Assembly (NCBI GenBank): GCA_965206595.1 | Contig: OZ242214.1 | Location: 3,360,001 to 3,424,000 of the forward strand | Direction: 5' to 3' | From: Candidatus Latescibacterota bacterium | GTDB lineage: Bacteria > Latescibacterota > UBA2968 > UBA8231 | Length of the DNA stretch: 64,000 nt | Shown here: in pieces, positions 1 through 64,000 of the stretch | How the letters are laid out: each line of letters opens with the position of its first letter | Position numbering within the stretch: the first letter of the stretch is position 1 | The notes under the pieces: generated by a model | What the model was told of the DNA's origin: nothing | The model's input: the letters and a program-made list of their open reading frames with translations, nothing else | Databases searched by the model: none | Position numbers and translations under genes: made by a program

Positions 1-1405
1 CTAAGGAAGGAAAGAATTCGTAAAATTCCCGACATTGGTCAAAAAACAAGCAATCGCCAAACATAAAAGTTTTTTTCGCCTTGTATTTCAGGCGTAGTGA
101 TGCTTCGGGGACTACATGGTGTGGAAATCCATACGTCCCCAAGACTCCGTTTATAAGTAAATTGGGAAAAGGGATGTCGCAATAGAATCCACGCTCAATA
201 TCGAACCAGGAATTTTGGATCGCCACAAGGAGTTTTTCACTCGCTATATCCCAGTGACCATTGGCTACTGACTCAATAGCGAGGGCGGCGGGTAGCAAAT
301 CAGTAAGTCGTTTGCCGTTTATTTCATAAGTCCGCAGAATAGGTGTCACGGGGTCAGTGCCCAACATTGCCTTAGACTCAGTAAAAAAAACATAAAGGGG
401 GTAGCTGTTTGGGACGATATCCCAAGTTTGGCGTTCCAAGGACTTGATAACCCATTCCTGGAACGAAGTGCCGGAGGGTGGCCCGCTCTTCGGTCGGAAA
501 ATGAGATCTAGTGTATCCTTTAATTTCGATAAACTAATGCCAAAAACTCTCTCAAATACAGAATTTATCGATAAAGCCCGACAACTTGGAATAATGTATC
601 TTGCAATATCTACGGTAAAACGGGTAATAAAATCGGAATAAAACGGTTCTATATTTTCCCTACAAATCCTCCTTAGAGGTTCTCCTTCATAAGCCAGTTG
701 GACGGGGTCCAATCCTGACTCCCAAAGAGCCTTTGGTACACTTCGATAACGGGCCATGAAGTAAGCGGAGGTTAAGGCTGCATACTGTTCCAAGGCGTCA
801 GGCTTAACTTCAGAATAATTCGTAATCAAGGCGGATAGCGGTGCTAACCGCTGATGGGTTAGCGCTTCAAGGAGCGGGCCAAGCGTATTCGGTCTTCCCC
901 CCATAAACCGGCCACATACGTCGAGGTATACGATATCGAAAACGGTTGGTACTTGTCGGAAGAATTCCGCCAGTTCGCCTTGATGTAGTCTGATACCACT
1001 GCCCCGCTCTTTAATTCTCTCAAGGGCGACACGATAATGGGAATCCTTGCTCTCGATTGCCCAAATATTCTCTGGGAGTACCCCGCAATCAAGAAAGACC
1101 CCAAGATCATTCTCGGGAGACGGGCCACATAGGTAGAGAACCCGGAGTTCGCTTGCGTCCTTCGGTTGGTGATGGCTTTGGATAAGGGATCCCCAATTAT
1201 CCAGTCGTACTTGGGTCGCTTCCAACACCCCGTCCCGAACTTTATTTTTCCCGTATTGTTTCAGGTAGAGAGCGGCATCGAATGCAACCTTCCGAACAGA
1301 TTCTTCTCGGAGAATCCGAGACGATTCTCTGTCCTTCGTTAGGACCCTTACCGCATGTCGAAGAAGGAGGTTCCTTGCCTCGATCTTCTCTGGTTCCTGG
1401 TACAT
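1..1405 (-). CDS. Hypothetical protein with putative class I SAM-dependent methyltransferase fold (partial; runs off the window start)
   Basis: Manually translated from ATG at 1405: MYQEPEKIEARNLLLRHAVRVLT...LRVLYLCGPSPENDL...NIWAIE...FDIVYLDVCG..., open for 468 codons with no stop before position 1. Absent from the ORF track. Lower GC than the core. Confidence 0.7.
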   Translation of the reverse strand, partial: MYQEPEKIEARNLLLRHAVRVLTKDRESSRILREESVRKVAFDAALYLKQYGKNKVRDGVLEATQVRLDNWGSLIQSHHQPKDASELRVLYLCGPSPENDLGVFLDCGVLPENIWAIESKDSHYRVALERIKERGSGIRLHQGELAEFFRQVPTVFDIVYLDVCGRFMGGRPNTLGPLLEALTHQRLAPLSALITNYSEVKPDALEQYAALTSAYFMARYRSVPKALWESGLDPVQLAYEGEPLRRICRENIEPFYSDFITRFTVDIARYIIPSCRALSINSVFERVFGISLSKLKDTLDLIFRPKSGPPSGTSFQEWVIKSLERQTWDIVPNSYPLYVFFTESKAMLGTDPVTPILRTYEINGKRLTDLLPAALAIESVANGHWDIASEKLLVAIQNSWFDIERGFYCDIPFPNLLINGVLGTYGFPHHVVPEASLRLKYKAKKTFMFGDCLFFDQCREFYEFFPSL

Positions 1406-1648
1406 CCAATTCTTCCTGATGAGGGTTCGTAAGGGCATCGGCCGTTTGACCAGCGCAAAAAGCTGGATTCTGCCGGAGAAACGGGCGATTGGGGGTCCCG
1501 TGTGGTCAACATCTCGATTTAGTTACTCAACCCGAAAGTTTGAAATAAGCCTGCTTTAAAAACTGATGAATCGGCAACTCCGCGTTGTTTTCTCACGGAG
1601 AACCGAAAAACTTCTTGGCTCAGCATCATACCTTGGAGGTGAAGTAAC

Positions 1649-3508
1649 CCCTTGTTATTCATGGAATTTTAGTGGAGAGGGCTGTACTGGGTGCCTCCCA
1701 TGCTTAGATTTCAGAGGGAAACACAAGGCAGTATCGCCCTTTGAACCCATCACACAGTAGGACACCCAATGGGTGAATTACCGTCACACACCGAGTCCGA
1801 GCAAGCCGGGCCGATTCAGCCGTCTTTCAACCGCTCCATCCACATCGAAGCCCGCCCCACCCACCTTGGCAGCGACACCGGTGCGCTGATGTTGCGTCAA
1901 CTGCTCGAACACAGCCGGGTTCTGGATTGGGTCGACGCCCACTTCGAGGATCTCCGTACCCAAGACCAGATCACGCACCCGCTGCCGGAGCTGCTGCGCA
2001 CACAGATCGTGCTGCTGGCACAGGGCTGGACCCACGCCGCCGACGCCGACGCGTTGCGCCAAGATCCGATCCTGCGTCTGGCGGTCAGCGATCGCAAAGG
2101 GCAGGCGCCGTTGCGCAGCGGCGACGAAGACCGGCCGCAGGGACTGGCCAGTCAGCCGACGCTGTCGCGCCTGCTCGAGCAAGCCTCGACTGCCTATAAC
2201 CGCGAGGTGTTGGAGGAAGCCGTCCTGCGCAGCGCCCGGTCTCGTTGCCGGCTGCTGGAAGGACGGATGAAATACGAGGAGTTGGCCGTCGACATGGATG
2301 CCCTGCCGATGCCGGCGCACGGGCACCAGGCGGGGGTCGAATACAACGGCTACTTCCACGCCTCGGGGTACCATCCCCTGCTCCTCGGCTCGGCGCAGAC
2401 GGGCGATTTCTTCGGTGCCGTGCTGCGGCCGGGCAACGTGCACGCCCATGAGGGCGCCTCAGAGGCTCTCGGCAAGCGCTTGGACTGGATTCAGTCGCAT
2501 CTGGCCCGGCGCCTCATCCTGCGCTTCGACGCGGCCTCGGTGAGCGGGTCTTTCCTGAGTGAGCTGGAAGCGCGGGCCGACACCTCGTACGTGGCGCGCA
2601 TCAAGAAGAATGCGCGCCTGGAGGAGCTGGCTCGTGCCTGGGTGGAAGGCTATCAGCAGGAGCTGGCGCAGCACCCGGAAGAGCTGCGGGAAGAGGGTTT
2701 TCGCTGTCGCGAGCTGCGCTATCAAGCCAGGTCCTGGGCGCAGCCCCGGCGGGTGGTGTTGGTCCTGGTCCCTTCCGAGACGGAAGAGCTGCCCATCGCC
2801 CGCCACTTCTTCCTGATCACCGACCAGAGTCCCCAGACGATGAGCGGCCGCGACCTGGTCGCCTTTTATCGTCAGCGCGGCCTTTTCGAGCGCATGCTCG
2901 GCGAGTTGAGCTCCACCCTCCAGCCTCAGCTCTCCTCTACCACCCGTCGCAAGCAACACTACCGGGGTCGAGAGCCGCGTCAGCGCACCCCGTCCCGGGA
3001 TGCCTTCGCTGCCAACCAGGCGCTTCTGACCTTGAACCTGCTGGCCTACAACCTGCTTCACCTGGGCCGCCAGGCCGCCGAACGCGCCGAGGCCCGACGC
3101 GGGCGGCCCCGCACATACGGACGCTCGACGACGGCCCTGAGCCTGGACAGTTTTCGACGGCGCTACCTGCGCCTGCCGTCCCGCGTCACCTTGCATGGGC
3201 GCAGGGTGGGCGTCATCCTGACCCAAGGGACGGCGGCTGCCTGGGATCGTCTGTGGAGATTTCTGGCCACGCTCAAACCGGTGGACGCGGCGATGGCGTA
3301 AGCGCAGGCCGGGTCGGTCGGGATGATGGGCTCGCAAAGGCAAGCGTCTTCGAGAAGGCGCGTACAATTTCAACAAGGTCGGTAGAGATAAGGAGACGGC
3401 TCTACCCAAAAAGCCGACTATAGAAGGGACGCAAGCCTCTGAGGCTAAGCAAAGGGGTCTCGGAAGCGCCTATGTCCGCTTATGCGCGGGTTGAATGAAT
3501 AACAAAGG
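1649..3508 (+). mobile_element. IS1380-family insertion sequence, copy 1 (1860 bp)
   Basis: Terminal inverted repeats CCCTTGTTATTCAT and ATGAATAACAAAGG. Boundaries defined by comparison with the second copy at 54845-56704. Confidence 0.9.
1769..3301 (+). CDS. IS1380-family DDE transposase
   Basis: Motifs SDTGALML, LASQPTLSR, DMD...HGHQ, YNGYF...YHPL, LRPGN, LRFD and FYRQRG..E are typical of IS1380 transposases. Confidence 0.9.
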   Translation: MGELPSHTESEQAGPIQPSFNRSIHIEARPTHLGSDTGALMLRQLLEHSRVLDWVDAHFEDLRTQDQITHPLPELLRTQIVLLAQGWTHAADADALRQDPILRLAVSDRKGQAPLRSGDEDRPQGLASQPTLSRLLEQASTAYNREVLEEAVLRSARSRCRLLEGRMKYEELAVDMDALPMPAHGHQAGVEYNGYFHASGYHPLLLGSAQTGDFFGAVLRPGNVHAHEGASEALGKRLDWIQSHLARRLILRFDAASVSGSFLSELEARADTSYVARIKKNARLEELARAWVEGYQQELAQHPEELREEGFRCRELRYQARSWAQPRRVVLVLVPSETEELPIARHFFLITDQSPQTMSGRDLVAFYRQRGLFERMLGELSSTLQPQLSSTTRRKQHYRGREPRQRTPSRDAFAANQALLTLNLLAYNLLHLGRQAAERAEARRGRPRTYGRSTTALSLDSFRRRYLRLPSRVTLHGRRVGVILTQGTAAAWDRLWRFLATLKPVDAAMA

Positions 3509-3597
3509 ATATCATATCCATTTACGCTACGGGGCATTCGCCCCTTGGCCTTCGGCGCCCCGCTTACGCGGGGTCGTAAATGGTGAGAACGTTATAC
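3509..3597 (+). repeat. attC-like integron recombination site remnant (multi-hairpin imperfect palindrome)
   Basis: Outer stem CCATTTACG/CGTAAATGG, inner hairpins GGGGC-ATTC-GCCCC and CCCCGC-TTAC-GCGGGG, terminal GTTATAC (GTTRRRY-like). The complementary TAAC lies on the other side of the IS at 1645-1648. Confidence 0.45.
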
Positions 3598-3685
3598 GAA
3601 AGAGCACAGAAAACCTGCCTCACATGGAAGCATCTATATATCCGTCCAATTTTCCCATGGGGAGGAGACATGGTACGACGCCAGG

Positions 3686-5698
3686 ATGCGAATTCGCGGC
3701 GACAGTTCACGGGAACTTGAGAAGAAATCCCTCAAGATATGGTTTCCCACGAGGTCCTTCCTCGACGGGAGTGAAAAATTAAATTTTAACGCGGAATATT
3801 TGGATAGAAGCTATTTGCGCACAGTCCTGGCGAGCCGACTTTTCAGAGACACGGAACATCCTGGATTTCTGGCGGAGCATGCACGGGTTTTTCTCAACGA
3901 TGGATTCTTCGGCCTTTATGTCCGGGTAGAAAACATGGACAAGGAATTTTTGAGGCGGAACAATCTTAACACGGGCGGAAACCTGTACAAGGCCTATCTG
4001 GATGGAACCTCGTTGAGAATCGATGACGACGTCTCTTACCATTGGGAGAAGAAAACCAACGATGATGAAGATCGAAGTGATTTGCGAAATCTGATCTTTT
4101 TGCTCAACAATGTTCCCGACGTGGAGTTCTTGAATTTTGCCCGCGGTTATTTTCACTACGACAGGATGATTAATGTCATAGCTCTCAATATGCTCCTGGC
4201 AAATGGCAGTACCTACTACCACAACTATTACATGTTCCATGACACCAAGGGAGATGGGAAATGGTCCATGTTTCCCTGGGACACCGACCGCACCTTCAGG
4301 AACTACGGCGTAGACTATGCTTATCACCGCAGTTACCAGCCCCCCAGGCATCAGGGACGTTGGGACAATCCTTTTCTTGAACGAGCCCTTCAAAACGACA
4401 CCATATTTGCAGACATCCAGAAGCGCGTCAGGGAATTGAGTCTGACCCACTTCAATTCGGAATATCTTTTTGCGCTGATAGACAGCCTTCAGGCCGTACT
4501 CGCGCCGAGTGTCGTACTCGACAGCACGGACGATGTTACAAACCTGGCACAGTTGAGAAACCAGATAAAATCCGAGCGCGGCTACATACAGTCGCGCGCT
4601 CCCCGTCTCCAGGAGCAGTTCGAGAAATGGCCGTGCCCTTTCCAGATCCTGGGATTGCGCTGGATCGAAGAAACCCCCTGGTTGGTCTGGCAATCCTCGG
4701 AAAAATCCACCACCTCCACACTGAAGTACGGAAAGGAACGCACGCTCTCCGAGGATGGAATCTGGACAGTTGAAGGCTTGACCGACACAGCTTACGCCCT
4801 TCAACCGGAGCTACCCCCCGGGAGGTATTTCTGGAATGTAGAAGCCTTCAACAGCCACGGTTCCTTCGAGGCATATGACAGCAAAGCCACTTTCGTTCTT
4901 TCGAGGCACCGAGGGGGAATGCCCAAAATCAAAAATGTCGTAGTAATTAACGAATTGAACTATCGCTCCGCCGATGACTTCGACCCTGGTGACTGGATGG
5001 AGTTGTACAACCCTCAGAATCGGACAATCGATGTTTCAGGGTGGTATCTCAAGGATAACCGGGACGACCATACCTTCCTTATCCCCAATTCCACTTTTAT
5101 TGCCAGAAATTCCTACCTTGTCCTGTGTCAGGACCAGGACGACTTTCTGGCCCTATTTCCTAAAATCGGAACCTGTGCAGGAGACTGGGGTTTTGGGCTG
5201 GATCGCGCTTCGGAATCGGTCAAGGTCTTTAATTCCGAGGGGACGTTGGTAGACTCCGTTGCCTACAGTAACGAATTTCCCTGGCCCGTCGCGGCTGACG
5301 GGACCGGCTCAACTCTTCAGCTTATCAAGCCTGAATCGGACAATCGGTCCGCTGCCAACTGGGGGCCGTCCTCCGGACACGAAACCCCCGGACAGGCCAA
5401 TTATCCAATCCATCTGCCGGCAGGGGAGACCATAAGCAGTTACCCGAATCCCTTTAGTGAATCTACCACCATTATTTTTTTCCTTTTTGACGGGGCCCGG
5501 TGTTCTTTGGGTATTTTCGACATTCGAGGGGCCGAAATCATCAAGTTGGTGGACGAATGGAGATCCTCGGGGATTCACCAGGTTATCTGGGATGGACACA
5601 ATCAACGAAACGATCGAGTTGCCAGCGGCTTGTACATCGCTCACCTCCAAGGTCCTGAGGGAATTGGCGCGAGGCGGAAAATTATCATTGTCAGGTAG
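3686..5698 (+). CDS. CotH kinase family protein with lamin-tail domain and C-terminal FlgD/T9SS-like sorting domain; probably 5'-truncated
   Basis: RIRGDSSR..KKSLKI, HNYYM and PWDTD (CotH); VINELNY..DWMELYN..DVSGWYLKD (lamin tail); YPNPF...WDG...VASGLY tail. No signal peptide. Confidence 0.85.
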   Translation: MRIRGDSSRELEKKSLKIWFPTRSFLDGSEKLNFNAEYLDRSYLRTVLASRLFRDTEHPGFLAEHARVFLNDGFFGLYVRVENMDKEFLRRNNLNTGGNLYKAYLDGTSLRIDDDVSYHWEKKTNDDEDRSDLRNLIFLLNNVPDVEFLNFARGYFHYDRMINVIALNMLLANGSTYYHNYYMFHDTKGDGKWSMFPWDTDRTFRNYGVDYAYHRSYQPPRHQGRWDNPFLERALQNDTIFADIQKRVRELSLTHFNSEYLFALIDSLQAVLAPSVVLDSTDDVTNLAQLRNQIKSERGYIQSRAPRLQEQFEKWPCPFQILGLRWIEETPWLVWQSSEKSTTSTLKYGKERTLSEDGIWTVEGLTDTAYALQPELPPGRYFWNVEAFNSHGSFEAYDSKATFVLSRHRGGMPKIKNVVVINELNYRSADDFDPGDWMELYNPQNRTIDVSGWYLKDNRDDHTFLIPNSTFIARNSYLVLCQDQDDFLALFPKIGTCAGDWGFGLDRASESVKVFNSEGTLVDSVAYSNEFPWPVAADGTGSTLQLIKPESDNRSAANWGPSSGHETPGQANYPIHLPAGETISSYPNPFSESTTIIFFLFDGARCSLGIFDIRGAEIIKLVDEWRSSGIHQVIWDGHNQRNDRVASGLYIAHLQGPEGIGARRKIIIVR

Positions 5699-5791
5699 TC
5701 CACCGGGCAAGCAGCGGGGCCACGGTTGTCGAACTCATGATATGCTTGGTAACTGCGCGTATGCAGCTGCTGGCGTTGCGGCGCTGATTTA

Positions 5792-5812
5792 TGGTGGGCG
5801 ATGTCGGGCTCG
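5792..5812 (-). repeat. Duplicate of the tRNA-Val 3' end (att-like site)
   Basis: TGGTGGGCGATGTCGGGCTCG versus tRNA TGGTGGGCGATGCCGGGCTCG (5905-5925): 20 of 21 identical. Confidence 0.75.
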
Positions 5813-5844
5813 TGTCCAAGATCGCGAATTCTTCTGAATTCGCG

Positions 5845-5878
5845 GCACCTGAGACGCCCACCGAGGCGTCTCAGGTGC
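5845..5878 (-). terminator. 14-bp stem hairpin downstream of tRNA-Val
   Basis: GCACCTGAGACGCC-caccga-GGCGTCTCAGGTGC, with an adjacent second hairpin CGCGAATTC-ttct-GAATTCGCG (5823-5844). No clear U-tract. Confidence 0.55.
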
Positions 5879-5904
5879 GCCGGGAGAAGAGCACGGCAGA
5901 GTGT

Positions 5905-5981
5905 TGGTGGGCGATGCCGGGCTCGAACCAGCGACCCCCTGCTTGTAAGGCAGGTGCTCTGACCAACTGAGCTAATCGCCC
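5905..5981 (-). tRNA. tRNA-Val (anticodon TAC)
   Basis: GGGCGATTAGCTCAGTTGGTCAGAGCACCTGCCT-TAC-AAGCAGGGGGTCGCTGGTTCGAGCCCGGCATCGCCCACCA: full cloverleaf with encoded CCA. Confidence 0.97.
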
Positions 5982-5990
5982 CGGCGGAAG

Positions 5991-6019
5991 AAGGTAGAGG
6001 ATCATCTCCGGGGGGGCAA
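5991..6019 (-). promoter_or_regulatory. Putative sigma70 promoter of tRNA-Val
   Basis: TTGCCC-N17-TACCTT on the minus strand, just upstream of the tRNA. Confidence 0.5.
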
Positions 6020-6080
6020 AGGTCCGCAGGCGGGGCGCCTCGAATCGGCCCCGCTTCTTTAACCCCGCGGTTTCCCAACA

Positions 6081-6110
6081 TTGACCGTCTCCAATCCCCC
6101 GGGTTATATT
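6081..6110 (+). promoter_or_regulatory. Putative sigma70 promoter of tyrS
   Basis: TTGACC-N18-TATATT, about 200 nt upstream of the tyrS ATG. Confidence 0.5.
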
Positions 6111-6120
6111 TGCACCCTCT

Positions 6121-6154
6121 GAAGTAACCTATGAAGTAACCGAGAAGTAACCGA
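6121..6154 (+). repeat. Triple direct repeat GAAGTAACC in the tyrS leader
   Basis: Copies start at 6121, 6133 and 6144. Confidence 0.8.
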
Positions 6155-6247
6155 AATCGGCAAAGCTTACAACGACAGCACGCGTTCACAGCGAGTATCG
6201 CTATACCTCCTGCAGGGGTTAGCGTCGCGTTGCGTCCAGCGTGTTCG

Positions 6248-6280
6248 AGCCCCCGATAAGATTTCGGGGGCTTTTTCTTT
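6248..6280 (+). terminator. Intrinsic terminator (attenuator) in the tyrS leader
   Basis: AGCCCCCGA-taagatt-TCGGGGGCT followed by TTTTCTTT, about 30 nt before the tyrS start. Confidence 0.75.
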
Positions 6281-6307
6281 GTACCTCAACCAACGGCATC
6301 AAGGCTT

Positions 6308-7555
6308 ATGAACATTCTCGATGATCTTCATAACCGGGGGCTCGTCTACCAGGTCACCGACGGCCTCGAAGCGCGGCTGCGGCAGTCCGCGCCGCTGACC
6401 GTGTACGCCGGCTTCGATCCGACGGCCGACAGCCTCCAGATCGGCAACCTCGGCACCGCGCTGCTGCTGCGGCGCTTCCAGCAAGCCGGGCACGTGCCGA
6501 TCGCCCTGGTCGGGGGCGGCACCGGTCTGATTGGGGATCCGGGCGGCAGGTCGGAGGAGCGCGCCCTCAATCCCGCGGAAACCGTGGCGGCGTGGGCGGA
6601 GAAGATCAGGGCCCAGCTCGAGCCCTATCTCGACTTCACGGCGCGCGCCAATCCCGCGGTCGTCGTCAACAACTACGACTGGCTTGGAACGGTCGGGGCC
6701 ATCGACCTGATGCGGGACGTCGGCAAGCACTTCCCGGTCCCCTACATGCTCGCCAAGGACTCGGTCGCCTCCCGTCTCGAAGTGGGGATCTCCTACACCG
6801 AGTTCAGCTACATGGTGCTGCAGGCCTTCGACTTCCTCGAGCTGAACCAGCGCTACGGCTGCGAGGCGCAGCTGGGCGGCAGCGACCAGTGGGGGAACAT
6901 CACCGCCGGGGTCGACCTGATCCGGCGCTCCGCGGGGCGCCGCGCCTACGGCCTCACCTGTCCCCTGGTCACCAAGGCGGACGGCAGCAAGTTCGGAAAG
7001 ACCGAGGGCAACAGCGTGTGGCTCGACGGCTCCCTGACCTCGCCGTACGAGTTCTACCAGTTCTGGATCAACGCCGACGATGCCAGCGCCCTGAGCTACC
7101 TGAAGGTCTTCACCTTTCTCGGAGACGACGAGATCGAAGCACTCGCCGAGGCGACCGCGGAGAACCCGGGCAGGCGGGAGGCCCAGCGCGTACTCGCCAG
7201 AGAGGTGACGGCAATGGCGCACGGCGCCGCCGCTGCCGCCAAGGCCGGGAAGATCTCCACCGCCCTCTTCTACGGAGACCTCGGCGAGCTCGAGGAGGAC
7301 GAGATCGAGCTGGGGTTTCACGACGTCCCGACCTACCGGATGAGCGAGCCGGAGCTCGGGCTCGTCGATCTCCTGGTCGCGGCCGGGATCTCGCCGTCGA
7401 AACGGCAGGCGCGCCAGGACATCGGCAGCGGCGCCATCTACGTCAACGCCGAGCGCTGCACGGAGCTCGACCGCCTCATGCGCACCCGCGACGGCCTGCA
7501 CGGCAAGTACCTCGTCCTGCGCCGCGGCAAGAGCAAGTACTTCCTGATCAGATAA
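6308..7555 (+). CDS. tyrS: Tyrosine--tRNA ligase
   Basis: YAGFDPTADSL, QLGGSDQWGN, KFGKT and a C-terminal S4-like domain (LRRGK). Confidence 0.97.
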   Translation: MNILDDLHNRGLVYQVTDGLEARLRQSAPLTVYAGFDPTADSLQIGNLGTALLLRRFQQAGHVPIALVGGGTGLIGDPGGRSEERALNPAETVAAWAEKIRAQLEPYLDFTARANPAVVVNNYDWLGTVGAIDLMRDVGKHFPVPYMLAKDSVASRLEVGISYTEFSYMVLQAFDFLELNQRYGCEAQLGGSDQWGNITAGVDLIRRSAGRRAYGLTCPLVTKADGSKFGKTEGNSVWLDGSLTSPYEFYQFWINADDASALSYLKVFTFLGDDEIEALAEATAENPGRREAQRVLAREVTAMAHGAAAAAKAGKISTALFYGDLGELEEDEIELGFHDVPTYRMSEPELGLVDLLVAAGISPSKRQARQDIGSGAIYVNAERCTELDRLMRTRDGLHGKYLVLRRGKSKYFLIR

Positions 7556-7575
7556 GGCAGGGGGGCCTCGGCCGC

Positions 7576-9393
7576 CTATTCCCACTCGACAGTGGCGGGC
7601 GGCTTGTGGGTGATGTCGTAGTAGACGGCCTCGATCCCGTCGAGGGCAAGCAGCCTCCCGGTTACCTCTGCCAGGAAGGCCTCCGGGAGGCGCTCGAAGC
7701 GGGCGGTCATGAAGTCGTCGGTGGTAACCGGGCGCAGCACGATGCTCTCGCCGCGCCCGTCCGAGGAGAGCGGCACCAGCACCGCCGGCATCTGCGTCAC
7801 CGCGGCCATCAGCCCGTGGCGTTCCAGGGCCTCCATGGCGATCGCGTCCGCCTCCCGCAGCAGGTCGAGCCGTTCCCGCGTCAGGTACCCCTCCTTGAGA
7901 CGCTGATCCAGTCTTCGCTCCGGTCCGAGCTGGAGGACGACGCGGTTCACCTGCGGCAGCCTGTTGGTCAGCTCCGTGCTCAGCCGCTCCAGGAGATCCC
8001 AGTCGAGGAGCCCCGGGGCTGCCCCTGGGCCGGAGATCCGCACCGGGTGGGCGTAGCTGCGGCCGTCACCCTGAACGCCGACGCTGCGCAGCGGCAGCAG
8101 GTCGGCGGTGAGGCCCGAGGCCACCGCTTCGGCCAAGACCTCGCCGGGCACCTGCGCGCCCCCAGCGCCGTTCGCTTCCCCATCGCTGCACAGTACCCGC
8201 ACCGCCAGGCCGGGTCCGGGGAACGGGTGGCGCCAGACCAGGTGGCGCGGCAGCCCGAGCTTCTCTCCCAGCTCCCGCACTTCGTCCTTGTACAGGTCGC
8301 CGAGGGGCTCGACGATCTTGCCTTCGGCGAGCAGCTGCTCGACGACGGGGACGCGGTTGTGGTGGGTCTTGATGGTCTCGGCGTGATCGGTCCCGCCCGA
8401 TTCGATGCGGTCGGTGTAGAGGGTCCCCTGCCCCAGCAGCCACTCCTCGGGATCGAGAGCGAGCTCTTCGAGGGCGCGGTCGCGGGTGCGGATGAACTCG
8501 TCGCCGATGCGCAGGCGCTTGACCTCCGGATCGCTGACCCCGGCGACCGCGGCGAGGAACTCCCGGCCGGCGTCGACGACCTTGAGGTTCTCGAACCCGG
8601 ATTCCCGCATCAGCACCGCGACCGTTGCCGTCTCGTTCTTGCGCATGAAGCCGTTGTCGATGTGCAGGCCGAGGACGCGGTCGCTGCCCAGGGCCCTGTT
8701 GAGGAGCAGGAAGCAGACGCTCGAATCGACGCCGCCGCTGACGAACAGGAACAGCTTGCGGCCGGCGCAGCGCTCCCGCAGGGAGGCCACCGACTCGCCG
8801 ATGAAGTTCTCCATCGTCCAGATGCGCTCGCACCCGCACAGGTCGAGGAAGTTGTCGAGAATCCGCATCCCCGACTCGGTGTGGGTGACCTCGGGATGGA
8901 ACTGCATGCCCCAGATGCGGCGTTCCCGGTCCCCCATCGCCGCCACCGGACAGTCCTCGGTCTCGCCGAGGCGCTCGAATCCCGGCGGCATTTCCGCGAC
9001 CGTGTCGCGGTGGCTCATCCAGATGCTTTCCACCGGCGCCAGGCCGCGCAGCACCCCGGTCGGCGAGAGCACGCGCAGCGACGCCGCGCCGAACTCCATG
9101 CGGTCGCCAGGTTCGACCCGCCCTCCGAGGTGGTGGCAGAGCAGCTGGTGGCCGTAGCAGAGTCCCAGCAGCGGCAGGCCGCAGGAGGCGATCTCCGGAT
9201 CGAACGGCGGCCGGTCCTCGGCGTAGACGCTCGCCGGCCCCCCGGACAGGACGATGCCGCGGGCGTGCCGCAGGCGGTCGGGGGGCGTGTCCGGCGGGAG
9301 GGTCTCGGCGTAGACGTTGAGGCGGCGGATGCGGTTGGCGATCAGGTGGGCGTACTGACCGCCGAAGTCGAGGACGGCGATGCCGGGGTTCAC
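7576..9393 (-). CDS. guaA: GMP synthase (glutamine-hydrolysing)
   Basis: LDFGGQY, GLCYGHQ, QFHPEV, SGGVDS, IKTHHN, HPFPGPGL and C-terminal KPPATVEWE. Confidence 0.96.
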   Translation of the reverse strand: MNPGIAVLDFGGQYAHLIANRIRRLNVYAETLPPDTPPDRLRHARGIVLSGGPASVYAEDRPPFDPEIASCGLPLLGLCYGHQLLCHHLGGRVEPGDRMEFGAASLRVLSPTGVLRGLAPVESIWMSHRDTVAEMPPGFERLGETEDCPVAAMGDRERRIWGMQFHPEVTHTESGMRILDNFLDLCGCERIWTMENFIGESVASLRERCAGRKLFLFVSGGVDSSVCFLLLNRALGSDRVLGLHIDNGFMRKNETATVAVLMRESGFENLKVVDAGREFLAAVAGVSDPEVKRLRIGDEFIRTRDRALEELALDPEEWLLGQGTLYTDRIESGGTDHAETIKTHHNRVPVVEQLLAEGKIVEPLGDLYKDEVRELGEKLGLPRHLVWRHPFPGPGLAVRVLCSDGEANGAGGAQVPGEVLAEAVASGLTADLLPLRSVGVQGDGRSYAHPVRISGPGAAPGLLDWDLLERLSTELTNRLPQVNRVVLQLGPERRLDQRLKEGYLTRERLDLLREADAIAMEALERHGLMAAVTQMPAVLVPLSSDGRGESIVLRPVTTDDFMTARFERLPEAFLAEVTGRLLALDGIEAVYYDITHKPPATVEWE

Positions 9394-9598
9394 GGCGTGC
9401 TCCCCCGGGGAGAGGGTGGCTGTCGAATGGCGGAGAGAGGCCGGAATATAGCTCCGGCGGACCGCAGTGCAACCGCTCGAGACCGCGGGGCGCGCCTGCT
9501 GTCGAGCCCGCGCGTGGAAACACCGGGCATGCCTTGCCCGGAATGGTTGCCGACAGGCGAACCCGTCCGAAAAAGGCCGGACGCGATCGCCGCCAGCC

Positions 9599-12340
9599 TC
9601 ACCGGACCAGGGTCATCTTCCGCCTCAGGACCAACGCCCCGACCCTGAACTCGCAGAAATACACCCCGGACCCCGCCCGGTACCCGGAGTCGTCGGTGCC
9701 GTCCCAGACCGCTTCGTAGATCCCCGGGGCGGCCGGGGCCCTGGCCAGGCGGCGCACGAGGCCGCCGCTCAGGGAGCGCACCTCCAGGGACATATCCGCC
9801 TGGTGCGACAGCGACGCGTGGATGATGCCGACGGCATAGCGGATCCGGGTCGAGGCGTTGAACGGGTTGGGGAAATTCTGCTGCAGCTCGAAGGCGACCG
9901 GCACGCGGGGATCGAAGTTCAGCCAGGGACGCCAGGCGACCGGACCGGAGATGCGCTCGGCGATCCAGGTTTCGTCGTCTCTTCCCCACCAGTTGTTGTC
10001 GGCCAGCAGCTCCAGCGTGGACTCGTTGTCGATCAGCCGGATCGCCCCCTCCACGGCGTTGAGCTCGAGACGTTCGGGCACGCGGAGACCGGAGACCTGG
10101 AAAACCAGTTCGCTATCGGCGAAGTAGTTGCCGACGATGCTGAGCCCGGCGCTCTCGGCGATCACGGCGACGCGGTTGCCCTCGAACTGGTTCTGCTCGA
10201 TCGACACCTCCACCGAGCCCCGGGCGAGCACCCCCGTGCCCCCGGTAAAGCGATTGCCCTTGACGATGCCTTGGGAGCGGCGGCCCAGGACGAGGTTGGC
10301 GGCATCCTCGGTCTCCTCCCCGTTGCCCTCGAATTCGCTGTCGAAGCAAACAAACCGGCCCCCGACCCGCACCAGGCCGCTGGCGGCGCTGCCCTCGATG
10401 CGACTGTCGGCCACACGCACTATCCCCGCCGGTCCCGTCACTACGACGCCGTTGGCGCCGGCGTTGCGAACCAGCAGGTCCTCGAAGACGATCAGGGCGT
10501 TTTCGGAGTTGATCCGCACCCCGTCTGCGGCCGTGTTGGAGATCGTCACGCTTTCGAGGTCGAGGGAGTTGTGGAGGCCCTCCGACATGATCGCCACCGC
10601 GGCGAAGTCGATGTCGCAATCCCGCAGGGTGAGGCTTCCCGAAGAATGGATGTGGAATCCGCCCCAGTCCCCCGGCGCCGGCCGGGGCCCGGCTGGCATC
10701 ATGCGGCTGCGACGGCCCCCGGAGAAAGCGGTGAAATCCCCCAGGAGGCGGATCGCGCAGCGGTCCGGATCACCCCCGCTGCGGCGCTGGTCCTCCGTCA
10801 CCAGCACCGTCGTCCCGTTCAGCATTCTCACCGTCGCCTCCGGTTCGACGTAGAGGTCGCCGACCAGCTCCATGGTGTCGGCCCACACGTCCTCTGTTGC
10901 GATGATTCCGGCGCGCCTGCGGTCGTTCAGATCCACGTCGGCGACCATCGCCTCCCCCTGGCGGCGGATGTTCGAGATGCTGATCCCCCTCGGTGCGGCT
11001 GGATTGGAGACGACGGAGTATTCGGTGAAAAGCGTGCCGTCGAAGACGTCGGTGGCGTCTCCGGAATTGCCTTGAAAACGGGTGTTGTACTCCTCGTCCC
11101 GGGACCAGAAATCGAGGTTGTCGCGGCCGAAGTCGTACCCCTTCTCCCTGCCTTCCGGATACCCGGCGTCGAGGTAGAGCCCGTCCGCGCAGACCAGGTC
11201 GACCTTTTTCAATGCTTCCTCGTTGTTGCCGAAAGCTTTCTCGTCTACTTCCCAGACAAGCAGGCCCTCGGCCGGCAGGTTGCGTTCGTAATAGCTGTTG
11301 GCGCGCCCTCGATGCTCGACGAGGAGGTAGCGGGACTCGTTCACCTGTATGAGGACGACCTCACCGCCGGCGTTCACGTCCGCGAAGACCAGGCCTTCGG
11401 CGTCGGAATCCAGGCGGCGCAGGCGGCTGTTGGCCACCCCGAGCCAGCCCAGCTTCGCCAGGCTCCAGGAGCACAGGGGGTTGGGCCCGCCCCCGCCCCA
11501 GCCGAGGGCCCCGTGGCCCATCAGGCCCCAGCTGCCGATTCCCGCCGACTGTCTGGAGGGAGGGATCTGCTCTTGCGCCTGGAGGACATCGGTATCGTAC
11601 AGATCCAGAAGCCCGAGGGTGTGGGCGAACTCGTGGCACATGTTGCCTGCGGCCGCGGCGAAGTTCGAGCCCTGCTGCGTCACCCCTTTATCTATGCGGA
11701 TGAACCCCCCGTTTGCGCCGCGGTCGTCGGTCCGGTAGGAACTGGTCGACAACCCCAGGGAGGCGATCCCGGTGGCGTTTCGGATGATGAACCCCGGCGG
11801 CGCCGAGCGGGTGATAACGAACAGGAAATCGACGATGCCGTCGTCGTCTCCGGAATCGGGCACCCCGTCGGGCCCGTCGTTGTCGAACTGGCTGTAGTCG
11901 ACCTCCCTGTCGGAGGCGGCGAGCAGCTCGGTGACGTACTCGCCAAAACGCCCCCGCTCTCCCTCGACCGGGCTGATGTAGTCCGAGGCCGGCCCGGCCG
12001 CGGAGTATTCCTTCGGCAGGACCGAGCCGGTGATCTCGTACTGGCCCCGCGACATCTCCGAGTAGAAATGGGTGACGCTTCCAGGGAGGCCGGGATCGAA
12101 GAGGTCCTCGGCGAAGCCGGGTGGGGCGTTGCCGGGGCGCTCCTGGTCCGCGAAGCGGCCGAACAGGGCGACGGCATGGACACGGCCGGTAACCGGAGTC
12201 GCATCCAGGATCTTCTGCGTGGGTTTGGCCGCGGCGTGGGCGCACTGGAATCCTGCCTCGACAGCCGGCGCCCCCGTCTGCCCCCCGAGCAGCAGGGCGG
12301 CGCAAAGGCCGCCTTCCGCGAGCGGGAAGCGGCGCGTCAT
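9599..12340 (-). CDS. Secreted M6-family (immune inhibitor A-like) zinc metalloprotease with beta-helix region and FlgD/T9SS-like tail
   Basis: Signal peptide from ATG 12340 (MTRRFPL...); DNDGPDG.PDSGDDDG; HEFAHTLGLLDLY; W.LMG.G; LLVEHR; C-terminal NFPNPFN...WDGTD...SGVYF. Confidence 0.85.
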   Translation of the reverse strand: MTRRFPLAEGGLCAALLLGGQTGAPAVEAGFQCAHAAAKPTQKILDATPVTGRVHAVALFGRFADQERPGNAPPGFAEDLFDPGLPGSVTHFYSEMSRGQYEITGSVLPKEYSAAGPASDYISPVEGERGRFGEYVTELLAASDREVDYSQFDNDGPDGVPDSGDDDGIVDFLFVITRSAPPGFIIRNATGIASLGLSTSSYRTDDRGANGGFIRIDKGVTQQGSNFAAAAGNMCHEFAHTLGLLDLYDTDVLQAQEQIPPSRQSAGIGSWGLMGHGALGWGGGGPNPLCSWSLAKLGWLGVANSRLRRLDSDAEGLVFADVNAGGEVVLIQVNESRYLLVEHRGRANSYYERNLPAEGLLVWEVDEKAFGNNEEALKKVDLVCADGLYLDAGYPEGREKGYDFGRDNLDFWSRDEEYNTRFQGNSGDATDVFDGTLFTEYSVVSNPAAPRGISISNIRRQGEAMVADVDLNDRRRAGIIATEDVWADTMELVGDLYVEPEATVRMLNGTTVLVTEDQRRSGGDPDRCAIRLLGDFTAFSGGRRSRMMPAGPRPAPGDWGGFHIHSSGSLTLRDCDIDFAAVAIMSEGLHNSLDLESVTISNTAADGVRINSENALIVFEDLLVRNAGANGVVVTGPAGIVRVADSRIEGSAASGLVRVGGRFVCFDSEFEGNGEETEDAANLVLGRRSQGIVKGNRFTGGTGVLARGSVEVSIEQNQFEGNRVAVIAESAGLSIVGNYFADSELVFQVSGLRVPERLELNAVEGAIRLIDNESTLELLADNNWWGRDDETWIAERISGPVAWRPWLNFDPRVPVAFELQQNFPNPFNASTRIRYAVGIIHASLSHQADMSLEVRSLSGGLVRRLARAPAAPGIYEAVWDGTDDSGYRAGSGVYFCEFRVGALVLRRKMTLVR

Positions 12341-12795
12341 CGTACTGCGGGATCGGCGTTGTGCCGTTTGCGCCCTGGTTTCATCCAAGTTTCCGGATAG
12401 GGCTGCTGACTGTAACTGCGCGCCATTCCGCGTGAGTCCTGGACGGTGTTGCCGGCGATGCGCATACACGGCGCGGAAAGCCGGGACAAGCCGCGATTGT
12501 GCAGCCCGTCGACGGCCTCCCGGAATCCGCGGGGTCACCGGTCCGCTTCGGAAATCGTACGGGCAGGTGCGCTCCGGCCGCCGGCCGAAGCGCTCGATGT
12601 TCCGGACCGACACCTCCCGCGGTTCGCGGGGTCAACGGGCTGGCTCCCGGACTCGTCCGGCCACGCCCGTCGTCTTTACGACGATTCGGGTAAGGTCCCG
12701 GTTTCTGGGGATCTGCCCCGCCGCGCCGGTCGCTGACTATCCGAAAGGAGCGGGAATGTAACGAGGCGCCCGGGCGGGCGCTTTTGCCGGCCTCG

Positions 12796-14502
12796 TCAGT
12801 TCCCTGCCAGGTCGAGCTGCAAGCTGGCGAGATGGCCGTCCTCGCGCCCGCGGCGGCGCTCGAAGCGGTAGCGGAGGGACGCGGCGACAGGCGCCTTTCC
12901 CAGCTCCAGGAGCCCGTACGCTCTCCAGCCCTCCCCGTTGAGGGCGCGGATGCTGACGGCGCCGGGAAGGTCGTACTCGAACTCGTAGATGCGAGCGTCC
13001 CACGAGTCGACGCGGAAGCGGCTGACGTGACCGGTACAGCGCAGCCCTCCGAGGCGCAGCCGGGCGGAGACGGAGGCGTTGGCGGCGCGGTCGGTCTGCG
13101 ATCCGGTCACCCGTCCGGTCTCGAGGCGGAGGCGGATCATCTGCAGGCGGCCCTCCCCCTTTCGCTGCAGGTCGAAGCGGACCTTGCGCGACTTTTTTTT
13201 CCTGGCGGTCCCCTCGATCCAGACCGGTGTCAGCCGCTGCCGGAGACTGAGTTTCGGATTCCAGGCCGCCAGCCGCGCGAGAGCCGGCCGAAGTCCCTGA
13301 GGGCCGCGGCTGCGCAGCGACTTCAGCGGCCGGGCGAGGTTCCACTCGGCGCCGAAGAGGGTGTGCTCGCTCGCCATCGGGTAGAAGTAGGTCCTCTCCG
13401 GGCGCCGGTAGCGGGCGCCGTAGAAGCTCAGACCTGTCCGCCGGTGCCCGACCACCACCAGGACCCCGCGCTCGTTCTTCATGCCGCCGGCCCCCGGGGC
13501 GCCGCCGAAGAAGGCGTGGTACCCCGGATCGTACGCCCGGAGCAGAACCCCGGCGGTCAGCCGCCTCCCTGACAGCCGTAAACCCCCGACCCACCCCAGG
13601 TGGCCGCGGTCCTGAACCGCGAGCTCCCCGAAACCCTGGAACCTGCGGGCGCGCCAGACCAGGTCGAAGCCCGCGGTCGACTGCCGGCGGCCGTTGAAGG
13701 CGTACTCGACGCGTCCCGGCCGCCGCATATCGACGAAGCGGGAGAACCGCACCTTGAGCAGGGTCGTTCCGATAGAGAGCCTGCCGCGCTCGCCGCGCAG
13801 CCGCAGCACCCCGACCTGGCCGCGGAGCCGGTCGGCATTGCGGCGTTCCGCGGGGCTCACGTGGTAGCCGCTCTCCGGCAGCGAGGTGACGCTCCCGCCG
13901 TCGTCCACACGGGCGTCGAAGCGGATGGCGCCGGCTGATGCCGCGGCCTCGATGCCGGGCCAGCGCCGGCGCAGCGACAGCCCCCGGAGGGAGTGGTTCT
14001 CCGCGGAGGAACGGTACCCCGTCGCCCGGCTGTCGCGCCGCGGCCTGGGCATGGCCGCCGCCCCCCCGCGCCCGCCGTGGCGGCTGAACACCAGCCCCTG
14101 GGCGAAACCCGGTCTCAGGTCTCCGGCGACCGCTTGGAAGCCGGCGAGGTTCGCGGACACGTAGGCGCTGGCGAAATCCCTCCAGGAGCGCTCCCCCGGA
14201 TCCTTCTCCGCCAGCGCGTACAAGGCGGGCCCGTCCGGGGCCTTCCATTCGAGCCGCTGGTACATCCTGGCCTGCCGGTACCCCGGCTCACGGTTTTGCA
14301 GACGCCAGCGCGCCGACCAGCCCAAAGCGGTGAGATCCGCCAGGCGGCTTGCCAGGGAGGCGTCCGCGGCGCCCTCCTCGAAGACGAGGGCGTCGGCATC
14401 CTCCTCTTCCAGGGACGCGTCCGCGGCAACTGCAACCGCGAGGAAAGCCGGAGCGAGAATTGCGGCGGCGGCGACCGCCGCGGTGCGCGTCCTCGTAAAC
14501 AT
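12796..14502 (-). CDS. Putative outer-membrane beta-barrel protein of the FCB 'helix-hairpin-helix/ComEA-annotated' family
   Basis: Signal peptide; EKDPGE, GD.RPGFAQGL, SGYH, NERG and RIYEFEYDLP motifs; amphipathic beta strands. Confidence 0.55.
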   Translation of the reverse strand: MFTRTRTAAVAAAAILAPAFLAVAVAADASLEEEDADALVFEEGAADASLASRLADLTALGWSARWRLQNREPGYRQARMYQRLEWKAPDGPALYALAEKDPGERSWRDFASAYVSANLAGFQAVAGDLRPGFAQGLVFSRHGGRGGAAAMPRPRRDSRATGYRSSAENHSLRGLSLRRRWPGIEAAASAGAIRFDARVDDGGSVTSLPESGYHVSPAERRNADRLRGQVGVLRLRGERGRLSIGTTLLKVRFSRFVDMRRPGRVEYAFNGRRQSTAGFDLVWRARRFQGFGELAVQDRGHLGWVGGLRLSGRRLTAGVLLRAYDPGYHAFFGGAPGAGGMKNERGVLVVVGHRRTGLSFYGARYRRPERTYFYPMASEHTLFGAEWNLARPLKSLRSRGPQGLRPALARLAAWNPKLSLRQRLTPVWIEGTARKKKSRKVRFDLQRKGEGRLQMIRLRLETGRVTGSQTDRAANASVSARLRLGGLRCTGHVSRFRVDSWDARIYEFEYDLPGAVSIRALNGEGWRAYGLLELGKAPVAASLRYRFERRRGREDGHLASLQLDLAGN

Positions 14503-14672
14503 GGCCCAGGGGCGGCAAATCCCGTACCCGCGCGCCCCTCTCCGGGGGCGACGCCCGAATGTGTGATTTCGCACACATCCCGTTTCCCCTGGAACACGTT
14601 TGACCGCGGCGCCGCGGCCGCGGCATCTTGGACATCCCCGCCCCGACCACCCTTGCCCGCGGAGCGCGCCCC

Positions 14673-15491
14673 GTGAAGTTCGGAACCTGCAACGAGTACT
14701 TTGAAGACTGGCCCCTCGAAGAGGTGTTCGACTACGCCGCGGCCATCGGCTACGACGGCGTCGAGATCGCCCCCTTCACCCTGGCCGGGTCGGTGGAGAA
14801 GATCCCCGCCTCCCACCGCACCGGGATCCGCCGCGCCGCAGAAGCCGCCGGCGTCGAGATCATCGGCCTGCACTGGCTGCTGATCAGTCCCGAGGGCCTC
14901 TACACCAACCACGTCGACGACGGGATCCGCAATCGCACCCGCGACTACTTCCAGTCCCTGATCCGGTTCTGCGGCGACTTGGGCGGAGGCGTGATGATCA
15001 TCGGCTCGCCGAAGCAGCGGAACGTGCAGGAAGGCTGGGACTTCGGCGAGACCTGGGACCGCACCCGTGCCGTCTTCGAGGACTGCCTGCCGCTCGCCGA
15101 ACGGCACTCCGTCTACCTCTGCATCGAGCCGCTCAGCGCCGACCAGACCAATTTCATCACCACCGCGGCCGAAGCCCGCCGCATGGTGGCCGAGATCGAT
15201 CACCCGAACTTCCGCACGATGATCGACTGCTGCAGCGGCTCCACCGAGGAGCGCAGCCTCGCCCAGCTGCTCGCCGACTCGGGGGAGCAGCTCTACCACG
15301 TCCACGTCAACGACGCCAACAAGCGCGGACCCGGCTTCGGCGACACCGATTTCACCCAGGTGATGAAGAAGCTGCGGGAGCTGGAGTACTGCCGCTACGT
15401 GTCGGTCGAGGTGTTCGACTTCGCCCCCGATCCGCGCACGATCGCCGCGGGAAGCCTGAAGTACTTGAAAGGGATCGCCGCGGCGCTCTGA
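14673..15491 (+). CDS. Sugar phosphate isomerase/epimerase (AP endonuclease 2 TIM barrel, D-tagatose 3-epimerase-like)
   Basis: GYDGVEIAP, CIEPL...TNF, HVHVND..RGPG.G, SVEVF. GTG start at 14673. Confidence 0.85.
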   Translation: MKFGTCNEYFEDWPLEEVFDYAAAIGYDGVEIAPFTLAGSVEKIPASHRTGIRRAAEAAGVEIIGLHWLLISPEGLYTNHVDDGIRNRTRDYFQSLIRFCGDLGGGVMIIGSPKQRNVQEGWDFGETWDRTRAVFEDCLPLAERHSVYLCIEPLSADQTNFITTAAEARRMVAEIDHPNFRTMIDCCSGSTEERSLAQLLADSGEQLYHVHVNDANKRGPGFGDTDFTQVMKKLRELEYCRYVSVEVFDFAPDPRTIAAGSLKYLKGIAAAL

Positions 15492-15795
15492 CCTGCGACC
15501 GAACGAGTTTTCTGGCCGTCCTGGTTGAGTCTGCCAGCACAGGCAACCCCGCCGAAGGAACGCTGTTCCGACAGGCGTAGAATTCCATGCACCCGGCTGC
15601 CGCTTCGCACCCGGTCGCCCTGCCGGACTACCTGCAGCCCAAAACGGTGTTTACGGTTATTGACAGACAGAGGCGAATGCTTAGCCTTCGACCCCCGGAA
15701 CCGCCTGACAATCACTGCGTTGCGAGGGCTTTCCGCCTTCCGCCCGAGCCCGCAACTTTCCCAATTACAGCACCAAAATTGAGCCAGGAGCAGAC

Positions 15796-16167
15796 ATGCC
15801 GACCTATTCCCTGAATCACGTGCACCACGAGTCCACCGACGTCCATGCCGCCGCGGACTGGTACGTCCGGATGTTCGACGCCACCGCGGACGAGCCGTTC
15901 GAGCGCGGCGGAGCCACTTGGCTGCGGGTCCACATCGGCGAGGTCACGGTGACGATCACCGACCGCGAGTTCTCCGCCATGGATCTGGGCCGCTACCAGG
16001 GGCTCGATCACTTCGGCCTCGACAGCGACGACTTCGACGCCACCCTGGCACGGATCGAAACGGCCGGCGTCGACATCTGGGCCGGCCCCCTCGAGGCCGA
16101 GGGGATGCGCATCGTCTTCATCAACGGGCCCGACAACGTCAAGATCGAGCTGATGGAGAAGAAGTGA
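15796..16167 (+). CDS. VOC/glyoxalase family protein
   Basis: LNHVH, LDHFGL and GPDNVKIEL; AGGAG ribosome-binding site. Confidence 0.85.
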   Translation: MPTYSLNHVHHESTDVHAAADWYVRMFDATADEPFERGGATWLRVHIGEVTVTITDREFSAMDLGRYQGLDHFGLDSDDFDATLARIETAGVDIWAGPLEAEGMRIVFINGPDNVKIELMEKK

Positions 16168-16195
16168 CCGCTCCTTCTGCAGAAGCGTCTGGTTC

Positions 16196-17635
<1,440 letters not shown>

Positions 17636-17641
17636 ACCCCG

Positions 17642-20600
17642 CTACCTCAGCAGGGAGATCTTCCTCCCCTCGCTGAAGTCCCCTGCCCGCAGCTCGATCA
17701 GGTAGAGGCCGCTGGCCGCCCTGTTTCCAGAATCGTCGAGCCCGTTCCAGTAGACGGCGTGGCTGCCCGCCTCGAGGTCGGCGGAGACCAGGGCGCGCAC
17801 CAGACCTCCGCGCAGGTCGTATACGCGCAGCTCGGCGCGCTCCGGCCGGGGCAGGTCGAAGCGCAGGTGGGTGCGGCTGTTGAACGGGTTGGGCCAGGCC
17901 TGGTGGAGGGCGAAGCGCTCGGGAAGCCCCTCCGCGGACGCCTCCACCGCGGTATCATGGAGAGGTTCGCTGGTCAGGAACGGGCGCCAGTCGACCTCCC
18001 CCTCAAGCAGGGCGGCGATGGCGACGCTGTCCGCCGTGCCCCAGTAGTTTCCCCGGGCATTCACCGGCAGCCCGGATTGGTTGGCGATTGCGGTGCGGTT
18101 GTTGACGAAGGAGTTGCGGGTGATCTCCCCTGGCACCCGGGAGCCGCTGATGGCCACCGCGGTGAGGTTGTTCTCGAACCGGTTGTCGATCAGCCCGGGC
18201 GCCGAATCGACCGACTCGACGCCGAAGGAGCCGTTGCGGAAGATGGAGTTGCGCGCCGTCAGGCCCTGGACTCCGGTCAGCGCCATCCCCGAGCTGCTGG
18301 CGAAATCGCTCATGTCGATCAGCCCGGTGGTGCCGCCGCTCAGCACCAGTCCGGTGCCGACGTTGTCCTCGAACAGGGTCGTCCAGACCTCCATGCGGGA
18401 ATCGGCGAAGACCGCGCCGTGGCCGATGTTGCGGGAGACGACCACGTCCTCGAACACCATCCGGGCGAGGCCGCTGCCGAGGATGCCGTTCCTGCGATTG
18501 CCGGTTATCTCGCAGCCGTGGAGCTCGACCTCCCCTTCCCACGGGTCGAGCTGCAACCCGTGCAGGGTGCTGCCGGTGACCGTGCACTTCCACAACTCGA
18601 TCTTCTGCCCCCGCCCCCCTTTCGCCAGCAGGCCGGAGCGCGGGTCCTCGTCGTCGAGCTGCCCCGACGACACGATGCTCGTCGAGATCGCCAGCAGGTT
18701 GCTGTTGCCCAGCGAGATCCCCTCCCAGCCGATGTTCTCGATGACGCTGTTGCGCACCCGCACCAGCCCGGTTCCCGAGGCCCGCAGCGCGTTTCCGGCG
18801 ACCTCCTTCAAGGTCGACCCGTCGATCGTCAGCTCGCCGAGCACGAACAGGTTGATGCCGTGAACGGTGCGCCGGACGGTGGCGTTCTCCAGGTGCGCCC
18901 TCCCTCTGCCGGAGACCTCTCCGCTCACCGCGAAGCCGCTCTGACTGATCTCGAGATGGGAGGCCTCTATTACCCCGTCCGCTTCCAGCACCAGACCGTA
19001 CCAGAGCGAATCGCTCGACGGCGAGTCGACGGTGAGCTTCACCGGGCCGGCGGGAGTGCCGGCTATCTTCAGGCTGCCTTTTACCACGAGTTCGGTCAGC
19101 CCCGGATTCTCCCCCCGCCCGGAGAGGTCGCTGGGGGCGAAGCGCACGGTCGCGCCGCTGTCGATCACCAGCTCGGAAGCCGGCGAGACGTGGACGTCCC
19201 AGGGCAGGATGCGGTCCTGCGACCAGGTCGTGACCCCGGCCGGCAGCCGCTGCCGCACGAGCCCGTAGCGCGAGTTTTCGACCAGCAGCCCGCCGGCGGC
19301 CGCGGCCTGCTCCACCTCCCCTGAACCGCCCGTCATCAGCAACAGGCCGAGCCAGTCGCCGGAGCGCGGTCGCTCCTCGGCCGACTCGATGACCACCGGG
19401 TCTGCGGAATCCCCGCGCACCTCGAGCTCGCCGTAGACGATCATCTCGCCGAGGCCGCGGTCGAAGCCCGCGGAGCGGCTGTCGCCGCGTTTGAAACGCA
19501 CCCGGGTGCCGGCCTCCAGGACCAGGCGCACCCCCGGCTCGACGACGACGTCGCCGTCGACCTCGACCTCCCCGGACCAGACGGCGTCGGCCGAGACGTT
19601 CCCCTCCACGGGCTGGCGCACGAGGATGTCGAGGCCCATGCGGCCGCCGCCGAGGTCGCGGATGTTCTCGAGGGCGATGCCGAGAGGCACGCCGCGCTCG
19701 AAGCGGGCGTGGGCTTGCAGGCCGGGATTGGTGTTCAGGTCGGCGCGCTCGAAGCGGTCGCCGTCGAAGGGGTCGGTGGCGTCCCCGCGGTTGCCGTTGT
19801 GGTCGTTGGCGTAGGTCTCGTCACGGGCCCAGAAATCGAGGTTGTCGCGGCCCCCGAAACGGTCCGGTTGCTCGCCGGGAAAGCCGCGGTCGGCGAACAG
19901 TCCATCGGCGCAGACGAGGTCGACCTGCTTGTGGCGCTCCTCGTCGTTGTCCGCCCCCTCGTCGACGTGCCAGACCAGCAGCCCGCCCGCGGGTATGTTG
20001 CGGTTGTAGAAGCTGCCGGAGTTCTGGCGGTTCTCGACCAGGAAATACTCCTCCTCGGAGACCGGGATCCGGTACACCTGCCCGCCGCGGTCGATCTGCT
20101 CCATCTCGAGGCCGCGCAGGGATCCGGTGACTTCGACGAGGTTCCCGTTCTCCTTGCCGAGCCAGCCCAGCTGCGCCAGCGACCAGGCGCTGAAGGGGTT
20201 GGGGCCGTCCTCGACGCCCCAACCGAGGGTCCCCAACCCCATCAGTCCCCACTTGCCGATCCCGGCGCCGTCGAGCCCCCAGTCGATCTCCCTGCCGAGA
20301 AGCACCGTCGATTGGTCGAACAGGTCGGGGAGCCCGAGGACGTGGGCGAACTCGTGGCACATGGTCGCGGCGGTCACGGAGAAGACGTGGCCCCGCTGGG
20401 TGGTCCCCCCGAAGCCCGAGAAGCGGCCGCGAACGCGGATGAATCTCCCGCCGGCGGCCGCGTCGTCGCTGATGAAGTCGGTGTCGAACCCGAGAGTGGC
20501 CAGCCCGGTCGCCGTGCGCAGCAGGAAGTTCACCGGCACGGTGAGCAAGTTGATGAAGACGATGTCGACGTAGCCGTCGTCGTCCCCGGAATTCGGCATC

Positions 20601-21217
20601 CCGTCGGGGCCGTCGTTGTCGAAGCGGCCCATGTCGACGTCGGCGTCGGCCTGGGTCAGGATCTCGAGGTTGAAGCGCGGGTAGTCGCCTGAGGCCCCTC
20701 CCTCTTCGGGCAAGTAGGAGGCGGCCTCGTCCAGGGAGCTGTAGCGTTTAGGCAGGACTTCTCCCCGCGCCCGCAGCTGGCCGCGCGACATCTCGTCGTA
20801 GAAGTGGGTGAAGCTGCCGGGTATGCCGGCGTCGAACAGGTCGTCGGCCCAGGAGGGCTTGGCGTCGGCGCCCTCGGCCTCGCCGCGGAACTTGGCAAAG
20901 ACAACCAGGGCGTTGAAGGTCCCCGTCACCGTGCCGCGGCTGTCGAGCAGCGTTGCCCGGCTGGCGCCCCTCTTCGCGCGCAGACGCCGCGGCGTCTGCG
21001 CGCGAAGAGGGGCCCCCGCGGAAAACCCGGAGAGAGGTTCCCCGGGCGAATACTCCTCCCCGGTGCCGCCGCAGGCGACGACCCCTTCGGGGGTCAGCTC
21101 GACTTCGGAGGCGCTGCCGGCGTAGCCGTCGCCGGGGCCGAGGCAGGCGAGCAGCGAGACCGCCGCGGCCGCCAGGACGCGGCCGCCCGCGGCTACGGGC
21201 GAGGCGTCCTGCGGCAT
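17642..21217 (-). CDS. Second secreted M6-family metalloprotease with long beta-helix region and FlgD/T9SS-like tail
   Basis: ATG at 21217 followed by a signal-like segment; DNDGPDGMPNSGDDDG; HEFAHVLGLPDLF; YFLVENR; WPNPFN...SGLY tail. Paralog of 9599-12340. Confidence 0.85.
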   Translation of the reverse strand: MPQDASPVAAGGRVLAAAAVSLLACLGPGDGYAGSASEVELTPEGVVACGGTGEEYSPGEPLSGFSAGAPLRAQTPRRLRAKRGASRATLLDSRGTVTGTFNALVVFAKFRGEAEGADAKPSWADDLFDAGIPGSFTHFYDEMSRGQLRARGEVLPKRYSSLDEAASYLPEEGGASGDYPRFNLEILTQADADVDMGRFDNDGPDGMPNSGDDDGYVDIVFINLLTVPVNFLLRTATGLATLGFDTDFISDDAAAGGRFIRVRGRFSGFGGTTQRGHVFSVTAATMCHEFAHVLGLPDLFDQSTVLLGREIDWGLDGAGIGKWGLMGLGTLGWGVEDGPNPFSAWSLAQLGWLGKENGNLVEVTGSLRGLEMEQIDRGGQVYRIPVSEEEYFLVENRQNSGSFYNRNIPAGGLLVWHVDEGADNDEERHKQVDLVCADGLFADRGFPGEQPDRFGGRDNLDFWARDETYANDHNGNRGDATDPFDGDRFERADLNTNPGLQAHARFERGVPLGIALENIRDLGGGRMGLDILVRQPVEGNVSADAVWSGEVEVDGDVVVEPGVRLVLEAGTRVRFKRGDSRSAGFDRGLGEMIVYGELEVRGDSADPVVIESAEERPRSGDWLGLLLMTGGSGEVEQAAAAGGLLVENSRYGLVRQRLPAGVTTWSQDRILPWDVHVSPASELVIDSGATVRFAPSDLSGRGENPGLTELVVKGSLKIAGTPAGPVKLTVDSPSSDSLWYGLVLEADGVIEASHLEISQSGFAVSGEVSGRGRAHLENATVRRTVHGINLFVLGELTIDGSTLKEVAGNALRASGTGLVRVRNSVIENIGWEGISLGNSNLLAISTSIVSSGQLDDEDPRSGLLAKGGRGQKIELWKCTVTGSTLHGLQLDPWEGEVELHGCEITGNRRNGILGSGLARMVFEDVVVSRNIGHGAVFADSRMEVWTTLFEDNVGTGLVLSGGTTGLIDMSDFASSSGMALTGVQGLTARNSIFRNGSFGVESVDSAPGLIDNRFENNLTAVAISGSRVPGEITRNSFVNNRTAIANQSGLPVNARGNYWGTADSVAIAALLEGEVDWRPFLTSEPLHDTAVEASAEGLPERFALHQAWPNPFNSRTHLRFDLPRPERAELRVYDLRGGLVRALVSADLEAGSHAVYWNGLDDSGNRAASGLYLIELRAGDFSEGRKISLLR
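20966..21013. repeat. Perfect 48-bp palindrome inside the M6 protease CDS
   Basis: GCCCCTCTTCGCGCGCAGACGCCG|CGGCGTCTGCGCGCGAAGAGGGGC is its own reverse complement, with no loop. Confidence 0.95.
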
Positions 21218-22608
21218 TCGGCGATGAACTCGGAAGCCTCGAAATCGTAGGTTCGGAACGGGTCGTCGAGGTTGAGGTACATCTCGTCCTCGACGTAGAT
21301 CGAATCCCAGTCGATGACGTAGCGGGCCTTGTGATCGGTCAGCTCGCGCATCACCGCGGACCGCGCCCGCGCCCGGGTGTCCTGCGGCGGCGTCACGATC
21401 GCCCGGTTCACCATTTCGTCGGAGACCACCTTCTTGGTGATGCCCTGCTCCCTGAGGTCGAAGTAGAGCCCCCTGTCGGGGTTGAGGTTGTGGTACTCGA
21501 GGTCGAGGCTCTGGACCCAGGTGTCCTGCCAGTCGAGCTGCTCGGCCTCCATGAACGACTCGAGCAGCCATTTCTTCGTCACCCAGTCGACGCGGTCGAC
21601 GAGCGCCATCGGGTCGTGGACGAGGGCGTCGAGCACGAAGCGCCACTCGTCGAGAACCCAGTCCGCCTCCCTGTCGAGGCCGCGCAGGTAGCGCTCGGCG
21701 AGCTCGAGGTACTGGTACTGGATCTCGCTCGCCGTCGTGTACCTGCCGTCCTCGAGCTGGACTTCCCAGCGGTACTCGAGGTCGCGGGAGATCTCCCGGA
21801 TCGCCTGCACCGGGTCGAGAAGCTTGACGTCGGGGACGATGCGCTCCTCGAGCAGTTCGAGCATCAGGGCGGTGGTGCCGACCTTCAGCGCCGTCGCGTA
21901 CTCCGACATGTTCGAGTCGCCGACCAGAAGATGCAGGCGGCGGTAGAGGCCCCAGTCCGCCAGCGGCTCGTCCCGGGTGTTGATGATGGCGCGGCTGAAC
22001 TGGATCCACTGGTAGATCTCGGTGACGATGTGGTCGGCGCGCTGGGAGATCTGGTAGGGGACCTCGCGGTCCTCGCCGCTGCCGCCGTACTCGAAGATGT
22101 CGGTGTGGCAGCCGACCCGTCCGGACCCGGCGTAGATCTGGCGGCTGACGAAGAAGGGCAGGATCGCCGGCAGCAGGACCTGGGCGAAGGGGACGTCGCG
22201 GCGCACGAGGTAGTTCTCGTGACAGCCGAAGGTCGCGCCGGTGTAGTGGTCGATGTTGTTCTTGAAGAACGACGCGTTCTCTGCCATGCCCAGCTGGTCG
22301 AGGGCCCGCTGCACCATCAGCTCGCCGGCGCGGTCCGCGGCGACGAGATCGAACAGCCCGCGGCATTCCGGGGTCGCGTACTCGACGTGACCCATGTCGA
22401 TGTACATCCTGCCGCCGTTGAACAGGAAGCCGCCGTTGCCTGGCGGTTCGTCGCGGCCGCGGTAGTGGATGTCGACGATGCCGAGGCCCTCGCGGTAGAA
22501 GACACAGTCCTTGGTCTTCACCGAGATGAAATCCGGACTGAGGAAGGGGTCCGAATCCGGGGGCATGCAGCCGAATTCGATTTCGAGTCCGTATATGCGG
22601 TTGCGCAT
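21193..22608 (-). CDS. pafA: Pup/UBact-protein ligase
   Basis: RIYGLEIEFG, NGGRMYIDMGHVEYATPEC, KNNID, GCHENY, SQRADH, INTRDEP, RRLHLLVGDSN and DLEYH. Confidence 0.92.
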   Translation of the reverse strand: MRNRIYGLEIEFGCMPPDSDPFLSPDFISVKTKDCVFYREGLGIVDIHYRGRDEPPGNGGFLFNGGRMYIDMGHVEYATPECRGLFDLVAADRAGELMVQRALDQLGMAENASFFKNNIDHYTGATFGCHENYLVRRDVPFAQVLLPAILPFFVSRQIYAGSGRVGCHTDIFEYGGSGEDREVPYQISQRADHIVTEIYQWIQFSRAIINTRDEPLADWGLYRRLHLLVGDSNMSEYATALKVGTTALMLELLEERIVPDVKLLDPVQAIREISRDLEYRWEVQLEDGRYTTASEIQYQYLELAERYLRGLDREADWVLDEWRFVLDALVHDPMALVDRVDWVTKKWLLESFMEAEQLDWQDTWVQSLDLEYHNLNPDRGLYFDLREQGITKKVVSDEMVNRAIVTPPQDTRARARSAVMRELTDHKARYVIDWDSIYVEDEMYLNLDDPFRTYDFEASEFIAECRRTPRP

Positions 22609-22628
22609 CTGACTTGCCGGGAGCCGGC

Positions 22629-23390
22629 CTACTGCGCGAACCGGCTCAGGGCCTCTTCGAGCTCGGCCGGCGGCAACAGGCGGAACTTCGATTTCGTCGG
22701 CAGGGTGCGGTCGAGCACGGCGGCTTCGATCCGCTGGCCGCCGTCGAGGGCCGTGGCGACGCTCTCGGAGATCTCGCCGGCGGTCGGTTTCCCGGTGCGC
22801 CCGGGTTCGCCGTAGAGCCGCCCCACCGCCCAGGTCTCGAGGGCGCGCTCCAGGGCCTCCTGCAGACCGGGAGCCTCGGGCTCCGCGGCGGCGTGCCGGG
22901 CTATGGCGTCGCGGCTCTCCGCGGTGCCCGCGACTGCAGCCGCGGCCCCGGAGGCGGCGAACGATCCGTCGGCGTCCACGGTGTAGAAGGCCACGCCCCC
23001 GGCTCCGGCGTCGAGCTCGGCGACAAGAACGCGGGCGATGAAGGGAGAGTGGAAGATCTCGTCGAAGGCGGTCTTCATCAGCGGCCCGATGCCGAAGCTG
23101 ACCAGCCGCTGCAGGGAGACATCCCGGGCCGAGAGATTGAAGGCCTCGACGTGGGCTATGTCGATGACGGCCTTGCGCAGCTTTTCGATGTCGGCCGGGT
23201 GGCCGATGGCGGCGAAGGCGACCTGGTTGTAGACCTCGAACAGCTTGCGCGGGCCCGGGGTCGTGGTCAGCAGCAGGATGCCGTCGTCGTAGACAGAGCC
23301 GACCACCGGGCTGGCGGACTTGAGCTGGTCCTCGAGGTACTCGCGGCGATTGCGGATCGCCTCGACCCAGCGGTAGGGTTCATCGAGCAT
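22629..23390 (-). CDS. prcA: 20S proteasome alpha subunit
   Basis: MLDEPYRW..., SPVV, RKLFEVYNQVAFAAIG..ADIEKLR and IEAAVLDR; lies directly after prcB. Confidence 0.9.
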   Translation of the reverse strand: MLDEPYRWVEAIRNRREYLEDQLKSASPVVGSVYDDGILLLTTTPGPRKLFEVYNQVAFAAIGHPADIEKLRKAVIDIAHVEAFNLSARDVSLQRLVSFGIGPLMKTAFDEIFHSPFIARVLVAELDAGAGGVAFYTVDADGSFAASGAAAAVAGTAESRDAIARHAAAEPEAPGLQEALERALETWAVGRLYGEPGRTGKPTAGEISESVATALDGGQRIEAAVLDRTLPTKSKFRLLPPAELEEALSRFAQ

Positions 23391-23394
23391 GGGC

Positions 23395-24162
23395 TTAGCG
23401 GAGCGTCTCGTACAGCGCCTGCAGGTCCGGTTCGGCGATCGCCTCGACGCCCGCGGCGGTGACGCGCATGACCTGTGGGAAGATCCGCGCAACCGGTTTG
23501 TAGCCGCCGGTGGCGGTGTCGTACTCGGCCGCGGTTTCGAGCATCCTCAGGATCAGCGAGAGGGATTCTTCCGCTTCCATCTTGGCCAGCGGCCTTTCCC
23601 CCCACCGGTTCAGATAGTAGAGGGCGCCGCGGATGACATGGGATCCCGAACCGGTTGTGCAGAAGTCGACCGACTCGAAGGTGGCCCCGAGAACGTCGTA
23701 GAAGAAGATCTTGCCGCCGCCGGGACCGCTGTCGTCGAAAGTCGCGTAGATCGGCACCACGGCGCCGATTCCCTGCAGGGCCATGGGCAGGTTCTCTCGC
23801 ATCAGCCGCGACAGGGTTCTCAGCCTGCCGTCGAGGCTCATCTCCTGCAGCTGCGAGCGACGGTAGTGCTGGAAGGAGATCTCGAGCATGCGCGCGATCT
23901 CGTAGGCGTTGGCCGGCGAGCCCGACAGCGCCAGCACCGACCCGTCGTCAACGGCAAGGACCTTGTCGGCGCGGTCGTAGATCACGGTGTTGCCCATGGT
24001 CGCGCGGCGGTCGCCGGCGACGAGGACGCCGTCGCGGCAGCGCAGCGCGAGAATGGTGGTGCCTTCGGTCGACTCGACCGCGGCTTCGGCGCCGCCAGCC
24101 GGCGGCGCCTCGGGCAACTGCCCGTTCTGTTTCAGGAGATTGAGGAAATCGGTGTGTTCCAA
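23395..24162 (-). CDS. prcB: 20S proteasome beta subunit
   Basis: Propeptide then EG|TTILA (catalytic Thr1), AGDRRAT.G, GSGS and DTATGG. TTG start at 24162 is inferred; the longer track ORF is an upstream over-extension. Confidence 0.9.
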   Translation of the reverse strand: MEHTDFLNLLKQNGQLPEAPPAGGAEAAVESTEGTTILALRCRDGVLVAGDRRATMGNTVIYDRADKVLAVDDGSVLALSGSPANAYEIARMLEISFQHYRRSQLQEMSLDGRLRTLSRLMRENLPMALQGIGAVVPIYATFDDSGPGGGKIFFYDVLGATFESVDFCTTGSGSHVIRGALYYLNRWGERPLAKMEAEESLSLILRMLETAAEYDTATGGYKPVARIFPQVMRVTAAGVEAIAEPDLQALYETLR

Positions 24163-24250
24163 GGCGATGGCCCTGTGCGGCGGCCGGCCGGCGCTGCCGC
24201 CCTTCTGCGGGCCGCGCCCTGGTGGCCTGTCCCGGGAGGGGACGCCGGAC

Positions 24251-24442
24251 TCACTCGCCCGTGCGCTGGCGGTAGCGGCGGGCTTGGTTCGGGTCGACCT
24301 TGCGCATGCGGCGCAGCAGGTCGTCGGTGTTCGGCCGTTCCACCTTGGGGCGGCGGGGTCCTGGATCGTCGCCGTCACCGCCGCCGCCGTCCATGGGCCT
24401 GGTCGGCCGCGGCGCCCGGTCGCGCATTTCAACTGACCGCAT
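24251..24442 (-). CDS. ubact: Ubiquitin-like protein UBact
   Basis: 63 aa, ending LLRRMRKVDPNQARRYRQRTGE (the R[ST]G[EQ] UBact terminus rather than Pup GG[QE]); sits between dop and prcB; GAGGAG ribosome-binding site. Confidence 0.92.
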   Translation of the reverse strand: MRSVEMRDRAPRPTRPMDGGGGDGDDPGPRRPKVERPNTDDLLRRMRKVDPNQARRYRQRTGE

Positions 24443-25973
24443 GGTGCATCTCCTCGAGCTGGGTTATCAACTCCGACACGCTGTCGGCCTCTTCCAAGGC
24501 CGCAGTAAAGGTAGCCGCCGTCTCCCTCTCGACACAACCCTTCAGGTCGACCGTCTCGACCCTGCCGCCGACGGTGAACTCGATGCTGTCCCAGTTCAGG
24601 GAGCGTACCTCGGCGCCGAACTTCTGCAGGCAGCGGCCGCGAAAAGCGGCGCGCGTCGCCTCGGGGGCGTCGACCATGGCGCGCGCCACCTCGCCGTCGC
24701 TCACCAGCTTCCCGCCGTCGCCCTCCTCGGCGAGCAGCGGGAACAGTCCTTCCTCCGGATCGATGTTGTGGTACTCGAGGTCCTGGCTCTGCAGCCAGGC
24801 GCGGTCGTCCGGGTCGCCCCAGTCGAGATCTTCGGCCTCGGCGAAGGCGTCGAGCATCCACTTCTTCGTCACCCAGTCGCACCGGCCCCTGAGCCGCATC
24901 GGATCCTCGGCGAGGGCCTCCAGTGTCTCCTTCCAGGCGCCGAGCACCCAGTCGGTTTCGTTGTCTCTCCCCGCGGCCGCGGCCGCGGCCGCGTCGAGAC
25001 AGGCGCGCTGGATCTCGAGCGCGGTCGTGTGCCGGCCGCCTTCGAGCTCGACCTCCCAGGCGCGCCGCTGATCCCGGGAGACCGCCTTTACCGCGCCGAC
25101 CGGGTCTGCGAGGACGAGCGGCGGCAGCTGCCCGCGCTCGAGCAGTTCGAGAACGAGCAGCGCCGTGCCGGTTTTCAGGGCCGTGGCGAACTCGGACATG
25201 TTGGCGTCGCCGTTGATCAGGTGCAGGCGCCGGTAGAGGGCGGCGTCGGCGTGCGGCTCGTCGCGGGTGTTGACCAGCGGCCGCCGCGTCATCGTGTCGA
25301 CGCTGGCGATGCACTCGAAGAAATCGGAGCGCTGCGCCAGCTGGAACACCGCCTGGCCGGCGCCGCGGTCCGCCTCGACTCCGACCTTGCCGGCGCCGGC
25401 GAAGATCTGGCGCGTCACCAGGAACGGCAGCAGGCCGTCGATCACCTGCTGGAACGGGATCTCGCGGCGCACGAGGTAGTTCTCGTGGCAGCCGTAACTG
25501 TGGCCCTCGAAGTCTGTGTTGTTCTTGTAGAGGCGGACGGTGCCGCCATCGCCGCGGGTCCCGGTGCGCCGGCGCGCGCACTGCAGCAGGATGCGTTCCC
25601 CGGCGCGGTCGAAGGCGACCAGGTCGCGCAGCGAGAAGACCTCGGGGGTCGAGTACTCCGGGTGGGTGTGATCGTTGTAGAGGCGCGCGCCGTTGGTGAG
25701 TATCAGGTCGCTCTTCAGCTCCTTCAGCGGGATGCGGCGGTCGCGGTCGCGCTGCAGGTGGTCCGCCTCGTCCTGGTCGTTGAGCAGCTCCTCGACCTCG
25801 AAACCGCGCGCGTCCAGGCGCGGGTTCTCCAGCGCGTAATCCCAGAGGGCAACGAAATCCTCGAGCAGGTAGCAGCGGATCAGCTCCATCGACTCGACGA
25901 CGACGTCGAGCTTCTCCACGCCGTCGACCTGGATCCCGTACTCGGTTTCGAGACCGAACAGCCGGTCGCCCAA
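24429..25973 (-). CDS. dop: Pup/UBact deamidase-depupylase
   Basis: LFGLETEYG, TNGARLYNDHTHPEYSTPE, LYKNNTD, SYGCHENY and NTRDEPHAD..YRRLH. Confidence 0.92.
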   Translation of the reverse strand: MGDRLFGLETEYGIQVDGVEKLDVVVESMELIRCYLLEDFVALWDYALENPRLDARGFEVEELLNDQDEADHLQRDRDRRIPLKELKSDLILTNGARLYNDHTHPEYSTPEVFSLRDLVAFDRAGERILLQCARRRTGTRGDGGTVRLYKNNTDFEGHSYGCHENYLVRREIPFQQVIDGLLPFLVTRQIFAGAGKVGVEADRGAGQAVFQLAQRSDFFECIASVDTMTRRPLVNTRDEPHADAALYRRLHLINGDANMSEFATALKTGTALLVLELLERGQLPPLVLADPVGAVKAVSRDQRRAWEVELEGGRHTTALEIQRACLDAAAAAAAGRDNETDWVLGAWKETLEALAEDPMRLRGRCDWVTKKWMLDAFAEAEDLDWGDPDDRAWLQSQDLEYHNIDPEEGLFPLLAEEGDGGKLVSDGEVARAMVDAPEATRAAFRGRCLQKFGAEVRSLNWDSIEFTVGGRVETVDLKGCVERETAATFTAALEEADSVSELITQLEEMHHAVS

Positions 25974-25974
25974 A

Positions 25975-27756
25975 TCAGATGACCTTGGCCGCTGCTTCCG
26001 CTTCCCGGTCGCGGTCCTCCGCAGAACTCACCGGCGCTACGCGGACGACGTTCTCGGGATCGTAGTCGAGCAGCTTGAGCCAGTCCTCGACGCTGTCGGT
26101 GGGGGGAAAGACCTCGTTCTCGCGGTACTCGGAGCGGATGGCGTTGGCGAGGTCCTCGGAGCGGATGCCGGCGTCGGCGTCGCTCTCGGCGATGGCGCGC
26201 TTGATCGCCGATTCCTTGGCGCGCTGGACGATGCTGTCGATCAGCGCGCCGCTGGCGAGATCGCCGAAATGCAGGTTTTCCAGCCGGCCGCTGCGCAGGC
26301 CGACCTCGAGGAACCGGGTCTCCTCGCCGCGCGCGAACAGCCCCTTCACCGCCTCATCGATCAGGGCCCGGCGGGCTTCCTCCGCACCGCCGTAGCGCTC
26401 GACCTCGCCCCGGTCGAGCGGCAGGTCCTCGGTGAGGTAGATCCCGAAGATTTCGCGCGAGGCCTCGAAATCCGGGCGCAGGACCTTGATCTTGCGGTCG
26501 ATGCGGCCCGGTCTGAGGATGGCCGGGTCGATGAGGTCGTGCCGGTTGGAAGCGAGAATGATGACGACGTCCTGCAGCGACTCGATGCCGTCCATCTCGG
26601 TGCAGAACATCGGCACCACCGTGTTGGCGATGTGGTGGCTGCGCATCGACCGCCGCGTCCCGAGAATCGATTCCGCCTCGTCGATGAAGACGAAGGGCAG
26701 GAACCCCTCCTTCCGCTTCTGCCGCGCCTGCGCGAAGATCTCCCGGACCATGCGCTCGGTCTCGCCGAGCCACATGTTGAGGATCTCCGGGCCCTTGACG
26801 TGCATGAAGTACTCCCTGACATCAAGGCCCTCTGCGCTGCGCAGGTGCTGCACGAGGTTGTAGGCCGTCGCCTTGCCGATGAGGGTCTTGCCGCAGCCCG
26901 GCGGGCCGTAGAGCAGGAACCCCTTCGGCGCCGAGTAGCGGAACTTTTCGAACAGCTCCGGGTGCCTTGCCGGCAGCTCGATGGTATCGCGGATCCCCCT
27001 AATCGCCTCCTCCTGGCCGCCGATACGGTCCCACGTCATTTCCGGGATTTCCTCGAGGAAGTACTCCCTGCTCTCGCGCGATTGCAGCAGCTCGAGGGCG
27101 ACCCTCGTCGAGGCATCGGTGCGGACCTCGTCCCCCGCCTTGAGCTCGAGGCCGGCGAGCTCCTCGGCGCGTTCGAGAACGAAGTCGCTGGTAGCGTGCT
27201 CGTTGCCGATGCGCAGGCGGCCGTCGGGGAGGACGTCGGTGATTCTCACCACCGGCCCGGCGGGGTTTCTCGGCAGCACCCCGACGACGGCGTACGCCTC
27301 GTTGATCAGAACGCGCCCCCCTACTTTGAGCTCGCGGGGGTCGACGCGCGGGTCGACGTTGGCGAAGTACTCGGAGCCGCTGACGAGGATGGTCGCGATC
27401 CCCTCTCTGGGAGCGCCGATGCAGATGCCGACCCGGTTGGAGGGGGAGGTCACCTTTTCCAGGGCGGCCTCGAGCTCGACCAGGGCGCGCCGCGCCTCCT
27501 GGAAGGTGATCTCGCGATCCATCAGCTGCCGCCGCAGCTGGTAGAGCAGCGGCCGCGACGGGTCGCGGTCCGGCAACAGGATCAGCATCTGGTCGACGAG
27601 GCGCAGCGGCTCTTCGTCGAAGTCGCGCCGCGCCTCCTCCTCCGGGTCGCCGCGCAGGTAGGACTCGAACTCCTCGAACTCGTCGCCGGGCCGTCCCCCG
27701 CCGGCCGGGTCGCCGTCGGGGTCGCCGAAATCCGGGTAGTCGCGATCGCTGTTCAT
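25975..27756 (-). CDS. arc: Proteasome-associated AAA+ ATPase ARC/Mpa
   Basis: N-terminal coiled coil plus OB folds; GPPGCGKT; VKGPEILNMWLGETER; FIDEAE; IDPAILRPGRIDRKI. Confidence 0.92.
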   Translation of the reverse strand: MNSDRDYPDFGDPDGDPAGGGRPGDEFEEFESYLRGDPEEEARRDFDEEPLRLVDQMLILLPDRDPSRPLLYQLRRQLMDREITFQEARRALVELEAALEKVTSPSNRVGICIGAPREGIATILVSGSEYFANVDPRVDPRELKVGGRVLINEAYAVVGVLPRNPAGPVVRITDVLPDGRLRIGNEHATSDFVLERAEELAGLELKAGDEVRTDASTRVALELLQSRESREYFLEEIPEMTWDRIGGQEEAIRGIRDTIELPARHPELFEKFRYSAPKGFLLYGPPGCGKTLIGKATAYNLVQHLRSAEGLDVREYFMHVKGPEILNMWLGETERMVREIFAQARQKRKEGFLPFVFIDEAESILGTRRSMRSHHIANTVVPMFCTEMDGIESLQDVVIILASNRHDLIDPAILRPGRIDRKIKVLRPDFEASREIFGIYLTEDLPLDRGEVERYGGAEEARRALIDEAVKGLFARGEETRFLEVGLRSGRLENLHFGDLASGALIDSIVQRAKESAIKRAIAESDADAGIRSEDLANAIRSEYRENEVFPPTDSVEDWLKLLDYDPENVVRVAPVSSAEDRDREAEAAAKVI

Positions 27757-27817
27757 GCGTCCGTCCTCGCCCCTGGGCAGGGCAGCACCGCGGGTGCGGG
27801 GTTTGCCCTTCGCGGCA

Positions 27818-28558
27818 TCAGTGGATGACGTCCCCGAGCCTGTCGTAGCGGGTGCGCGTCGGAAGCGTGGGGAGGTTCCAGATGAAGCTGCCGGTGTCCA
27901 TCAACAGTTGCGGCAGCCCCCGCAGGATTCCGGGACCGCTCTTGAGCGTCGCCGACCAGTAGATGATCATCGCCTTTCCCTTGATGAGGCTGCGCGGTAC
28001 CGGACCAAAGACGCGGCTGTCGCTGCTGTTGTCGCGGTTGTCGCCCATCATGAAAAACTGGTCCTCCGGCACCCGGTAGGGGCCGAAGTTGTCCCGCATG
28101 CTGTAGGAGGCCGGGTGGATGCCGGGGTCGGCGTGTTTCGACATCGGCGGGCTCGGGAAGATCTCGCCGTCGACGTAGAGAACCTTGTCGATTACCTGCA
28201 CGACCTGGCCGCCGACCGCGATGCAACGCTTGATCAGATCCCGCCCCGGCTCGGTCTTGGAGCGGAAGATCACGATGTCCCACGGCTGCGGGTCGCGCAG
28301 GGCGGGCAGCCTGAACAGGGGGGCGGCGACGAAGGGAATCTCGACGGGGGCGCCGTACACGAACTTGTTGGCCAGCAGGTAATCCCCGACGAAGAGGGTG
28401 TCCTCCATCGATCCGGAGGGTATGTAGAAGGCCTGGACCACGGTGCTGCGGATGAGCAGGGCGAGGCCTATGGCGACGACGATCGACGACAGGTACTCCC
28501 GCACACCCGACGGCTGCCGCCGCGGCGGGTCCGACTTCTGCTGGTTGTCAGGAGGCAT
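27818..28558 (-). CDS. lepB: Signal peptidase I
   Basis: Transmembrane helix; IPSGSMEDTL; LIKRC; MGDNRDNSSDSR. Confidence 0.93.
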   Translation of the reverse strand: MPPDNQQKSDPPRRQPSGVREYLSSIVVAIGLALLIRSTVVQAFYIPSGSMEDTLFVGDYLLANKFVYGAPVEIPFVAAPLFRLPALRDPQPWDIVIFRSKTEPGRDLIKRCIAVGGQVVQVIDKVLYVDGEIFPSPPMSKHADPGIHPASYSMRDNFGPYRVPEDQFFMMGDNRDNSSDSRVFGPVPRSLIKGKAMIIYWSATLKSGPGILRGLPQLLMDTGSFIWNLPTLPTRTRYDRLGDVIH

Positions 28559-28751
28559 TGATCCAGACCTGGAATCCCGTGCAAGTCATTGAGGTGCGGT
28601 ACAGTATACAGAAGGGTAAATGGCCTGTCACCATTCGCACACGACTTCGCGGAATGCCGCGGCCGTCCCGGGATGGGCGCTTGCGCGGCGGGCGGCGGAC
28701 CGCATCGGGGCGAAGCAAGGAGGCCGGCGCATCGGCCCCCGGCAACGGCCG

Positions 28752-29753
28752 CTACTCCCGGCTGGCGACCTCGGCCACCGCTCCCTCCTGCCAGGAGCGG
28801 ATGGCGGCCTCGATGATTTCCTGGGCGGCGAGGCCGTCGTCTCCCGAGGCCTCTATGCGGTCGGGGGCGACCCCCTCGCTCAGCTGCTCGATCCAGCGGT
28901 TGATGCGGGTGTGGAAGGTGTCGCCGAATCCCGTCATTCCCCCCATGATGCTGTTGCGCACCACCGTCAGCTCCTCTCCCCGGCGCGGGTAGAAGGTCAG
29001 CTCCTCGAAACAGTTGTCGAGCACGAACCGCCCCTCCGTCCCCATCACTTCGCAGCGCTCGAGGTTGTGGCGCGGCGCCGCGTCGTAGCTGCCGGTCAGG
29101 TGGCCGACGACGCCGCTTGCGAACTCCATGTTGATCTGGGCGTTCGACCAGCAGACGCGCCCCGGGGCGCGGTTGAGGAAGGCGTGCACCCGCTTCACCT
29201 CGCCGCCGAAGTAGCGCATGATGTCGATCGAGTGCGGGTGCAGGGCCCGCAAGTGGAACCACTCGGAGGTTTCGTTGGGGTTGTCGATCCACATCGTCAT
29301 GTTGAGCAGCAGCAGGTCGCCGAGCCGGCCCTCGTCGATCCAGGCGCGGGCGCGCTCCGCCGGCGGCACGAAGCGGTGGTTGAGGTTGATGCCGAAGCAG
29401 ACCCCCTGCTCCCCGGCCTTTGCGACCATCTCCCTGGCGTGCCCGATGTTGTTGGAGATCGGCTTCTCGCACAGCACGTGCTTGCCCGCGGCGAGCGCCG
29501 CCATCACCGGCTCGTAGTGGTCGCCGCCGTTCTCGAATCCCCCCGTGGCGACGCTGACGGCGTCGAGATCCCCGGACTCGAGCAGCTCCTCCACCGAGTA
29601 GTGCGGCCGGGCCCCGAAGCGCGCCGCGGCCCCGTCGGCTCGCTCCTTCACCATGTCGCAGACGGCGACGAGGTCGGCCTTGTCCGACCGGGCGTAGACC
29701 TCGGCGTGGTTGGTACCTATCCCCCTCATCCCGATCACGGCGACCTTCAGCAT
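28752..29753 (-). CDS. Gfo/Idh/MocA family oxidoreductase
   Basis: KVAVIG..GIG, GKHVLCEKP and H.ID. Confidence 0.9.
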   Translation of the reverse strand: MLKVAVIGMRGIGTNHAEVYARSDKADLVAVCDMVKERADGAAARFGARPHYSVEELLESGDLDAVSVATGGFENGGDHYEPVMAALAAGKHVLCEKPISNNIGHAREMVAKAGEQGVCFGINLNHRFVPPAERARAWIDEGRLGDLLLLNMTMWIDNPNETSEWFHLRALHPHSIDIMRYFGGEVKRVHAFLNRAPGRVCWSNAQINMEFASGVVGHLTGSYDAAPRHNLERCEVMGTEGRFVLDNCFEELTFYPRRGEELTVVRNSIMGGMTGFGDTFHTRINRWIEQLSEGVAPDRIEASGDDGLAAQEIIEAAIRSWQEGAVAEVASRE

Positions 29754-30853
29754 GATCTATCTCCGGACTGTGGTGTAGTGGATGCATCATCCCGCACCGG
29801 CTGCGGCAACGCCACCCCGAGCTCGCCGGCGACCGCGGTTATCTGCTCCCAGGCCGACTCGTCCACCGGCATGCCGGCGCGCAGGCGCTGCTCGCGCACC
29901 CGGTGCGACTTCTCCCCCGGCAGCATCACCTCGTCGAAACCCTCGGCGGGGGGCGCCGATTTCACCCGCGCCGCGAACTCCCCGACCTCTGCGAGGAACT
30001 CGGTGACGGGAACGAAGGCAGCGACGTTCACCGCAACGATCAACAGCGCGTTTCCCGCCTCGGGCGGGTCTTGACGCGAGCAGCCCGCCCCCGACAGCGC
30101 CCCGGCCAGGATATCGACGGCGACGGCGAGACCGAAGCCCTTGTGGCCGGTGCCGGGAAACCCCAGCGGCAGCAGGGCCCCGCCCGGGGGGCCGTAGAAC
30201 TTCTCCACGTCGGTTGTCGGGGCGCCCTCGGCGTCGATGATGAACCCCTCGGGCACCGGCTCGCCGCGGTTCCGGAAGAGGCGCATCGCCCCGCCCGAGG
30301 TCATGCTGGTGGTCATGTCGAGCAGGATGGGCCACTCGCGGCCGCTGGGAACGGCCACGGCCAGCGGGTTCGTGGGCAGGCGTCTCTCGCCCCCCCCGAA
30401 CGGCGCCGTCGAGTGGTCGCTGCCGTGCCCGTTGCAGAACAGCATCCCGACCAGGTCGCCGGAGGCGGCGATCTGCGCGGCGAAGCGGCCCAGGCGGGCG
30501 ACGTGGTTGCAGCGCCTGACGGTCACCGCGGCGACCGCCCCGTCGCGCGCCTTCGAGGCGGCCAGCTGCGCCGCCCGGTGGGCGGTGACCGGGCCGAAGT
30601 TCCAGTTGCCGCTGACGTGGGCGATCCGGGGGGTCTCGGACAGGATCTCGAAGGGGGCCCCCGGAATCACCTTGCCGCTGCGCACGCTGTCGACGTACTG
30701 CGGGTAGCGCAGAACGCCGTGGCTGTCGTGGCCCAGCAGCCCGGACTCGACCATGTGATCGGCCACGAGCTCCGCCTCTTGCCGGGGGGCGCCAACTGCA
30801 ACGAAGAGGTCTTTTCCGAGCTGGCGCAGATCCCCGGGGGCGAATACCGGCAT
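29747..30853 (-). CDS. Ldh_2 (malate/L-lactate/L-sulfolactate dehydrogenase) family oxidoreductase
   Basis: GHDSHG, NHVARLG, TNPLA, LDMTTS, HKGFGL and LPGE. ATG start at 30853. Confidence 0.9.
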   Translation of the reverse strand: MPVFAPGDLRQLGKDLFVAVGAPRQEAELVADHMVESGLLGHDSHGVLRYPQYVDSVRSGKVIPGAPFEILSETPRIAHVSGNWNFGPVTAHRAAQLAASKARDGAVAAVTVRRCNHVARLGRFAAQIAASGDLVGMLFCNGHGSDHSTAPFGGGERRLPTNPLAVAVPSGREWPILLDMTTSMTSGGAMRLFRNRGEPVPEGFIIDAEGAPTTDVEKFYGPPGGALLPLGFPGTGHKGFGLAVAVDILAGALSGAGCSRQDPPEAGNALLIVAVNVAAFVPVTEFLAEVGEFAARVKSAPPAEGFDEVMLPGEKSHRVREQRLRAGMPVDESAWEQITAVAGELGVALPQPVRDDASTTPQSGDRSC

Positions 30854-30854
30854 G

Positions 30855-32117
30855 TTACAGCGACGACAAGGCGGAACCCGGCCTGGTGCCGCTGCCGGCA
30901 GCCTCTTCTTCCGGCCCCTGCGCCACCACAAGGAGGGCGTTGGCGACCTCGCGCTCGCCGGTCTGATCGGAGGGCCTGTTGACGACCTGATTGCCGACCA
31001 CCATGGTCGTCGAGCCGCCGCCGTCGAGGTTGAGGGCGTGGTAGGCGTTGGCGCCCGAGGCGGAAAACCGCGCGAGGTTGTTGGCCATGAAATCGGCGAG
31101 CTCAGCCAGGGACATGCCGACGCTGTACCCGGGCTGGCGGCCGTCGACGGTTACCAGAAAGAGGGTGCGGCCATCCTGCGAATGGCCGACCGCGGTGCGG
31201 GGGTGGCGCTCCTCGGCGAAGCTGCGCCCCAGCTTTTCCCGCTCGTATTCGATCGACGGATAGCCGTCGCGGACGATGCGGGGACCGCCGCCGATCGCTT
31301 CCTCGAGGCGGCTGACCGCCGGGGGCAGCAGGCAGAACAACCCGACGGTGTCCCCGGCGACGATCTCCCCTTCCGGCATGTCCATCGAACCGGCGACCAG
31401 CCACTGGCCGTCGGCGATCTTCAAGGGCCAACCCCGGCGTCTCACCTGCAGCACCCGAGCCCTGACGGTGTCGTTGATGACCGAACTCTCCCCGATGCCC
31501 TGCAGCTCGAACCCGATGTCGGCGCGCACCGAGTCGATCCGGGCCGTGGCGAACCGGTTCATGCAGGAGAGACCTCCGATGCCGGGAGAGCGGTTGAAGA
31601 GCGATATGGGCTGCTGCTTTCCCGAGGGGGTGATAAGGCCGGTGTGGATATCGAACACCGCCACCATCGGCGCCCCTTCCGGAGAAATGGCGAACGCCGA
31701 TTGCCCCCGTGGGGCCGCCACCAACCGCCCGCGACTGATCTGCAGGCCGCTCGGGCTGTCGTCGTAGAAGAAGCCCCCGTTGATTGCGGCGATGGCGCCG
31801 CCGGCCATGTTGCTCGTCCGCGCCAGCCCTGCATCGTCGGCTACCGGCCGCGCCGTGCGCAGGCGGATGCCCGCCTCCCACGCCTTTCGCAGATCGAGCT
31901 CGACGACGTGGATCGACCACGGACCTTCTGTCAGGTGCAGGGCGTGATGATGGACGCCGGTCGCCAGCTCCCTGGCCTTGTCGGCGAGGGGCTGAGGCTG
32001 GCAGGCGGCAAGACCCAACAGTCCGGATAACAGCGCGCGCGCCGCCAGGGACAGCCCGGCAGGGCCTGTGGGGGGCGGCTCCGGTTCCGAATGCTCGGGG
32101 GAGGAAGGTGTGGACAC
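30855..32117 (-). CDS. Phosphodiester glycosidase (NAGPA-like) lipoprotein
   Basis: LAAC lipobox; AAINGGFF, GGGP, HPRTAVG, VDGRQ and NLDGGGS. Start is uncertain. Confidence 0.85.
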   Translation of the reverse strand: MSTPSSPEHSEPEPPPTGPAGLSLAARALLSGLLGLAACQPQPLADKARELATGVHHHALHLTEGPWSIHVVELDLRKAWEAGIRLRTARPVADDAGLARTSNMAGGAIAAINGGFFYDDSPSGLQISRGRLVAAPRGQSAFAISPEGAPMVAVFDIHTGLITPSGKQQPISLFNRSPGIGGLSCMNRFATARIDSVRADIGFELQGIGESSVINDTVRARVLQVRRRGWPLKIADGQWLVAGSMDMPEGEIVAGDTVGLFCLLPPAVSRLEEAIGGGPRIVRDGYPSIEYEREKLGRSFAEERHPRTAVGHSQDGRTLFLVTVDGRQPGYSVGMSLAELADFMANNLARFSASGANAYHALNLDGGGSTTMVVGNQVVNRPSDQTGEREVANALLVVAQGPEEEAAGSGTRPGSALSSL

Positions 32118-32205
32118 GGTGGCAACTCGAACAGCAGAGTGGGCGATCAAGATAGAGGCCCCCCCGGCGGTGGTCAAGCTGTGGTCAGGGCTTGAGTTAG
32201 GGCCC

Positions 32206-35200
32206 TCAGCGCAGGAGCAGCAGGCGCCGTACACGGGTTCCCCGCGCGGTCGCCAGGGCGGCGAAATAGACCCCCGAGGCGACCGTTTCCCCGGCGTCGT
32301 TCTCCCCTCCCCAGACGGCGCGGTGGGGCCCGGGGGGCCGCGTGGCCGACACCAGGGAACGCACCTGCTGGCCAAAGAGATTGTAGATGACGAGTTCGAC
32401 CCGCTGAGCGCCAGGCAGCTCGTACTCCAGCACGGTCTCCGCGTTGAAGGGATTGGGGCGGGGCGGGTGCAGACCGAGCTCGAACCCCGCGTAGAAGTCG
32501 GCCAGGGCCTTGGCACCACTTTGCAGGTGCGCGGCCAGCGACTCGGCGTCGGCGATGTCGACCGCGCCGTCGCGGTTTATGTCGAAAGGGGTCGGCGCCG
32601 GGTCCGGGGTTCCCCGCATGTGATCGGCGAGTGCGAAGAAGTCGTCGAGGTCGACCTTGCCGTCCCGGTTGAGGTCGCCGCGCAGCTCGAGCCGCAGGTC
32701 GACGGACTCGGCCAGCTCGAGGGTATCGGCGAGGCCGGCGGCGAAGCGAAAAACCGCCTTCCTGAGCAGAACCCGCAGGTCGGTGACGCCGACCTGGCGG
32801 CTAACCCGGAACTGTAGATCCCCCAGCGCGCCGTCGCCGCTGATGCCCGCCTGCAGAAGCGGTCCGGTTGGAGACACCGCCACCCTCGCCTTTCCCTCGG
32901 CGATCTCGTCGCTGATGACCAGGGCCCCGTCCTCCGGCAGCAGGCCGCCGGGGGCGACGCGCAAGCCGGCAAACTCCAGGGCAGCGGCGGTGTAGGCGAC
33001 CTCGAGGACGATGCCCCGCACCTGGTGCGCCCCCTCGAGACGGACCGGAACCCCGAAGAGGTCACCGGGCCAGGCGTCGATCTCTCCCTCCTCGGCCGCC
33101 TGCAGGTGGAAGCGGGCCGAGACCGGGGCGCGGCCTGCGAGGCTGACCGGGGCGCGGCCTGCGAGGCTGACCGCGACGCTGCGCGCTTCGGCGAGGTCGG
33201 TCTCGATCAGCAGTTGCCCCCTCGAGTGTCCGAAGCCGCTGGGAGCGAACTCCACCCTCAGGGTCGCGGTCTCTCCGGGGGCGAGCCGCTGCGGGGGGTC
33301 GACGACGCGGAATTGAGGGTCGTTTGTGGTTGCGGACAGGATCCGCACGGCGCCGCTGTGGAAGTTGCCGAGCTCGAGCTCCCACACCGCGGTCCGCCCT
33401 ACCGCGGTCTCCGCGAACTCGTGGGCGTCGGCCCCGACCGTCAACAGCGAGCTGACCCCGAAGCCGCTGTACGGCAGCACCCACACCGGATTCGTCGGGT
33501 CGTTGGTGGAAAAGCGGAAAACTCCCTCGACCTCGCCGTGCTCCCTGGGGCGGAAGAGGACCTGAATGGTTGCGGTTTCTCCCGGCGCCAGGGTAAGCGA
33601 CCGCGGGGTGACGATCAGCTTCCGGTTCCCGGTGAGAATCTTCGAGATGCGCAGCTCCAGCTCGCCGCTGTTCGTCATCACCAGCTCTCTCGTCCCCAGG
33701 TCTCCGGCGCGCACCCTGCCCAGATCGAAGCGGGGCGGCAGGTCGAGCTCGGCGCGCCCTCCGGAGCCGCTGAGATCGACCCGGGCTTCGGGTAGCTCCG
33801 GATCGTCGGTGCTCAGGACCAGGCTGGCGGCGAAGCGACCGGCGGCGGAAGGCTCGAACAGCACCGGCAGCACCATCGCCCCACCCGGAGCGACGGCGCT
33901 CCGGGGTATTTCTCCGACCGCGAAGGCCGCCTCCCCCTCTCCTTCCACCCGCGCCTCCAGCAGCGTCAGAGGAACGGTCCCGGCGTTCTCGACGACGAGC
34001 TGGCGGTCGCGCCTGCCCCCGACCCACTCGGTGCCGAAATCAAGGCCCTCCGGGACGGCCACTTCCGGGGCGAGTCCGACTATCTCCACCTGCTGTCGCG
34101 CCAGGACGGCGCCGTCCGCCCCTAGCCAGCGCCACTCTACGGCCTGGGGCCCGCGCCGGACAGCCGAGAAGGGAACCGCTACCTCCCTGTGCTCCCCCGG
34201 CTCGAGCTCGAACGGCCCGACCTGCGAGCGGGGGCCTTCCAGGGTCACGTCGACCGCCAGCGGGCCGTCGTTCCGCACCACTGCGGTGCGCGTCGCCTTC
34301 ACGCCCAGCGGCTGGTCCCCGTAGGCCAGCACCTGCGGCCAGACCTCGATGGACGGCCGCGGCGACGCCACGCGGATCAGGCGACCGCCGCGGTCGTCCC
34401 CTTCGAGAACGAGGATGGCGCCCGACGCTTCCGCGGCGATGTCGAGTATCGACGGCGCGAACCCGGACGCTACCCTCTCGAGGGCTCCGTTCCGGAAGCG
34501 GTAGAGGCGGCCGGCCTCGGTCGCGGCGAACACCGTCTCTCCGCGCTGGTCGATGGCTGCCGGCCGCTCCGGCAGAATGGCGAGGAGCTGCCGCTCTTCC
34601 GGGCCGGCGACGGTGCTGTTCCCGTCGATATCCTCGAGCTGCCGCAGCTCCCGCGTCGGGCGGTGGGCGGCGAGCAGGACCCCCTCCCGGTTCGACGACA
34701 GGAACGCCTCGCCGGGTGGAAGGAGCGTAAACTCGACGACCTCCGGCTTCCCGCCGCCCCGGTAGTGTCCGGCTCGGCGATGCCGCGCACCGCCAGCACC
34801 TGGCCGCCGGGATGGTGGACGAACAGCTGGCCGGCCCCGTTCGCGGCCAACGCGTCGGCGCCGGCCAGCGCGAGCGGCAGCGGCAGGTAGAGGGGCGGGC
34901 CTTCGGGGTCGAAGGCGATCAGCGTCAGCGGGTTGGCGTCTCCGAAATCCGCCGGCGTCCCCACCACCAGCCCGCGTCCGGACGGACCGTCGACGACCGC
35001 GGTGGCGAAGCGGGAGGAGGCGAACTCGGCGAAGCGGCGCGAGCCGGCGCCGGGGGGCACCTCGAGCAGTCCGCCGTCGTGGCTGACCAGCACCCTGCCG
35101 TCGCCGTCGAATCCGAAGTCGCCGTTGCCGGCGACGGTGGCGATCGCTCCGTCGGCGGCGACCGCGCGGACCAGGTTGAAGCGCTCGTCCGCTATGTAGA

Positions 35201-35396
35201 GGAGGCCGTTCGCCGACAGGACGTCCAGCGGCAGCACACTGGCGTCCAGCGCCGGCCCTCCTTCACCGGAACCCCCTCCGGCGACGACCTGCAGCGGACC
35301 GATGTCGAACAGGTCGGCGGCGGCCGGCGCGGCGCTGCAGAAACTTGCGATCAGCGCCGCTGCCGGCAGCGTACGGGAGAGGCGGAACCTGCTCAT
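32206..35396 (-). pseudogene. Large secreted protein (NHL-like N-terminus, several ASH/Ig-like repeats, cohesin, dockerin, FlgD-like tail) split by a frameshift near 34760
   Basis: Signal peptide from ATG 35396. After ...GIAEPD the coding-like frame switches to KPEVVEFTLL...ETVFAATEAG, which joins ORF 32206-34533. GDLNRDGKVD..D dockerin and PNPFN tail. Confidence 0.7.
33121..33173. repeat. 24-bp in-frame tandem duplication
   Basis: GACCGGGGCGCGGCCTGCGAGGCT twice plus GACCG; the protein reads VSLAGRAP-VSLAGRAP-VS. Confidence 0.9.
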
Positions 35397-35721
35397 GTGA
35401 CACCAGCCTGTCGGGGTAATGCACCGTATTCCGAATCTCACCGTCCGCCAGCGGAAAAACAACCAGTGCCCCCCGGCACGGGTAATCACCCCTGACCAAG
35501 GCTTCGGCCGACTTCGGGACCATCGCCCGGGCCGCCGACAACGCCGGGGACCGACGGCCGGCCGAAGACCTGGGGGCCGGATCCGGCGACGGCGCGGCCG
35601 CCTGCACGGCGAGCCGGCCTGCGTCCTCCGCACGGATGATCCGCAACTGGTGTTTGCGCGCCATTTCGCTGAATTCGCCCGCGCCCTGGCATCCTACCCG
35701 GCCTGCGCGCGAAGGTATCAA

Positions 35722-36996
35722 CTAGTCTTCCGCCGCAGCCGAAGAGACGGCCCCCCCGGAAGGCCGCGCGGCGCCGAGCACCGGCGCCGCCGCGGCGCTG
35801 ACCACGGCGCCGAAGCCCATGCGCTGCCGGATCTCGGTGATCGCCCGCCCGAGCCGGCGCTGCCTGCGCTCGGCCTCCTCCTCGAACAGGTCGAGCTGTC
35901 CCGAATCCCTGCCCGGCCGGCTCGCCGAGACCCGGATCGACCTGATCGCCGCGCGGCGCTGGTGCAGACCGGTGAAGAGCGCCACCGCGGCCGCGGCGAC
36001 GGCGGCGAAGTCGTCGCTGGCCGCGGGCATGGAGTGCGTGCGCTGCGCGGTGCGATTGTCGGTATAGCGCAGCTGCAGCGTCAGCCGCGAGGCGACGTAC
36101 CCGGCCCGGCGCAGCTGGTCGACGAGCTTGTCCGCGGTCAGGCGCACGGCCTGGACCAGCGTGAACTCGTCGTTGACGTCGCGCTCGAGAGTGGTCTCGG
36201 CGACGACGGCGCGGCTGCCGTGCCGTCCCGGCGCGCCGTCGATGCCGCGCACCAGTCCGTACAGCTGCTCCCCGGCGGCTCCCCCGAAGCGCCTGTGCAG
36301 CGCCGGGCGCTCGAGCGCGAGAACCTGCGCGGCCTGGTGCAGGCCGTAGCGGCGAGCGGTCTCGCGCACTCCGGCGGGAAGCGGCAGCTCGTCCAGCTCC
36401 AGGTTCGCGAGCAGCTCCGCCTCCTGGTCCGGAGCGCAGACCTCAACGCCGTCCGGCCTGGCGCGCTCGGCCAGCAGCCCGGCCAGCAGGCGGCTGCGGC
36501 TGACCGCGGCGGCGATCTCCTGCAGCCCGGTGCGCCGCCGCAGGTGGCGGGCGAGGCGCTCCCCCAGCCCGGCCCGGTCGAGATCGCCCCGGTCGAGGGC
36601 GCGCTGCGCCGGCGTTCCGGAGAGGGCGAGCGTACAGCGGGCCAGCTCGTCCAGCCGGTAGTCCGGGGTCCAGGCCGCCAGGGCGGCGAGAAGCCGCTCG
36701 AGCACGCGCTGCTCCGCTTCCTCGTCCCGCTCGAAAACCAGCGCGCGCCGCCCCAGCCGGCGGCGCAGGACGAACACCGGCTCCCCCGGCGCGACCCCGA
36801 GCTCGCGGGCCGCCGGAGAACGGGCGAACACCGAGGCGCGGTGACTCTCCTGGTTCTGGCGCACGACGACGAACGCCTTGCCGAGCAGTTCGCGGCGCAC
36901 CGCGGCGACCGCCTGGGCGGCGAACTGGTCCGCGGCGACCGCCGCGAACAGCGGCTCGGGCCGGGGCCGGGCGGCCCTAGGGGCTGCGCGCGCCAT
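35722..36996 (-). CDS. Y-family polymerase-like protein (ImuB/DinB-like), probably catalytically degenerate
   Basis: SPAARELGV.PG, thumb and little-finger regions (LTLQLRYTD), QLDLF clamp-binding motif. The N-terminal DxDxF motif is degenerate (AVAADQF). Confidence 0.8.
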   Translation of the reverse strand: MARAAPRAARPRPEPLFAAVAADQFAAQAVAAVRRELLGKAFVVVRQNQESHRASVFARSPAARELGVAPGEPVFVLRRRLGRRALVFERDEEAEQRVLERLLAALAAWTPDYRLDELARCTLALSGTPAQRALDRGDLDRAGLGERLARHLRRRTGLQEIAAAVSRSRLLAGLLAERARPDGVEVCAPDQEAELLANLELDELPLPAGVRETARRYGLHQAAQVLALERPALHRRFGGAAGEQLYGLVRGIDGAPGRHGSRAVVAETTLERDVNDEFTLVQAVRLTADKLVDQLRRAGYVASRLTLQLRYTDNRTAQRTHSMPAASDDFAAVAAAAVALFTGLHQRRAAIRSIRVSASRPGRDSGQLDLFEEEAERRQRRLGRAITEIRQRMGFGAVVSAAAAPVLGAARPSGGAVSSAAAED

Positions 36997-36998
36997 TC

Positions 36999-39900
36999 CT
37001 AGGCGGCCGCCGTGGCCACGTCCCCATACCTGCGCACCCCTTCCACCGACTCAGCGAGCTTTCGCGACGCCAGCTCGAAATCGATCTCGTTCGGCGACCA
37101 GTCGACCGCCCTGATCGAGTCCGCCTCGACGGTGAACGTGCCCCAGTCCTCGGTGACCCGGCCCCGGACCTCGAACGGCCCCGGCCCCGCCACGACGTCG
37201 GTACAGCGCTCGAACACGTCGGGCCAGAGCACGACGTCGGCGCTCTCCGACTTGTCCTCGATGGTCAGGAACATCATCGCCTCGCCGCGGCGCTGAACCT
37301 GGTGGACGCGGTCGGTGACGCGGCGCCCGAACAGCTTGATCCGCCGGCCGGCGTGGCGCCCGATGTCGGCCGCCGGCACCGCCCCCGCGGCCGCCGGGTG
37401 CATGTCGAGGATCTCCAGGATCTCCCCCGAGATCATGTAGCCGAGCAGCTCGAGCTCGTTGAGGCACTTCTCGGCGAGGCTGTAGTCGCGCAGCCCCTCC
37501 GGCACCGGGGGGCGCAGGGCGAGGCCGTCGAGGAGCGGCGCCGCGGCGGACGCAGCGCCACCCCGCGCCGCGGCGACATCGTCGAGCTGCCACAGCAGCT
37601 CGGGCTGAGTGAGGCCGAAGCCGTCGAGCGCCCCGACGAGGATCAGGCGCTCGATCTCCTTCTTGTGCAGGCCGGGAACGCGGTGGGAGAAATCCGGCAG
37701 ATCGCGAAAGCGGCCGCCGGCCCGCCGCTCCGCGACGACCGCCTCGAGCGCCTTCTCCCGCACCCCGCGCAGGTGCATCATCCCGGGCCGCATCAGGGCG
37801 CCGCGGCCCCGGTACCTGACGCCGGACTCGTTGACGTCCGTCGGCAGGACGCGGATGCCCCAGCGCCGCGCTTCGTTGAGGTAGACGTCGCGGCGGTAGA
37901 AACCGTGGCCGTTGCTGATCACCGCGGCGAGGAACTGCGCCGGGAAATGGGCCTTGAGGTAGGCGCACTGGAACGACAGCTGCGCGTACGTGGCGCTGTG
38001 CGACTTGCAGAAGCTGAACCCCGTGAACGAGCTGACGCGCTTCCAGAGCTCGCGCGCCTGCTCCCCGGAGAGCCCGGCGTGGTCTCCGCAGCCCTGCAGG
38101 AAGGCGCGCTCCGTGGCCCTCCAGGTGCCGTCGTCGGGCGCTCCCTCGTGCTGGCTGTTCATCATCTTGCGGATCATGTCCGCCTGCCTGAAAGAAAGGC
38201 CGGCGACCTGGTGGCAGATCTTGGTCACGTCCTCCTGGAAGGCGCAGACATCGTGCGTCTCCCGCAGGATCGGCTCCAGCGCCGGGTGCACGAACTCCCA
38301 GTCCCTGATCCCCATCTTGCGTTTGCGCTCGCGCTCGACGTAGAGCTGCGTGTACGCCGAGCCGGCCGGGCGCACGAGACTGGAGGTGATCGCGATCTCC
38401 TCGAAGGTCTCGGCCTGCGCCTTCTGGTTGAGGCGCCGCTGCGCCGGGCTCTCGATGTAGAAGACCCCCTTGGTGCGGCCCTTGCGGATGATCTCCCTGA
38501 CCCGCGGCTCGGCGTAGCACTTCTCGAGGTCCCAGACCCCGGGGTCCTCGATCCCCTGCTCGTCGATCTGGGCCAGCGCGTCGCGCAGCACCGACAGCGA
38601 GCCGTTGCCGAGGATGTCGAACTTGATCAGCCCGAGATCGTCGATGCCGTTGTGCATGTCGATCTGGGTGACGGCGCGGTTCTTCGCGCCCCCGGAGGGC
38701 TCGCAGGCGACGTGGCGGCTGATCGGGCCGTTGGTGATCAGCACCCCGCCGGGATGCTGCCCGAGGTAGCGCGGCTTGCCCTCGAGACGCCGCGCCAGCT
38801 TCCACAGCATCGCGATCTCGCCGTCCTCGATGCGCTGCGTCCGCGTCTTGCGGCTCTCGAGAATGGCGGTGACCTGGTCGTCGGTGTAGCCGAACACCTT
38901 GGCCGTCTCGCGGAAGGCGGCGCGGGCGCGGAAGTGGATGGTCGTGCCGGTGACGGCGACGCGCTCCGCTCCCCAGCGGTCGACGATGAAATCGTACACC
39001 AGCTCGCGCTCGTCCCAGCCGAAGTCGAGGTCGGCGTCGGGAGGCGAGGCCCGGTCCTCGTTGAGGAAGCGCTGGAAGTAGAGGTCGTAGCGGATCGGGT
39101 CGAGGTCGCTGACCCCGATGTTGTAGAAGGTGATCGAGTTGGCGGCGCTGCCGCGCAGGATGGTGCAGTCCGCGGGCCGGCGGTAGCCGCCGCGGAAGCG
39201 CTCGTTGGCCCAGTCGCGAATCTCCTTGACGATCAGGAAATAGGAGGCGTAGCCGAGCTTGGCGATCACCTCGAGCTCCATCGCCTGGAGCTGCCGCGCC
39301 TTTTCGCGGACCGCCGCGGAGTGGCCGCCGTAGTTGGCCTCGAGGCCGTCGGCGGCGAGCTCGGCCAGGCGGCTTTCCGGGGTGTGCCCGGAAGGGACCG
39401 CGGCGCGCGGCATGATCCACCGGTTCAGCTCGAGCTCGACGTCGCAGCCGGCGGCGATCTCCCGCGTGTTGGCCAGGGCCTCGGGGCAGTCGGCGAACAG
39501 CTCCTCCATGCGCGCCGGCGAGGCGAGCACCGCGGCGCGCGGGGCCGCCTCTCCTGGGCGGAGCCTCGAGAGGGTCGAGTTGAGGCCGATCGCGGTGAGA
39601 ACGCGGTGGATCTGCCAGTCGCCGGGGTCGAGGAAGAAGCTGTCGTTCGACGCCGTCAGCGACAGGCCCAGGGAGCCGGCGGCAGCGGCGAGCTCGGCGC
39701 TGCGCGCCCTCGTGAAGGCCGAGTTGCGGACCAGCTCCCCGAAAAGGCGGCCGCGGTTCGGCCCCGCGGCCAGGACCCGCAGCACTCCGGGGTCGGCGGT
39801 CAGCAGGAACAGGTTCGGCCACGCGCGCGCGAAGGTGCGGGCGAAGGTGAAGTCCGCGGCGGCGAGGTGGCGGTCGCTGACGATCCGGCAGAGGTCGCCG

Positions 39901-40247
39901 TACCCTTCCGCGTTCCGGGCCAGCAGCAGGACCTTGGGCCACTGCGTCTTGCCCGCGGCGCCGCGCGCCCGGTGCGCCGGGACCGGAACGCCGGAAGCCC
40001 CGCCGCGGCCGCGAACCGGCTCCCGCTCACCGGGGTCCGGCTCGGTCAGCTCGACCCCGAGCAGCGGCTTGATCCCCGCCTTCCGGCACTCGAGGTAATG
40101 CAGGATCAGGCCGCTCATGCGGTCGGTGTCGGTGAGCGCCACGGCCGGCAGCCCCAGGCTCCCGGCTCTCTCCGCGATTTCCCCGACGCCGGGAACGCCG
40201 GCGTGGAAGGAGAACATCGAGTGGCAATGAAGGGGAGCGTAGGTCAC
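36999..40247 (-). CDS. dnaE2: Error-prone DNA polymerase III alpha (DnaE2-like)
   Basis: PHP domain (LHCHS, ALTD, GVE), RGSAANS, PPDADLDF, HPGG, KFDILG, FCKSHS and a C-terminal OB fold; no tau-binding C-terminal domain; adjacent to the ImuB-like gene. Confidence 0.85.
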   Translation of the reverse strand: MTYAPLHCHSMFSFHAGVPGVGEIAERAGSLGLPAVALTDTDRMSGLILHYLECRKAGIKPLLGVELTEPDPGEREPVRGRGGASGVPVPAHRARGAAGKTQWPKVLLLARNAEGYGDLCRIVSDRHLAAADFTFARTFARAWPNLFLLTADPGVLRVLAAGPNRGRLFGELVRNSAFTRARSAELAAAAGSLGLSLTASNDSFFLDPGDWQIHRVLTAIGLNSTLSRLRPGEAAPRAAVLASPARMEELFADCPEALANTREIAAGCDVELELNRWIMPRAAVPSGHTPESRLAELAADGLEANYGGHSAAVREKARQLQAMELEVIAKLGYASYFLIVKEIRDWANERFRGGYRRPADCTILRGSAANSITFYNIGVSDLDPIRYDLYFQRFLNEDRASPPDADLDFGWDERELVYDFIVDRWGAERVAVTGTTIHFRARAAFRETAKVFGYTDDQVTAILESRKTRTQRIEDGEIAMLWKLARRLEGKPRYLGQHPGGVLITNGPISRHVACEPSGGAKNRAVTQIDMHNGIDDLGLIKFDILGNGSLSVLRDALAQIDEQGIEDPGVWDLEKCYAEPRVREIIRKGRTKGVFYIESPAQRRLNQKAQAETFEEIAITSSLVRPAGSAYTQLYVERERKRKMGIRDWEFVHPALEPILRETHDVCAFQEDVTKICHQVAGLSFRQADMIRKMMNSQHEGAPDDGTWRATERAFLQGCGDHAGLSGEQARELWKRVSSFTGFSFCKSHSATYAQLSFQCAYLKAHFPAQFLAAVISNGHGFYRRDVYLNEARRWGIRVLPTDVNESGVRYRGRGALMRPGMMHLRGVREKALEAVVAERRAGGRFRDLPDFSHRVPGLHKKEIERLILVGALDGFGLTQPELLWQLDDVAAARGGAASAAAPLLDGLALRPPVPEGLRDYSLAEKCLNELELLGYMISGEILEILDMHPAAAGAVPAADIGRHAGRRIKLFGRRVTDRVHQVQRRGEAMMFLTIEDKSESADVVLWPDVFERCTDVVAGPGPFEVRGRVTEDWGTFTVEADSIRAVDWSPNEIDFELASRKLAESVEGVRRYGDVATAAA

Positions 40248-40293
40248 TTGATTCAGGTGGACGGGAAGAGGGGAGACGGCCGGTGACGGTCGA

Positions 40294-40344
40294 TTGACAC
40301 ATTAAGTGCACATATGTATAGTTGTCTCAGTGAGGCCGTGTCAA
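40294..40344. promoter_or_regulatory. Overlapping divergent sigma70 promoters with a candidate operator
   Basis: Plus strand TTGACA(40294)-N17-TATAGT(40317). Minus strand TTGACA(40344-40339)-N18-TATACA(40320-40315). Imperfect palindrome TGCAC-ATAT-GTATA at 40307-40320. Confidence 0.65.
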
Positions 40345-40525
40345 CGGAAAAAACGGCCGCTTGGTAGTTTTGACGGAATCCCCCGCGTTGGATTTCCTTA
40401 CGATGCTTTGAAGGAGTACAGGGACTTTCTCCACACCCTGGGCAACGGAAAGAGCTTGTCGCGATGGATACCGTTACCGAGGTATTCGACTGCATTGGGC
40501 AGCACGGTAGACCATACGGAAGCTG

Positions 40526-41873
40526 ATGAGCGATAAAGAGACGCAACGCATCCGCGATCCGGTCCATGGTCTTATCGTGTTCGGTGGCGGGAACGACGCA
40601 CACCAGAACGAGACGGACCGAATCGCGTGGCGTCTGCTCAATACCCGGGAATTCCAGAGGCTGCGCCGGATTCGCCAGTTGGGCTTCTCCGACCTGGTAT
40701 ATCCCGGCGCGACACACAGCCGCCTGGCGCACGCCATCGGTGTCTATCACACCGCGCGCCGGCTCATCGAGGTGATTCGCCGACGGCAGGGGAAAACGCA
40801 CGAGGACAAGGAACGGGCGCGAGTCGTACTGTTGGCGACCCTGCTGCACGACATCGGACACGGACCCTTCAGTCACGTCTTCGAGCACGCGCCCTATGCC
40901 GCGAAACGCCATGAAGATTGGGGCGCGGAGATCGTCCAGGGCGAAACCGAGGTCAACCAGGTGTTGCGAGAAGTGGACGAAGTGTTGCCTGAGCACATCG
41001 GCGCGCTGCTGAAAGAGGAAATTCCCAAGGATTTCTACGCTACCGTTGTCTCCAGTCAGTTCGACGCCGACCGGCTCGATTACGTGCAGCGGGATCGCCT
41101 GATGACCGGAGTCGAGTTCGCGCATCTCGATTTTGACTGGCTGCTCGATTGCCTCGAGGTCGGAACGATCACTATCGATCAGGACGAGCCGGTCGAGGTG
41201 CCGTGCCTGTATCTCAATTTCAAGGGAGTGCAGGTGGCGGAGGAGTACCTGCAAGCGCGCTTTCGCCTCTACACAATGGGTCTACATGCACAAGACCACG
41301 CGGGCCGCGGAGAAGATGCTCGACGCTCTGCTGAAGACAGTTACGAAGGATTTGAGAAACTGCGAATTGGCGCGCCGGGATCCGATTTTACGCTACTTTA
41401 CGTCTGAATCGCCGTCGTTGGGTTCGTATCTCGATCTCGACGATGCCGCGGTTTGGGCAACCTTGGCGGCCCTTGCCGAATCACCATCACACCCACTGGC
41501 TTCGGATCTGGCACGCCGTCTGCGAGAGCGCCGTCTTTACAAATGCTTTGATATCGGTATACAGGACAGTTCAGGCGGCAATTTGTACAACCGCTTCAGG
41601 CGCAAATTGCGTGAAAGTCATACTGAGAAGTACAACACCCTTTTATTCGACGACGCGAAGATCGCGCTCTACAAATGGTACGACTTTGCAGATTCCTCGG
41701 TGCTTAATAAGGTTCTGGTAAAAACACGCGCCGAGGATCAAAAACCAAGGGACATTGCAGATGTATCGAGCATCGTCCCTGCGCTTCGAGAAGAGGAGCG
41801 GATTCAGAGGGTTTACGCGCCAGACCAGAACCAGATAGTAGAAGTCAGGCAAATAATGGAGGAGGTCGGATGA
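40526..41873 (+). pseudogene. HD-domain dNTP triphosphohydrolase-like protein (YwfO/SAMHD1-like) with a +1 frameshift at 41278-41280
   Basis: RDPVHG, FQRLRRIRQLG, YPGATHSR..H, LLHDIGHGPFSH and DADRLDY. Removing one G from ATGGG restores the conserved LYTMVYMHKTTR. Confidence 0.85.
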
Positions 41874-42406
41874 AGGCTGAAGACATCGTGGTCAATCTGA
41901 TCATATTGAATGGCGGCGAACTGATCGGCAGGACGCGGCTGCAGAAGGAGGCATATCTTCTGGACCGCTGCGGGGCAAAATTCGGGTTGTCGTTCACTTA
42001 CTACAACTACGGCCCTTACTCCTTCGAGCTGACCGATGGATGGGAGGACGCACGGGCCGAAGGTCGGATTGAGATCGACGAAGAGCCTGGCCGCTACGGT
42101 GTCCCGTATTCGATCTTCAAACTGAAGGAATCCGGCGGCGACCCGGACGACCTGGGTGACATGTCGGCTGCGGCTGCCCGTGCGCGGCTGAGTAAGATGG
42201 CGAGGGTTTCGGACATTGTTCTGGAGCTCGCCGCCACCATCGTCTATCTGAAGAAAGATTACCGCGAGCGGACCATCGAAGAGTTGAAAATTCGCAAACC
42301 TCTCAAGGCGACAGACCCCCTGATCAAAAAAGCCACCGATCTGCTGGACGACCTCGGATTGCCGACTGACGGTACCGAGGATTCTGCAGGACCGCTTACC
42401 CACTGA
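41870..42406 (+). CDS. YwgA-like / Panacea(SocA)-like winged-helix partner protein
   Basis: GRTRLQKEAYLL...F.YYNYGPYS..L and LELAATI; ATGA overlap with the HD gene. Confidence 0.75.
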   Translation: MKAEDIVVNLIILNGGELIGRTRLQKEAYLLDRCGAKFGLSFTYYNYGPYSFELTDGWEDARAEGRIEIDEEPGRYGVPYSIFKLKESGGDPDDLGDMSAAAARARLSKMARVSDIVLELAATIVYLKKDYRERTIEELKIRKPLKATDPLIKKATDLLDDLGLPTDGTEDSAGPLTH

Positions 42407-42639
42407 GAGGACTTCATCCGGCCGGCGAACCTCTTCAGGGAGGCGGCATGGCCGGACTGGAGAGCTTCTACGATCCGACCACCTGGGATCAGGAGCGGCT
42501 CGGACGGCTGGGTCGCCATCCGAGGCCTATGCGCCGCGCCGGATTTCCGAAATGCCTTCCCTGCAGGTGAGATGAGGCAGCAAGACGTTTCCTGCTACTC
42601 ACGCCTTTGAGTATCTCACGAGCCCGAAACCCGAACCGA

Positions 42640-43845
42640 ATGATCCTTCCGCCTGCCCTTCTTCTGGCCGCGGCTCTCGCCGCCGCGGTTGCCGGGTGCA
42701 GCCACACCGCCCCGTACTACCGGGCCGATGTCGCCGCCGGGAGCGCCGGCCCGGCTCTGCCCGCAGAAGACCTCGCTTTCCGCGTAATCCTGATCGGCGA
42801 CGCCGGCGCCCCGGGTCCCGGGGAACCGGTGCTGGCGACCCTGAAGGCGTGGGCGCGCAGGGACTCCGACCGGACCCTGGTCGCCTTCCTGGGGGACAAC
42901 GTCTACGAGGACGGCTTCTCGGGGGCGGACCGGAGGGACGAGGAGCGCCGCCTCGACCGCCAGCTCGACGCCCTCGAAGGGTCACCCGGGCTGCGCGGGC
43001 TGTTCATCCCCGGCAACCACGACTGGGCCGGGGGCTCGGAAGCGGGGCTGGCAGCGGTGAAGGCGCAGCAGGCGTACGTCGAAGGCCGCCTGTCGCCGGG
43101 GAGCTTTCGGCCCCGGGACGGCCGCCCGGGGCCGGTGAAGATCGACCTGCCCGACTCCGCCGGCGCCGTGCTGCGGCTCGTCGCCATCGACACCCAGTGG
43201 TGGCTGCACGAGGAACCGCAGCCGGCCTCCGACCGGGACGGGTTCGTCGCCGGGCTCGTGCGCTGCCTGACGACGGACCTGCCGGTGGTGGTGCTCGCCC
43301 ATCACCCGCTGGAGTCCGCCGGCAACCACGGCGGCTTCTTCGACTGGCGCGACTACCTGTTCCCGGCGACCCGGGCCACCGATGCCCCGTGGGCCTGGCT
43401 GATCCCGGCGCCCCTGGTCTATCCGCTGGCGCGGAGGTTCACGCCGCTGGGGACGGAGCAGGACATCTTCGCGCCGGCCTACCGGGAGATGAAGGAGGAT
43501 CTCAAACGCGCCTCGCGGACGCGAGACGCCGACGGCAGTCTCCTCAAACCGCTCGCTTACGCCGCGGGGCACGACCACAACCTGCAGGTGATGGAGGGAG
43601 GGGAGTTCGCCGACTACCTCGTCGTCAGCGGCGCCGGATCGGCGGTGAAGGCGCGCCCCGTCGGCGACCGGCCGCAGACCCTGTTCGCCCACGAGCACCC
43701 CGGATTCATCCTCGTCGACGTGCTGGCCGACGGGTCGGTCTGGCTGCGGGTCGTCGAGCCCGTCTTCGACGAGGCGGGGCGGCAGCTCGATCCGGGAAGC
43801 GAGCCGGTGCTTTTCACCCTGCGGCTGCGGGCGGGGGAGCAGTAG
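42640..43845 (+). CDS. Calcineurin-like metallophosphoesterase lipoprotein
   Basis: VAGC lipobox; IGDAG, LGDNVY, PGNHDW, HHP and GHDHNLQ. Confidence 0.88.
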   Translation: MILPPALLLAAALAAAVAGCSHTAPYYRADVAAGSAGPALPAEDLAFRVILIGDAGAPGPGEPVLATLKAWARRDSDRTLVAFLGDNVYEDGFSGADRRDEERRLDRQLDALEGSPGLRGLFIPGNHDWAGGSEAGLAAVKAQQAYVEGRLSPGSFRPRDGRPGPVKIDLPDSAGAVLRLVAIDTQWWLHEEPQPASDRDGFVAGLVRCLTTDLPVVVLAHHPLESAGNHGGFFDWRDYLFPATRATDAPWAWLIPAPLVYPLARRFTPLGTEQDIFAPAYREMKEDLKRASRTRDADGSLLKPLAYAAGHDHNLQVMEGGEFADYLVVSGAGSAVKARPVGDRPQTLFAHEHPGFILVDVLADGSVWLRVVEPVFDEAGRQLDPGSEPVLFTLRLRAGEQ

Positions 43846-43852
43846 CCCTTTC

Positions 43853-44860
43853 TCAGACAGGTTCTTCCGCGGTCTTCATCCAGGCCTTGATGCGCTCGTG
43901 CCCGAGCACTCCGGTGTTGAGCAGGTGCCGCGGCCGTCTGCCGACGATGGCGTCGGTAATCTGGGAGAAGGTCATGGCGTCGAGACGCATCACCGACTGG
44001 ACGGTGATGCCGCCGTTGTGGTTGGTGCAGATGATGCGCGGGTGATCCTTGTGGCGCTCGCGCGGGCCGTTGACCGGGTCGTCCACCACGTAGTAGAACA
44101 GCTTCTCCTCGCTGACCGCCCGGTTCACGGCCTCGTCGTCGACGAGGTTTCCCCGCGACGGGTTGATGAGGGAGGCGTGGGGCTGCATGGCGCAGAGCAG
44201 GTCCCAGGTGACGATGCAGTCGTCGCCGGCGACGTGAAGGGACACGGTGTCGCACTCCTCGAACAGCCGGCGCGGTTCCTCCACGGCCTCGGCGCCGAAC
44301 TGCGCAGCGAGGTCTGCGATGTCGGGACGGATGTCGTACACCAGCAGTTTCCCGGTGTCGCCGAGCAGGGGCCTGGCGCGCAGCGCGACCTGCTGCCCGA
44401 TGCGGCCGAACCCGTACAGCCCGAGGGTCGATCCCTGCGCCTCGAAGGTCCGGATGATCGAGAAGTCGCCGCGGTGGGAAAGGCGGTTCAGGGTGTAGGT
44501 GCGCTTGAGAGTCGCCATCCACTGGGCAATCGCGTACTCCGCCACGGTATCCATGTGCACGGGAGTGACGGTGACGGCTACTCCGAGCTCGGTGGCGACG
44601 TCGATCTGCACCTTGTCGAAGCCGACCCCCCAGCGCGCGATCAGGCGCAGGTCCTCCCCCTGCTCGTAGAACTCCCGGTGCACGAGAGCGGAGTCGGCGA
44701 TCACGCCGATCACCCCGTTGACCTTGTCCGCGGTGAGGTCGCCGGTGTAGTCCTCGAGCTCGGCGATTTCGGCGAGCTTCTCCAGTCCCCGGCGGCGGGT
44801 ATCGGAAGCGAACGCGTCGTTCCTGAAGATCTTGCTCAACAGCACTTTCTTCCTTGCCAT
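43853..44860 (-). CDS. D-isomer-specific 2-hydroxyacid dehydrogenase
   Basis: RWGVGFD, VAEY, GLYGFGRIG, VSLH and INPSRG. ATG start at 44860. Confidence 0.88.
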   Translation of the reverse strand: MARKKVLLSKIFRNDAFASDTRRRGLEKLAEIAELEDYTGDLTADKVNGVIGVIADSALVHREFYEQGEDLRLIARWGVGFDKVQIDVATELGVAVTVTPVHMDTVAEYAIAQWMATLKRTYTLNRLSHRGDFSIIRTFEAQGSTLGLYGFGRIGQQVALRARPLLGDTGKLLVYDIRPDIADLAAQFGAEAVEEPRRLFEECDTVSLHVAGDDCIVTWDLLCAMQPHASLINPSRGNLVDDEAVNRAVSEEKLFYYVVDDPVNGPRERHKDHPRIICTNHNGGITVQSVMRLDAMTFSQITDAIVGRRPRHLLNTGVLGHERIKAWMKTAEEPV

Positions 44861-45077
44861 GAGTCTCCCTTTGGTATTGCGCCTTTGGTTGCAGGTTGCA
44901 TACGCTAAACGGCCGGTGAAATTCGCCCTGCGGGCGAGGCCGGGCAACAGCATCCGGTCACCCGAACCGCCCTTTCGGAGAGGCAGCCAGGGGCCGGACG
45001 CCGGCAGGATGGAAGGCCCGTCGCTCTGAGAGGGGCGCAGGCAATCCCGCCACTCAACCCGAACCGAGGATGACGAC

Positions 45078-46172
45078 ATGACTGCCGAAACCCGCGGCAC
45101 CGCTTTCGTATACGTCGGCACCTACACCAACGGCGACGACGGCATCTACCGCTATCGCATGGACCTGAAGACCGGGGCCCTCGAGCCCGCCGGCACCACG
45201 CCGGCCTACAACCCCTTCTTCCTCCTGGCGGACCGGACCGGGAAGCTCCTCTACGCGACAGTCTCGCGGGATGGCGGGGAAGACGGAGCCTACATCGAGG
45301 GAGAGGTCGCCGCCTACGCCATCGAGCCGTCCGGCGAGCTGACCCTGCTCAACACGGAGCGCGCCCACGGCGCCTTCCCCTGCTACCTCGAACTCGACCG
45401 CGCGCAGCGCCACCTGCTCGTCGGCAACTACAACTCCGGCAGCGTCGCCGTGCTGCCGGTGGCCGAGGACGGGCGTCTGGGCGCGGCCACCGACGTCGTT
45501 CAGCACAGCGGCTCCAGCGTCAACGAGGAGCGCCAGGAGGGACCGCACGTCCATTGCGTCGTCCTCGACCCGGCCGAGCGCTTCGCGTACGCCGCCGACC
45601 TCGGCATCGACAGGCACATGATCTACGCCTTCGACGCCGGCGCGGGGAAGCTGACGCCGGCGTCCCAGCCCTGGGCGGAGACCGTTCCCGGAGCGGGCCC
45701 GCGGCACTTCGCCTTCGACCCGGACGGAGCGCGCGCCTACCTGCTCAACGAGCTCGACGGCACCGTGACCCTCTTCGACTTCGACGCCGACAGCGGCGGC
45801 CTGAGCGAACGCCAGACGATCTCCGCGCTGCCGGCGGATTTCTCGGACGAGAACTACGCCGCGGACCTGAGCATTCCGCCGCCGGGCGACTTCTTCTACT
45901 GCACCAACCGCGGCCACGACAGCATCGCCGTTTTCGCCATCGACCGGGAGAGCGGGCTGCTGACCTTCATCGCCCACGAGCCGGCGCAGGGGAGCTGGCC
46001 GTGGAACCTCGAGATCGACCCGGCGGGCCGATTCATGCTGGCGGCGAACTACGAGAGCGACAGCGTCGCGGTGTGGCGGATCGAGGCCGGGACCGGGAGG
46101 CTGACCCCGGCCGGGCACGGGGCGGAGGCGCCGAAGCCTACGGGCGTGGTCATGGCCCCGAGGAGGGGGTAG
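45078..46172 (+). CDS. pgl: 6-phosphogluconolactonase (beta-propeller lactonase)
   Basis: YVGTYT, GNYNSG, RQEGPHVH, ADLGID, GAGPRH and NRGHDSI. Confidence 0.88.
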   Translation: MTAETRGTAFVYVGTYTNGDDGIYRYRMDLKTGALEPAGTTPAYNPFFLLADRTGKLLYATVSRDGGEDGAYIEGEVAAYAIEPSGELTLLNTERAHGAFPCYLELDRAQRHLLVGNYNSGSVAVLPVAEDGRLGAATDVVQHSGSSVNEERQEGPHVHCVVLDPAERFAYAADLGIDRHMIYAFDAGAGKLTPASQPWAETVPGAGPRHFAFDPDGARAYLLNELDGTVTLFDFDADSGGLSERQTISALPADFSDENYAADLSIPPPGDFFYCTNRGHDSIAVFAIDRESGLLTFIAHEPAQGSWPWNLEIDPAGRFMLAANYESDSVAVWRIEAGTGRLTPAGHGAEAPKPTGVVMAPRRG

Positions 46173-47383
46173 GTGGAGAGGGCGGCAGTCGCGAAGGGCT
46201 TGGTTTTGCGGGGGCTATTGCGGCAATGATTGAGTTCGTCTGAATTGAGGATTGAGGGTAGAAGACTGAATCGTGAGCACAGGACGTGGAAAATACTCGG
46301 CAGCCTCGTCTTCACTGGGCTACTTCTATCAGTGCCGGTACGCGCTGCTTGAGGCGTTGCGTCGTTTGTCCGAGGGCAACCCTATCAGCATCAGCATCGA
46401 GACGCTCGATGATGTCGTGTTCGAGACGGACGATTCTGCCGTCGAGGTTCTCCAGACCAAGCATCACATTAATGCTCATGCCAATCTTACCGACGCATCG
46501 CCTGATTTGTGGAAAACACTACGGATCTGGATAGAGGGACAATCTGACGGGAACATTCCCCAGGACGCCCGGTTCTTCCTCATCACTACGGCGGTGTGCA
46601 ACAACGGCACTGCGGCCGCCTATCTCCGCCCGGGGGTTCGGGACGAGAAGAAAGCGTTGGAACGTCTGGCCGCCGCGGCTTCCACGTCCACCAGTGAAAC
46701 CAATTCCCCGGCCTATCGGGCCTTTCGTTCACTGAAGGCGGAGGACCGCGAACTCCTTGTGACATCCATAACGGTCCTCGACGATTCGCCATCAATCGGC
46801 CAGTTGGACGACCAATTGCAACAGGCTGTGTTCTACGCTGTCGAGCGGCAGTTCCTGAGCTCTTACCTTCAGCGTCTCGAAGGTTGGTGGTTCGGACGAG
46901 TCGTGAAGCATCTCCTAGACGACAACGCACTCCCGATAATCGGTGAGGAACTTGAGGCGGAAGCAAGCCGCATTCGGGAGCAGTTCAAAGAAGACAATCT
47001 TCCCATTGACGACGACATCATGTGGGCGACCGTTGACGCGAGCGGGTATATGGGAAGGACCTTTGTGGAGCAGCTCAATCTGATTGACGTAAATCAAGAC
47101 AGAGTGGTCCACGCTATCAGGAACTACTACCGAGCCTTTGAGCAGCGTTCCCGCTGGGTGCGCGAGGATCTCTTATATGTGGGGGACCTTGAACGCTACG
47201 AGGAGCAGCTAATCGAGGAGTGGGACCTCATATTCCAGCAGATGCGCGACGCGCTTGGCGAGGACGCTGCCGAAGAGGCAAAAATCCGTGCTGCACAGGA
47301 TCTCTATAAGTGGGTGGAGACGGGGGGTACACACCGTGTGATCAAGCCCGCTGTCACGGAGCCTGCCATTGCCCGCGGAACGT

Positions 47384-48237
47384 GAACCTATCTCAAAATA
47401 GGCAAACTTAAACTTGTTTTCGAAATGACAGTGATGTACCATTGGTGTATGGTCAACCTGACCGACATGCAATGGCAACGAATCCGCCATCACTTTCCTG
47501 AAGAACTTCGTCCCAAGAGCCATCCGGGTCGCAAACCGGTTTGCACCCGTGATGTTTTTGAAGCCGTCCTTTGGATTCTAAACACCGGGGCTCAATGGCA
47601 TATGTTGCCGCCGTGCTATCCGAACTACAAAACCGTGCATCGCCGTTTTCAAAACGGGTGTCGTCAAGGGGTGGTACGCGAAGTTCTCATGGACTTGGCC
47701 CAGACACTTCACGAGCAAGGGGGCCTGGACGAATCGGAGGCTTTCATCGACGGCATGTTCTCGGCGGCCAAGGGTGGAGGTGCCGATATCGGCCACACCA
47801 GGCGAGGTAAGGGGGTGCGGGTCATGGGGATCGTGGACGGCAATGGGCCTCCCTTGTCGGTGAGCACGCATGCAGCGAACCATCATGAAGTGACGCTGGT
47901 TCAGTTGACCTTTGACTTTTACCTCATCGAAGACCAACCTGACAACTTGATCGGCGACAAGGCGTACGACAGCGATTCGTTGGATGAAGAGCTTAAGAAA
48001 GACGGGATCGAGATGATCGCCCCGCATCGCCAGAATCGGACCAAGAAAAAGACTCAGGACGGACGGCGATTGCGGCGTTATGTGCGGCGTTGGATGGTTG
48101 AGAGATTCTTTGCTTGGCTTCAATGGCAGCGTCGAGTGATCACTCGCTGGGAATTGTATCCGGAGAATTTTCTTGGCTTCGTCCAACTTGCATCCATTTT
48201 GATTTTGCTTAAACAATTTCAATTTTGAGATAGGTTC
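47384..48237 (+). mobile_element. IS5-family insertion sequence (854 bp)
   Basis: Perfect 16-bp inverted repeats GAACCTATCTCAAAAT/ATTTTGAGATAGGTTC; 2-bp target duplication GT. Confidence 0.93.
47425..48228 (+). CDS. IS5-family transposase
   Basis: LTDMQW, LNTGAQWHMLP, KTVHRRF, FIDG, GDKAYDS and RW.VERFFAW. Confidence 0.92.
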   Translation: MTVMYHWCMVNLTDMQWQRIRHHFPEELRPKSHPGRKPVCTRDVFEAVLWILNTGAQWHMLPPCYPNYKTVHRRFQNGCRQGVVREVLMDLAQTLHEQGGLDESEAFIDGMFSAAKGGGADIGHTRRGKGVRVMGIVDGNGPPLSVSTHAANHHEVTLVQLTFDFYLIEDQPDNLIGDKAYDSDSLDEELKKDGIEMIAPHRQNRTKKKTQDGRRLRRYVRRWMVERFFAWLQWQRRVITRWELYPENFLGFVQLASILILLKQFQF

Positions 48238-48330
48238 GTACCAGATGCTGGCGGACGATCTCCGCGTCGGATGGCATCTGGAATTCTGCAAACGTCTCCT
48301 GGCTCTTCTGGCAGGAACGGAGGCCAGCCG

Positions 48331-48837
48331 ATGAAACCGTGGGCAGAACGAACTCGTGAAGAAGCGTACCTGCTGAACCCCGCCTTCTGCTGCGCGACCA
48401 TCACCTCGGCGTGTGCTGGCTACGGTGAATCAAGTGATCAATCGTTGCCGTTCGCTTTGGCTTTTTTGGCTTTCATGGTCCTTCCAATCACTTTGCACAA
48501 ATACACGAGGGGGTCTCTACCCCGCACTATACGCACCTCAATACCCGCCTGGTTGCAGGAGCATCCCGAAGCTAGGCTTGGATTCCATGAACGACTTATG
48601 GCACTACAACCCCACACCCGAGAGTCTATACGCTATGGACTGGCCTTCGACTGGATTGCTATGGGTAACTCAGGGGGCATCCGATGCGTTGCTACGAACG
48701 CGTTAATTAACCGGACGATCCAGTCGCTGGACGGAGATGCCCGAGACTGTGTGTCCCGCGCTCGATTCTTGGGCAGATGGCTCGGCAACACGGCTTCTGC
48801 AGAAACAACTATGGCACTTTGGGGGATTCGCCCTTGA
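48331..48837 (+). CDS. lmuC: Lamassu LmuC / ABC-three-component middle component
   Basis: [17 protein letters not shown] and A.FLGRW...LWGIRP; located between the effector and the SMC-like ATPase. Confidence 0.8.
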
Positions 48838-50810
48838 GCTTTCAGATCAGAGACATAGTCCTCTATGGACACAACGGTGAGATGCGACGACTGGAGTTTG
48901 CTCCCGGCAGGCTCAACATCATCACCGGGGCGTCCAAGACGGGCAAGACGGCGCTAATTGCGATTATCGAATACTGCTTCGGTTCCACCGAGTGCCAAAT
49001 CCCAGATGGCATCATGCGTCGCGCTGTCGCCTGGGCAGGTGTGAGGCTGGCGGTTCCGGAGGGAGATGTCTTTATCGCTAGACGCCTTCCCGCTCCAGGG
49101 CGTAATTCGTCGTTCGAGGTTCACTACACCGTGGGAAGCCAAATCGCTTTGCCGGGCACGGATCAGCTCATGCAGACGACCAACCCGGAAAGTCTCCAAG
49201 GATTGCTTGCAGCCCACGCGGGAATTAGACAGAACCGCCATGACCCCCCTCATGGACAGACACGCCCTCCCTTGCAGGCCGGAATTGCCCATGCGCTGAT
49301 CTACTGCTTCCAGCATCAGACGGAGATTGACAGCAATCGACACCTGTTTCACAGGCAAAGTGAACAATGGCTGCCGCAGGCTATTAAGGACACGATGCCC
49401 TATTTCCTCGGGGCCGTAACTGACGAGTATGTGGCGCGCATGGACGAGCTGCGCCGTCTCCGCCGCGAACTTCAAAGAAGCCGGCGCAAACTGGAAGAAT
49501 ATGAGGCGGTAAGAGGGCAGGGCGTCACCGTGGCACAGGGGCTTCTTGCGGAGGCAACTGACCTCGGTTTGGTCACCGGCCTGTCCTCCCCTGAAACGTG
49601 GGAGGCCTGTCTCGAAGCACTCCGGAGGCTTGCAAATTACGGTGCGAGGTCTATCCTGGAGGAAGAAGAGGTTGCGGCCGAAGGGGATGAGTTCCGTCGG
49701 CTACAGGAGGAACGAGACGAGATCACACACGAGCTTCGCATCGTCCGAGATCAGCTTGACGCTTCAAAAGCACTGACTGCCGACCGCCACGGATTCTCAC
49801 AGGAAGCACAGGCCCAGAGCCTCCGTCTGAAAAGCATTGCGCTGTTTACCTCCCATGACGACCATGAACACAGTAGGACCAGTTGCCCGTTGTGTCAGTC
49901 CTCGCTTCCAAGCAGTGAAGTAACTCCCTCTGTCCAGGAAATCCAAGACTCGCTGGAAAGGCTCGACGACCAGATTCGTCAGGTCGAGGATCGGACTCCG
50001 CAAATGGAGGCAGTCGTGGGTTCGCTTGAAGCCAAGCAGGCCGATATCAAGTCTCGTCTGCGGGACAACCGGGAGAAACTCGAAGCAATCCAACGGGGAA
50101 ACGCCAGGCTGCAGGAGTACAGAGACCGCAACGCCAGAAGGGCCCACATCTCCGGCAGAATCAGCCTGTACCTCGAGAGTGTCCCTCACCTTGATGACGG
50201 CAGTGACTTGCAGCGACAGATTGCCGATCTGCAGGCACAGGTAACCAGACTGGAAGAGGAATTGAGCGACGATGCGGTTCAGGAACGCGTTCAATCGGCG
50301 CTGTCGATCATCTCCCGTAACATGAGCGGTTGGGCTTCGCAACTCGAACTCGAACACGCGGAATTCCCGCTACGCTTGGATCTCCGGCGGCTAACCGTGG
50401 TTGCCGACGGCACCGATGGCCCGATCCCGATGGAGCGCATGGGAAGCGGCGAGAACTGGGTTGGGTATCATCTCATCGCACACTTCGGACTGCACCGCTG
50501 GTTTGTCGAACGGCACCGTCCTGTCCCGGGTTTCATCTTCATTGACCAGCCATCCCAGGTCTACTTCCCGGAAGACGAGGACTGGCAGCGGCAGGGAAAT
50601 GGGACGGTGGAAATAGGCGAGGACAGGGAGAAAGTGAGGCGCATGTACCGATTAGCCCACGATTTTGTGCAGGGCCTCAACGGGCAGTTTCAGGTGATTG
50701 TTACGGACCACGCGAATATCAACGAACCGTGGTTTCAAGACTGTGTGGTTGAGCGCTGGCGAGAAGGAAGGAAATTGATACCACCTGAATGGGACGCTAT
50801 CCCTGAATGA
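48834..50810 (+). CDS. lmuB: Lamassu LmuB SMC/Rad50-like ATPase (DUF3732-type)
   Basis: Walker A GASKTGKT, coiled coils with CPLC zinc hook, GSGENW signature, [10 protein letters not shown] and TDHA. TTG start overlaps the lmuC stop. Confidence 0.88.
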
Positions 50811-50905
50811 AGATCAGCCCGACGGACAAAGTGCCTTCGCTCCTCATGCTGTACAAGGGCTCGGGACCATAACACAAAAACAGGAACTGCCGAAGGGCCC
50901 ATGAA

Positions 50906-53900
50906 ATGAATCAGAGCACCTCGGTCTATAATGCATTGCAGAACTTTGCCGCCGCGGTGACAGCCAAAATGACCCAGGTCACCCTTGGCGAGCCCGAGGA
51001 CCAAGTGCGCGGTCCGTTCGAAATCTTCATGGCCGCTACCGCCCGCGCTTTCGGCTGGGAAGTCGTCTGCACCGGTGAAACTTCCCTTCCGGACCGACTC
51101 GGCCGCCCGGATTACGCCGTTCATCGCAACCAGTTGCTCGCCGGATATGTCGAGCTCAAGGCCCCTGGCACCGGGGCGACAGCCACCCGTTTCAGAGGCC
51201 GCAACCGCGATCAGTTCAAGCGCTTCTCTGCTACGCCCAACATCCTCTACACGGATGGCAACGAGTGGGCGCTCTACCGCAACGGCGATCTGATCGACAA
51301 GGTCGTTCGACTGGGAGGCGATGTCGCCGCTGACGGCAGGAAGGCCGCCGCGTTCCAGGACGCCCGGGCCGTCGAGCGTCTCTTGCGCGATTTCCTCTCT
51401 TGGGAACCGATCATTCCCAGGGACCGCAACGGCAAGATCGACCTCAGGGGATTCGCCGCGCTGCTGGCGCCTCTGTGCCGCATGTTGCGCGACGACGTGA
51501 CGGACGCGCTCAAAGACCCGGCGTCTCCGCTCGTGCAGCTTGCGGAAGACTGGCGGCAATTGCTCTTCCCGGATGCCTCGGACGAGCAATTCGCCGACGC
51601 GTACGCCCAGACTGTGACCTTTGCCTTGCTGCTAGGCCGAAGCGAAGGAGCCGATCCGCTTACCCTAGATAGCGCCGAGACGGCCCTCGCCGTCCAGCAC
51701 AACCTGCTGTCGCGGGCACTACAAGTGCTGACGGACCCCGGCGCGCGTGCCGATATCGCCGCTTCCCTCGACCTGCTGCTGCGCGTGATCGATGTCGTGA
51801 CGCCGGCCACGCTCACCGGTCCCGAGGATCCCTGGCTCTATTTCTACGAAGACTTCCTCGCGGTCTACGATCCCAGGCTGCGCAAGGACGCCGGGGCCTA
51901 CTACACCCCGGTCGAGGTCGTCCGCGCCCAGGTGCGCCTGATCGACGATCTGCTCGTCCGCCGTCTCGGCAAACCGCTCGGTTTCGCCGATCCCGGCGTC
52001 GTCACGCTCGATCCCGCCGTGGGAACCGGAACCTATCTGCTCGGCGTCATCGAACACGCCCTCGGCCGCGTCAAAGAAGAGCAAGGCGCCGGAGCGGTCG
52101 CCGGACAAGCCACCGCGCTGGCTCAAAATCTCTACGGTTTCGAGCTACTGGTCGGCCCTTACGCGGTGAGCGAGCTGCGTGTCAGCCGTGCCCTGCGCGA
52201 TGACGGCGCGGCACTGCCCGCCGACGGTACGCACATCTACCTGACCGACACCCTCGAAAGCCCCGACGCGGAACCTCCGCAGATGCCGTTCATTCTGCGG
52301 CCCATCGCCGAGCAACACAGAAAGGCGCTCGCAATCAAGAGCGCGGTCCCGGTCATCGTCTGCCTGGGCAATCCCCCCTACGACCGGCACGATGCGGTGG
52401 ATACGGAAAACGAGGCCAATCTTTCCCAGTATGGCGGATGGGTTCGATTCGGTGACCCTTTGCCTGACAACGTGGTCAAGGATAGAAGGGGCAGAGACAG
52501 GGAGCTCAGGACCGCCGAGGCCAGGCTGGAAAGAAGACAGCAACTCGCTATTCTGAAGGATTTCCTCGACCCTGCCACCGCCGCCGGCCACGGCGTCCAC
52601 GTCAAGAACCTCTACAACCTCTACGTCTATTTCTGGCGCTGGGCGCTGTGGAAGGTCTTCGAGCACGAGACCGCCAGCGGTCCCGGCATCGTCAGCTTCA
52701 TCAGCGCCTCGAGCTACCTCGACGGCGACGCTTTCTCTGGAATGCGCGAACACATACGTCGGCAGTGCGACGAAATCTGGATCCTCGATCTCGGAGGCGA
52801 GGGACGCGGCACGCGCCAGGATGACAATGTCTTTGCGATCCAGACGCCCGTCGCCATTTCCGTGGCTTTCCGTGCGAAGGAGGCGGAAACAGATAAACCC
52901 GCGAAAGTTCACCATGCCCGCATCGAGGGGACGCGCGCTGAGAAACTCGCCGTGCTTGACGCTGTCGAGGGCTTTGCGAATACGAAAGTGAAATGGCAGG
53001 ATTGCCCGGACGCTTGGCAGGCTCCGTTTCGCCCGGCGGGCAAGGGGCATTACTTCGATTGGCCGTTGCTTACTGATCTGATGCCGTGGCAGCATTCGGG
53101 TGTGCAACTCAAACGGACTTGGCCGATTGCACCGGACGCGGAAGTACTGGAGCATCGTTGGCGCAGTCTGCTAAATGCTGAGGATAGATCAAAGGCATTC
53201 CGCGAAACCGGAGACCGTACTGTCGATGGGACGTATCGCGTCGCCCTAACAGAGCGGAGCGACTCGACGCCGATCACCGAACTGCCCGACAGCACCTCCA
53301 TTCCGGAAGTGCAGCAATACGCTTATCGCTCTTTAGACCGCCATTACATCATCGTGGACGGGCGCTTAATGTCCCGTCCGCGCCCCGACCTGTGGCGCGC
53401 CCACGGCGAACGGCAGGTGTATTTGACGAGCCTGCTCAACCATCCGCTCGGTGATGGGCCTGCGGCAACGGCCTGCTCGCACCTTCCCGATCTCCACCAT
53501 TTCCGTGGATCGTACGGGGCAAAAGAGGTCTTCCCCCTCTATCGCACCGCCGACGCTTCGCAGGCGAACATTATCCCTGGCCTGCTCGAAATCCTTGCCA
53601 CAGAATACGAGCGCAACGTCACCCCCGAAGATTTCCTCGGCTACATTTACGGCGTAATAGCCCAACCACCCTTCACAACACGGTTTAAAACCGAACTGGG
53701 AACTCGTGAACTACGCGTACCAATCACAAAGGATGTCGAACTGTTCGAGCAAATCCTTGAGGCGGGTTCACTCCTTCTGTGGCTCCACACCTACGGGGAG
53801 CGTTTCATCCCCACCGGACAGACGCGCGGTCGTGTTCCGCTCGGTGCAGCTAAGTGCGTCAAGGCCGTTCCCGGTGACGCCGACGACTATCCAGAGGCAT

Positions 53901-54298
53901 TCGCTTACAACGACGCGACCCGGACGCTTCGCGTCGGCGAAGGCGAGTTCGCACCCGTCGCACCCGAGGTTTACGAATTCGAGGTCTCCGGCCTCAAGAT
54001 CCTGCAGTCCTGGCTCAAGTACCGCATGAAGAAAGGGGCCGGCAAGAAATCCTCGCCCCTTGACGACATCCGTCCCGAACGCTGGACTAGCCAGTTCACC
54101 ACTGAACTACTGGATTTGCTCCGGGTGCTGGAGGCGACGTTGAAGTGCTACCCCGAACAGTCGCGGCTGCTCAAAGCCGTCGTCGCGAGCGACTGCTTCC
54201 GAGCCGACGAACTACCGCGGGTTCCGGAGGTAATGCGCAAGCCGCCCAAGACACAGACCATCAATAGCGGCTTGTTTGACACGGAGTACGGCCTTTAA
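50906..54298 (+). CDS. Fused restriction-modification enzyme (type IIG / helicase-less type ISP-like; N6-adenine methyltransferase)
   Basis: N-terminal PD..ELK nuclease; YFYEDFL..YD...GAYYTP; motif I DPAVGTG; motif IV GNPPY; C-terminal ISP-type specificity region. Confidence 0.88.
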   Translation: MNQSTSVYNALQNFAAAVTAKMTQVTLGEPEDQVRGPFEIFMAATARAFGWEVVCTGETSLPDRLGRPDYAVHRNQLLAGYVELKAPGTGATATRFRGRNRDQFKRFSATPNILYTDGNEWALYRNGDLIDKVVRLGGDVAADGRKAAAFQDARAVERLLRDFLSWEPIIPRDRNGKIDLRGFAALLAPLCRMLRDDVTDALKDPASPLVQLAEDWRQLLFPDASDEQFADAYAQTVTFALLLGRSEGADPLTLDSAETALAVQHNLLSRALQVLTDPGARADIAASLDLLLRVIDVVTPATLTGPEDPWLYFYEDFLAVYDPRLRKDAGAYYTPVEVVRAQVRLIDDLLVRRLGKPLGFADPGVVTLDPAVGTGTYLLGVIEHALGRVKEEQGAGAVAGQATALAQNLYGFELLVGPYAVSELRVSRALRDDGAALPADGTHIYLTDTLESPDAEPPQMPFILRPIAEQHRKALAIKSAVPVIVCLGNPPYDRHDAVDTENEANLSQYGGWVRFGDPLPDNVVKDRRGRDRELRTAEARLERRQQLAILKDFLDPATAAGHGVHVKNLYNLYVYFWRWALWKVFEHETASGPGIVSFISASSYLDGDAFSGMREHIRRQCDEIWILDLGGEGRGTRQDDNVFAIQTPVAISVAFRAKEAETDKPAKVHHARIEGTRAEKLAVLDAVEGFANTKVKWQDCPDAWQAPFRPAGKGHYFDWPLLTDLMPWQHSGVQLKRTWPIAPDAEVLEHRWRSLLNAEDRSKAFRETGDRTVDGTYRVALTERSDSTPITELPDSTSIPEVQQYAYRSLDRHYIIVDGRLMSRPRPDLWRAHGERQVYLTSLLNHPLGDGPAATACSHLPDLHHFRGSYGAKEVFPLYRTADASQANIIPGLLEILATEYERNVTPEDFLGYIYGVIAQPPFTTRFKTELGTRELRVPITKDVELFEQILEAGSLLLWLHTYGERFIPTGQTRGRVPLGAAKCVKAVPGDADDYPEAFAYNDATRTLRVGEGEFAPVAPEVYEFEVSGLKILQSWLKYRMKKGAGKKSSPLDDIRPERWTSQFTTELLDLLRVLEATLKCYPEQSRLLKAVVASDCFRADELPRVPEVMRKPPKTQTINSGLFDTEYGL

Positions 54299-54844
54299 GG
54301 GAATATGAACAATTCGATCGAGCAAGCCGTGGAGACCATTCTGAAGACTGCAAGAGCTTAGGACCAGTTTCAGATACGCACGAGAGAGCTTCACCACATC
54401 ACAAAGGCCCAGGTGGCGAAGGCCTTGGAGCGCGATTTGTCCAACGTCGAAGCTGAAGCGCGACTTTGGCTCAACACCGTTGATTTGGGGGAGGCTGCCG
54501 GACAACTCGACCCACCGTATCGTTTCTTCCTAAGGTCAAATGCGGTGGAAGGTGTTCACATTCGACGCTGGGGAGACGGATTGTATGACTCCGCGCTTGG
54601 GGAAATCAGCGCATGCATTGACGCCATACGCGAACGAGAAGGGCTCAATGAGGACGAGGATTGGCGCATTGGACAAGGACCGGAGGATAGGGAGGAGTTA
54701 AGTAAACGATACTCGCAGGTTCTCGACGCAAAATTCGAAGAGACACTGCGGGAATACGGCCTCGTTGACATGGCCGATCTATGCAGCCAAGACCGTAAAG
54801 CGTACGACGAACTTAGAGAGGAAGGCCGTCGCCTCGTCTTTGAG

Positions 54845-56704
54845 CCTTTGTTATTCATTCAACCCGCGCATAAGCGGACATAGGCGCTTCCGAGACCCCT
54901 TTGCTTAGCCTCAGAGGCTTGCGTCCCTTCTATAGTCGGCTTTTTGGGTAGAGCCGTCTCCTTATCTCTACCGACCTTGTTGAAATTGTACGCGCCTTCT
55001 CGAAGACGCTTGCCTTTGCGAGCCCATCATCCCGACCGACCCGGCCTGCGCTTACGCCATCGCCGCGTCCACCGGTTTGAGCGTGGCCAGAAATCTCCAC
55101 AGACGATCCCAGGCAGCCGCCGTCCCTTGGGTCAGGATGACGCCCACCCTGCGCCCATGCAAGGTGACGCGGGACGGCAGGCGCAGGTAGCGCCGTCGAA
55201 AACTGTCCAGGCTCAGGGCCGTCGTCGAGCGTCCGTATGTGCGGGGCCGCCCGCGTCGGGCCTCGGCGCGTTCGGCGGCCTGGCGGCCCAGGTGAAGCAG
55301 GTTGTAGGCCAGCAGGTTCAAGGTCAGAAGCGCCTGGTTGGCAGCGAAGGCATCCCGGGACGGGGTGCGCTGACGCGGCTCTCGACCCCGGTAGTGTTGC
55401 TTGCGACGGGTGGTAGAGGAGAGCTGAGGCTGGAGGGTGGAGCTCAACTCGCCGAGCATGCGCTCGAAAAGGCCGCGCTGACGATAAAAGGCGACCAGGT
55501 CGCGGCCGCTCATCGTCTGGGGACTCTGGTCGGTGATCAGGAAGAAGTGGCGGGCGATGGGCAGCTCTTCCGTCTCGGAAGGGACCAGGACCAACACCAC
55601 CCGCCGGGGCTGCGCCCAGGACCTGGCTTGATAGCGCAGCTCGCGACAGCGAAAACCCTCTTCCCGCAGCTCTTCCGGGTGCTGCGCCAGCTCCTGCTGA
55701 TAGCCTTCCACCCAGGCACGAGCCAGCTCCTCCAGGCGCGCATTCTTCTTGATGCGCGCCACGTACGAGGTGTCGGCCCGCGCTTCCAGCTCACTCAGGA
55801 AAGACCCGCTCACCGAGGCCGCGTCGAAGCGCAGGATGAGGCGCCGGGCCAGATGCGACTGAATCCAGTCCAAGCGCTTGCCGAGAGCCTCTGAGGCGCC
55901 CTCATGGGCGTGCACGTTGCCCGGCCGCAGCACGGCACCGAAGAAATCGCCCGTCTGCGCCGAGCCGAGGAGCAGGGGATGGTACCCCGAGGCGTGGAAG
56001 TAGCCGTTGTATTCGACCCCCGCCTGGTGCCCGTGCGCCGGCATCGGCAGGGCATCCATGTCGACGGCCAACTCCTCGTATTTCATCCGTCCTTCCAGCA
56101 GCCGGCAACGAGACCGGGCGCTGCGCAGGACGGCTTCCTCCAACACCTCGCGGTTATAGGCAGTCGAGGCTTGCTCGAGCAGGCGCGACAGCGTCGGCTG
56201 ACTGGCCAGTCCCTGCGGCCGGTCTTCGTCGCCGCTGCGCAACGGCGCCTGCCCTTTGCGATCGCTGACCGCCAGACGCAGGATCGGATCTTGGCGCAAC
56301 GCGTCGGCGTCGGCGGCGTGGGTCCAGCCCTGTGCCAGCAGCACGATCTGTGTGCGCAGCAGCTCCGGCAGCGGGTGCGTGATCTGGTCTTGGGTACGGA
56401 GATCCTCGAAGTGGGCGTCGACCCAATCCAGAACCCGGCTGTGTTCGAGCAGTTGACGCAACATCAGCGCACCGGTGTCGCTGCCAAGGTGGGTGGGGCG
56501 GGCTTCGATGTGGATGGAGCGGTTGAAAGACGGCTGAATCGGCCCGGCTTGCTCGGACTCGGTGTGTGACGGTAATTCACCCATTGGGTGTCCTACTGTG
56601 TGATGGGTTCAAAGGGCGATACTGCCTTGTGTTTCCCTCTGAAATCTAAGCATGGGAGGCACCCAGTACAGCCCTCTCCACTAAAATTCCATGAATAACA
56701 AGGG
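54845..56704 (-). mobile_element. IS1380-family insertion sequence, copy 2 (inverted relative to copy 1)
   Basis: Same inverted repeats, length and six-frame translations as 1649-3508. Flanks TTGAG/CTGAG form a near-perfect 5-bp target duplication. Confidence 0.93.
55052..56584 (-). CDS. IS1380-family DDE transposase
   Basis: Protein identical to 1769-3301. Confidence 0.92.
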   Translation of the reverse strand: MGELPSHTESEQAGPIQPSFNRSIHIEARPTHLGSDTGALMLRQLLEHSRVLDWVDAHFEDLRTQDQITHPLPELLRTQIVLLAQGWTHAADADALRQDPILRLAVSDRKGQAPLRSGDEDRPQGLASQPTLSRLLEQASTAYNREVLEEAVLRSARSRCRLLEGRMKYEELAVDMDALPMPAHGHQAGVEYNGYFHASGYHPLLLGSAQTGDFFGAVLRPGNVHAHEGASEALGKRLDWIQSHLARRLILRFDAASVSGSFLSELEARADTSYVARIKKNARLEELARAWVEGYQQELAQHPEELREEGFRCRELRYQARSWAQPRRVVLVLVPSETEELPIARHFFLITDQSPQTMSGRDLVAFYRQRGLFERMLGELSSTLQPQLSSTTRRKQHYRGREPRQRTPSRDAFAANQALLTLNLLAYNLLHLGRQAAERAEARRGRPRTYGRSTTALSLDSFRRRYLRLPSRVTLHGRRVGVILTQGTAAAWDRLWRFLATLKPVDAAMA

Positions 56705-57182
56705 CTGAGTATACCTCCGAGTTGGAACAAGTGAGGGCTGTCCAGAAACAATTCGAAGATGAGGCCGAAATCTGTGCCGAAAGTGGGGCCTATCATGCGG
56801 CAACCGTAATGATTGGCTCCGCCATTGAGTCCGCCTTTCTGTTCACCTGCTTGAAACACCGAGACGAAGCTTTGAACGCACGGGACTGCTTACCAAAACG
56901 CAAACGACCGAGAAGTGAAGATCCGAAAAGTTGGGGGTTTTCGGATTTCGTGCTAGTGGTAGACAAGGCGGGATGGTTATCAGACTTTCATTTCGAGGAC
57001 GGAACTCTGATCACTCGCGGGTTAGGGGACATGGCACGCAACCTGCGGAACTTGGTGCATCCTTCCCGACACCTAACCAAACAGAACCTCGATATAGCGC
57101 TTATGTATGGTAACGCACGAGCCGCCTACATTCTGCTCAAGCAGCGTTTGCCGGGACACTCTACGGAAGACGAGTAGTCTTC

Positions 57183-58445
57183 TTATTTTTTTGCCGCTCT
57201 ATTCCCGATAATTTTCCGCTTCGAGGCGGCCTTCTTTTTCTTCGGCGTCGCTTTCCTGGAGGCCGCTTTCTTTCCGGCGGCTTTTTTCGACGCAGCCTTC
57301 GTTACAGCGACCTTTCTCTTCAACGCCGCTTTCTTTACGGACGCTTTCTTCTTCGACGTCGTTTTCTTTGCAGCGACCTTCTTCTTTAGTGCTGCTTTCT
57401 TTCCGGCGGTTTTCTTCTTCAATGGGGCCTTCTTCAATGCCGCTTTTTTCCCGACAGTCTTCTTCTTCGACGCCGGCTTCTTTATGGAGGCCTTCCTCTT
57501 CAATGGGGCCTTCGTCAGCGCGGCTTTCTTTTTCGACCCCGCTTTCTTTCCGGCAACCTTCTTCTTCGCTGCGGCTTTCTTTCCAGCGGCTTTCTTCTTC
57601 AATACCGCCTTTTTCCCGGCCACCTTCTTTTTTGACGCCGTTTTCTTCCCGCCTGCCTTTTTCTTCGATGCCTTTCTTCCCGCAGCCTTCCTCTTCTCCA
57701 CCTCTTCTGCTGCCGGGGCGGGGTCTTCCGCGGCGGTGTCGATATCGATCCCGAAGACCGACGACAGATCGTCCGAGGCCAGCACCCGGCCCCTGGGCGC
57801 GCCAGCCCCGGGCTGCTGCTGGACTGCGGCTTCCACCATCTCCAAGGGATCGACCCCTCTCAGGGTGAACAGCTTCTCGGGCTCGTGATCGAGGCGCGCG
57901 CCGACCCCGTAGAGGGCGGCCGCCACGTGCTTGCACATCACTGCCCAGTCCGGGCAGGAGCAGCTCAGGGCAATCTCCCCGGGCGACGGGAACAGCCCCT
58001 CTCCCGGGCGGGTAACGACCTCCATCACCCCCTTGGAGAGGGAGCCGCGCAACAGCTCCACCAGGGAGTCGATCTCCCCCGCGCTGCGCCCCTTCACCTC
58101 GGTCCATCGCCCCTGGGGCAGAGGCTGGATCCGGATGTCGACGCGGTACAGATCCGTGCCCATGACGAGCGCCTGCACGCGCCCGGTTTCGACGCTCAGG
58201 TGGATGACGGACCCGTTGCGCACGTATGTGCGGCCGCGGGGCAGGCGATTGGCGAAATCGCTGTACGCCTCGAGGTTGTCGCACCACGCCTGGCCCCAGA
58301 AGGTGGCGGCGATCCTGCGCCCCTCGATCTCCACCGGCTCGACCTCCTGTCCGACCTTCATGACCGCGGCGATCGTCTTCGCAGTCTTGCGGCGGCGCTT
58401 GGCCACCGGCACGTGGGGCCGCCATCCATGGCGGTACCTGCTCAT
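57183..58445 (-). CDS. SWIM zinc-finger protein with a ~170-aa histone H1-like Lys/Ala-rich tail
   Basis: FWGQAWCDNLE, NRLPRGRTY.RNG.V, GLFP, CSCPDWAVMCKH (CxCx(n)CxH), followed by KKAAGKKAAAKKK-type repeats. Confidence 0.88.
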   Translation of the reverse strand: MSRYRHGWRPHVPVAKRRRKTAKTIAAVMKVGQEVEPVEIEGRRIAATFWGQAWCDNLEAYSDFANRLPRGRTYVRNGSVIHLSVETGRVQALVMGTDLYRVDIRIQPLPQGRWTEVKGRSAGEIDSLVELLRGSLSKGVMEVVTRPGEGLFPSPGEIALSCSCPDWAVMCKHVAAALYGVGARLDHEPEKLFTLRGVDPLEMVEAAVQQQPGAGAPRGRVLASDDLSSVFGIDIDTAAEDPAPAAEEVEKRKAAGRKASKKKAGGKKTASKKKVAGKKAVLKKKAAGKKAAAKKKVAGKKAGSKKKAALTKAPLKRKASIKKPASKKKTVGKKAALKKAPLKKKTAGKKAALKKKVAAKKTTSKKKASVKKAALKRKVAVTKAASKKAAGKKAASRKATPKKKKAASKRKIIGNRAAKK

Positions 58446-58706
58446 CGATTCCTCCTCCAGGTTTCAGTCTTCACGGCACGCCCCGGCGTTTTCCGGAACG
58501 TGCAAGCGGGGTCCGCCCTTCGCAGCCGCGGAAATCCCCGTTACAGCGGATTACCCGCACCGGTCCGCCAGCGGCCTCCTTCGCAGGGAGGATCCCCCCC
58601 CCTGTCCACGGCGGGGCCCTTGCCCCACTGCTTCACGGCAGATGCGAAAACCCACACGAGCTGCGGTGCACCCGGTAAGCCGCTGCACGCCGTCCCTGCT
58701 GCAGGC

Positions 58707-61448
58707 TCACGAGCCCGTTCCCTGCGCGGCGCTGTCGAGGTCGAGCGACACCATCGCGAGCAGCTCCTCGTCGCTCATCTCGGTCAGGGAGGACTCCGCT
58801 CCCTGCGACAGGATCTCGTCGGAGAGCCCCTGCTTGGCGGCGATCAGCTGGTCGATGCGCTCCTCCACCGTGCCGCGGCAGACGAACTTGTGGACGAGGA
58901 CGTTCTTCTTCTGGCCGATGCGGAAGGCACGGTCGGTGGCCTGGTTCTCCACGGCCGGGTTCCACCAGCGGTCGAAGTGGATGACGTGCGAGGCGGCGGT
59001 GAGATTGAGCCCGGTGCCGCCGGCCTTGAGCGAAAGCACCATGAACGGCACCCGGTCGTCCTCCTGGAAGCTCTTGACCAGCTGCTGGCGCCTGCGCACC
59101 GGGGTGCCGCCGTGCAGCACCAGGCCGTCCCGCCCGAAGACCTCGGCGAGGAAGCCGGCAAGCGGCGCCGTCATCTCGCGGAACTGGGTGAACACCAGCA
59201 GCTTGTCCTGGCGCGCCGCGATCGATTCGCACAGCTCCTCGAGGCGTTCGAACTTGCCGCTGCCGTCCGGCTCGAAGCTGCCGTCGCCGAGCCAGTGGGA
59301 CGGGTGGTTGCAGATCTGCTTGAAGCGTATCAGGAAGGCGAGGACCATGCCGCGGCGTTCGATGCCGTCCAGCACCTCGATCGCTTCCTCCATCTCGTCG
59401 ACCGCCTGCTGGTAGAGGGCGGCCTGTTGCCGGCTTAAAAGGCACCAGGCGTTGACCTCGGTCTTGTCGGGGAGGTCGGCGATGACGCTCCTGTCGGTCT
59501 TGAGCCGGCGCAGGATGTAGGGCCGCATGAGCTTTCGCAGCGGCGCGTACCCCCCACCCTGGCCCGAAGCCATCGACTTGCACAGCCGCCCGAACGCCTT
59601 CGCCGAGCCGAGGAGCCCGGGATTGAGGAAATCGAAGATCGACCACAGGTCGCCGAGCCGGTTCTCGACCGGGGTCCCGGTCAGGGCCAGTCGCCACCTG
59701 GAGGGCAGGGCCTTGACCGCCCGGGTCTGCTGGGCGGCCGGGTTCTTGATGGCCTGGGCCTCGTCCAGCACCACTGTGCGCCACGGATGCCTCTTCATCC
59801 AGTCCAACCGCAGGACGGTGCCGTAGGTGGATATCACCGCGTCGTGCGCCGCCACCTTGCGGCGCGAGAGCTTCTTCAGCTCCGCCGAGGGGAGGTGCGA
59901 CGGATGGGCGACCAGCACCTTCAGAAAGGGGGCGAAACGTTCGATCTCCTGGCGCCAGTTGTCGATGAGCGAAGCCGGGACCACCAGCAGGTCGGTCCCC
60001 TTGTCTCCCTGTTTCCGGCCGAGGGAGAGCACCGCCAGCACCTGAATGGTCTTGCCCAGGCCCATGTCGTCGGCCAGGCAGCCTCCGAGCTCCAGTCCGC
60101 GCAGGGTCCACAGCCACTGCACCCCAAGCTTCTGATAGGGACGCAGTTCGGCCTTCAAACCGGCCCCCGCGTCGATCTCGGCCCGCAGGCTCGAGGCGCG
60201 CAGGGCCTCGAGCTTTCCCGTGAGCCACTTGCCGGCGACGACCTGAGACCATTCCGGCAGCTCGCCACCCTCCCCGTCATCGTGGCCATCGAGCGTTACG
60301 CCGGCCAGCATGCGCATCGCCTCGCCGAAGCCGACGCCTTCGGCGCGGGCCTCGGTTTGCACCTCCCGCCACTGCGCGAGCACGGCCTCGAGCTTCTCCC
60401 GGTCCACCTCGACCCACTTCCCCCTGATCAGCGCCAGACCCTCGGTGGAGGCCAGCAGGGCCTCTATCTCCTTCCGCGACAGGTTCTCGCCGTCGAGGCT
60501 CAGGGCGACGTCGAAGTCGAGCAGTCCCTCCATGCCGAGCACCGAGGGCGGCTTGCCGCCCACGGTCACCGAGACCTTGGGGCGGGGCCGGCTGGCGGCG
60601 CTCCACCAGTCCGGGGTGCGCACGACGAGCCCGGCCTGCTCGTAGAGGGCCGTCTCGGTCAGGAAGCGGTGCGCCTGCGCCGAGGTCCAGGGCAGGGGGT
60701 GGTAGACATCGCCGGAGTCGACGAGGTCGCGGAGGAAGTCGCTCTCCTGCGCGGCGCGGGACAGGGGGGCGAGCAGGGCGAGCAGCTTCTGCCGGTTCCT
60801 CTCCCCGGCGTACTCCTCGAGGGCGCGTCCCAGCGGCAGGTGCGAGGGCGCCGCCCGCCGGGAGACCTTGTGGACGTAGGTGGCGATGAAGGCGAAGGGG
60901 TACTCCGGATCGCGCCTGTTCTCGGCCAGGTGCAGGCAGACCCTGCCGACGACGTTCCAGACCGGACTCTGCGCCTTCAGGTAGCCCTGGACGCCCCCCT
61001 TGGACTTCGCCGCAAGGACTGCCAGGGCCTTCCCGGTGTCGGACCAAACCGCGCCCAGCAGCGCGGGCGTGATCAGCTCGGCGCCCGGCATCGGAGGGGC
61101 CGCCTGGACGCAGGCGGCGATCTCTTCGGGATCCGGGTCGGGAACGACCAGGGAATCGGGGTCGGACGGGTCGAGCACACCGCACACCCGGGCAACGAAG
61201 GAGCGGCCGAAGTCGCGCCAGTACGCCAGCGAAGGGTGGAGATCGGCGCCGGGCGCGCCAGCGCCCAGATGGAGCACCCCGTGCCCGCGCCCGGACTCGA
61301 ACGCATTGAGGATGCGCCGAGCATCCGCCGGCGCCATACGCGGGCCCTCCTCCGGGGCAGCGGGCCTCACGTCGATGCGCCCGCCGGGGGTCAACCCGCA
61401 GACGAGGGTGTGCGGCGCACCGGGGACGGCATCGGAGGTACGGGGCAT
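58707..61448 (-). CDS. SNF2-family (SWI2/SNF2) ATPase
   Basis: LRPYQ, LADDMGLGKT, DEAQ, TGTPVEN, LRRLK, SGK, GGTGLNLT, WWNPAVENQATDRAFRIGQ. Confidence 0.93.
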   Translation of the reverse strand: MPRTSDAVPGAPHTLVCGLTPGGRIDVRPAAPEEGPRMAPADARRILNAFESGRGHGVLHLGAGAPGADLHPSLAYWRDFGRSFVARVCGVLDPSDPDSLVVPDPDPEEIAACVQAAPPMPGAELITPALLGAVWSDTGKALAVLAAKSKGGVQGYLKAQSPVWNVVGRVCLHLAENRRDPEYPFAFIATYVHKVSRRAAPSHLPLGRALEEYAGERNRQKLLALLAPLSRAAQESDFLRDLVDSGDVYHPLPWTSAQAHRFLTETALYEQAGLVVRTPDWWSAASRPRPKVSVTVGGKPPSVLGMEGLLDFDVALSLDGENLSRKEIEALLASTEGLALIRGKWVEVDREKLEAVLAQWREVQTEARAEGVGFGEAMRMLAGVTLDGHDDGEGGELPEWSQVVAGKWLTGKLEALRASSLRAEIDAGAGLKAELRPYQKLGVQWLWTLRGLELGGCLADDMGLGKTIQVLAVLSLGRKQGDKGTDLLVVPASLIDNWRQEIERFAPFLKVLVAHPSHLPSAELKKLSRRKVAAHDAVISTYGTVLRLDWMKRHPWRTVVLDEAQAIKNPAAQQTRAVKALPSRWRLALTGTPVENRLGDLWSIFDFLNPGLLGSAKAFGRLCKSMASGQGGGYAPLRKLMRPYILRRLKTDRSVIADLPDKTEVNAWCLLSRQQAALYQQAVDEMEEAIEVLDGIERRGMVLAFLIRFKQICNHPSHWLGDGSFEPDGSGKFERLEELCESIAARQDKLLVFTQFREMTAPLAGFLAEVFGRDGLVLHGGTPVRRRQQLVKSFQEDDRVPFMVLSLKAGGTGLNLTAASHVIHFDRWWNPAVENQATDRAFRIGQKKNVLVHKFVCRGTVEERIDQLIAAKQGLSDEILSQGAESSLTEMSDEELLAMVSLDLDSAAQGTGS

Positions 61449-61819
61449 CGGGGGTTATCTCGAGGCAGGGAGGGTGAAATGGGGGGCAGGGGGGAAGATG
61501 ACCGATCCTGCGGTTCCCGCAAGCAGGAAGGGGGAACAGGGGTGGGCGTCAGGTCGGAAGGGAACCAGGGGCCGTGCGCGGCTCTGACGAGGAAACGCTG
61601 GCTGGACCGACTCGCCGGCGCTGGCCTTGTTGCGGTGACCGGGTGATGTTGTCGCCCTTTTCTGGAGGGCGAGGGCTGCCGCTATGCAGCCGCACCATCC
61701 GGCTCTAGCGGCTGATGACGGATGGCTTTGGTTTGCCGACCTCTTGTCCTCGTTTTCTTAAGCGCGGCTTTAAATTTGCCAGGGTATTCTTCCCGCCGGA
61801 TCCACAGAATCGGTCGCCA

Positions 61820-61910
61820 ATGCCTTGGGGCCGACAACCCGCGGTCGCCTTGATCAGGCCGCGTCAGGTTGGCGAGACCGCACTCGCTTACGAGATCGCG
61901 GGGCGGGCGG
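61820..61910 (+). pseudogene. Relic N-terminus of an AAA+ (DUF4143-type) ATPase
   Basis: RQPAVALIRPRQVGETALAYEIA resembles a decayed 'PAVALLGPRQVGKTTLA' Walker A region. Confidence 0.45.
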
Positions 61911-61955
61911 TTGGTCACCGGAGTCGATATCGGTCTTGTCGCCGGAAAGCGGATA

Positions 61956-62555
61956 GTGAGCCTCGACAAAACGCCGCCCAACAGCCTCGACGACGTGCGC
62001 TCCGCCCTCGGCAGCCGGCGCCTGAAAACCGTGCCGGGCTGCCGTGCCGCGGTGGCCGTCGTCTGCTGCGAGCAGGCCGGCTCGCTGCATCTGCTGTTCA
62101 TCAAAAGAGCGCAGAGAGCGGGAGATCCCTGGTCCGGGCACCTCGCCTTTCCCGGAGGCCGCCTCGATGCCGGCGACCCGGGGCCCCGGGCGGCTGCCGA
62201 ACGGGAGACGCGGGAGGAGGTCGGCCTCGACCTCGGCCCGGAGGAGTACCTCGGGCGCCTCGACGATCTCGCCACGGTGACCACCTCGATGCGGGTCGCC
62301 GCCTTCGTGTACGCAATCGCCGGACCGCGGCCGCTGCGGACCGGCGACGAGGTGGAGGAGGCGTTCTGGTATCCGTTCGCGGAACTGCTCGACCCGGAGC
62401 GGCAGGGGCTGCGGGAGTTCGAGCACCGCGGCGAGCGGGATTCCTGGCCGAGCATCGACCTGCGGCGCCCGGGCAGTCCCTATCTCTGGGGGGTGACCTA
62501 CCGTTTCGTCGCCCATCTGGCGGAGCTGCTCGGGCGCACTCTGCCCGGGGCTTAG
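61956..62555 (+). CDS. Nudix hydrolase (CoA pyrophosphatase-like)
   Basis: AAVAV, IKRA...DPWSGHLAFPGG, AAERETREEVGL and LWGVT. GTG start is inferred. Confidence 0.87.
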   Translation: MSLDKTPPNSLDDVRSALGSRRLKTVPGCRAAVAVVCCEQAGSLHLLFIKRAQRAGDPWSGHLAFPGGRLDAGDPGPRAAAERETREEVGLDLGPEEYLGRLDDLATVTTSMRVAAFVYAIAGPRPLRTGDEVEEAFWYPFAELLDPERQGLREFEHRGERDSWPSIDLRRPGSPYLWGVTYRFVAHLAELLGRTLPGA

Positions 62556-62719
62556 TGCATTCGCGAGCAAATCCGCCTTGGATTCGACCCCGCTCCATTT
62601 GAGGGAAATCGCGGTTCATCCAGAACCCGCTTGTGCGACTCATCCCCTCGATCCCGTCTCGACGACGTTGCCTCCCCCGGGGTCCTGCGGAACCAGGGCG
62701 GCCTCTGCCCGTGCCTGAC

Positions 62720-63364
62720 CTACTCGACCGCCAGCTCCTGAACCAGCAGGTATTGTCCCGGCAGCAGACGCGCGGTGACCTCCACCGGCTTGAAGTGGGA
62801 GCCGGCCCCGAGAAAGGCATCCTTGCCGGAGCCGAACTGCAGGTAGTTGTAGATGCGGCCGTCCTCCGCTTCGAGATGGTGCAGGTGGCCGAGCTCGCAG
62901 GAGTGCGGCAGGTCGGCGACGCTGAGGCCGCACTGGCACTTGTTCACCCCGGCGAGGGTGACCTGCTGCCCGGGATCGTTGCGGAAGGCGGCGAAGTCGA
63001 TCAGCGGCACCGTGGTCACCTTCTTCAGGGAATCGACGTGCACCAGGGCTCCCCGCTCCAGCAGCCTCCCCGACACCTGCACTACCGACCCGGGCTCCGT
63101 CTCTTCCAGGGCGCCGGCGTTCCCGGGGGTTTCGAGGAAGGCGTACACCCCCTCCTCGGTCACCAGGGCGCGGCCGGCGACCTCGTGCTCAGCCTGCAGC
63201 TGCGCGGGGGCGCCGCCCTCCGCGGCCGCGGTGAAGAAGCTGTGGATGTCGACGATTACCCCGTGCCCCTGGAAGGGGGCGCTCTGCTCTCCCTGCTGCT
63301 GCTGCTGGCCCGCCCACGCGGTGGTGGCCGCGGCGATCAGCAGTATCTGCGTTGCCGTTCTCAT
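62720..63364 (-). CDS. Secreted hypothetical protein with two OB-fold-like repeats and a Cys/His cluster
   Basis: Signal peptide; KCQC...HSCELGHLHH; repeated V.V.GRLL/ARLL segments; GGAG ribosome-binding site. Confidence 0.65.
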   Translation of the reverse strand: MRTATQILLIAAATTAWAGQQQQQGEQSAPFQGHGVIVDIHSFFTAAAEGGAPAQLQAEHEVAGRALVTEEGVYAFLETPGNAGALEETEPGSVVQVSGRLLERGALVHVDSLKKVTTVPLIDFAAFRNDPGQQVTLAGVNKCQCGLSVADLPHSCELGHLHHLEAEDGRIYNYLQFGSGKDAFLGAGSHFKPVEVTARLLPGQYLLVQELAVE

Positions 63365-63551
63365 CGCTGTCTCTCCGGAATGAAGGTGTCGGTGTGACGA
63401 TGGTGCGGTCCGCCCGGCTCCCTTGCCGGAGACGGCCGCAGGTTCATGGGTGAAACTCTCTTTGCCGGACCGCGGCGCAAGGGCAGCCCTGCCCCGGCGG
63501 CTTCAACCTCGCGCCTCCGTGAACCGCCGCTCGAACCGGCCGTGGCCGGCC

Positions 63552-64000
63552 TCAATCGTAGTTGCTCCGCTTGTGGTCCCCCATGAGGCGCAGCTGCCGC
63601 GGCGTCGCCCGCGCGAGGATGTCGGGATCGAACTGGAAGCGGTTGAGGTAGGGCGGGTACTTCTGGGTGATCATGCGCTGCGCGTAATGCACCTGCAGCA
63701 GGTAGCGCACCTCGCCGCTGGTGTTGGCGGTGCCCTGGTGCCAGACCTCGCTACGGAAGATGACGACGTCCCCCGCCTTGCAGAAAATCCCCTTGGGCGG
63801 GGACCCCTTGTACCCGGTGTCCCCGTCCGGCGGGCGGCCGGCGCGGTGGCTGCCCGGCACGAACGCGGTCGGGCCGAGCTCCTCGTAGAGGTCGTCGAGG
63901 TAGAAATGGGCGGTGGTGATGTACACCGGGATGCGCAGGCGCGGATCGTCCATCAGGTCTTCGGGAACCGTCAGCGGCTGCCAGTCGGCGTGCAGGTTCT
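63552..64000 (-). CDS. Phytanoyl-CoA dioxygenase (PhyH) family protein (5' end beyond the window)
   Basis: LHADW (HxD), YLDD...GPT.FVPGSH and AGDVVIF..EVWH.G..N. Confidence 0.88.
   Translation of the reverse strand, partial: NLHADWQPLTVPEDLMDDPRLRIPVYITTAHFYLDDLYEELGPTAFVPGSHRAGRPPDGDTGYKGSPPKGIFCKAGDVVIFRSEVWHQGTANTSGEVRYLLQVHYAQRMITQKYPPYLNRFQFDPDILARATPRQLRLMGDHKRSNYD

Follow-up and report, generated by a model that had tools for sequence, protein, structure and literature searches.

A Candidatus Latescibacterota UBact-Proteasome Operon with a Probable Pupylation-like Mode of Action

Introduction

The closest described systems are the UBact loci of Gram-negative phyla and the actinobacterial Pup-proteasome system. 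The UBact and proteasome arrangement is named in the title of Lehmann, Udasin, Livneh and Ciechanover 2017 (BBRC 483:946), and curated models of the tag exist in Pfam (PF20513) and NCBIfam (NF033388). According to Iyer et al. 2008 (PMC2588565), the Pup orthologues include such Nitrospirae and Verrucomicrobia proteins. Close GenBank relatives of the proteins described below already carry PGAP names, for instance ‘PafA2 family protein’. The kind of operon considered here is therefore already known, and the novelty attached to it by an initial annotation of this DNA was overstated. The same annotation held UBact to be much less characterised than actinobacterial Pup. No biochemical study of any UBact system was found in the searchable literature.

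Compared with the UBact loci of Gram-negative phyla, the present locus is a typical member that matches the same curated tag models, encodes a tag with a G-[EQ] end, has ubact placed between dop and prcB within the same mpa-dop-ubact-prcB-prcA-pafA string, and resides in a non-actinobacterial host; no substantive difference was seen. It shares with the actinobacterial Pup-proteasome system the same six components in the same order, the Dop loop, an ARC built of OB and AAA domains, the PrcB residues Thr1, Asp17 and Lys33, and a tag ending in G-E or G-Q. The differences from the latter system are found in the sequence of the tag, the tail of the ATPase and the second Pup-ligase-family enzyme, and ARC, Dop, PafA, PrcB and PrcA, five of the six operon proteins, score below the NCBIfam actinobacterial equivalog cut-offs.

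Results

Gene Content and Layout of the Operon

The operon lies on the minus strand at positions 21193–27756 of the window, the whole stretch of 64,000 nucleotides that was analysed, and consists of six contiguous, intact genes in the order arc-dop-ubact-prcB-prcA-pafA. The arc gene (25975–27756) encodes a Mpa/ARC-type proteasomal AAA ATPase of 593 residues. It is separated by 1 nt from the dop-like gene (24429–25973, TTG start), whose 514-residue product, a putative deamidase/deconjugase with the Dop loop present, matches Pup_ligase with 519.1 bits. The ATG of ubact (24251–24442), which encodes the 63-residue ubiquitin-like modifier, is located inside the 3′ end of dop, so that the two genes overlap by 14 nt. 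After 88 nt follows prcB (23395–24162, TTG start), encoding a 20S beta subunit of 255 residues, then, after 4 nt, prcA (22629–23390), encoding a divergent 20S alpha subunit of 253 residues, and finally, after 20 nt, the pafA-like gene (21193–22608), encoding a 471-residue enzyme without Dop loop that is presumed to be the UBact ligase. Coordinates, family searches and motif reading thus bear out the complete six-gene string with intact catalytic motifs that had been described initially.

In a genome-wide family search, the UBact family was matched once and the Pup_ligase and Proteasome families twice each, every time within the operon; the search detected no further Proteasome-family gene in this genome (no HslV) and no further Pup_ligase gene. 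The sole Rfam match in the window was a tRNA at 5908–5981, and none fell inside the operon. One promoter-like site (28631–28603, upstream of lepB) was found for 0.5 expected, and four terminator-like sites for 6.6 expected; these counts speak neither for nor against transcription signals here.

In three RNA libraries, contigs cover 18 to 22 of the 30 operon bins, bins left uncovered in the libraries X18–X20 carrying no meaning, and one such contig of 296 nt (24248–24543) covers the entire ubact gene with two differences. These contigs give no strand, ends or levels, and they are no proof of transcription because DNA can occur in such libraries.

Host and Distribution

The nearest named relatives of the host genome are Candidatus Latescibacterota MAGs, in keeping with the non-actinobacterial host proposed at the outset. 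The host had also been proposed to be a diderm. A search for Omp85/BamA homologues, whose control search was positive only in diderm controls, gave ten Omp85 matches in the genome (best 172 bits), and a host outer membrane is plausible on these matches; a search for LpxC, on the other side, had no success, which does not show that the gene is absent, the genome being 92.87% complete.

Of 80 related loci, 66 keep the order and strand of all six genes, and the remaining 14 are split or cut by contig ends. UBact was found in 128 of 168 Latescibacterota genomes. Within the class to which the window belongs, the four families have it in 69/75, 3/3, 22/22 and 31/31 genomes; one further family has it in 2/2 genomes, and the other nine families have it in 0/34. 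The UBact operon is a lineage trait.

The neighbourhood of these loci also contains lepB (46 of 80 related loci) and a gene for a large secreted protein (48 of 80). We take this as an order kept within a sub-lineage, and not as evidence that either gene belongs to the UBact system.

The UBact Tag

The modifier scored 74.3 bits against PF20513 (curated cut-off 27.8) and 81.9 bits against NF033388 (curated cut-off 35), so that a profile search, the check that had been proposed for it, placed it above both cut-offs. In contrast to actinobacterial Pup, its sequence matches neither Pfam Pup nor any chain in the PDB: at E values up to 10, the Pfam search gave nothing besides UBact itself except a DUF3563 match ascribed to chance, and a profile built from 31 UBact sequences gave 0 matches among PDB chains.

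The terminal Glu codon (24256–24254) is followed directly by the stop, and the RTGE end read earlier is therefore real. The ubact ORF is not a chance ORF, since 74 of the 80 related loci contain it and its C-terminal half does not vary among them; poor conservation of this small ORF, named initially as a finding that would speak against the system, was not what we saw. The relatives comprise 62 distinct sequences of 59–67 residues. The C-terminus VDPNQARRYRQRTG[EQ] is invariant in 74/74 related ORFs, the last 20 residues being fixed except for the final E/Q. Every ORF ends in RTGE or RTGQ, with Q in 43 and E in 31 cases, and at least five switches between the two are required when the ends are mapped on a 72-row tree of Dop.

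The Dop catalytic D-H and the Dop loop are kept in 76 sequences, and Dop is intact in the E-ended and Q-ended groups alike, so its role goes beyond deamidation. The initial view that the tag would be conjugation-ready, with Dop acting as remover only, draws on the analogy to Pup-E and is consistent with the E/Q pattern of the family.

The 20S Subunits and the ARC ATPase

PrcB matches Proteasome (PF00227) with 95.5 bits and TIGR03690 with 161.2 bits, the latter below its cut-off of 191.9. A propeptide of 34 residues precedes Thr1 (codon 24060–24058), and the active-site set reads ...STEG/TTILALRCRDGVLVAGD17...ADK33, that is, Thr1, Asp17 and Lys33; the G-TT motif occurs in 70 of 74 relatives. 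PrcA, the alpha subunit, differs strongly from its actinobacterial counterpart: it passes the Proteasome cut-off of 22.4 only just, with 22.8 bits, and remains below that of TIGR03691 (62.6 bits over residues 11–248, cut-off 139.05). It is conserved in relatives.

In the ATPase a pair of OB domains precedes a single AAA domain, with matches of 105.7, 46.4 and 49.2 bits to AAA, Prot_ATP_ID_OB_N and Prot_ATP_ID_OB_C, respectively (PF00004, PF17758 and PF16450). It scored 457.7 bits against TIGR03689 (cut-off 504.75), and 345.2 (chain 5KWA, residues 105–576) and 341.4 bits against M. tuberculosis Mpa chains. The motifs GPPGCGKT and FIDEAE are present, and the pore loop reads MWLG where the Mpa counterpart is KFVG.

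ARC deviates from its actinobacterial counterparts at the C-terminus, which reads ...AAAKVI and thus ends in an aliphatic pair, where the Nonomuraea ARC ends in GQYL. All 78 related ARCs inspected end in VI, IV, VV, AI, SV or TV, and none has a penultimate Tyr. Among 31 full-length ARC-like rows picked by hand from the 150 listed, 10 end in x-Y-L/F, 7 have an aliphatic pair at the end, and the remaining 14 end in other ways. The five rows closest to the query include P0122, P0123, P0124 and P0126, which end in VI, VI, AI and II, and P0125, which ends in IE.

Such tails raise the question of whether ARC engages the 20S particle as Mpa does; a 2025 review (PMC12288473) calls GQYL essential to open the mycobacterial proteasome. 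The UBact tag might regulate its targets rather than send them to degradation, or else ARC might not engage the 20S particle in the way of Mpa, and the particle would work with another activator or with none. Pupylation without proteasome does exist, as Corynebacterium operates it in the absence of any proteasome. Several observations run against such readings, which we regard as very improbable. The arc, prcB and prcA genes stay with the tag genes in the 66 loci of conserved order, the genome has neither another Proteasome-family nor another Pup_ligase gene, and the terminal aliphatic pair of ARC is itself conserved although the linker before it varies, a pattern that a docking motif would show.

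The Two Pup-ligase-family Enzymes

Both enzymes have GhExE, the catalytic Asp (D101 in the Dop-like and D71 in the PafA-like enzyme), GCHENY and NTRDEP intact. Diagnostic positions are those that Hecht et al. 2020 (PMC7947786) list in their Table 1.

The paralogue at 24429–25973 is, from its sequence, clearly Dop-like. It scored 434.2 bits against TIGR03688 (Dop) and 353.5 against TIGR03686 (PafA), i.e. 81 bits in favour of Dop; among solved chains, A. cellulolyticus Dop gave 412.1 bits and C. glutamicum PafA 242.1. The alignment to 4B0R runs through the Dop loop, an element of some 40 residues in Dop, and the diagnostic residues are D101-H102, Ser at 13, Pro at 15 and Ile at 7. The profile check advised earlier therefore favoured Dop over PafA, but the score stayed below the Dop equivalog cut-off of 492.3.

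For the paralogue at 21193–22608 the outcome was again divided: it is a Pup_ligase member (458.3 bits), but its TIGR03686 score of 358.5 bits is far from the PafA equivalog cut-off of 551.3 and exceeds its TIGR03688 score (349.2) by a margin of 9 bits. The firm label ‘pafA’ was overstated, because of this score and because the tree of both enzymes leaves orthology without resolution. In that tree (38 rows, with the Tsukamurella fragment excluded), the enzyme groups with Nonomuraea PafA, but the split between Dop and PafA, for which Nonomuraea (a chromosome filed among plasmids) is the sole actinobacterial genome, has an SH-aLRT support of only 12%, and an alternative tree uniting both Nonomuraea paralogues was not rejected (p-AU 0.56).

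These values would suit a history in which the duplication was separate from the actinobacterial Dop/PafA split, with paralogue roles to match: the loop-less enzyme could be a second hydrolase, or both enzymes could ligate and hydrolyse. The PafA-like enzyme indeed scores higher to Dop than to PafA, both with solved chains (282.7 versus 245.4 bits) and with the Nonomuraea proteins (294.4 versus 270.1), and the two paralogues of the window are 48% identical across 379 residues. Hecht et al. 2020 (PMC7947786) regard the alpha-loop as the element that discriminates Dop from PafA; in the PafA-like enzyme this loop has a distinct sequence, HIVTEIYQWIQFSR, on which 65 sequences agree at the 90% level. 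Unlike PafA, the enzyme lacks in the alignment the two alpha-loop threonines that the same paper reports as conserved in Dop and PafA alike, and it has no PafA-specific Val insertion (position 10) after the catalytic Asp, the segment being D71-MGHV-EY. It also retains the Dop-like Pro at position 15 in place of the PafA Ala, and deviates from the PafA residues of Table 1 at Ser (12) and at alpha-loop positions 26–32.

We nevertheless hold this alternative to be improbable, on account of a set of characters shared with PafA (Nonomuraea PafA and the PafA column of Hecht et al.) and present in no aligned Dop: the missing Dop loop, the N-terminal LSPD and C-terminal DPF, Phe at position 7, GDSNMSE where Dop has GDANMSE, and a two-residue insertion with Asp preceding the conserved Trp (position 46). 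Ala-Thr at 13–14 is likewise common with PafA, as are the ends of the alpha-loop, His-Ile first (His = 25) and Ser-Arg last (Ser = 33). Hecht et al. 2020 (PMC7947786) moreover report that the Dop and PafA of Nitrospirae group in the two well-supported actinobacterial clusters, and that removal of the Dop loop with replacement of the alpha-loop suffices to turn Dop into a ligase. Finally, an operon conserved for a tag and its remover would be pointless if no ligase came with them.

A model of the loop-less enzyme in complex with UBact is consistent with its being the ligase. It scored 0.80, versus 0.01 for the best of three controls; of 157 solved complexes 116 attain the mark used for this score, as do 2 of 215 mismatched pairs, and these counts are rough here, as our own alignments were used. 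The predicted complex places the tail of UBact in the active site, with contacts of UBact residues 37–63 to enzyme residues 11, 13–15 and 71–74 (GhExE and catalytic Asp) and 348–390. Three runs share at least 73% of the contacts, and the pLDDT of the partner is at least 50. The pass may reflect likeness to a known structure, since a similar complex, PafA-Pup (4BJR), is already solved.

Discussion

By analogy to actinobacterial pupylation, we consider it highly probable that the operon encodes a functional system of UBact tagging and proteasomal degradation that runs in much the same way. The sequences show the gene content, the intactness of the motifs, their conservation and the family to which the tag belongs; each biochemical step, the choice of the ligase among the paralogues and degradation as the outcome of tagging are inferred, as follows. 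The 63-residue UBact would be made with a free C-terminal Glu, which would make deamidation unnecessary. The loop-less PafA-like enzyme would bind the conserved C-terminal half of UBact, activate with ATP the gamma-carboxylate of its terminal Glu, and join it to lysines of target proteins. A hexamer of ARC would recognise the tag, unfold the target and feed it into the PrcA/PrcB 20S particle. Taking the tag off again would fall to the loop-bearing Dop-like enzyme, which in the Q-ended relatives would deamidate the tag too.

Within this scheme, UBact-type systems could conceivably differ from pupylation in mechanism, through a docking or gating tail of ARC that lacks Tyr and a ligase of intermediate character, although we advance this only tentatively. 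Neither feature was found described in the searchable literature, of which the founding 2017 UBact paper was not part; the aliphatic tail of ARC and the partly PafA-like enzyme may thus be undescribed details.

The value of the operon is practical and not one of discovery, as hundreds of equivalent operons are public, some near-identical. Given that no UBact biochemistry was found in the literature searched, a compact, intact operon with a Glu-ended tag makes a convenient set for a first reconstitution. As E-ended and Q-ended tags occur inside one phylum, they can serve as natural paired controls in work on Dop as a deamidase, and the Tyr-less tail of ARC poses a testable question on how bacterial proteasomes are opened. 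If the mechanical differences are true, the tail [VI][IV]-COOH would add a third type to the activator tails HbYX and GQYL, and the PafA-like enzyme, which lacks the Val insertion and has a distinct alpha-loop devoid of the two threonines, would be an intermediate between Dop and PafA that could reveal how a ligase arose from a hydrolase.

Gene content and layout of the operon

Six closely packed genes lie on the minus strand of the window between positions 21193 and 27756, in the order arc-dop-ubact-prcB-prcA-pafA. They encode an ARC/Mpa-type ATPase (25975–27756, 593 aa; AAA, 105.7 bits; proteasomal-ATPase OB domains, 46.4 and 49.2 bits; TIGR03689, 457.7 bits), a Dop-like enzyme (24429–25973, 514 aa; Pup_ligase, 519.1 bits), the tag UBact (24251–24442, 63 aa), PrcB (23395–24162, 255 aa; Proteasome, 95.5 bits), PrcA (22629–23390, 253 aa; Proteasome, 22.8 bits for a cut-off of 22.4; TIGR03691, 62.6 bits) and a PafA-like enzyme (21193–22608, 471 aa; Pup_ligase, 458.3 bits). 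The 3′ end of dop overlaps the ubact ATG by 14 nt, and the remaining gaps are of 1 nt (arc/dop), 88 nt (ubact/prcB, with prcB starting at TTG 24162, the first canonical start past the ubact stop), 4 nt (prcB/prcA) and 20 nt (prcA/pafA). This contiguous arrangement had been proposed in the initial annotation, whose coordinates proved exact to the base, and all six genes matched their families.

The catalytic motifs are intact, as had been claimed. PrcB has a propeptide of 34 residues followed by TTILAL, with the catalytic Thr, Asp17 and Lys33 present; ARC carries GPPGCGKT and FIDEAE; both Pup_ligase family enzymes retain GhExE, the catalytic Asp, GCHENY and NTRDEP. The modifier does end in RTGE, and it passes both UBact models (PF20513, 74.3 bits, cut-off 27.8; NF033388, 81.9 bits, cut-off 35). 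The operon is real, intact, conserved and probably expressed, and its initial interpretation is correct.

Systems of this kind are already known and catalogued, and the operon is an ordinary example. Exactly this arrangement in Gram-negative bacteria is described in the title of Lehmann et al. 2017, and Iyer et al. 2008 (PMC2588565) had already reported that Nitrospirae, Verrucomicrobia and others have conjugation of the Pup type, with a tag ending in G-[EQ]. UBact models exist in Pfam and NCBIfam, and close relatives of the PafA-like enzyme carry names in GenBank. The literature searched did not address UBact biochemistry.

The host

The genome, a single 7.05-Mb contig, has a marker-gene completeness of 92.87%. 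Scanning the Dop-like protein against one genome per species yielded 80 related loci. Candidatus Latescibacterota is the title of most of them, including the two closest, at 98% and 92% identity; among the rest, a few bear the label Gemmatimonadota, Handelsmanbacteria or just “bacterium”, and two are Chthoniobacterales. These titles establish the host as non-actinobacterial, one half of what had been claimed. For the other half, a diderm envelope, the Omp85 family gave 10 matches in the genome (best 172 bits) in a search that was positive in diderm controls only, although LpxC was not found at this completeness. The diderm assignment is thus well supported, as a conclusion about the outer membrane rather than about lipopolysaccharide.

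G+C content falls to 49–61% at 1–2000, 4001–6000, 40001–42000 and 46001–58000, versus about 68–70% elsewhere in the window; these stretches may be foreign islands. A tRNA lies at 5908–5981.

Assignment of the two ligase-family enzymes

The two enzymes share 48% identity. The first is plainly Dop-like in sequence: it scored 412.1 bits against A. cellulolyticus Dop versus 242.1 against C. glutamicum PafA, in an alignment running through the Dop loop, and 434.2 with TIGR03688 versus 353.5 with TIGR03686. By score, the second is ambiguous between PafA and Dop. TIGR03686 gave 358.5 versus 349.2 for TIGR03688, while solved chains (Dop 282.7 bits, PafA 245.4) and the actinobacterial Nonomuraea proteins (Dop 294.4, PafA 270.1) gave the reverse order. 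The model searches proposed in the initial annotation thus sustain its UBact and Dop labels and leave its pafA label ambiguous. In a 38-row tree each enzyme groups with its Nonomuraea counterpart, but support is only 12% and a rival topology is not rejected (p-AU 0.56).

An excerpt of Hecht et al. 2020 (PMC7947786) lists positions that separate Dop from PafA and describes conversion of Dop to a ligase upon loss of the Dop loop and replacement of the alpha-loop, the segment discriminating both enzymes. These positions were read after aligning the Nonomuraea pair with 76 Dop-like and 65 PafA-like sequences. The second enzyme shows several PafA-side characters: it lacks the Dop loop, begins with a PafA-type LSPD motif in its N-terminal part, has Phe at position 7, Ala-Thr at 13–14 and an insertion plus Asp at 46, and carries PafA-type alpha-loop ends (His-Ile and Ser-Arg), GDSNMSE and a C-terminal DPF. 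It has no Val insertion past the catalytic Asp, retains Pro at position 15, and has a distinct alpha-loop core without the two threonines. It is likely orthologous to PafA, and we predict with good confidence that it is the UBact ligase.

When UBact and the PafA-like enzyme were modelled as a complex, the score was 0.80, versus 0.01 for the best of three controls. Solved complexes reach the mark used in 116 of 157 cases and mismatched pairs in 2 of 215, counts that are rough owing to self-made alignments. At least 73% of contacts agreed between runs, with partner pLDDT of at least 50. UBact residues 37–63 run along enzyme residues 348–390, and the tail reaches GhExE and the catalytic Asp (residues 11, 13–15 and 71–74). 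Because the structure of a similar complex, PafA-Pup, has been solved, this passing score may stem from the resemblance. Against this, UBact has no detectable sequence similarity to Pup: a 31-sequence UBact profile found no PDB chain, and Pfam Pup did not match UBact, both at E up to 10.

The terminal residue and the role of Dop

The last residue of 74 related tags is Gln in 43 and Glu in 31, with at least five switches on a 72-row Dop tree; the window shares Glu with the two relatives closest to it, and those next in line have Gln. Dop is intact in both groups alike. This pattern fits the proposal that the terminal Glu makes the tag conjugation-ready and Dop only a de-conjugase: UBact here would need no deamidation, and Dop would be kept for another job, most simply tag removal, by analogy with actinobacterial precedent (PMC7947786, excerpt).

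The ARC tail

ARC ends in AAAKVI, a tyrosine-less tail with an aliphatic pair, unlike the GQYL of Nonomuraea ARC. Among 78 relatives with the C-terminus in the locus, the ends are VI (59), IV (9), VV (7), AI, SV and TV (1 each), preceded by a variable linker, and none has a tyrosine in the terminal tail. Among 31 full-length ARC-like rows hand-picked from 150 listed representatives, an aliphatic pair ends four of the five nearest the query, and x-Y-L/F ends ten more distant ones. GQYL is essential for mycobacterial proteasome opening, according to an excerpt of a 2025 review (PMC12288473). The GQYL and UBact literature searched, a set that does not include the founding UBact paper, makes no mention of a tyrosine-less tail, and this apparent departure from GQYL-type ARC is worth noting.

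Neighbouring genes and variant loci

Downstream, a gene on the minus strand (17642–21217), with its ATG 25 nt before the pafA stop, encodes a protein of 1191 aa bearing a lipoprotein-like signal (LLAC), a HEFAH motif, Beta_helix and NosD matches and a C-terminal FlgD_ig; 48 of the 80 loci have a homologue, mostly on the same strand, downstream of pafA. Signal peptidase I (27818–28558, minus strand; Peptidase_S26, 155.2 bits) is encoded on the same strand as arc, 61 nt upstream, and occurs in 46 of the 80. Directly upstream of the peptidase gene, 28631–28603 is the sole promoter-like site in 17000–31500, for 0.5 expected.

In one relative (L025), dop and ubact are 1.9 kb apart owing to an inserted 400-aa ORF (8575–9777), rich in Lys, Glu and Asn and of foreign-looking composition. 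One genome of the phylum (G038) has tandem UBact matches (C69:7179–7304 and 7454–7576; 80.6 and 53.9 bits), and two (G066, G108) have two matches each on separate contigs. The cluster is split in the Verrucomicrobiota loci L070, L072, L082 and L083 (Chthoniobacterales genomes G169 and G170): dop, preceded by arc in L070, lies on a different contig from ubact-prcB-prcA, and in L082 the end of a PafA-like gene lies upstream of ubact.

Conservation and age of the operon

Contigs 93–99% like the operon, covering 18–22 of its 30 bins, occur in three RNA libraries that are labelled sponge metagenome; one of 296 nt (24248–24543) takes in ubact from end to end, together with the junction to dop, and shows two differences. 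They give only a weak hint of transcription, because such contigs carry no strand information and RNA libraries can contain DNA.

Conservation of the small ORF had been set beforehand as a point on which the reading could fail. The ORF was found in 74 of the 80 loci; the other six are cut by a contig end or belong to split clusters, and UBact was elsewhere in the genome in all four checked. The 62 distinct sequences, of 59–67 aa, all start with ATG, and their C-terminal half is invariant at R45 M46 R47, V49 D50 P51 and Q53 through G62. Comparative sequence evidence thus makes a solid case for a real gene rather than a chance ORF.

In the host genome UBact is matched once and Pup_ligase and Proteasome twice each, every match lying inside the operon; the Proteasome pair is prcA and prcB, and no HslV was found. 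All six genes keep order and strand in 66 of the 80 loci. UBact is present in 128 of 168 genomes of the phylum. By family, the counts are 69/75, 3/3, 22/22 and 31/31 for the four in the window's class, 2/2 for one other and 0/34 for the remaining nine together. Taken together, ORF conservation, synteny and phylum-wide distribution indicate that the operon is a long-standing feature of one class within the phylum, not a recent import.

Follow-up and report, generated by a model that had tools for sequence, protein, structure and literature searches.

The window analysed here is a 64,000-nucleotide stretch that encodes on its minus strand a 913-residue SNF2-family ATPase of the SsoRad54 type (P0002; 58707..61448) and, downstream of it, a 420-residue SWIM protein (P0001; 57183..58445). 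The two-gene observation made earlier from the sequence alone is real, as both open reading frames and their translations lie at these positions. The order of SNF2 followed by SWIM also stood, but the genes do not abut; they are 261 bp apart. The intergenic spacer (58446..58706, minus strand), read from the sequence, occurs once in the genome, returned no match to Rfam, and contains the ribosome-binding site GGAGGAGG ahead of the SWIM ATG. A terminator-like hairpin identified by consensus scan only follows the SNF2 gene at 58657-58674, and a second, likewise from a consensus scan only, lies at 57165..57183 (plus strand) where the SWIM gene and the open reading frame 56722-57177 converge. The gap between the two genes is 263 bp in the congener and 5-90 bp in most relatives. 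Together the two genes form a self-contained cassette.

The ATPase core of the SNF2 protein (58914..60137, minus strand) comprises an SNF2-rel domain (residues 438-717; Pfam E 1.6e-61) and a Helicase_C domain (residues 732-845; E 3.4e-20). The motif residues GLGKT (463-467), DEAQ (562-565) and the QATDRAFRIGQ block were invariant across 54 aligned homologs. In a search of solved chains, the closest to the protein was the Sulfolobus SNF2/Rad54 core 1z63 (E 4.7e-125, 421.6 bits, residues 430-903), followed by 8qy7 at 257.4 bits, and the cores of ISWI, INO80 and CSB were recovered as sequence relatives. The SNF2 core has intact motifs and is closest to SsoRad54, which is described as a dsDNA-dependent ATPase that changes duplex topology (PMC2677860). 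By analogy the protein is probably a translocase of double-stranded DNA of the SsoRad54 type, dsDNA-stimulated activity being known for SsoRad54 only. The best-scoring named model was the NCBIfam SCO1167/SCO6262 family helicase (NF058637), with a match spanning residues 213-902; equivalog status was rejected at 563.5 bits against a cut-off of 1200.

The 430-residue region ahead of the ATPase core consists of a novel-looking domain and DUF3670. DUF3670 (PF12419) occupies residues 248-380 (60309..60707, minus strand; Pfam E 9.9e-33), and the same bases were recovered in the genome search. The N-terminal domain, residues 1-247 (60708..61448, minus strand), is conserved from approximately residue 14 among 53 full-length partners and had no Pfam match. 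An AlphaFold2 (AF2) model of residues 1-420 was obtained with a pLDDT of 87.9 and a pTM of 0.80; a structural search with the N-terminal domain gave a best match of only Z 4.9, and Foldseek returned nothing at E<=1e-3.

The SWIM core, residues 1-235 (57741..58445, minus strand), was modelled by AF2 with pLDDT above 90 over approximately residues 11-210. The zinc-finger motif at residues 160-179 (57909..57968, minus strand) scored 21.2 bits against Pfam SWIM (PF04434), above the gathering cut-off of 19.6 bits, and its zinc ligands C162, C164, C171 and H173 were invariant in sets of 150 and of 120 aligned homologs. Structurally the core came closest to ZSWIM8, in its SWIM region (9rwz_M; Z 7.8; 92 residues at rmsd 2.9), and the runner-up reached Z 4.4. 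A HMMER search with the core against the whole library of 1.84 billion proteins recovered 6028 representative clusters, each at 50% identity, at E<=1e-3, and the core family spans many phyla.

The core is followed by an acidic linker, residues 236-250 (57696..57740, minus strand; DTAAEDPAPAAEEVE), with six D/E and no K/R in 15 residues, and by a Lys/Ala-rich disordered tail, residues 251-420 (57186..57695, minus strand), built of approximately 15 imperfect 11-residue repeats. The composition of the 170-residue tail, computed at 69 K, 7 R, 42 A and no D/E (net charge +76, pI 12), upheld the initial description of a lysine/alanine repeat tail behind an acidic linker. AlphaFold2 assigned the tail a pLDDT below 50. 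The DNA encoding it repeats imperfectly in tandem every 33 nt, with higher orders of 66 and 99 nt, and has a GC content of 51.6% compared with 68.9% in the core. A six-frame scan of the whole 7.05 Mb genome found four open frames with a K/A-rich 50-residue window, of which the SWIM tail frame (approximately 186 residues) was by far the longest. The tail is therefore far from a chance feature in its genome. It has the Lys/Ala-rich, acid-free, disordered repeat composition of H1-like proteins. Membership of the curated NCBIfam H1-like family hist_H1_lk_Burk (NF038053) was rejected at 25.5 bits (E 1.4e-5) against a cut-off of 80, and no match of P0001 to Pfam HC2 (PF07382) was found at E<=0.01; several relatives carry a precomputed PF07382 annotation.

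Partnership of the two proteins, also suggested in the sequence-only reading, was borne out. In 76 of 80 species loci the gene immediately upstream of SWIM, in the same orientation, encoded an SNF2 protein; two of the four exceptions were at contig ends. There was no conserved third gene, as no other neighbour recurred in more than three of the 80 loci. Among 79 long homologs the SWIM core was fused N-terminally to DUF3670-SNF2 in 66 and C-terminally in six, so that 72 of 79 carried the motor in the same chain, and Pfam confirmed the fusion architecture in three long homologs. In the fused SWIM-SNF2 family the helicase extends to the last residues and the C-terminal tail is absent; not every SWIM-SNF2 motor, then, needs an anchor.

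Complex prediction with SNF2 residues 1-725 and SWIM residues 1-240 gave an ipSAE of 0.49 (runs 0.47-0.51), compared with 0.00 for the best of three controls; contacts agreed between runs to 79% or more, and the partner pLDDT was 74 or higher. The mark used for such predictions, which 116 of 157 solved complexes attain, as do 2 of 215 mismatched pairs, is only a rough guide, own alignments having been used here. Passing with an ipSAE of 0.60 or lower was seen in only 18 of the 157 solved complexes and in both passing mismatches, again only a rough comparison in this case. The modelling, which returned no interface, weakly supports a complex. From linkage, fusion and modelling together we infer that the SNF2 and SWIM proteins bind each other; the SWIM core might bind DNA instead of the motor.

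A survey of tails across SWIM homologs, proposed at the outset, found them family-wide and not a strain-specific expansion absent from orthologs. A basic window of at least 40 residues was present in 111 of 150 diverse representatives, 105 of 119 top matches and 61 of 77 species loci. The tail was net positive in all 77 species loci, at +9 or more in 76, and tail charge did not correlate with locus GC (77 species tails; rho -0.14, p 0.21). Pfam scanning of 120 members placed DNA-binding domains in the same slot: HTH_3 in 19, HTH_31 in 11, AbiEi_4 in six, Xre-like HTH in five, MarR_2 in four, MerR in two, and ROS/MucR, H-NS C-terminal, AT-hook and SAP in one each, these counts overlapping. Judging from these matches and from charge, the tail position nearly always appears to be an interchangeable DNA-binding slot in the SWIM family, and the suggestion that the tail of P0001 acts as a DNA-binding arm is plausible. 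The chromatin remodelling, DNA compaction and phase separation also suggested in the sequence-only reading are more speculative roles. The tail in the window, at +76 the most highly charged seen, is the extreme end of the family continuum.

Among close relatives the tail was retained in 12 of 13. They differ by indels of approximately 6, 11-12 and 23-24 residues, and one variant is truncated at 294 residues. Since even near-identical strains differ by gains and losses of repeat units, and since the 294-residue variant exists, the exact tail length is not tightly constrained. Short homologs on contigs of at least 10 kb stopped within the conserved core with aberrant sequence in 12 of 13 cases, a pattern to be expected of frameshifts and not of natural tail-less forms.

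The pair falls within a bacterial family that has long been noticed and is both very large and mobile, that of SWIM-associated SNF2 proteins of the SsoRad54 type. The pair itself was found in 15 of the phylum's 151 genomes (5 of the 52 of high quality) and in one of the two other species of the genus. Relatives elsewhere were closer (loci of Acidobacteriota and Desulfobacterota at 63-68%, metagenome proteins at 70-76%) than those in its own family (43-58%), and 125 of 72,556 plasmids, 56 of them conjugative, carried the pair. In the window its neighbours are Lamassu (LmuA, LmuB), a type IIG restriction-modification system, IS elements and a NUDIX protein, and the congener pair likewise adjoins a Lamassu and type IIG island. 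A position at the edge of a defence island, as originally described, thus holds here and in the congener but not as a family trait: 11 of 150 nearest-neighbour proteins in 38 loci matched PADLOC at E<=1e-15, a raw count without a background control, and some matches were generic (kinase, subtilase, hydrolase).

The reading that we favour, with a probability of roughly 60%, is an anchor-and-pump mechanism in which the SWIM adaptor anchors an SsoRad54-type translocase to DNA through its interchangeable C-terminus. The folded SWIM core would dock on the SNF2 motor, and the C-terminus would serve, on a flexible linker, as an exchangeable DNA anchor; in the window copy the 170-residue polycation, H1-like and sequence-independent, would play this part. 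Held on the very DNA that it pumps, the motor would be unable to slide freely; the expected outcome is torsion, loop formation or removal of bound proteins close to the anchor. The cassette may act in genome maintenance, gene regulation or the control of foreign DNA. The model is based on the observed gene linkage, fusions, core fold, tail disorder and charge, and the DNA-binding domains that relatives carry in place of the tail, from which we infer tail DNA binding and the outcome of pumping from an anchor. A lysine-repeat tail is described as stabilising the enzyme-DNA complex and raising processivity in actinobacterial topoisomerase I (PMC5714199). A literature search found no experiment on any split SNF2-SWIM family member.

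Anti-phage or anti-plasmid defence, in which the SWIM protein would sense or mark invading DNA and the SNF2 motor act on it, is an unlikely explanation. The adjoining defence islands here and in the congener, the patchy distribution within the phylum, the nearer relatives in other phyla, carriage on conjugative plasmids, the Xre- and AbiEi-type HTHs often found in the tail slot and the resemblance of the SNF2 core to ZorD and DpdE models would all agree with it. However, the SWIM protein had no PADLOC match, and Pfam, PADLOC and structure searches found no nuclease or other recognisable effector domain in either protein. NCBIfam scores for ZorD, DrmD and DpdE were far under their cut-offs, their partner genes were not adjacent, and the few PADLOC matches among neighbours are those of the uncontrolled count given above. 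The same horizontally moving, accessory distribution is unlike that of core repair genes, and we consider it rather improbable that the pair is an accessory of recombination, repair or transcription, either as a Rad54-like helper of RecA or as a promoter-recruited motor with SWIM as its targeting subunit. No recA or repair gene was found as a conserved neighbour in the 80 loci, and the tail in the window lacks sequence specificity for promoter targeting. Such a role would nonetheless fit the closest solved relative, SsoRad54, which is described as binding RadA and stimulating strand exchange (PMC2677860), the sequence-specific modules (HTH, MarR or MerR) that occupy the tail slot in many relatives, and, in name only, a related clade that NCBIfam calls "pilus expression-regulating Snf2 family helicase", whose model gave 335.8 bits where the cut-off is 1100.

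It is very improbable that the tail is a low-complexity expansion, neutral in function, that arose by replication slippage, with the SWIM core alone doing the work. The tandem 33-nt repeat, the indels and truncation among close relatives and the tail-less fused family speak for it, but basic tails of unrelated sequence recur across phyla with a net positive charge in every species locus, no acidic residue occurs among the 170, and GC is held well below that of the core. Folded DNA-binding domains occupy the slot in other members, and the short homologs end inside the core as frameshifts would.

The anchoring model can be extended to a widespread, mobile "anchored translocase", equivalent in prokaryotes to the chromatin remodellers, where the swappable SWIM anchor sets where the motor works and biases it to, or has it evict, foreign DNA; we regard this extension as doubtful. 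H1-like polycations and H-NS C-terminal, MucR/Ros and AT-hook modules are of kinds that favour AT-rich or minor-groove DNA, and the host genome has a GC content of 64%. If the extension were true, AT-favouring anchors in such a host would steer the motor to DNA gained by horizontal transfer and couple recognition like that of a xenogeneic silencer to ATP-driven remodelling or eviction of foreign DNA. More generally, a conserved adaptor core with a linker and a swappable DNA-binding device would turn a vague annotation into a model of anchor plus motor. The window copy, with its +76 tail, would make a useful extreme for biochemistry, and the finding of DUF3670 genes in the genomes of Bacillus subtilis, Corynebacterium glutamicum and Synechococcus elongatus suggests tractable hosts.

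The SWIM-associated SNF2 clade was reportedly first described by Makarova, Aravind and Koonin in 2002. Iyer et al. 2017 (PMC5512222) name a SWIM-associated SsoRad54-type clade, and the window pair is a further member of this family already in the literature; a literature search found no published function of the bacterial split pair. The pair resembles the clade in its ATPase core and in the adjacent or fused SWIM protein, and differs from the solved archaeal SsoRad54 fragment, which is the ATPase core only, in its long N-terminal region and separate tailed SWIM adaptor. Zorya and Dpd SNF2 components are similar by PADLOC (ZorD E 1.1e-121, DpdE E 6.1e-109), but unlike Zorya, Dpd and DISARM the SNF2-SWIM pair lacks a nuclease domain. 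Identity with ZorD (308.1 bits against an NCBIfam cut-off of 1500), DrmD (61.7-84.9 bits against 610-950) and DpdE (42.2 bits against 500) was rejected, with no Zor, Drm or Dpd partner genes adjacent.

The H1 C-terminal domain, chlamydial Hc1/Hc2 and Pseudomonas AlgP are Lys/Ala-rich DNA-binding comparators, and the tail shares with them and with the Burkholderia H1-like protein the character of a repeat-built polycation. It is not a free nucleoid protein but an appendage of a motor's zinc-finger adaptor. As in actinobacterial topoisomerase I, a lysine-repeat tail would serve a DNA enzyme; there the enzyme itself bears the tail, whereas in the window pair a separate subunit does, and the catalytic activity is different. 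ISWI, Mot1 and Rad54 are Snf2 motors held by separate modules that anchor them to DNA or substrate. Without the nucleosome substrate of the eukaryotic remodellers, the SNF2 motor described here would, like those three, be held by an anchoring module.

The SWIM gene (57183-58445, minus strand) was translated into P0001, a protein of 420 aa in which Pfam placed a SWIM zinc finger at residues 160-179 with a score of 21.2 bits, above the cut-off of 19.6. The residues C162, C164, C171 and H173 were invariant in 150 homologs. Modelling by AlphaFold2 with a 120-row alignment gave pLDDT values above 90 for approximately residues 11-210 and below 50 for the tail. Among solved structures the SWIM core had no match by sequence at E ≤ 1, and a Foldseek search of the model against the PDB returned none at E ≤ 1e-3; structural alignment put the SWIM region of ZSWIM8 first (9rwz_M; 92 residues aligned with an rmsd of 2.9, Z 7.8), far ahead of the second match (Z 4.4). 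A long homolog, P0274 (875 aa, on a single 3.9-kb contig), joined the SWIM core of the family (residues 8-244) to a PLD-like domain (PF13091, E 5.9e-14) in one polypeptide, and could be either an uncommon effector fusion or the product of reading through adjacent genes.

Beyond the core, an acidic linker (residues 236-250; six D/E and no K/R) led into a tail (residues 251-420) composed of 69 K, 7 R and 42 A without a single D or E, for a net charge of +76 and a pI of 12. The tail was arranged into approximately 15 units of an 11-residue repeat, encoded by an imperfect 33-nt tandem repeat with higher orders of 66 and 99 nt, and its GC content was 51.6% versus 68.9% for the core of the same gene. 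The sequence-only reading had described an SNF2 gene followed by a SWIM gene with an acidic linker and a repeat tail, and the ORFs, Pfam matches and composition agreed with it. An Rfam scan of 56400-62000 placed an ssnA match within the tail repeats, which was sub-threshold (20.5 versus 37.3 bits) and was attributed to chance. Lys/Ala-rich windows of 50 aa were found in only four open frames of the 7.05-Mb genome (GC 63.7%), of which the P0001 frame was by far the longest. The other three lie outside the window on the host genome (G000:C1), at 5750569-5751006 (plus), 5250729-5251493 (minus) and 3091340-3091933 (minus); the first has a Lys/Ala N-terminus of approximately 80 aa, and the sequence that follows it may resemble a SWIB/MDM2 domain.

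The SNF2 gene (58707-61448, minus strand) was translated into P0002, a protein of 913 aa with Pfam matches to DUF3670 (residues 248-380), SNF2-rel (438-717) and Helicase_C (732-845). Its ATPase motif residues were unchanged in all 54 aligned homologs. Among solved proteins, the nearest was 1z63, the SNF2/Rad54 core of Sulfolobus solfataricus (E 4.7e-125, 421.6 bits, residues 430-903), followed by 8qy7 (257.4 bits), which Foldseek named Zorya ZorD. The top named NCBIfam model was the SCO1167/SCO6262 helicase family (563.5 bits; cut-off 1200), and the scores for ZorD, DrmD and DpdE were all far under their cut-offs. Residues 1-420 were predicted to adopt a confident fold (pLDDT 87.9, pTM 0.80) for which Foldseek found no clear structural relative in the PDB at E ≤ 1e-3; the best VIA-align matches, homeodomains aligned over a discontinuous range (Z 4.9), were judged to reflect a common arrangement of helices. 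Neither a nuclease nor any other effector domain was recognised in the pair, and the genome contained no close paralog of P0002, the next best protein having 31% identity.

Searched exhaustively with HMMER, the SWIM core (residues 1-250) matched 6028 representative clusters at E ≤ 1e-3, of which 1078 remained at E ≤ 1e-30, and a scan with each species represented by one genome confirmed at least 596 family loci in Acidobacteriota, Planctomycetota, Verrucomicrobiota, Myxococcota, Desulfobacterota, Alpha-, Beta- and Gammaproteobacteria and other groups. Among the best 80 loci, a same-strand SNF2 homolog was located directly upstream of the SWIM gene in 76; two of the misses were at contig ends (L066 and L079) and two were true misses (L014 and L056). 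Gaps between the two genes in these loci were mostly 5-90 bp, with exceptions at L047 (1724 bp) and L065 (622 bp). When the 673 predicted genes of the 80 loci were clustered, no third gene recurred, and the biggest remaining cluster covered three loci. Among the 79 homologs longer than 735 aa, the SWIM core was N-terminal to DUF3670-SNF2 in 66, C-terminal to it in six and without SNF2 in seven; the SWIM-DUF3670-SNF2 fusion architecture was verified by Pfam in three. Complex prediction for SNF2 residues 1-725 with SWIM residues 1-240 was classed as "weak support" (ipSAE 0.49, runs 0.47-0.51), with contact agreement of at least 79% and partner pLDDT of at least 74; the best of three controls scored 0.00. 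Of 157 solved complexes, 116 reached the ipSAE mark, as did 2 of 215 mismatches, and only 18 of the solved complexes, together with both passing mismatches, lay at 0.60 or under, counts that are approximate for runs supplied with our own alignments. Because gene linkage and fusion provide a strong prior, the SNF2 motor and the SWIM protein are likely to bind each other.

The two genes are separated in the window by a spacer of 261 bp (58446-58706) with a hairpin that resembles a terminator and a strong ribosome-binding site. This spacer occurs once in the genome and contains no Rfam match, and the promoter scan returned no sigma-70-like sites. Given the length of the spacer and the terminator-like hairpin, this lineage may transcribe the SWIM gene separately. 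The corresponding spacer is 263 bp in the congener, as opposed to 5-90 bp in most relatives.

The pair was found in 7 of 41 relatives (the window's own genome counted), among them 5 of 24 in the same family and one of the two other species of the genus. Across the phylum, 15 of 151 genomes had it, as did 5 of the 52 of high quality, and it occurred in 10 of 46 genera. Beyond the genus, copies from the phylum were 33-58% identical to it, and identity was higher outside the phylum, reaching 63-68% for loci of other phyla and 70-76% for metagenome proteins. This greater resemblance to the loci of other phyla indicates horizontal transfer of the pair. The SWIM core was carried by 125 of 72,556 plasmids (38 from Bradyrhizobium and 27 from Streptomyces; 56 conjugative) and by a single record among 50,697 of phages, that of Wolbachia phage WO, whose protein is a fused SNF2 with 29% identity.

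The sequence-only reading had proposed a survey of tail length over SWIM homologs, and this showed the tail to be widespread. At least 50 aa followed the core in 149 of the 150 best representatives (median approximately 126). A basic window of at least 40 aa was present in 111 of these, in 105 of the 119 top matches of a word-index search and in 61 of 77 species loci. The final 60 residues were hydrophobic and folded-looking in 83 representatives; both features occurred together in 53 of the 150 and neither in nine. The Pfam scan set comprised P0001 and the first 119 of the representatives, and SWIM was matched in 74 of these 120 members. The position after the core contained, in overlapping counts, HTH_3 (19), HTH_31 (11), AbiEi_4 (6), Xre-like HTH (5), MarR_2 (4), MerR (2), one each of ROS/MucR, the H-NS C-terminal domain, AT-hook and SAP, and several further HTH types. 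On inspection, Xre-type, excisionase/AbiEi-like and winged-helix modules recurred at C-termini, each preceded by a basic linker, and purely polycationic tails occurred beside such module-type C-termini. The tail of P0001 thus appears, from comparative sequence evidence, to occupy a DNA-binding slot. A guessed C-terminal "RW" motif was present in one of the 150 representatives and was dropped.

A rival explanation is that the tail is a neutral low-complexity expansion. In close relatives, which share 75-99% full-length identity with P0001, the tails do vary through insertions or deletions of about 6, 11-12 and 23-24 residues, and one variant, apparently frameshifted, ends at 294 aa; the long tail was nevertheless kept in 12 of 13. 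Tails were net-positive in all 77 species loci and at least +9 in 76 of them, and neither charge nor length correlated with locus GC (rho -0.14, p 0.21; 77 species tails). The charge of P0001 was the extreme, followed by L020 (+75), the congener L008 (+73) and a maximum of +72 among the 150 representatives. The family-wide survey therefore points to the tail as a family trait selected for positive charge. A natural tail-less class was not accepted: homologs of 230 aa or less numbered 3718, and among the best 120 of these, 13 were on contigs of at least 10 kb, of which 12, aberrant in sequence, stopped in the conserved core and one had a 22-aa basic tail.

A second rival is that the pair is a defence system, and the sequence-only reading had placed it at the edge of a defence island. 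This held at the locus itself, where the island (GC 54-60% versus approximately 69% for the pair) contains a type IIG restriction-modification fusion gene of 1130 aa (50906-54298; PADLOC REase_MTase_IIG, 1161.5 bits; Pfam Type_ISP_C and N6_Mtase) and the Lamassu genes LmuA (46273-47385; PADLOC E 3.9e-65; in Pfam, CTD7 and, weakly, the Cap4 nuclease) and LmuB (48777-50810; PADLOC E 5.2e-144, DUF3732). An IS5-like DDE transposase (47425-48228) and a 97-aa ORF (48413-48706) lie between LmuA and LmuB, and the Lamassu system may be disrupted or merely interrupted. On the downstream side of the SWIM gene is an unannotatable, low-GC ORF of 151 aa (56722-57177, plus strand), convergent with the SWIM gene, which had no Pfam, PADLOC or NCBIfam match; it is approximately 96% identical at the DNA level in the congener and did not recur beside the pair in the loci of other species. 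The congener locus L008 is collinear over 61576-56706 at 96%, differs upstream of SNF2 and leads on to the same type IIG gene. Missing from L008 is the IS4-like element (54845-56705; DDE_Tnp_1_4 transposase at 55052-56584, minus strand), which for this reason looks like a recent insertion. A further low-GC stretch encodes an HD-domain protein (40526-41407; weak dGTPase-like PADLOC match, E 1.4e-7) and a 178-aa protein (41870-42406; weak DarG-like matches, PADLOC E 1.1e-6 and NCBIfam E 9.3e-5).

As a family trait, the defence-island position did not stand. PADLOC matches at E ≤ 1e-15 were obtained for 11 of 150 nearest-neighbour proteins, from 10 of 38 loci, as a raw count without a background control set. 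Apart from generic matches to a kinase (two), a subtilase and a hydrolase, the matches were to type IIG RM (congener locus), IetA, AbiEii, SoFic, NERD+UvrD and two RecD-like proteins. Defence association of the pair is not general. In locus L063, from a Candidatus Baltobacteraceae MAG, an AbiEii toxin-like gene (2048-3112, plus strand; PADLOC E 1.5e-111) lies just upstream of SNF2; the AbiEi-type HTH occupies the SWIM tail slot in six of the 120 members, and the L063 tail itself is basic and repeat-bearing, without an AbiEi module. The remaining rival is that the pair acts as a recombination or transcription accessory.

The most economical model is one in which the SWIM core would dock onto the SNF2 motor, the C-terminal module would anchor the complex to DNA, non-specifically in the case of P0001, and the tethered motor might then make torsion or loops, or strip proteins, close to the anchor. 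This anchor model is suggested by the comparative evidence together with two precedents: SsoRad54, whose ATPase depends on dsDNA and which alters duplex topology (PMC2677860), and Streptomyces TopA, whose lysine repeats stabilise the complex that the enzyme forms with DNA and provide processivity (PMC5714199). The SWIM protein PG1037 of Porphyromonas (PMC3747172) differs in architecture from the SNF2-SWIM pair. Literature searches, with most subscription journals outside their coverage, found no mention of DUF3670 or PF12419, nothing joining SWIM, SNF2 and anti-phage activity, and no functional study of the family, with ywqA, helZ, Rv2101 and SCO1167 appearing only in gene lists. The literature on the family includes Iyer et al. 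2017 (PMC5512222), and the locus thus belongs to a known, uncharacterised kind, to which the useful addition is the family-wide pattern of a "swappable DNA anchor".
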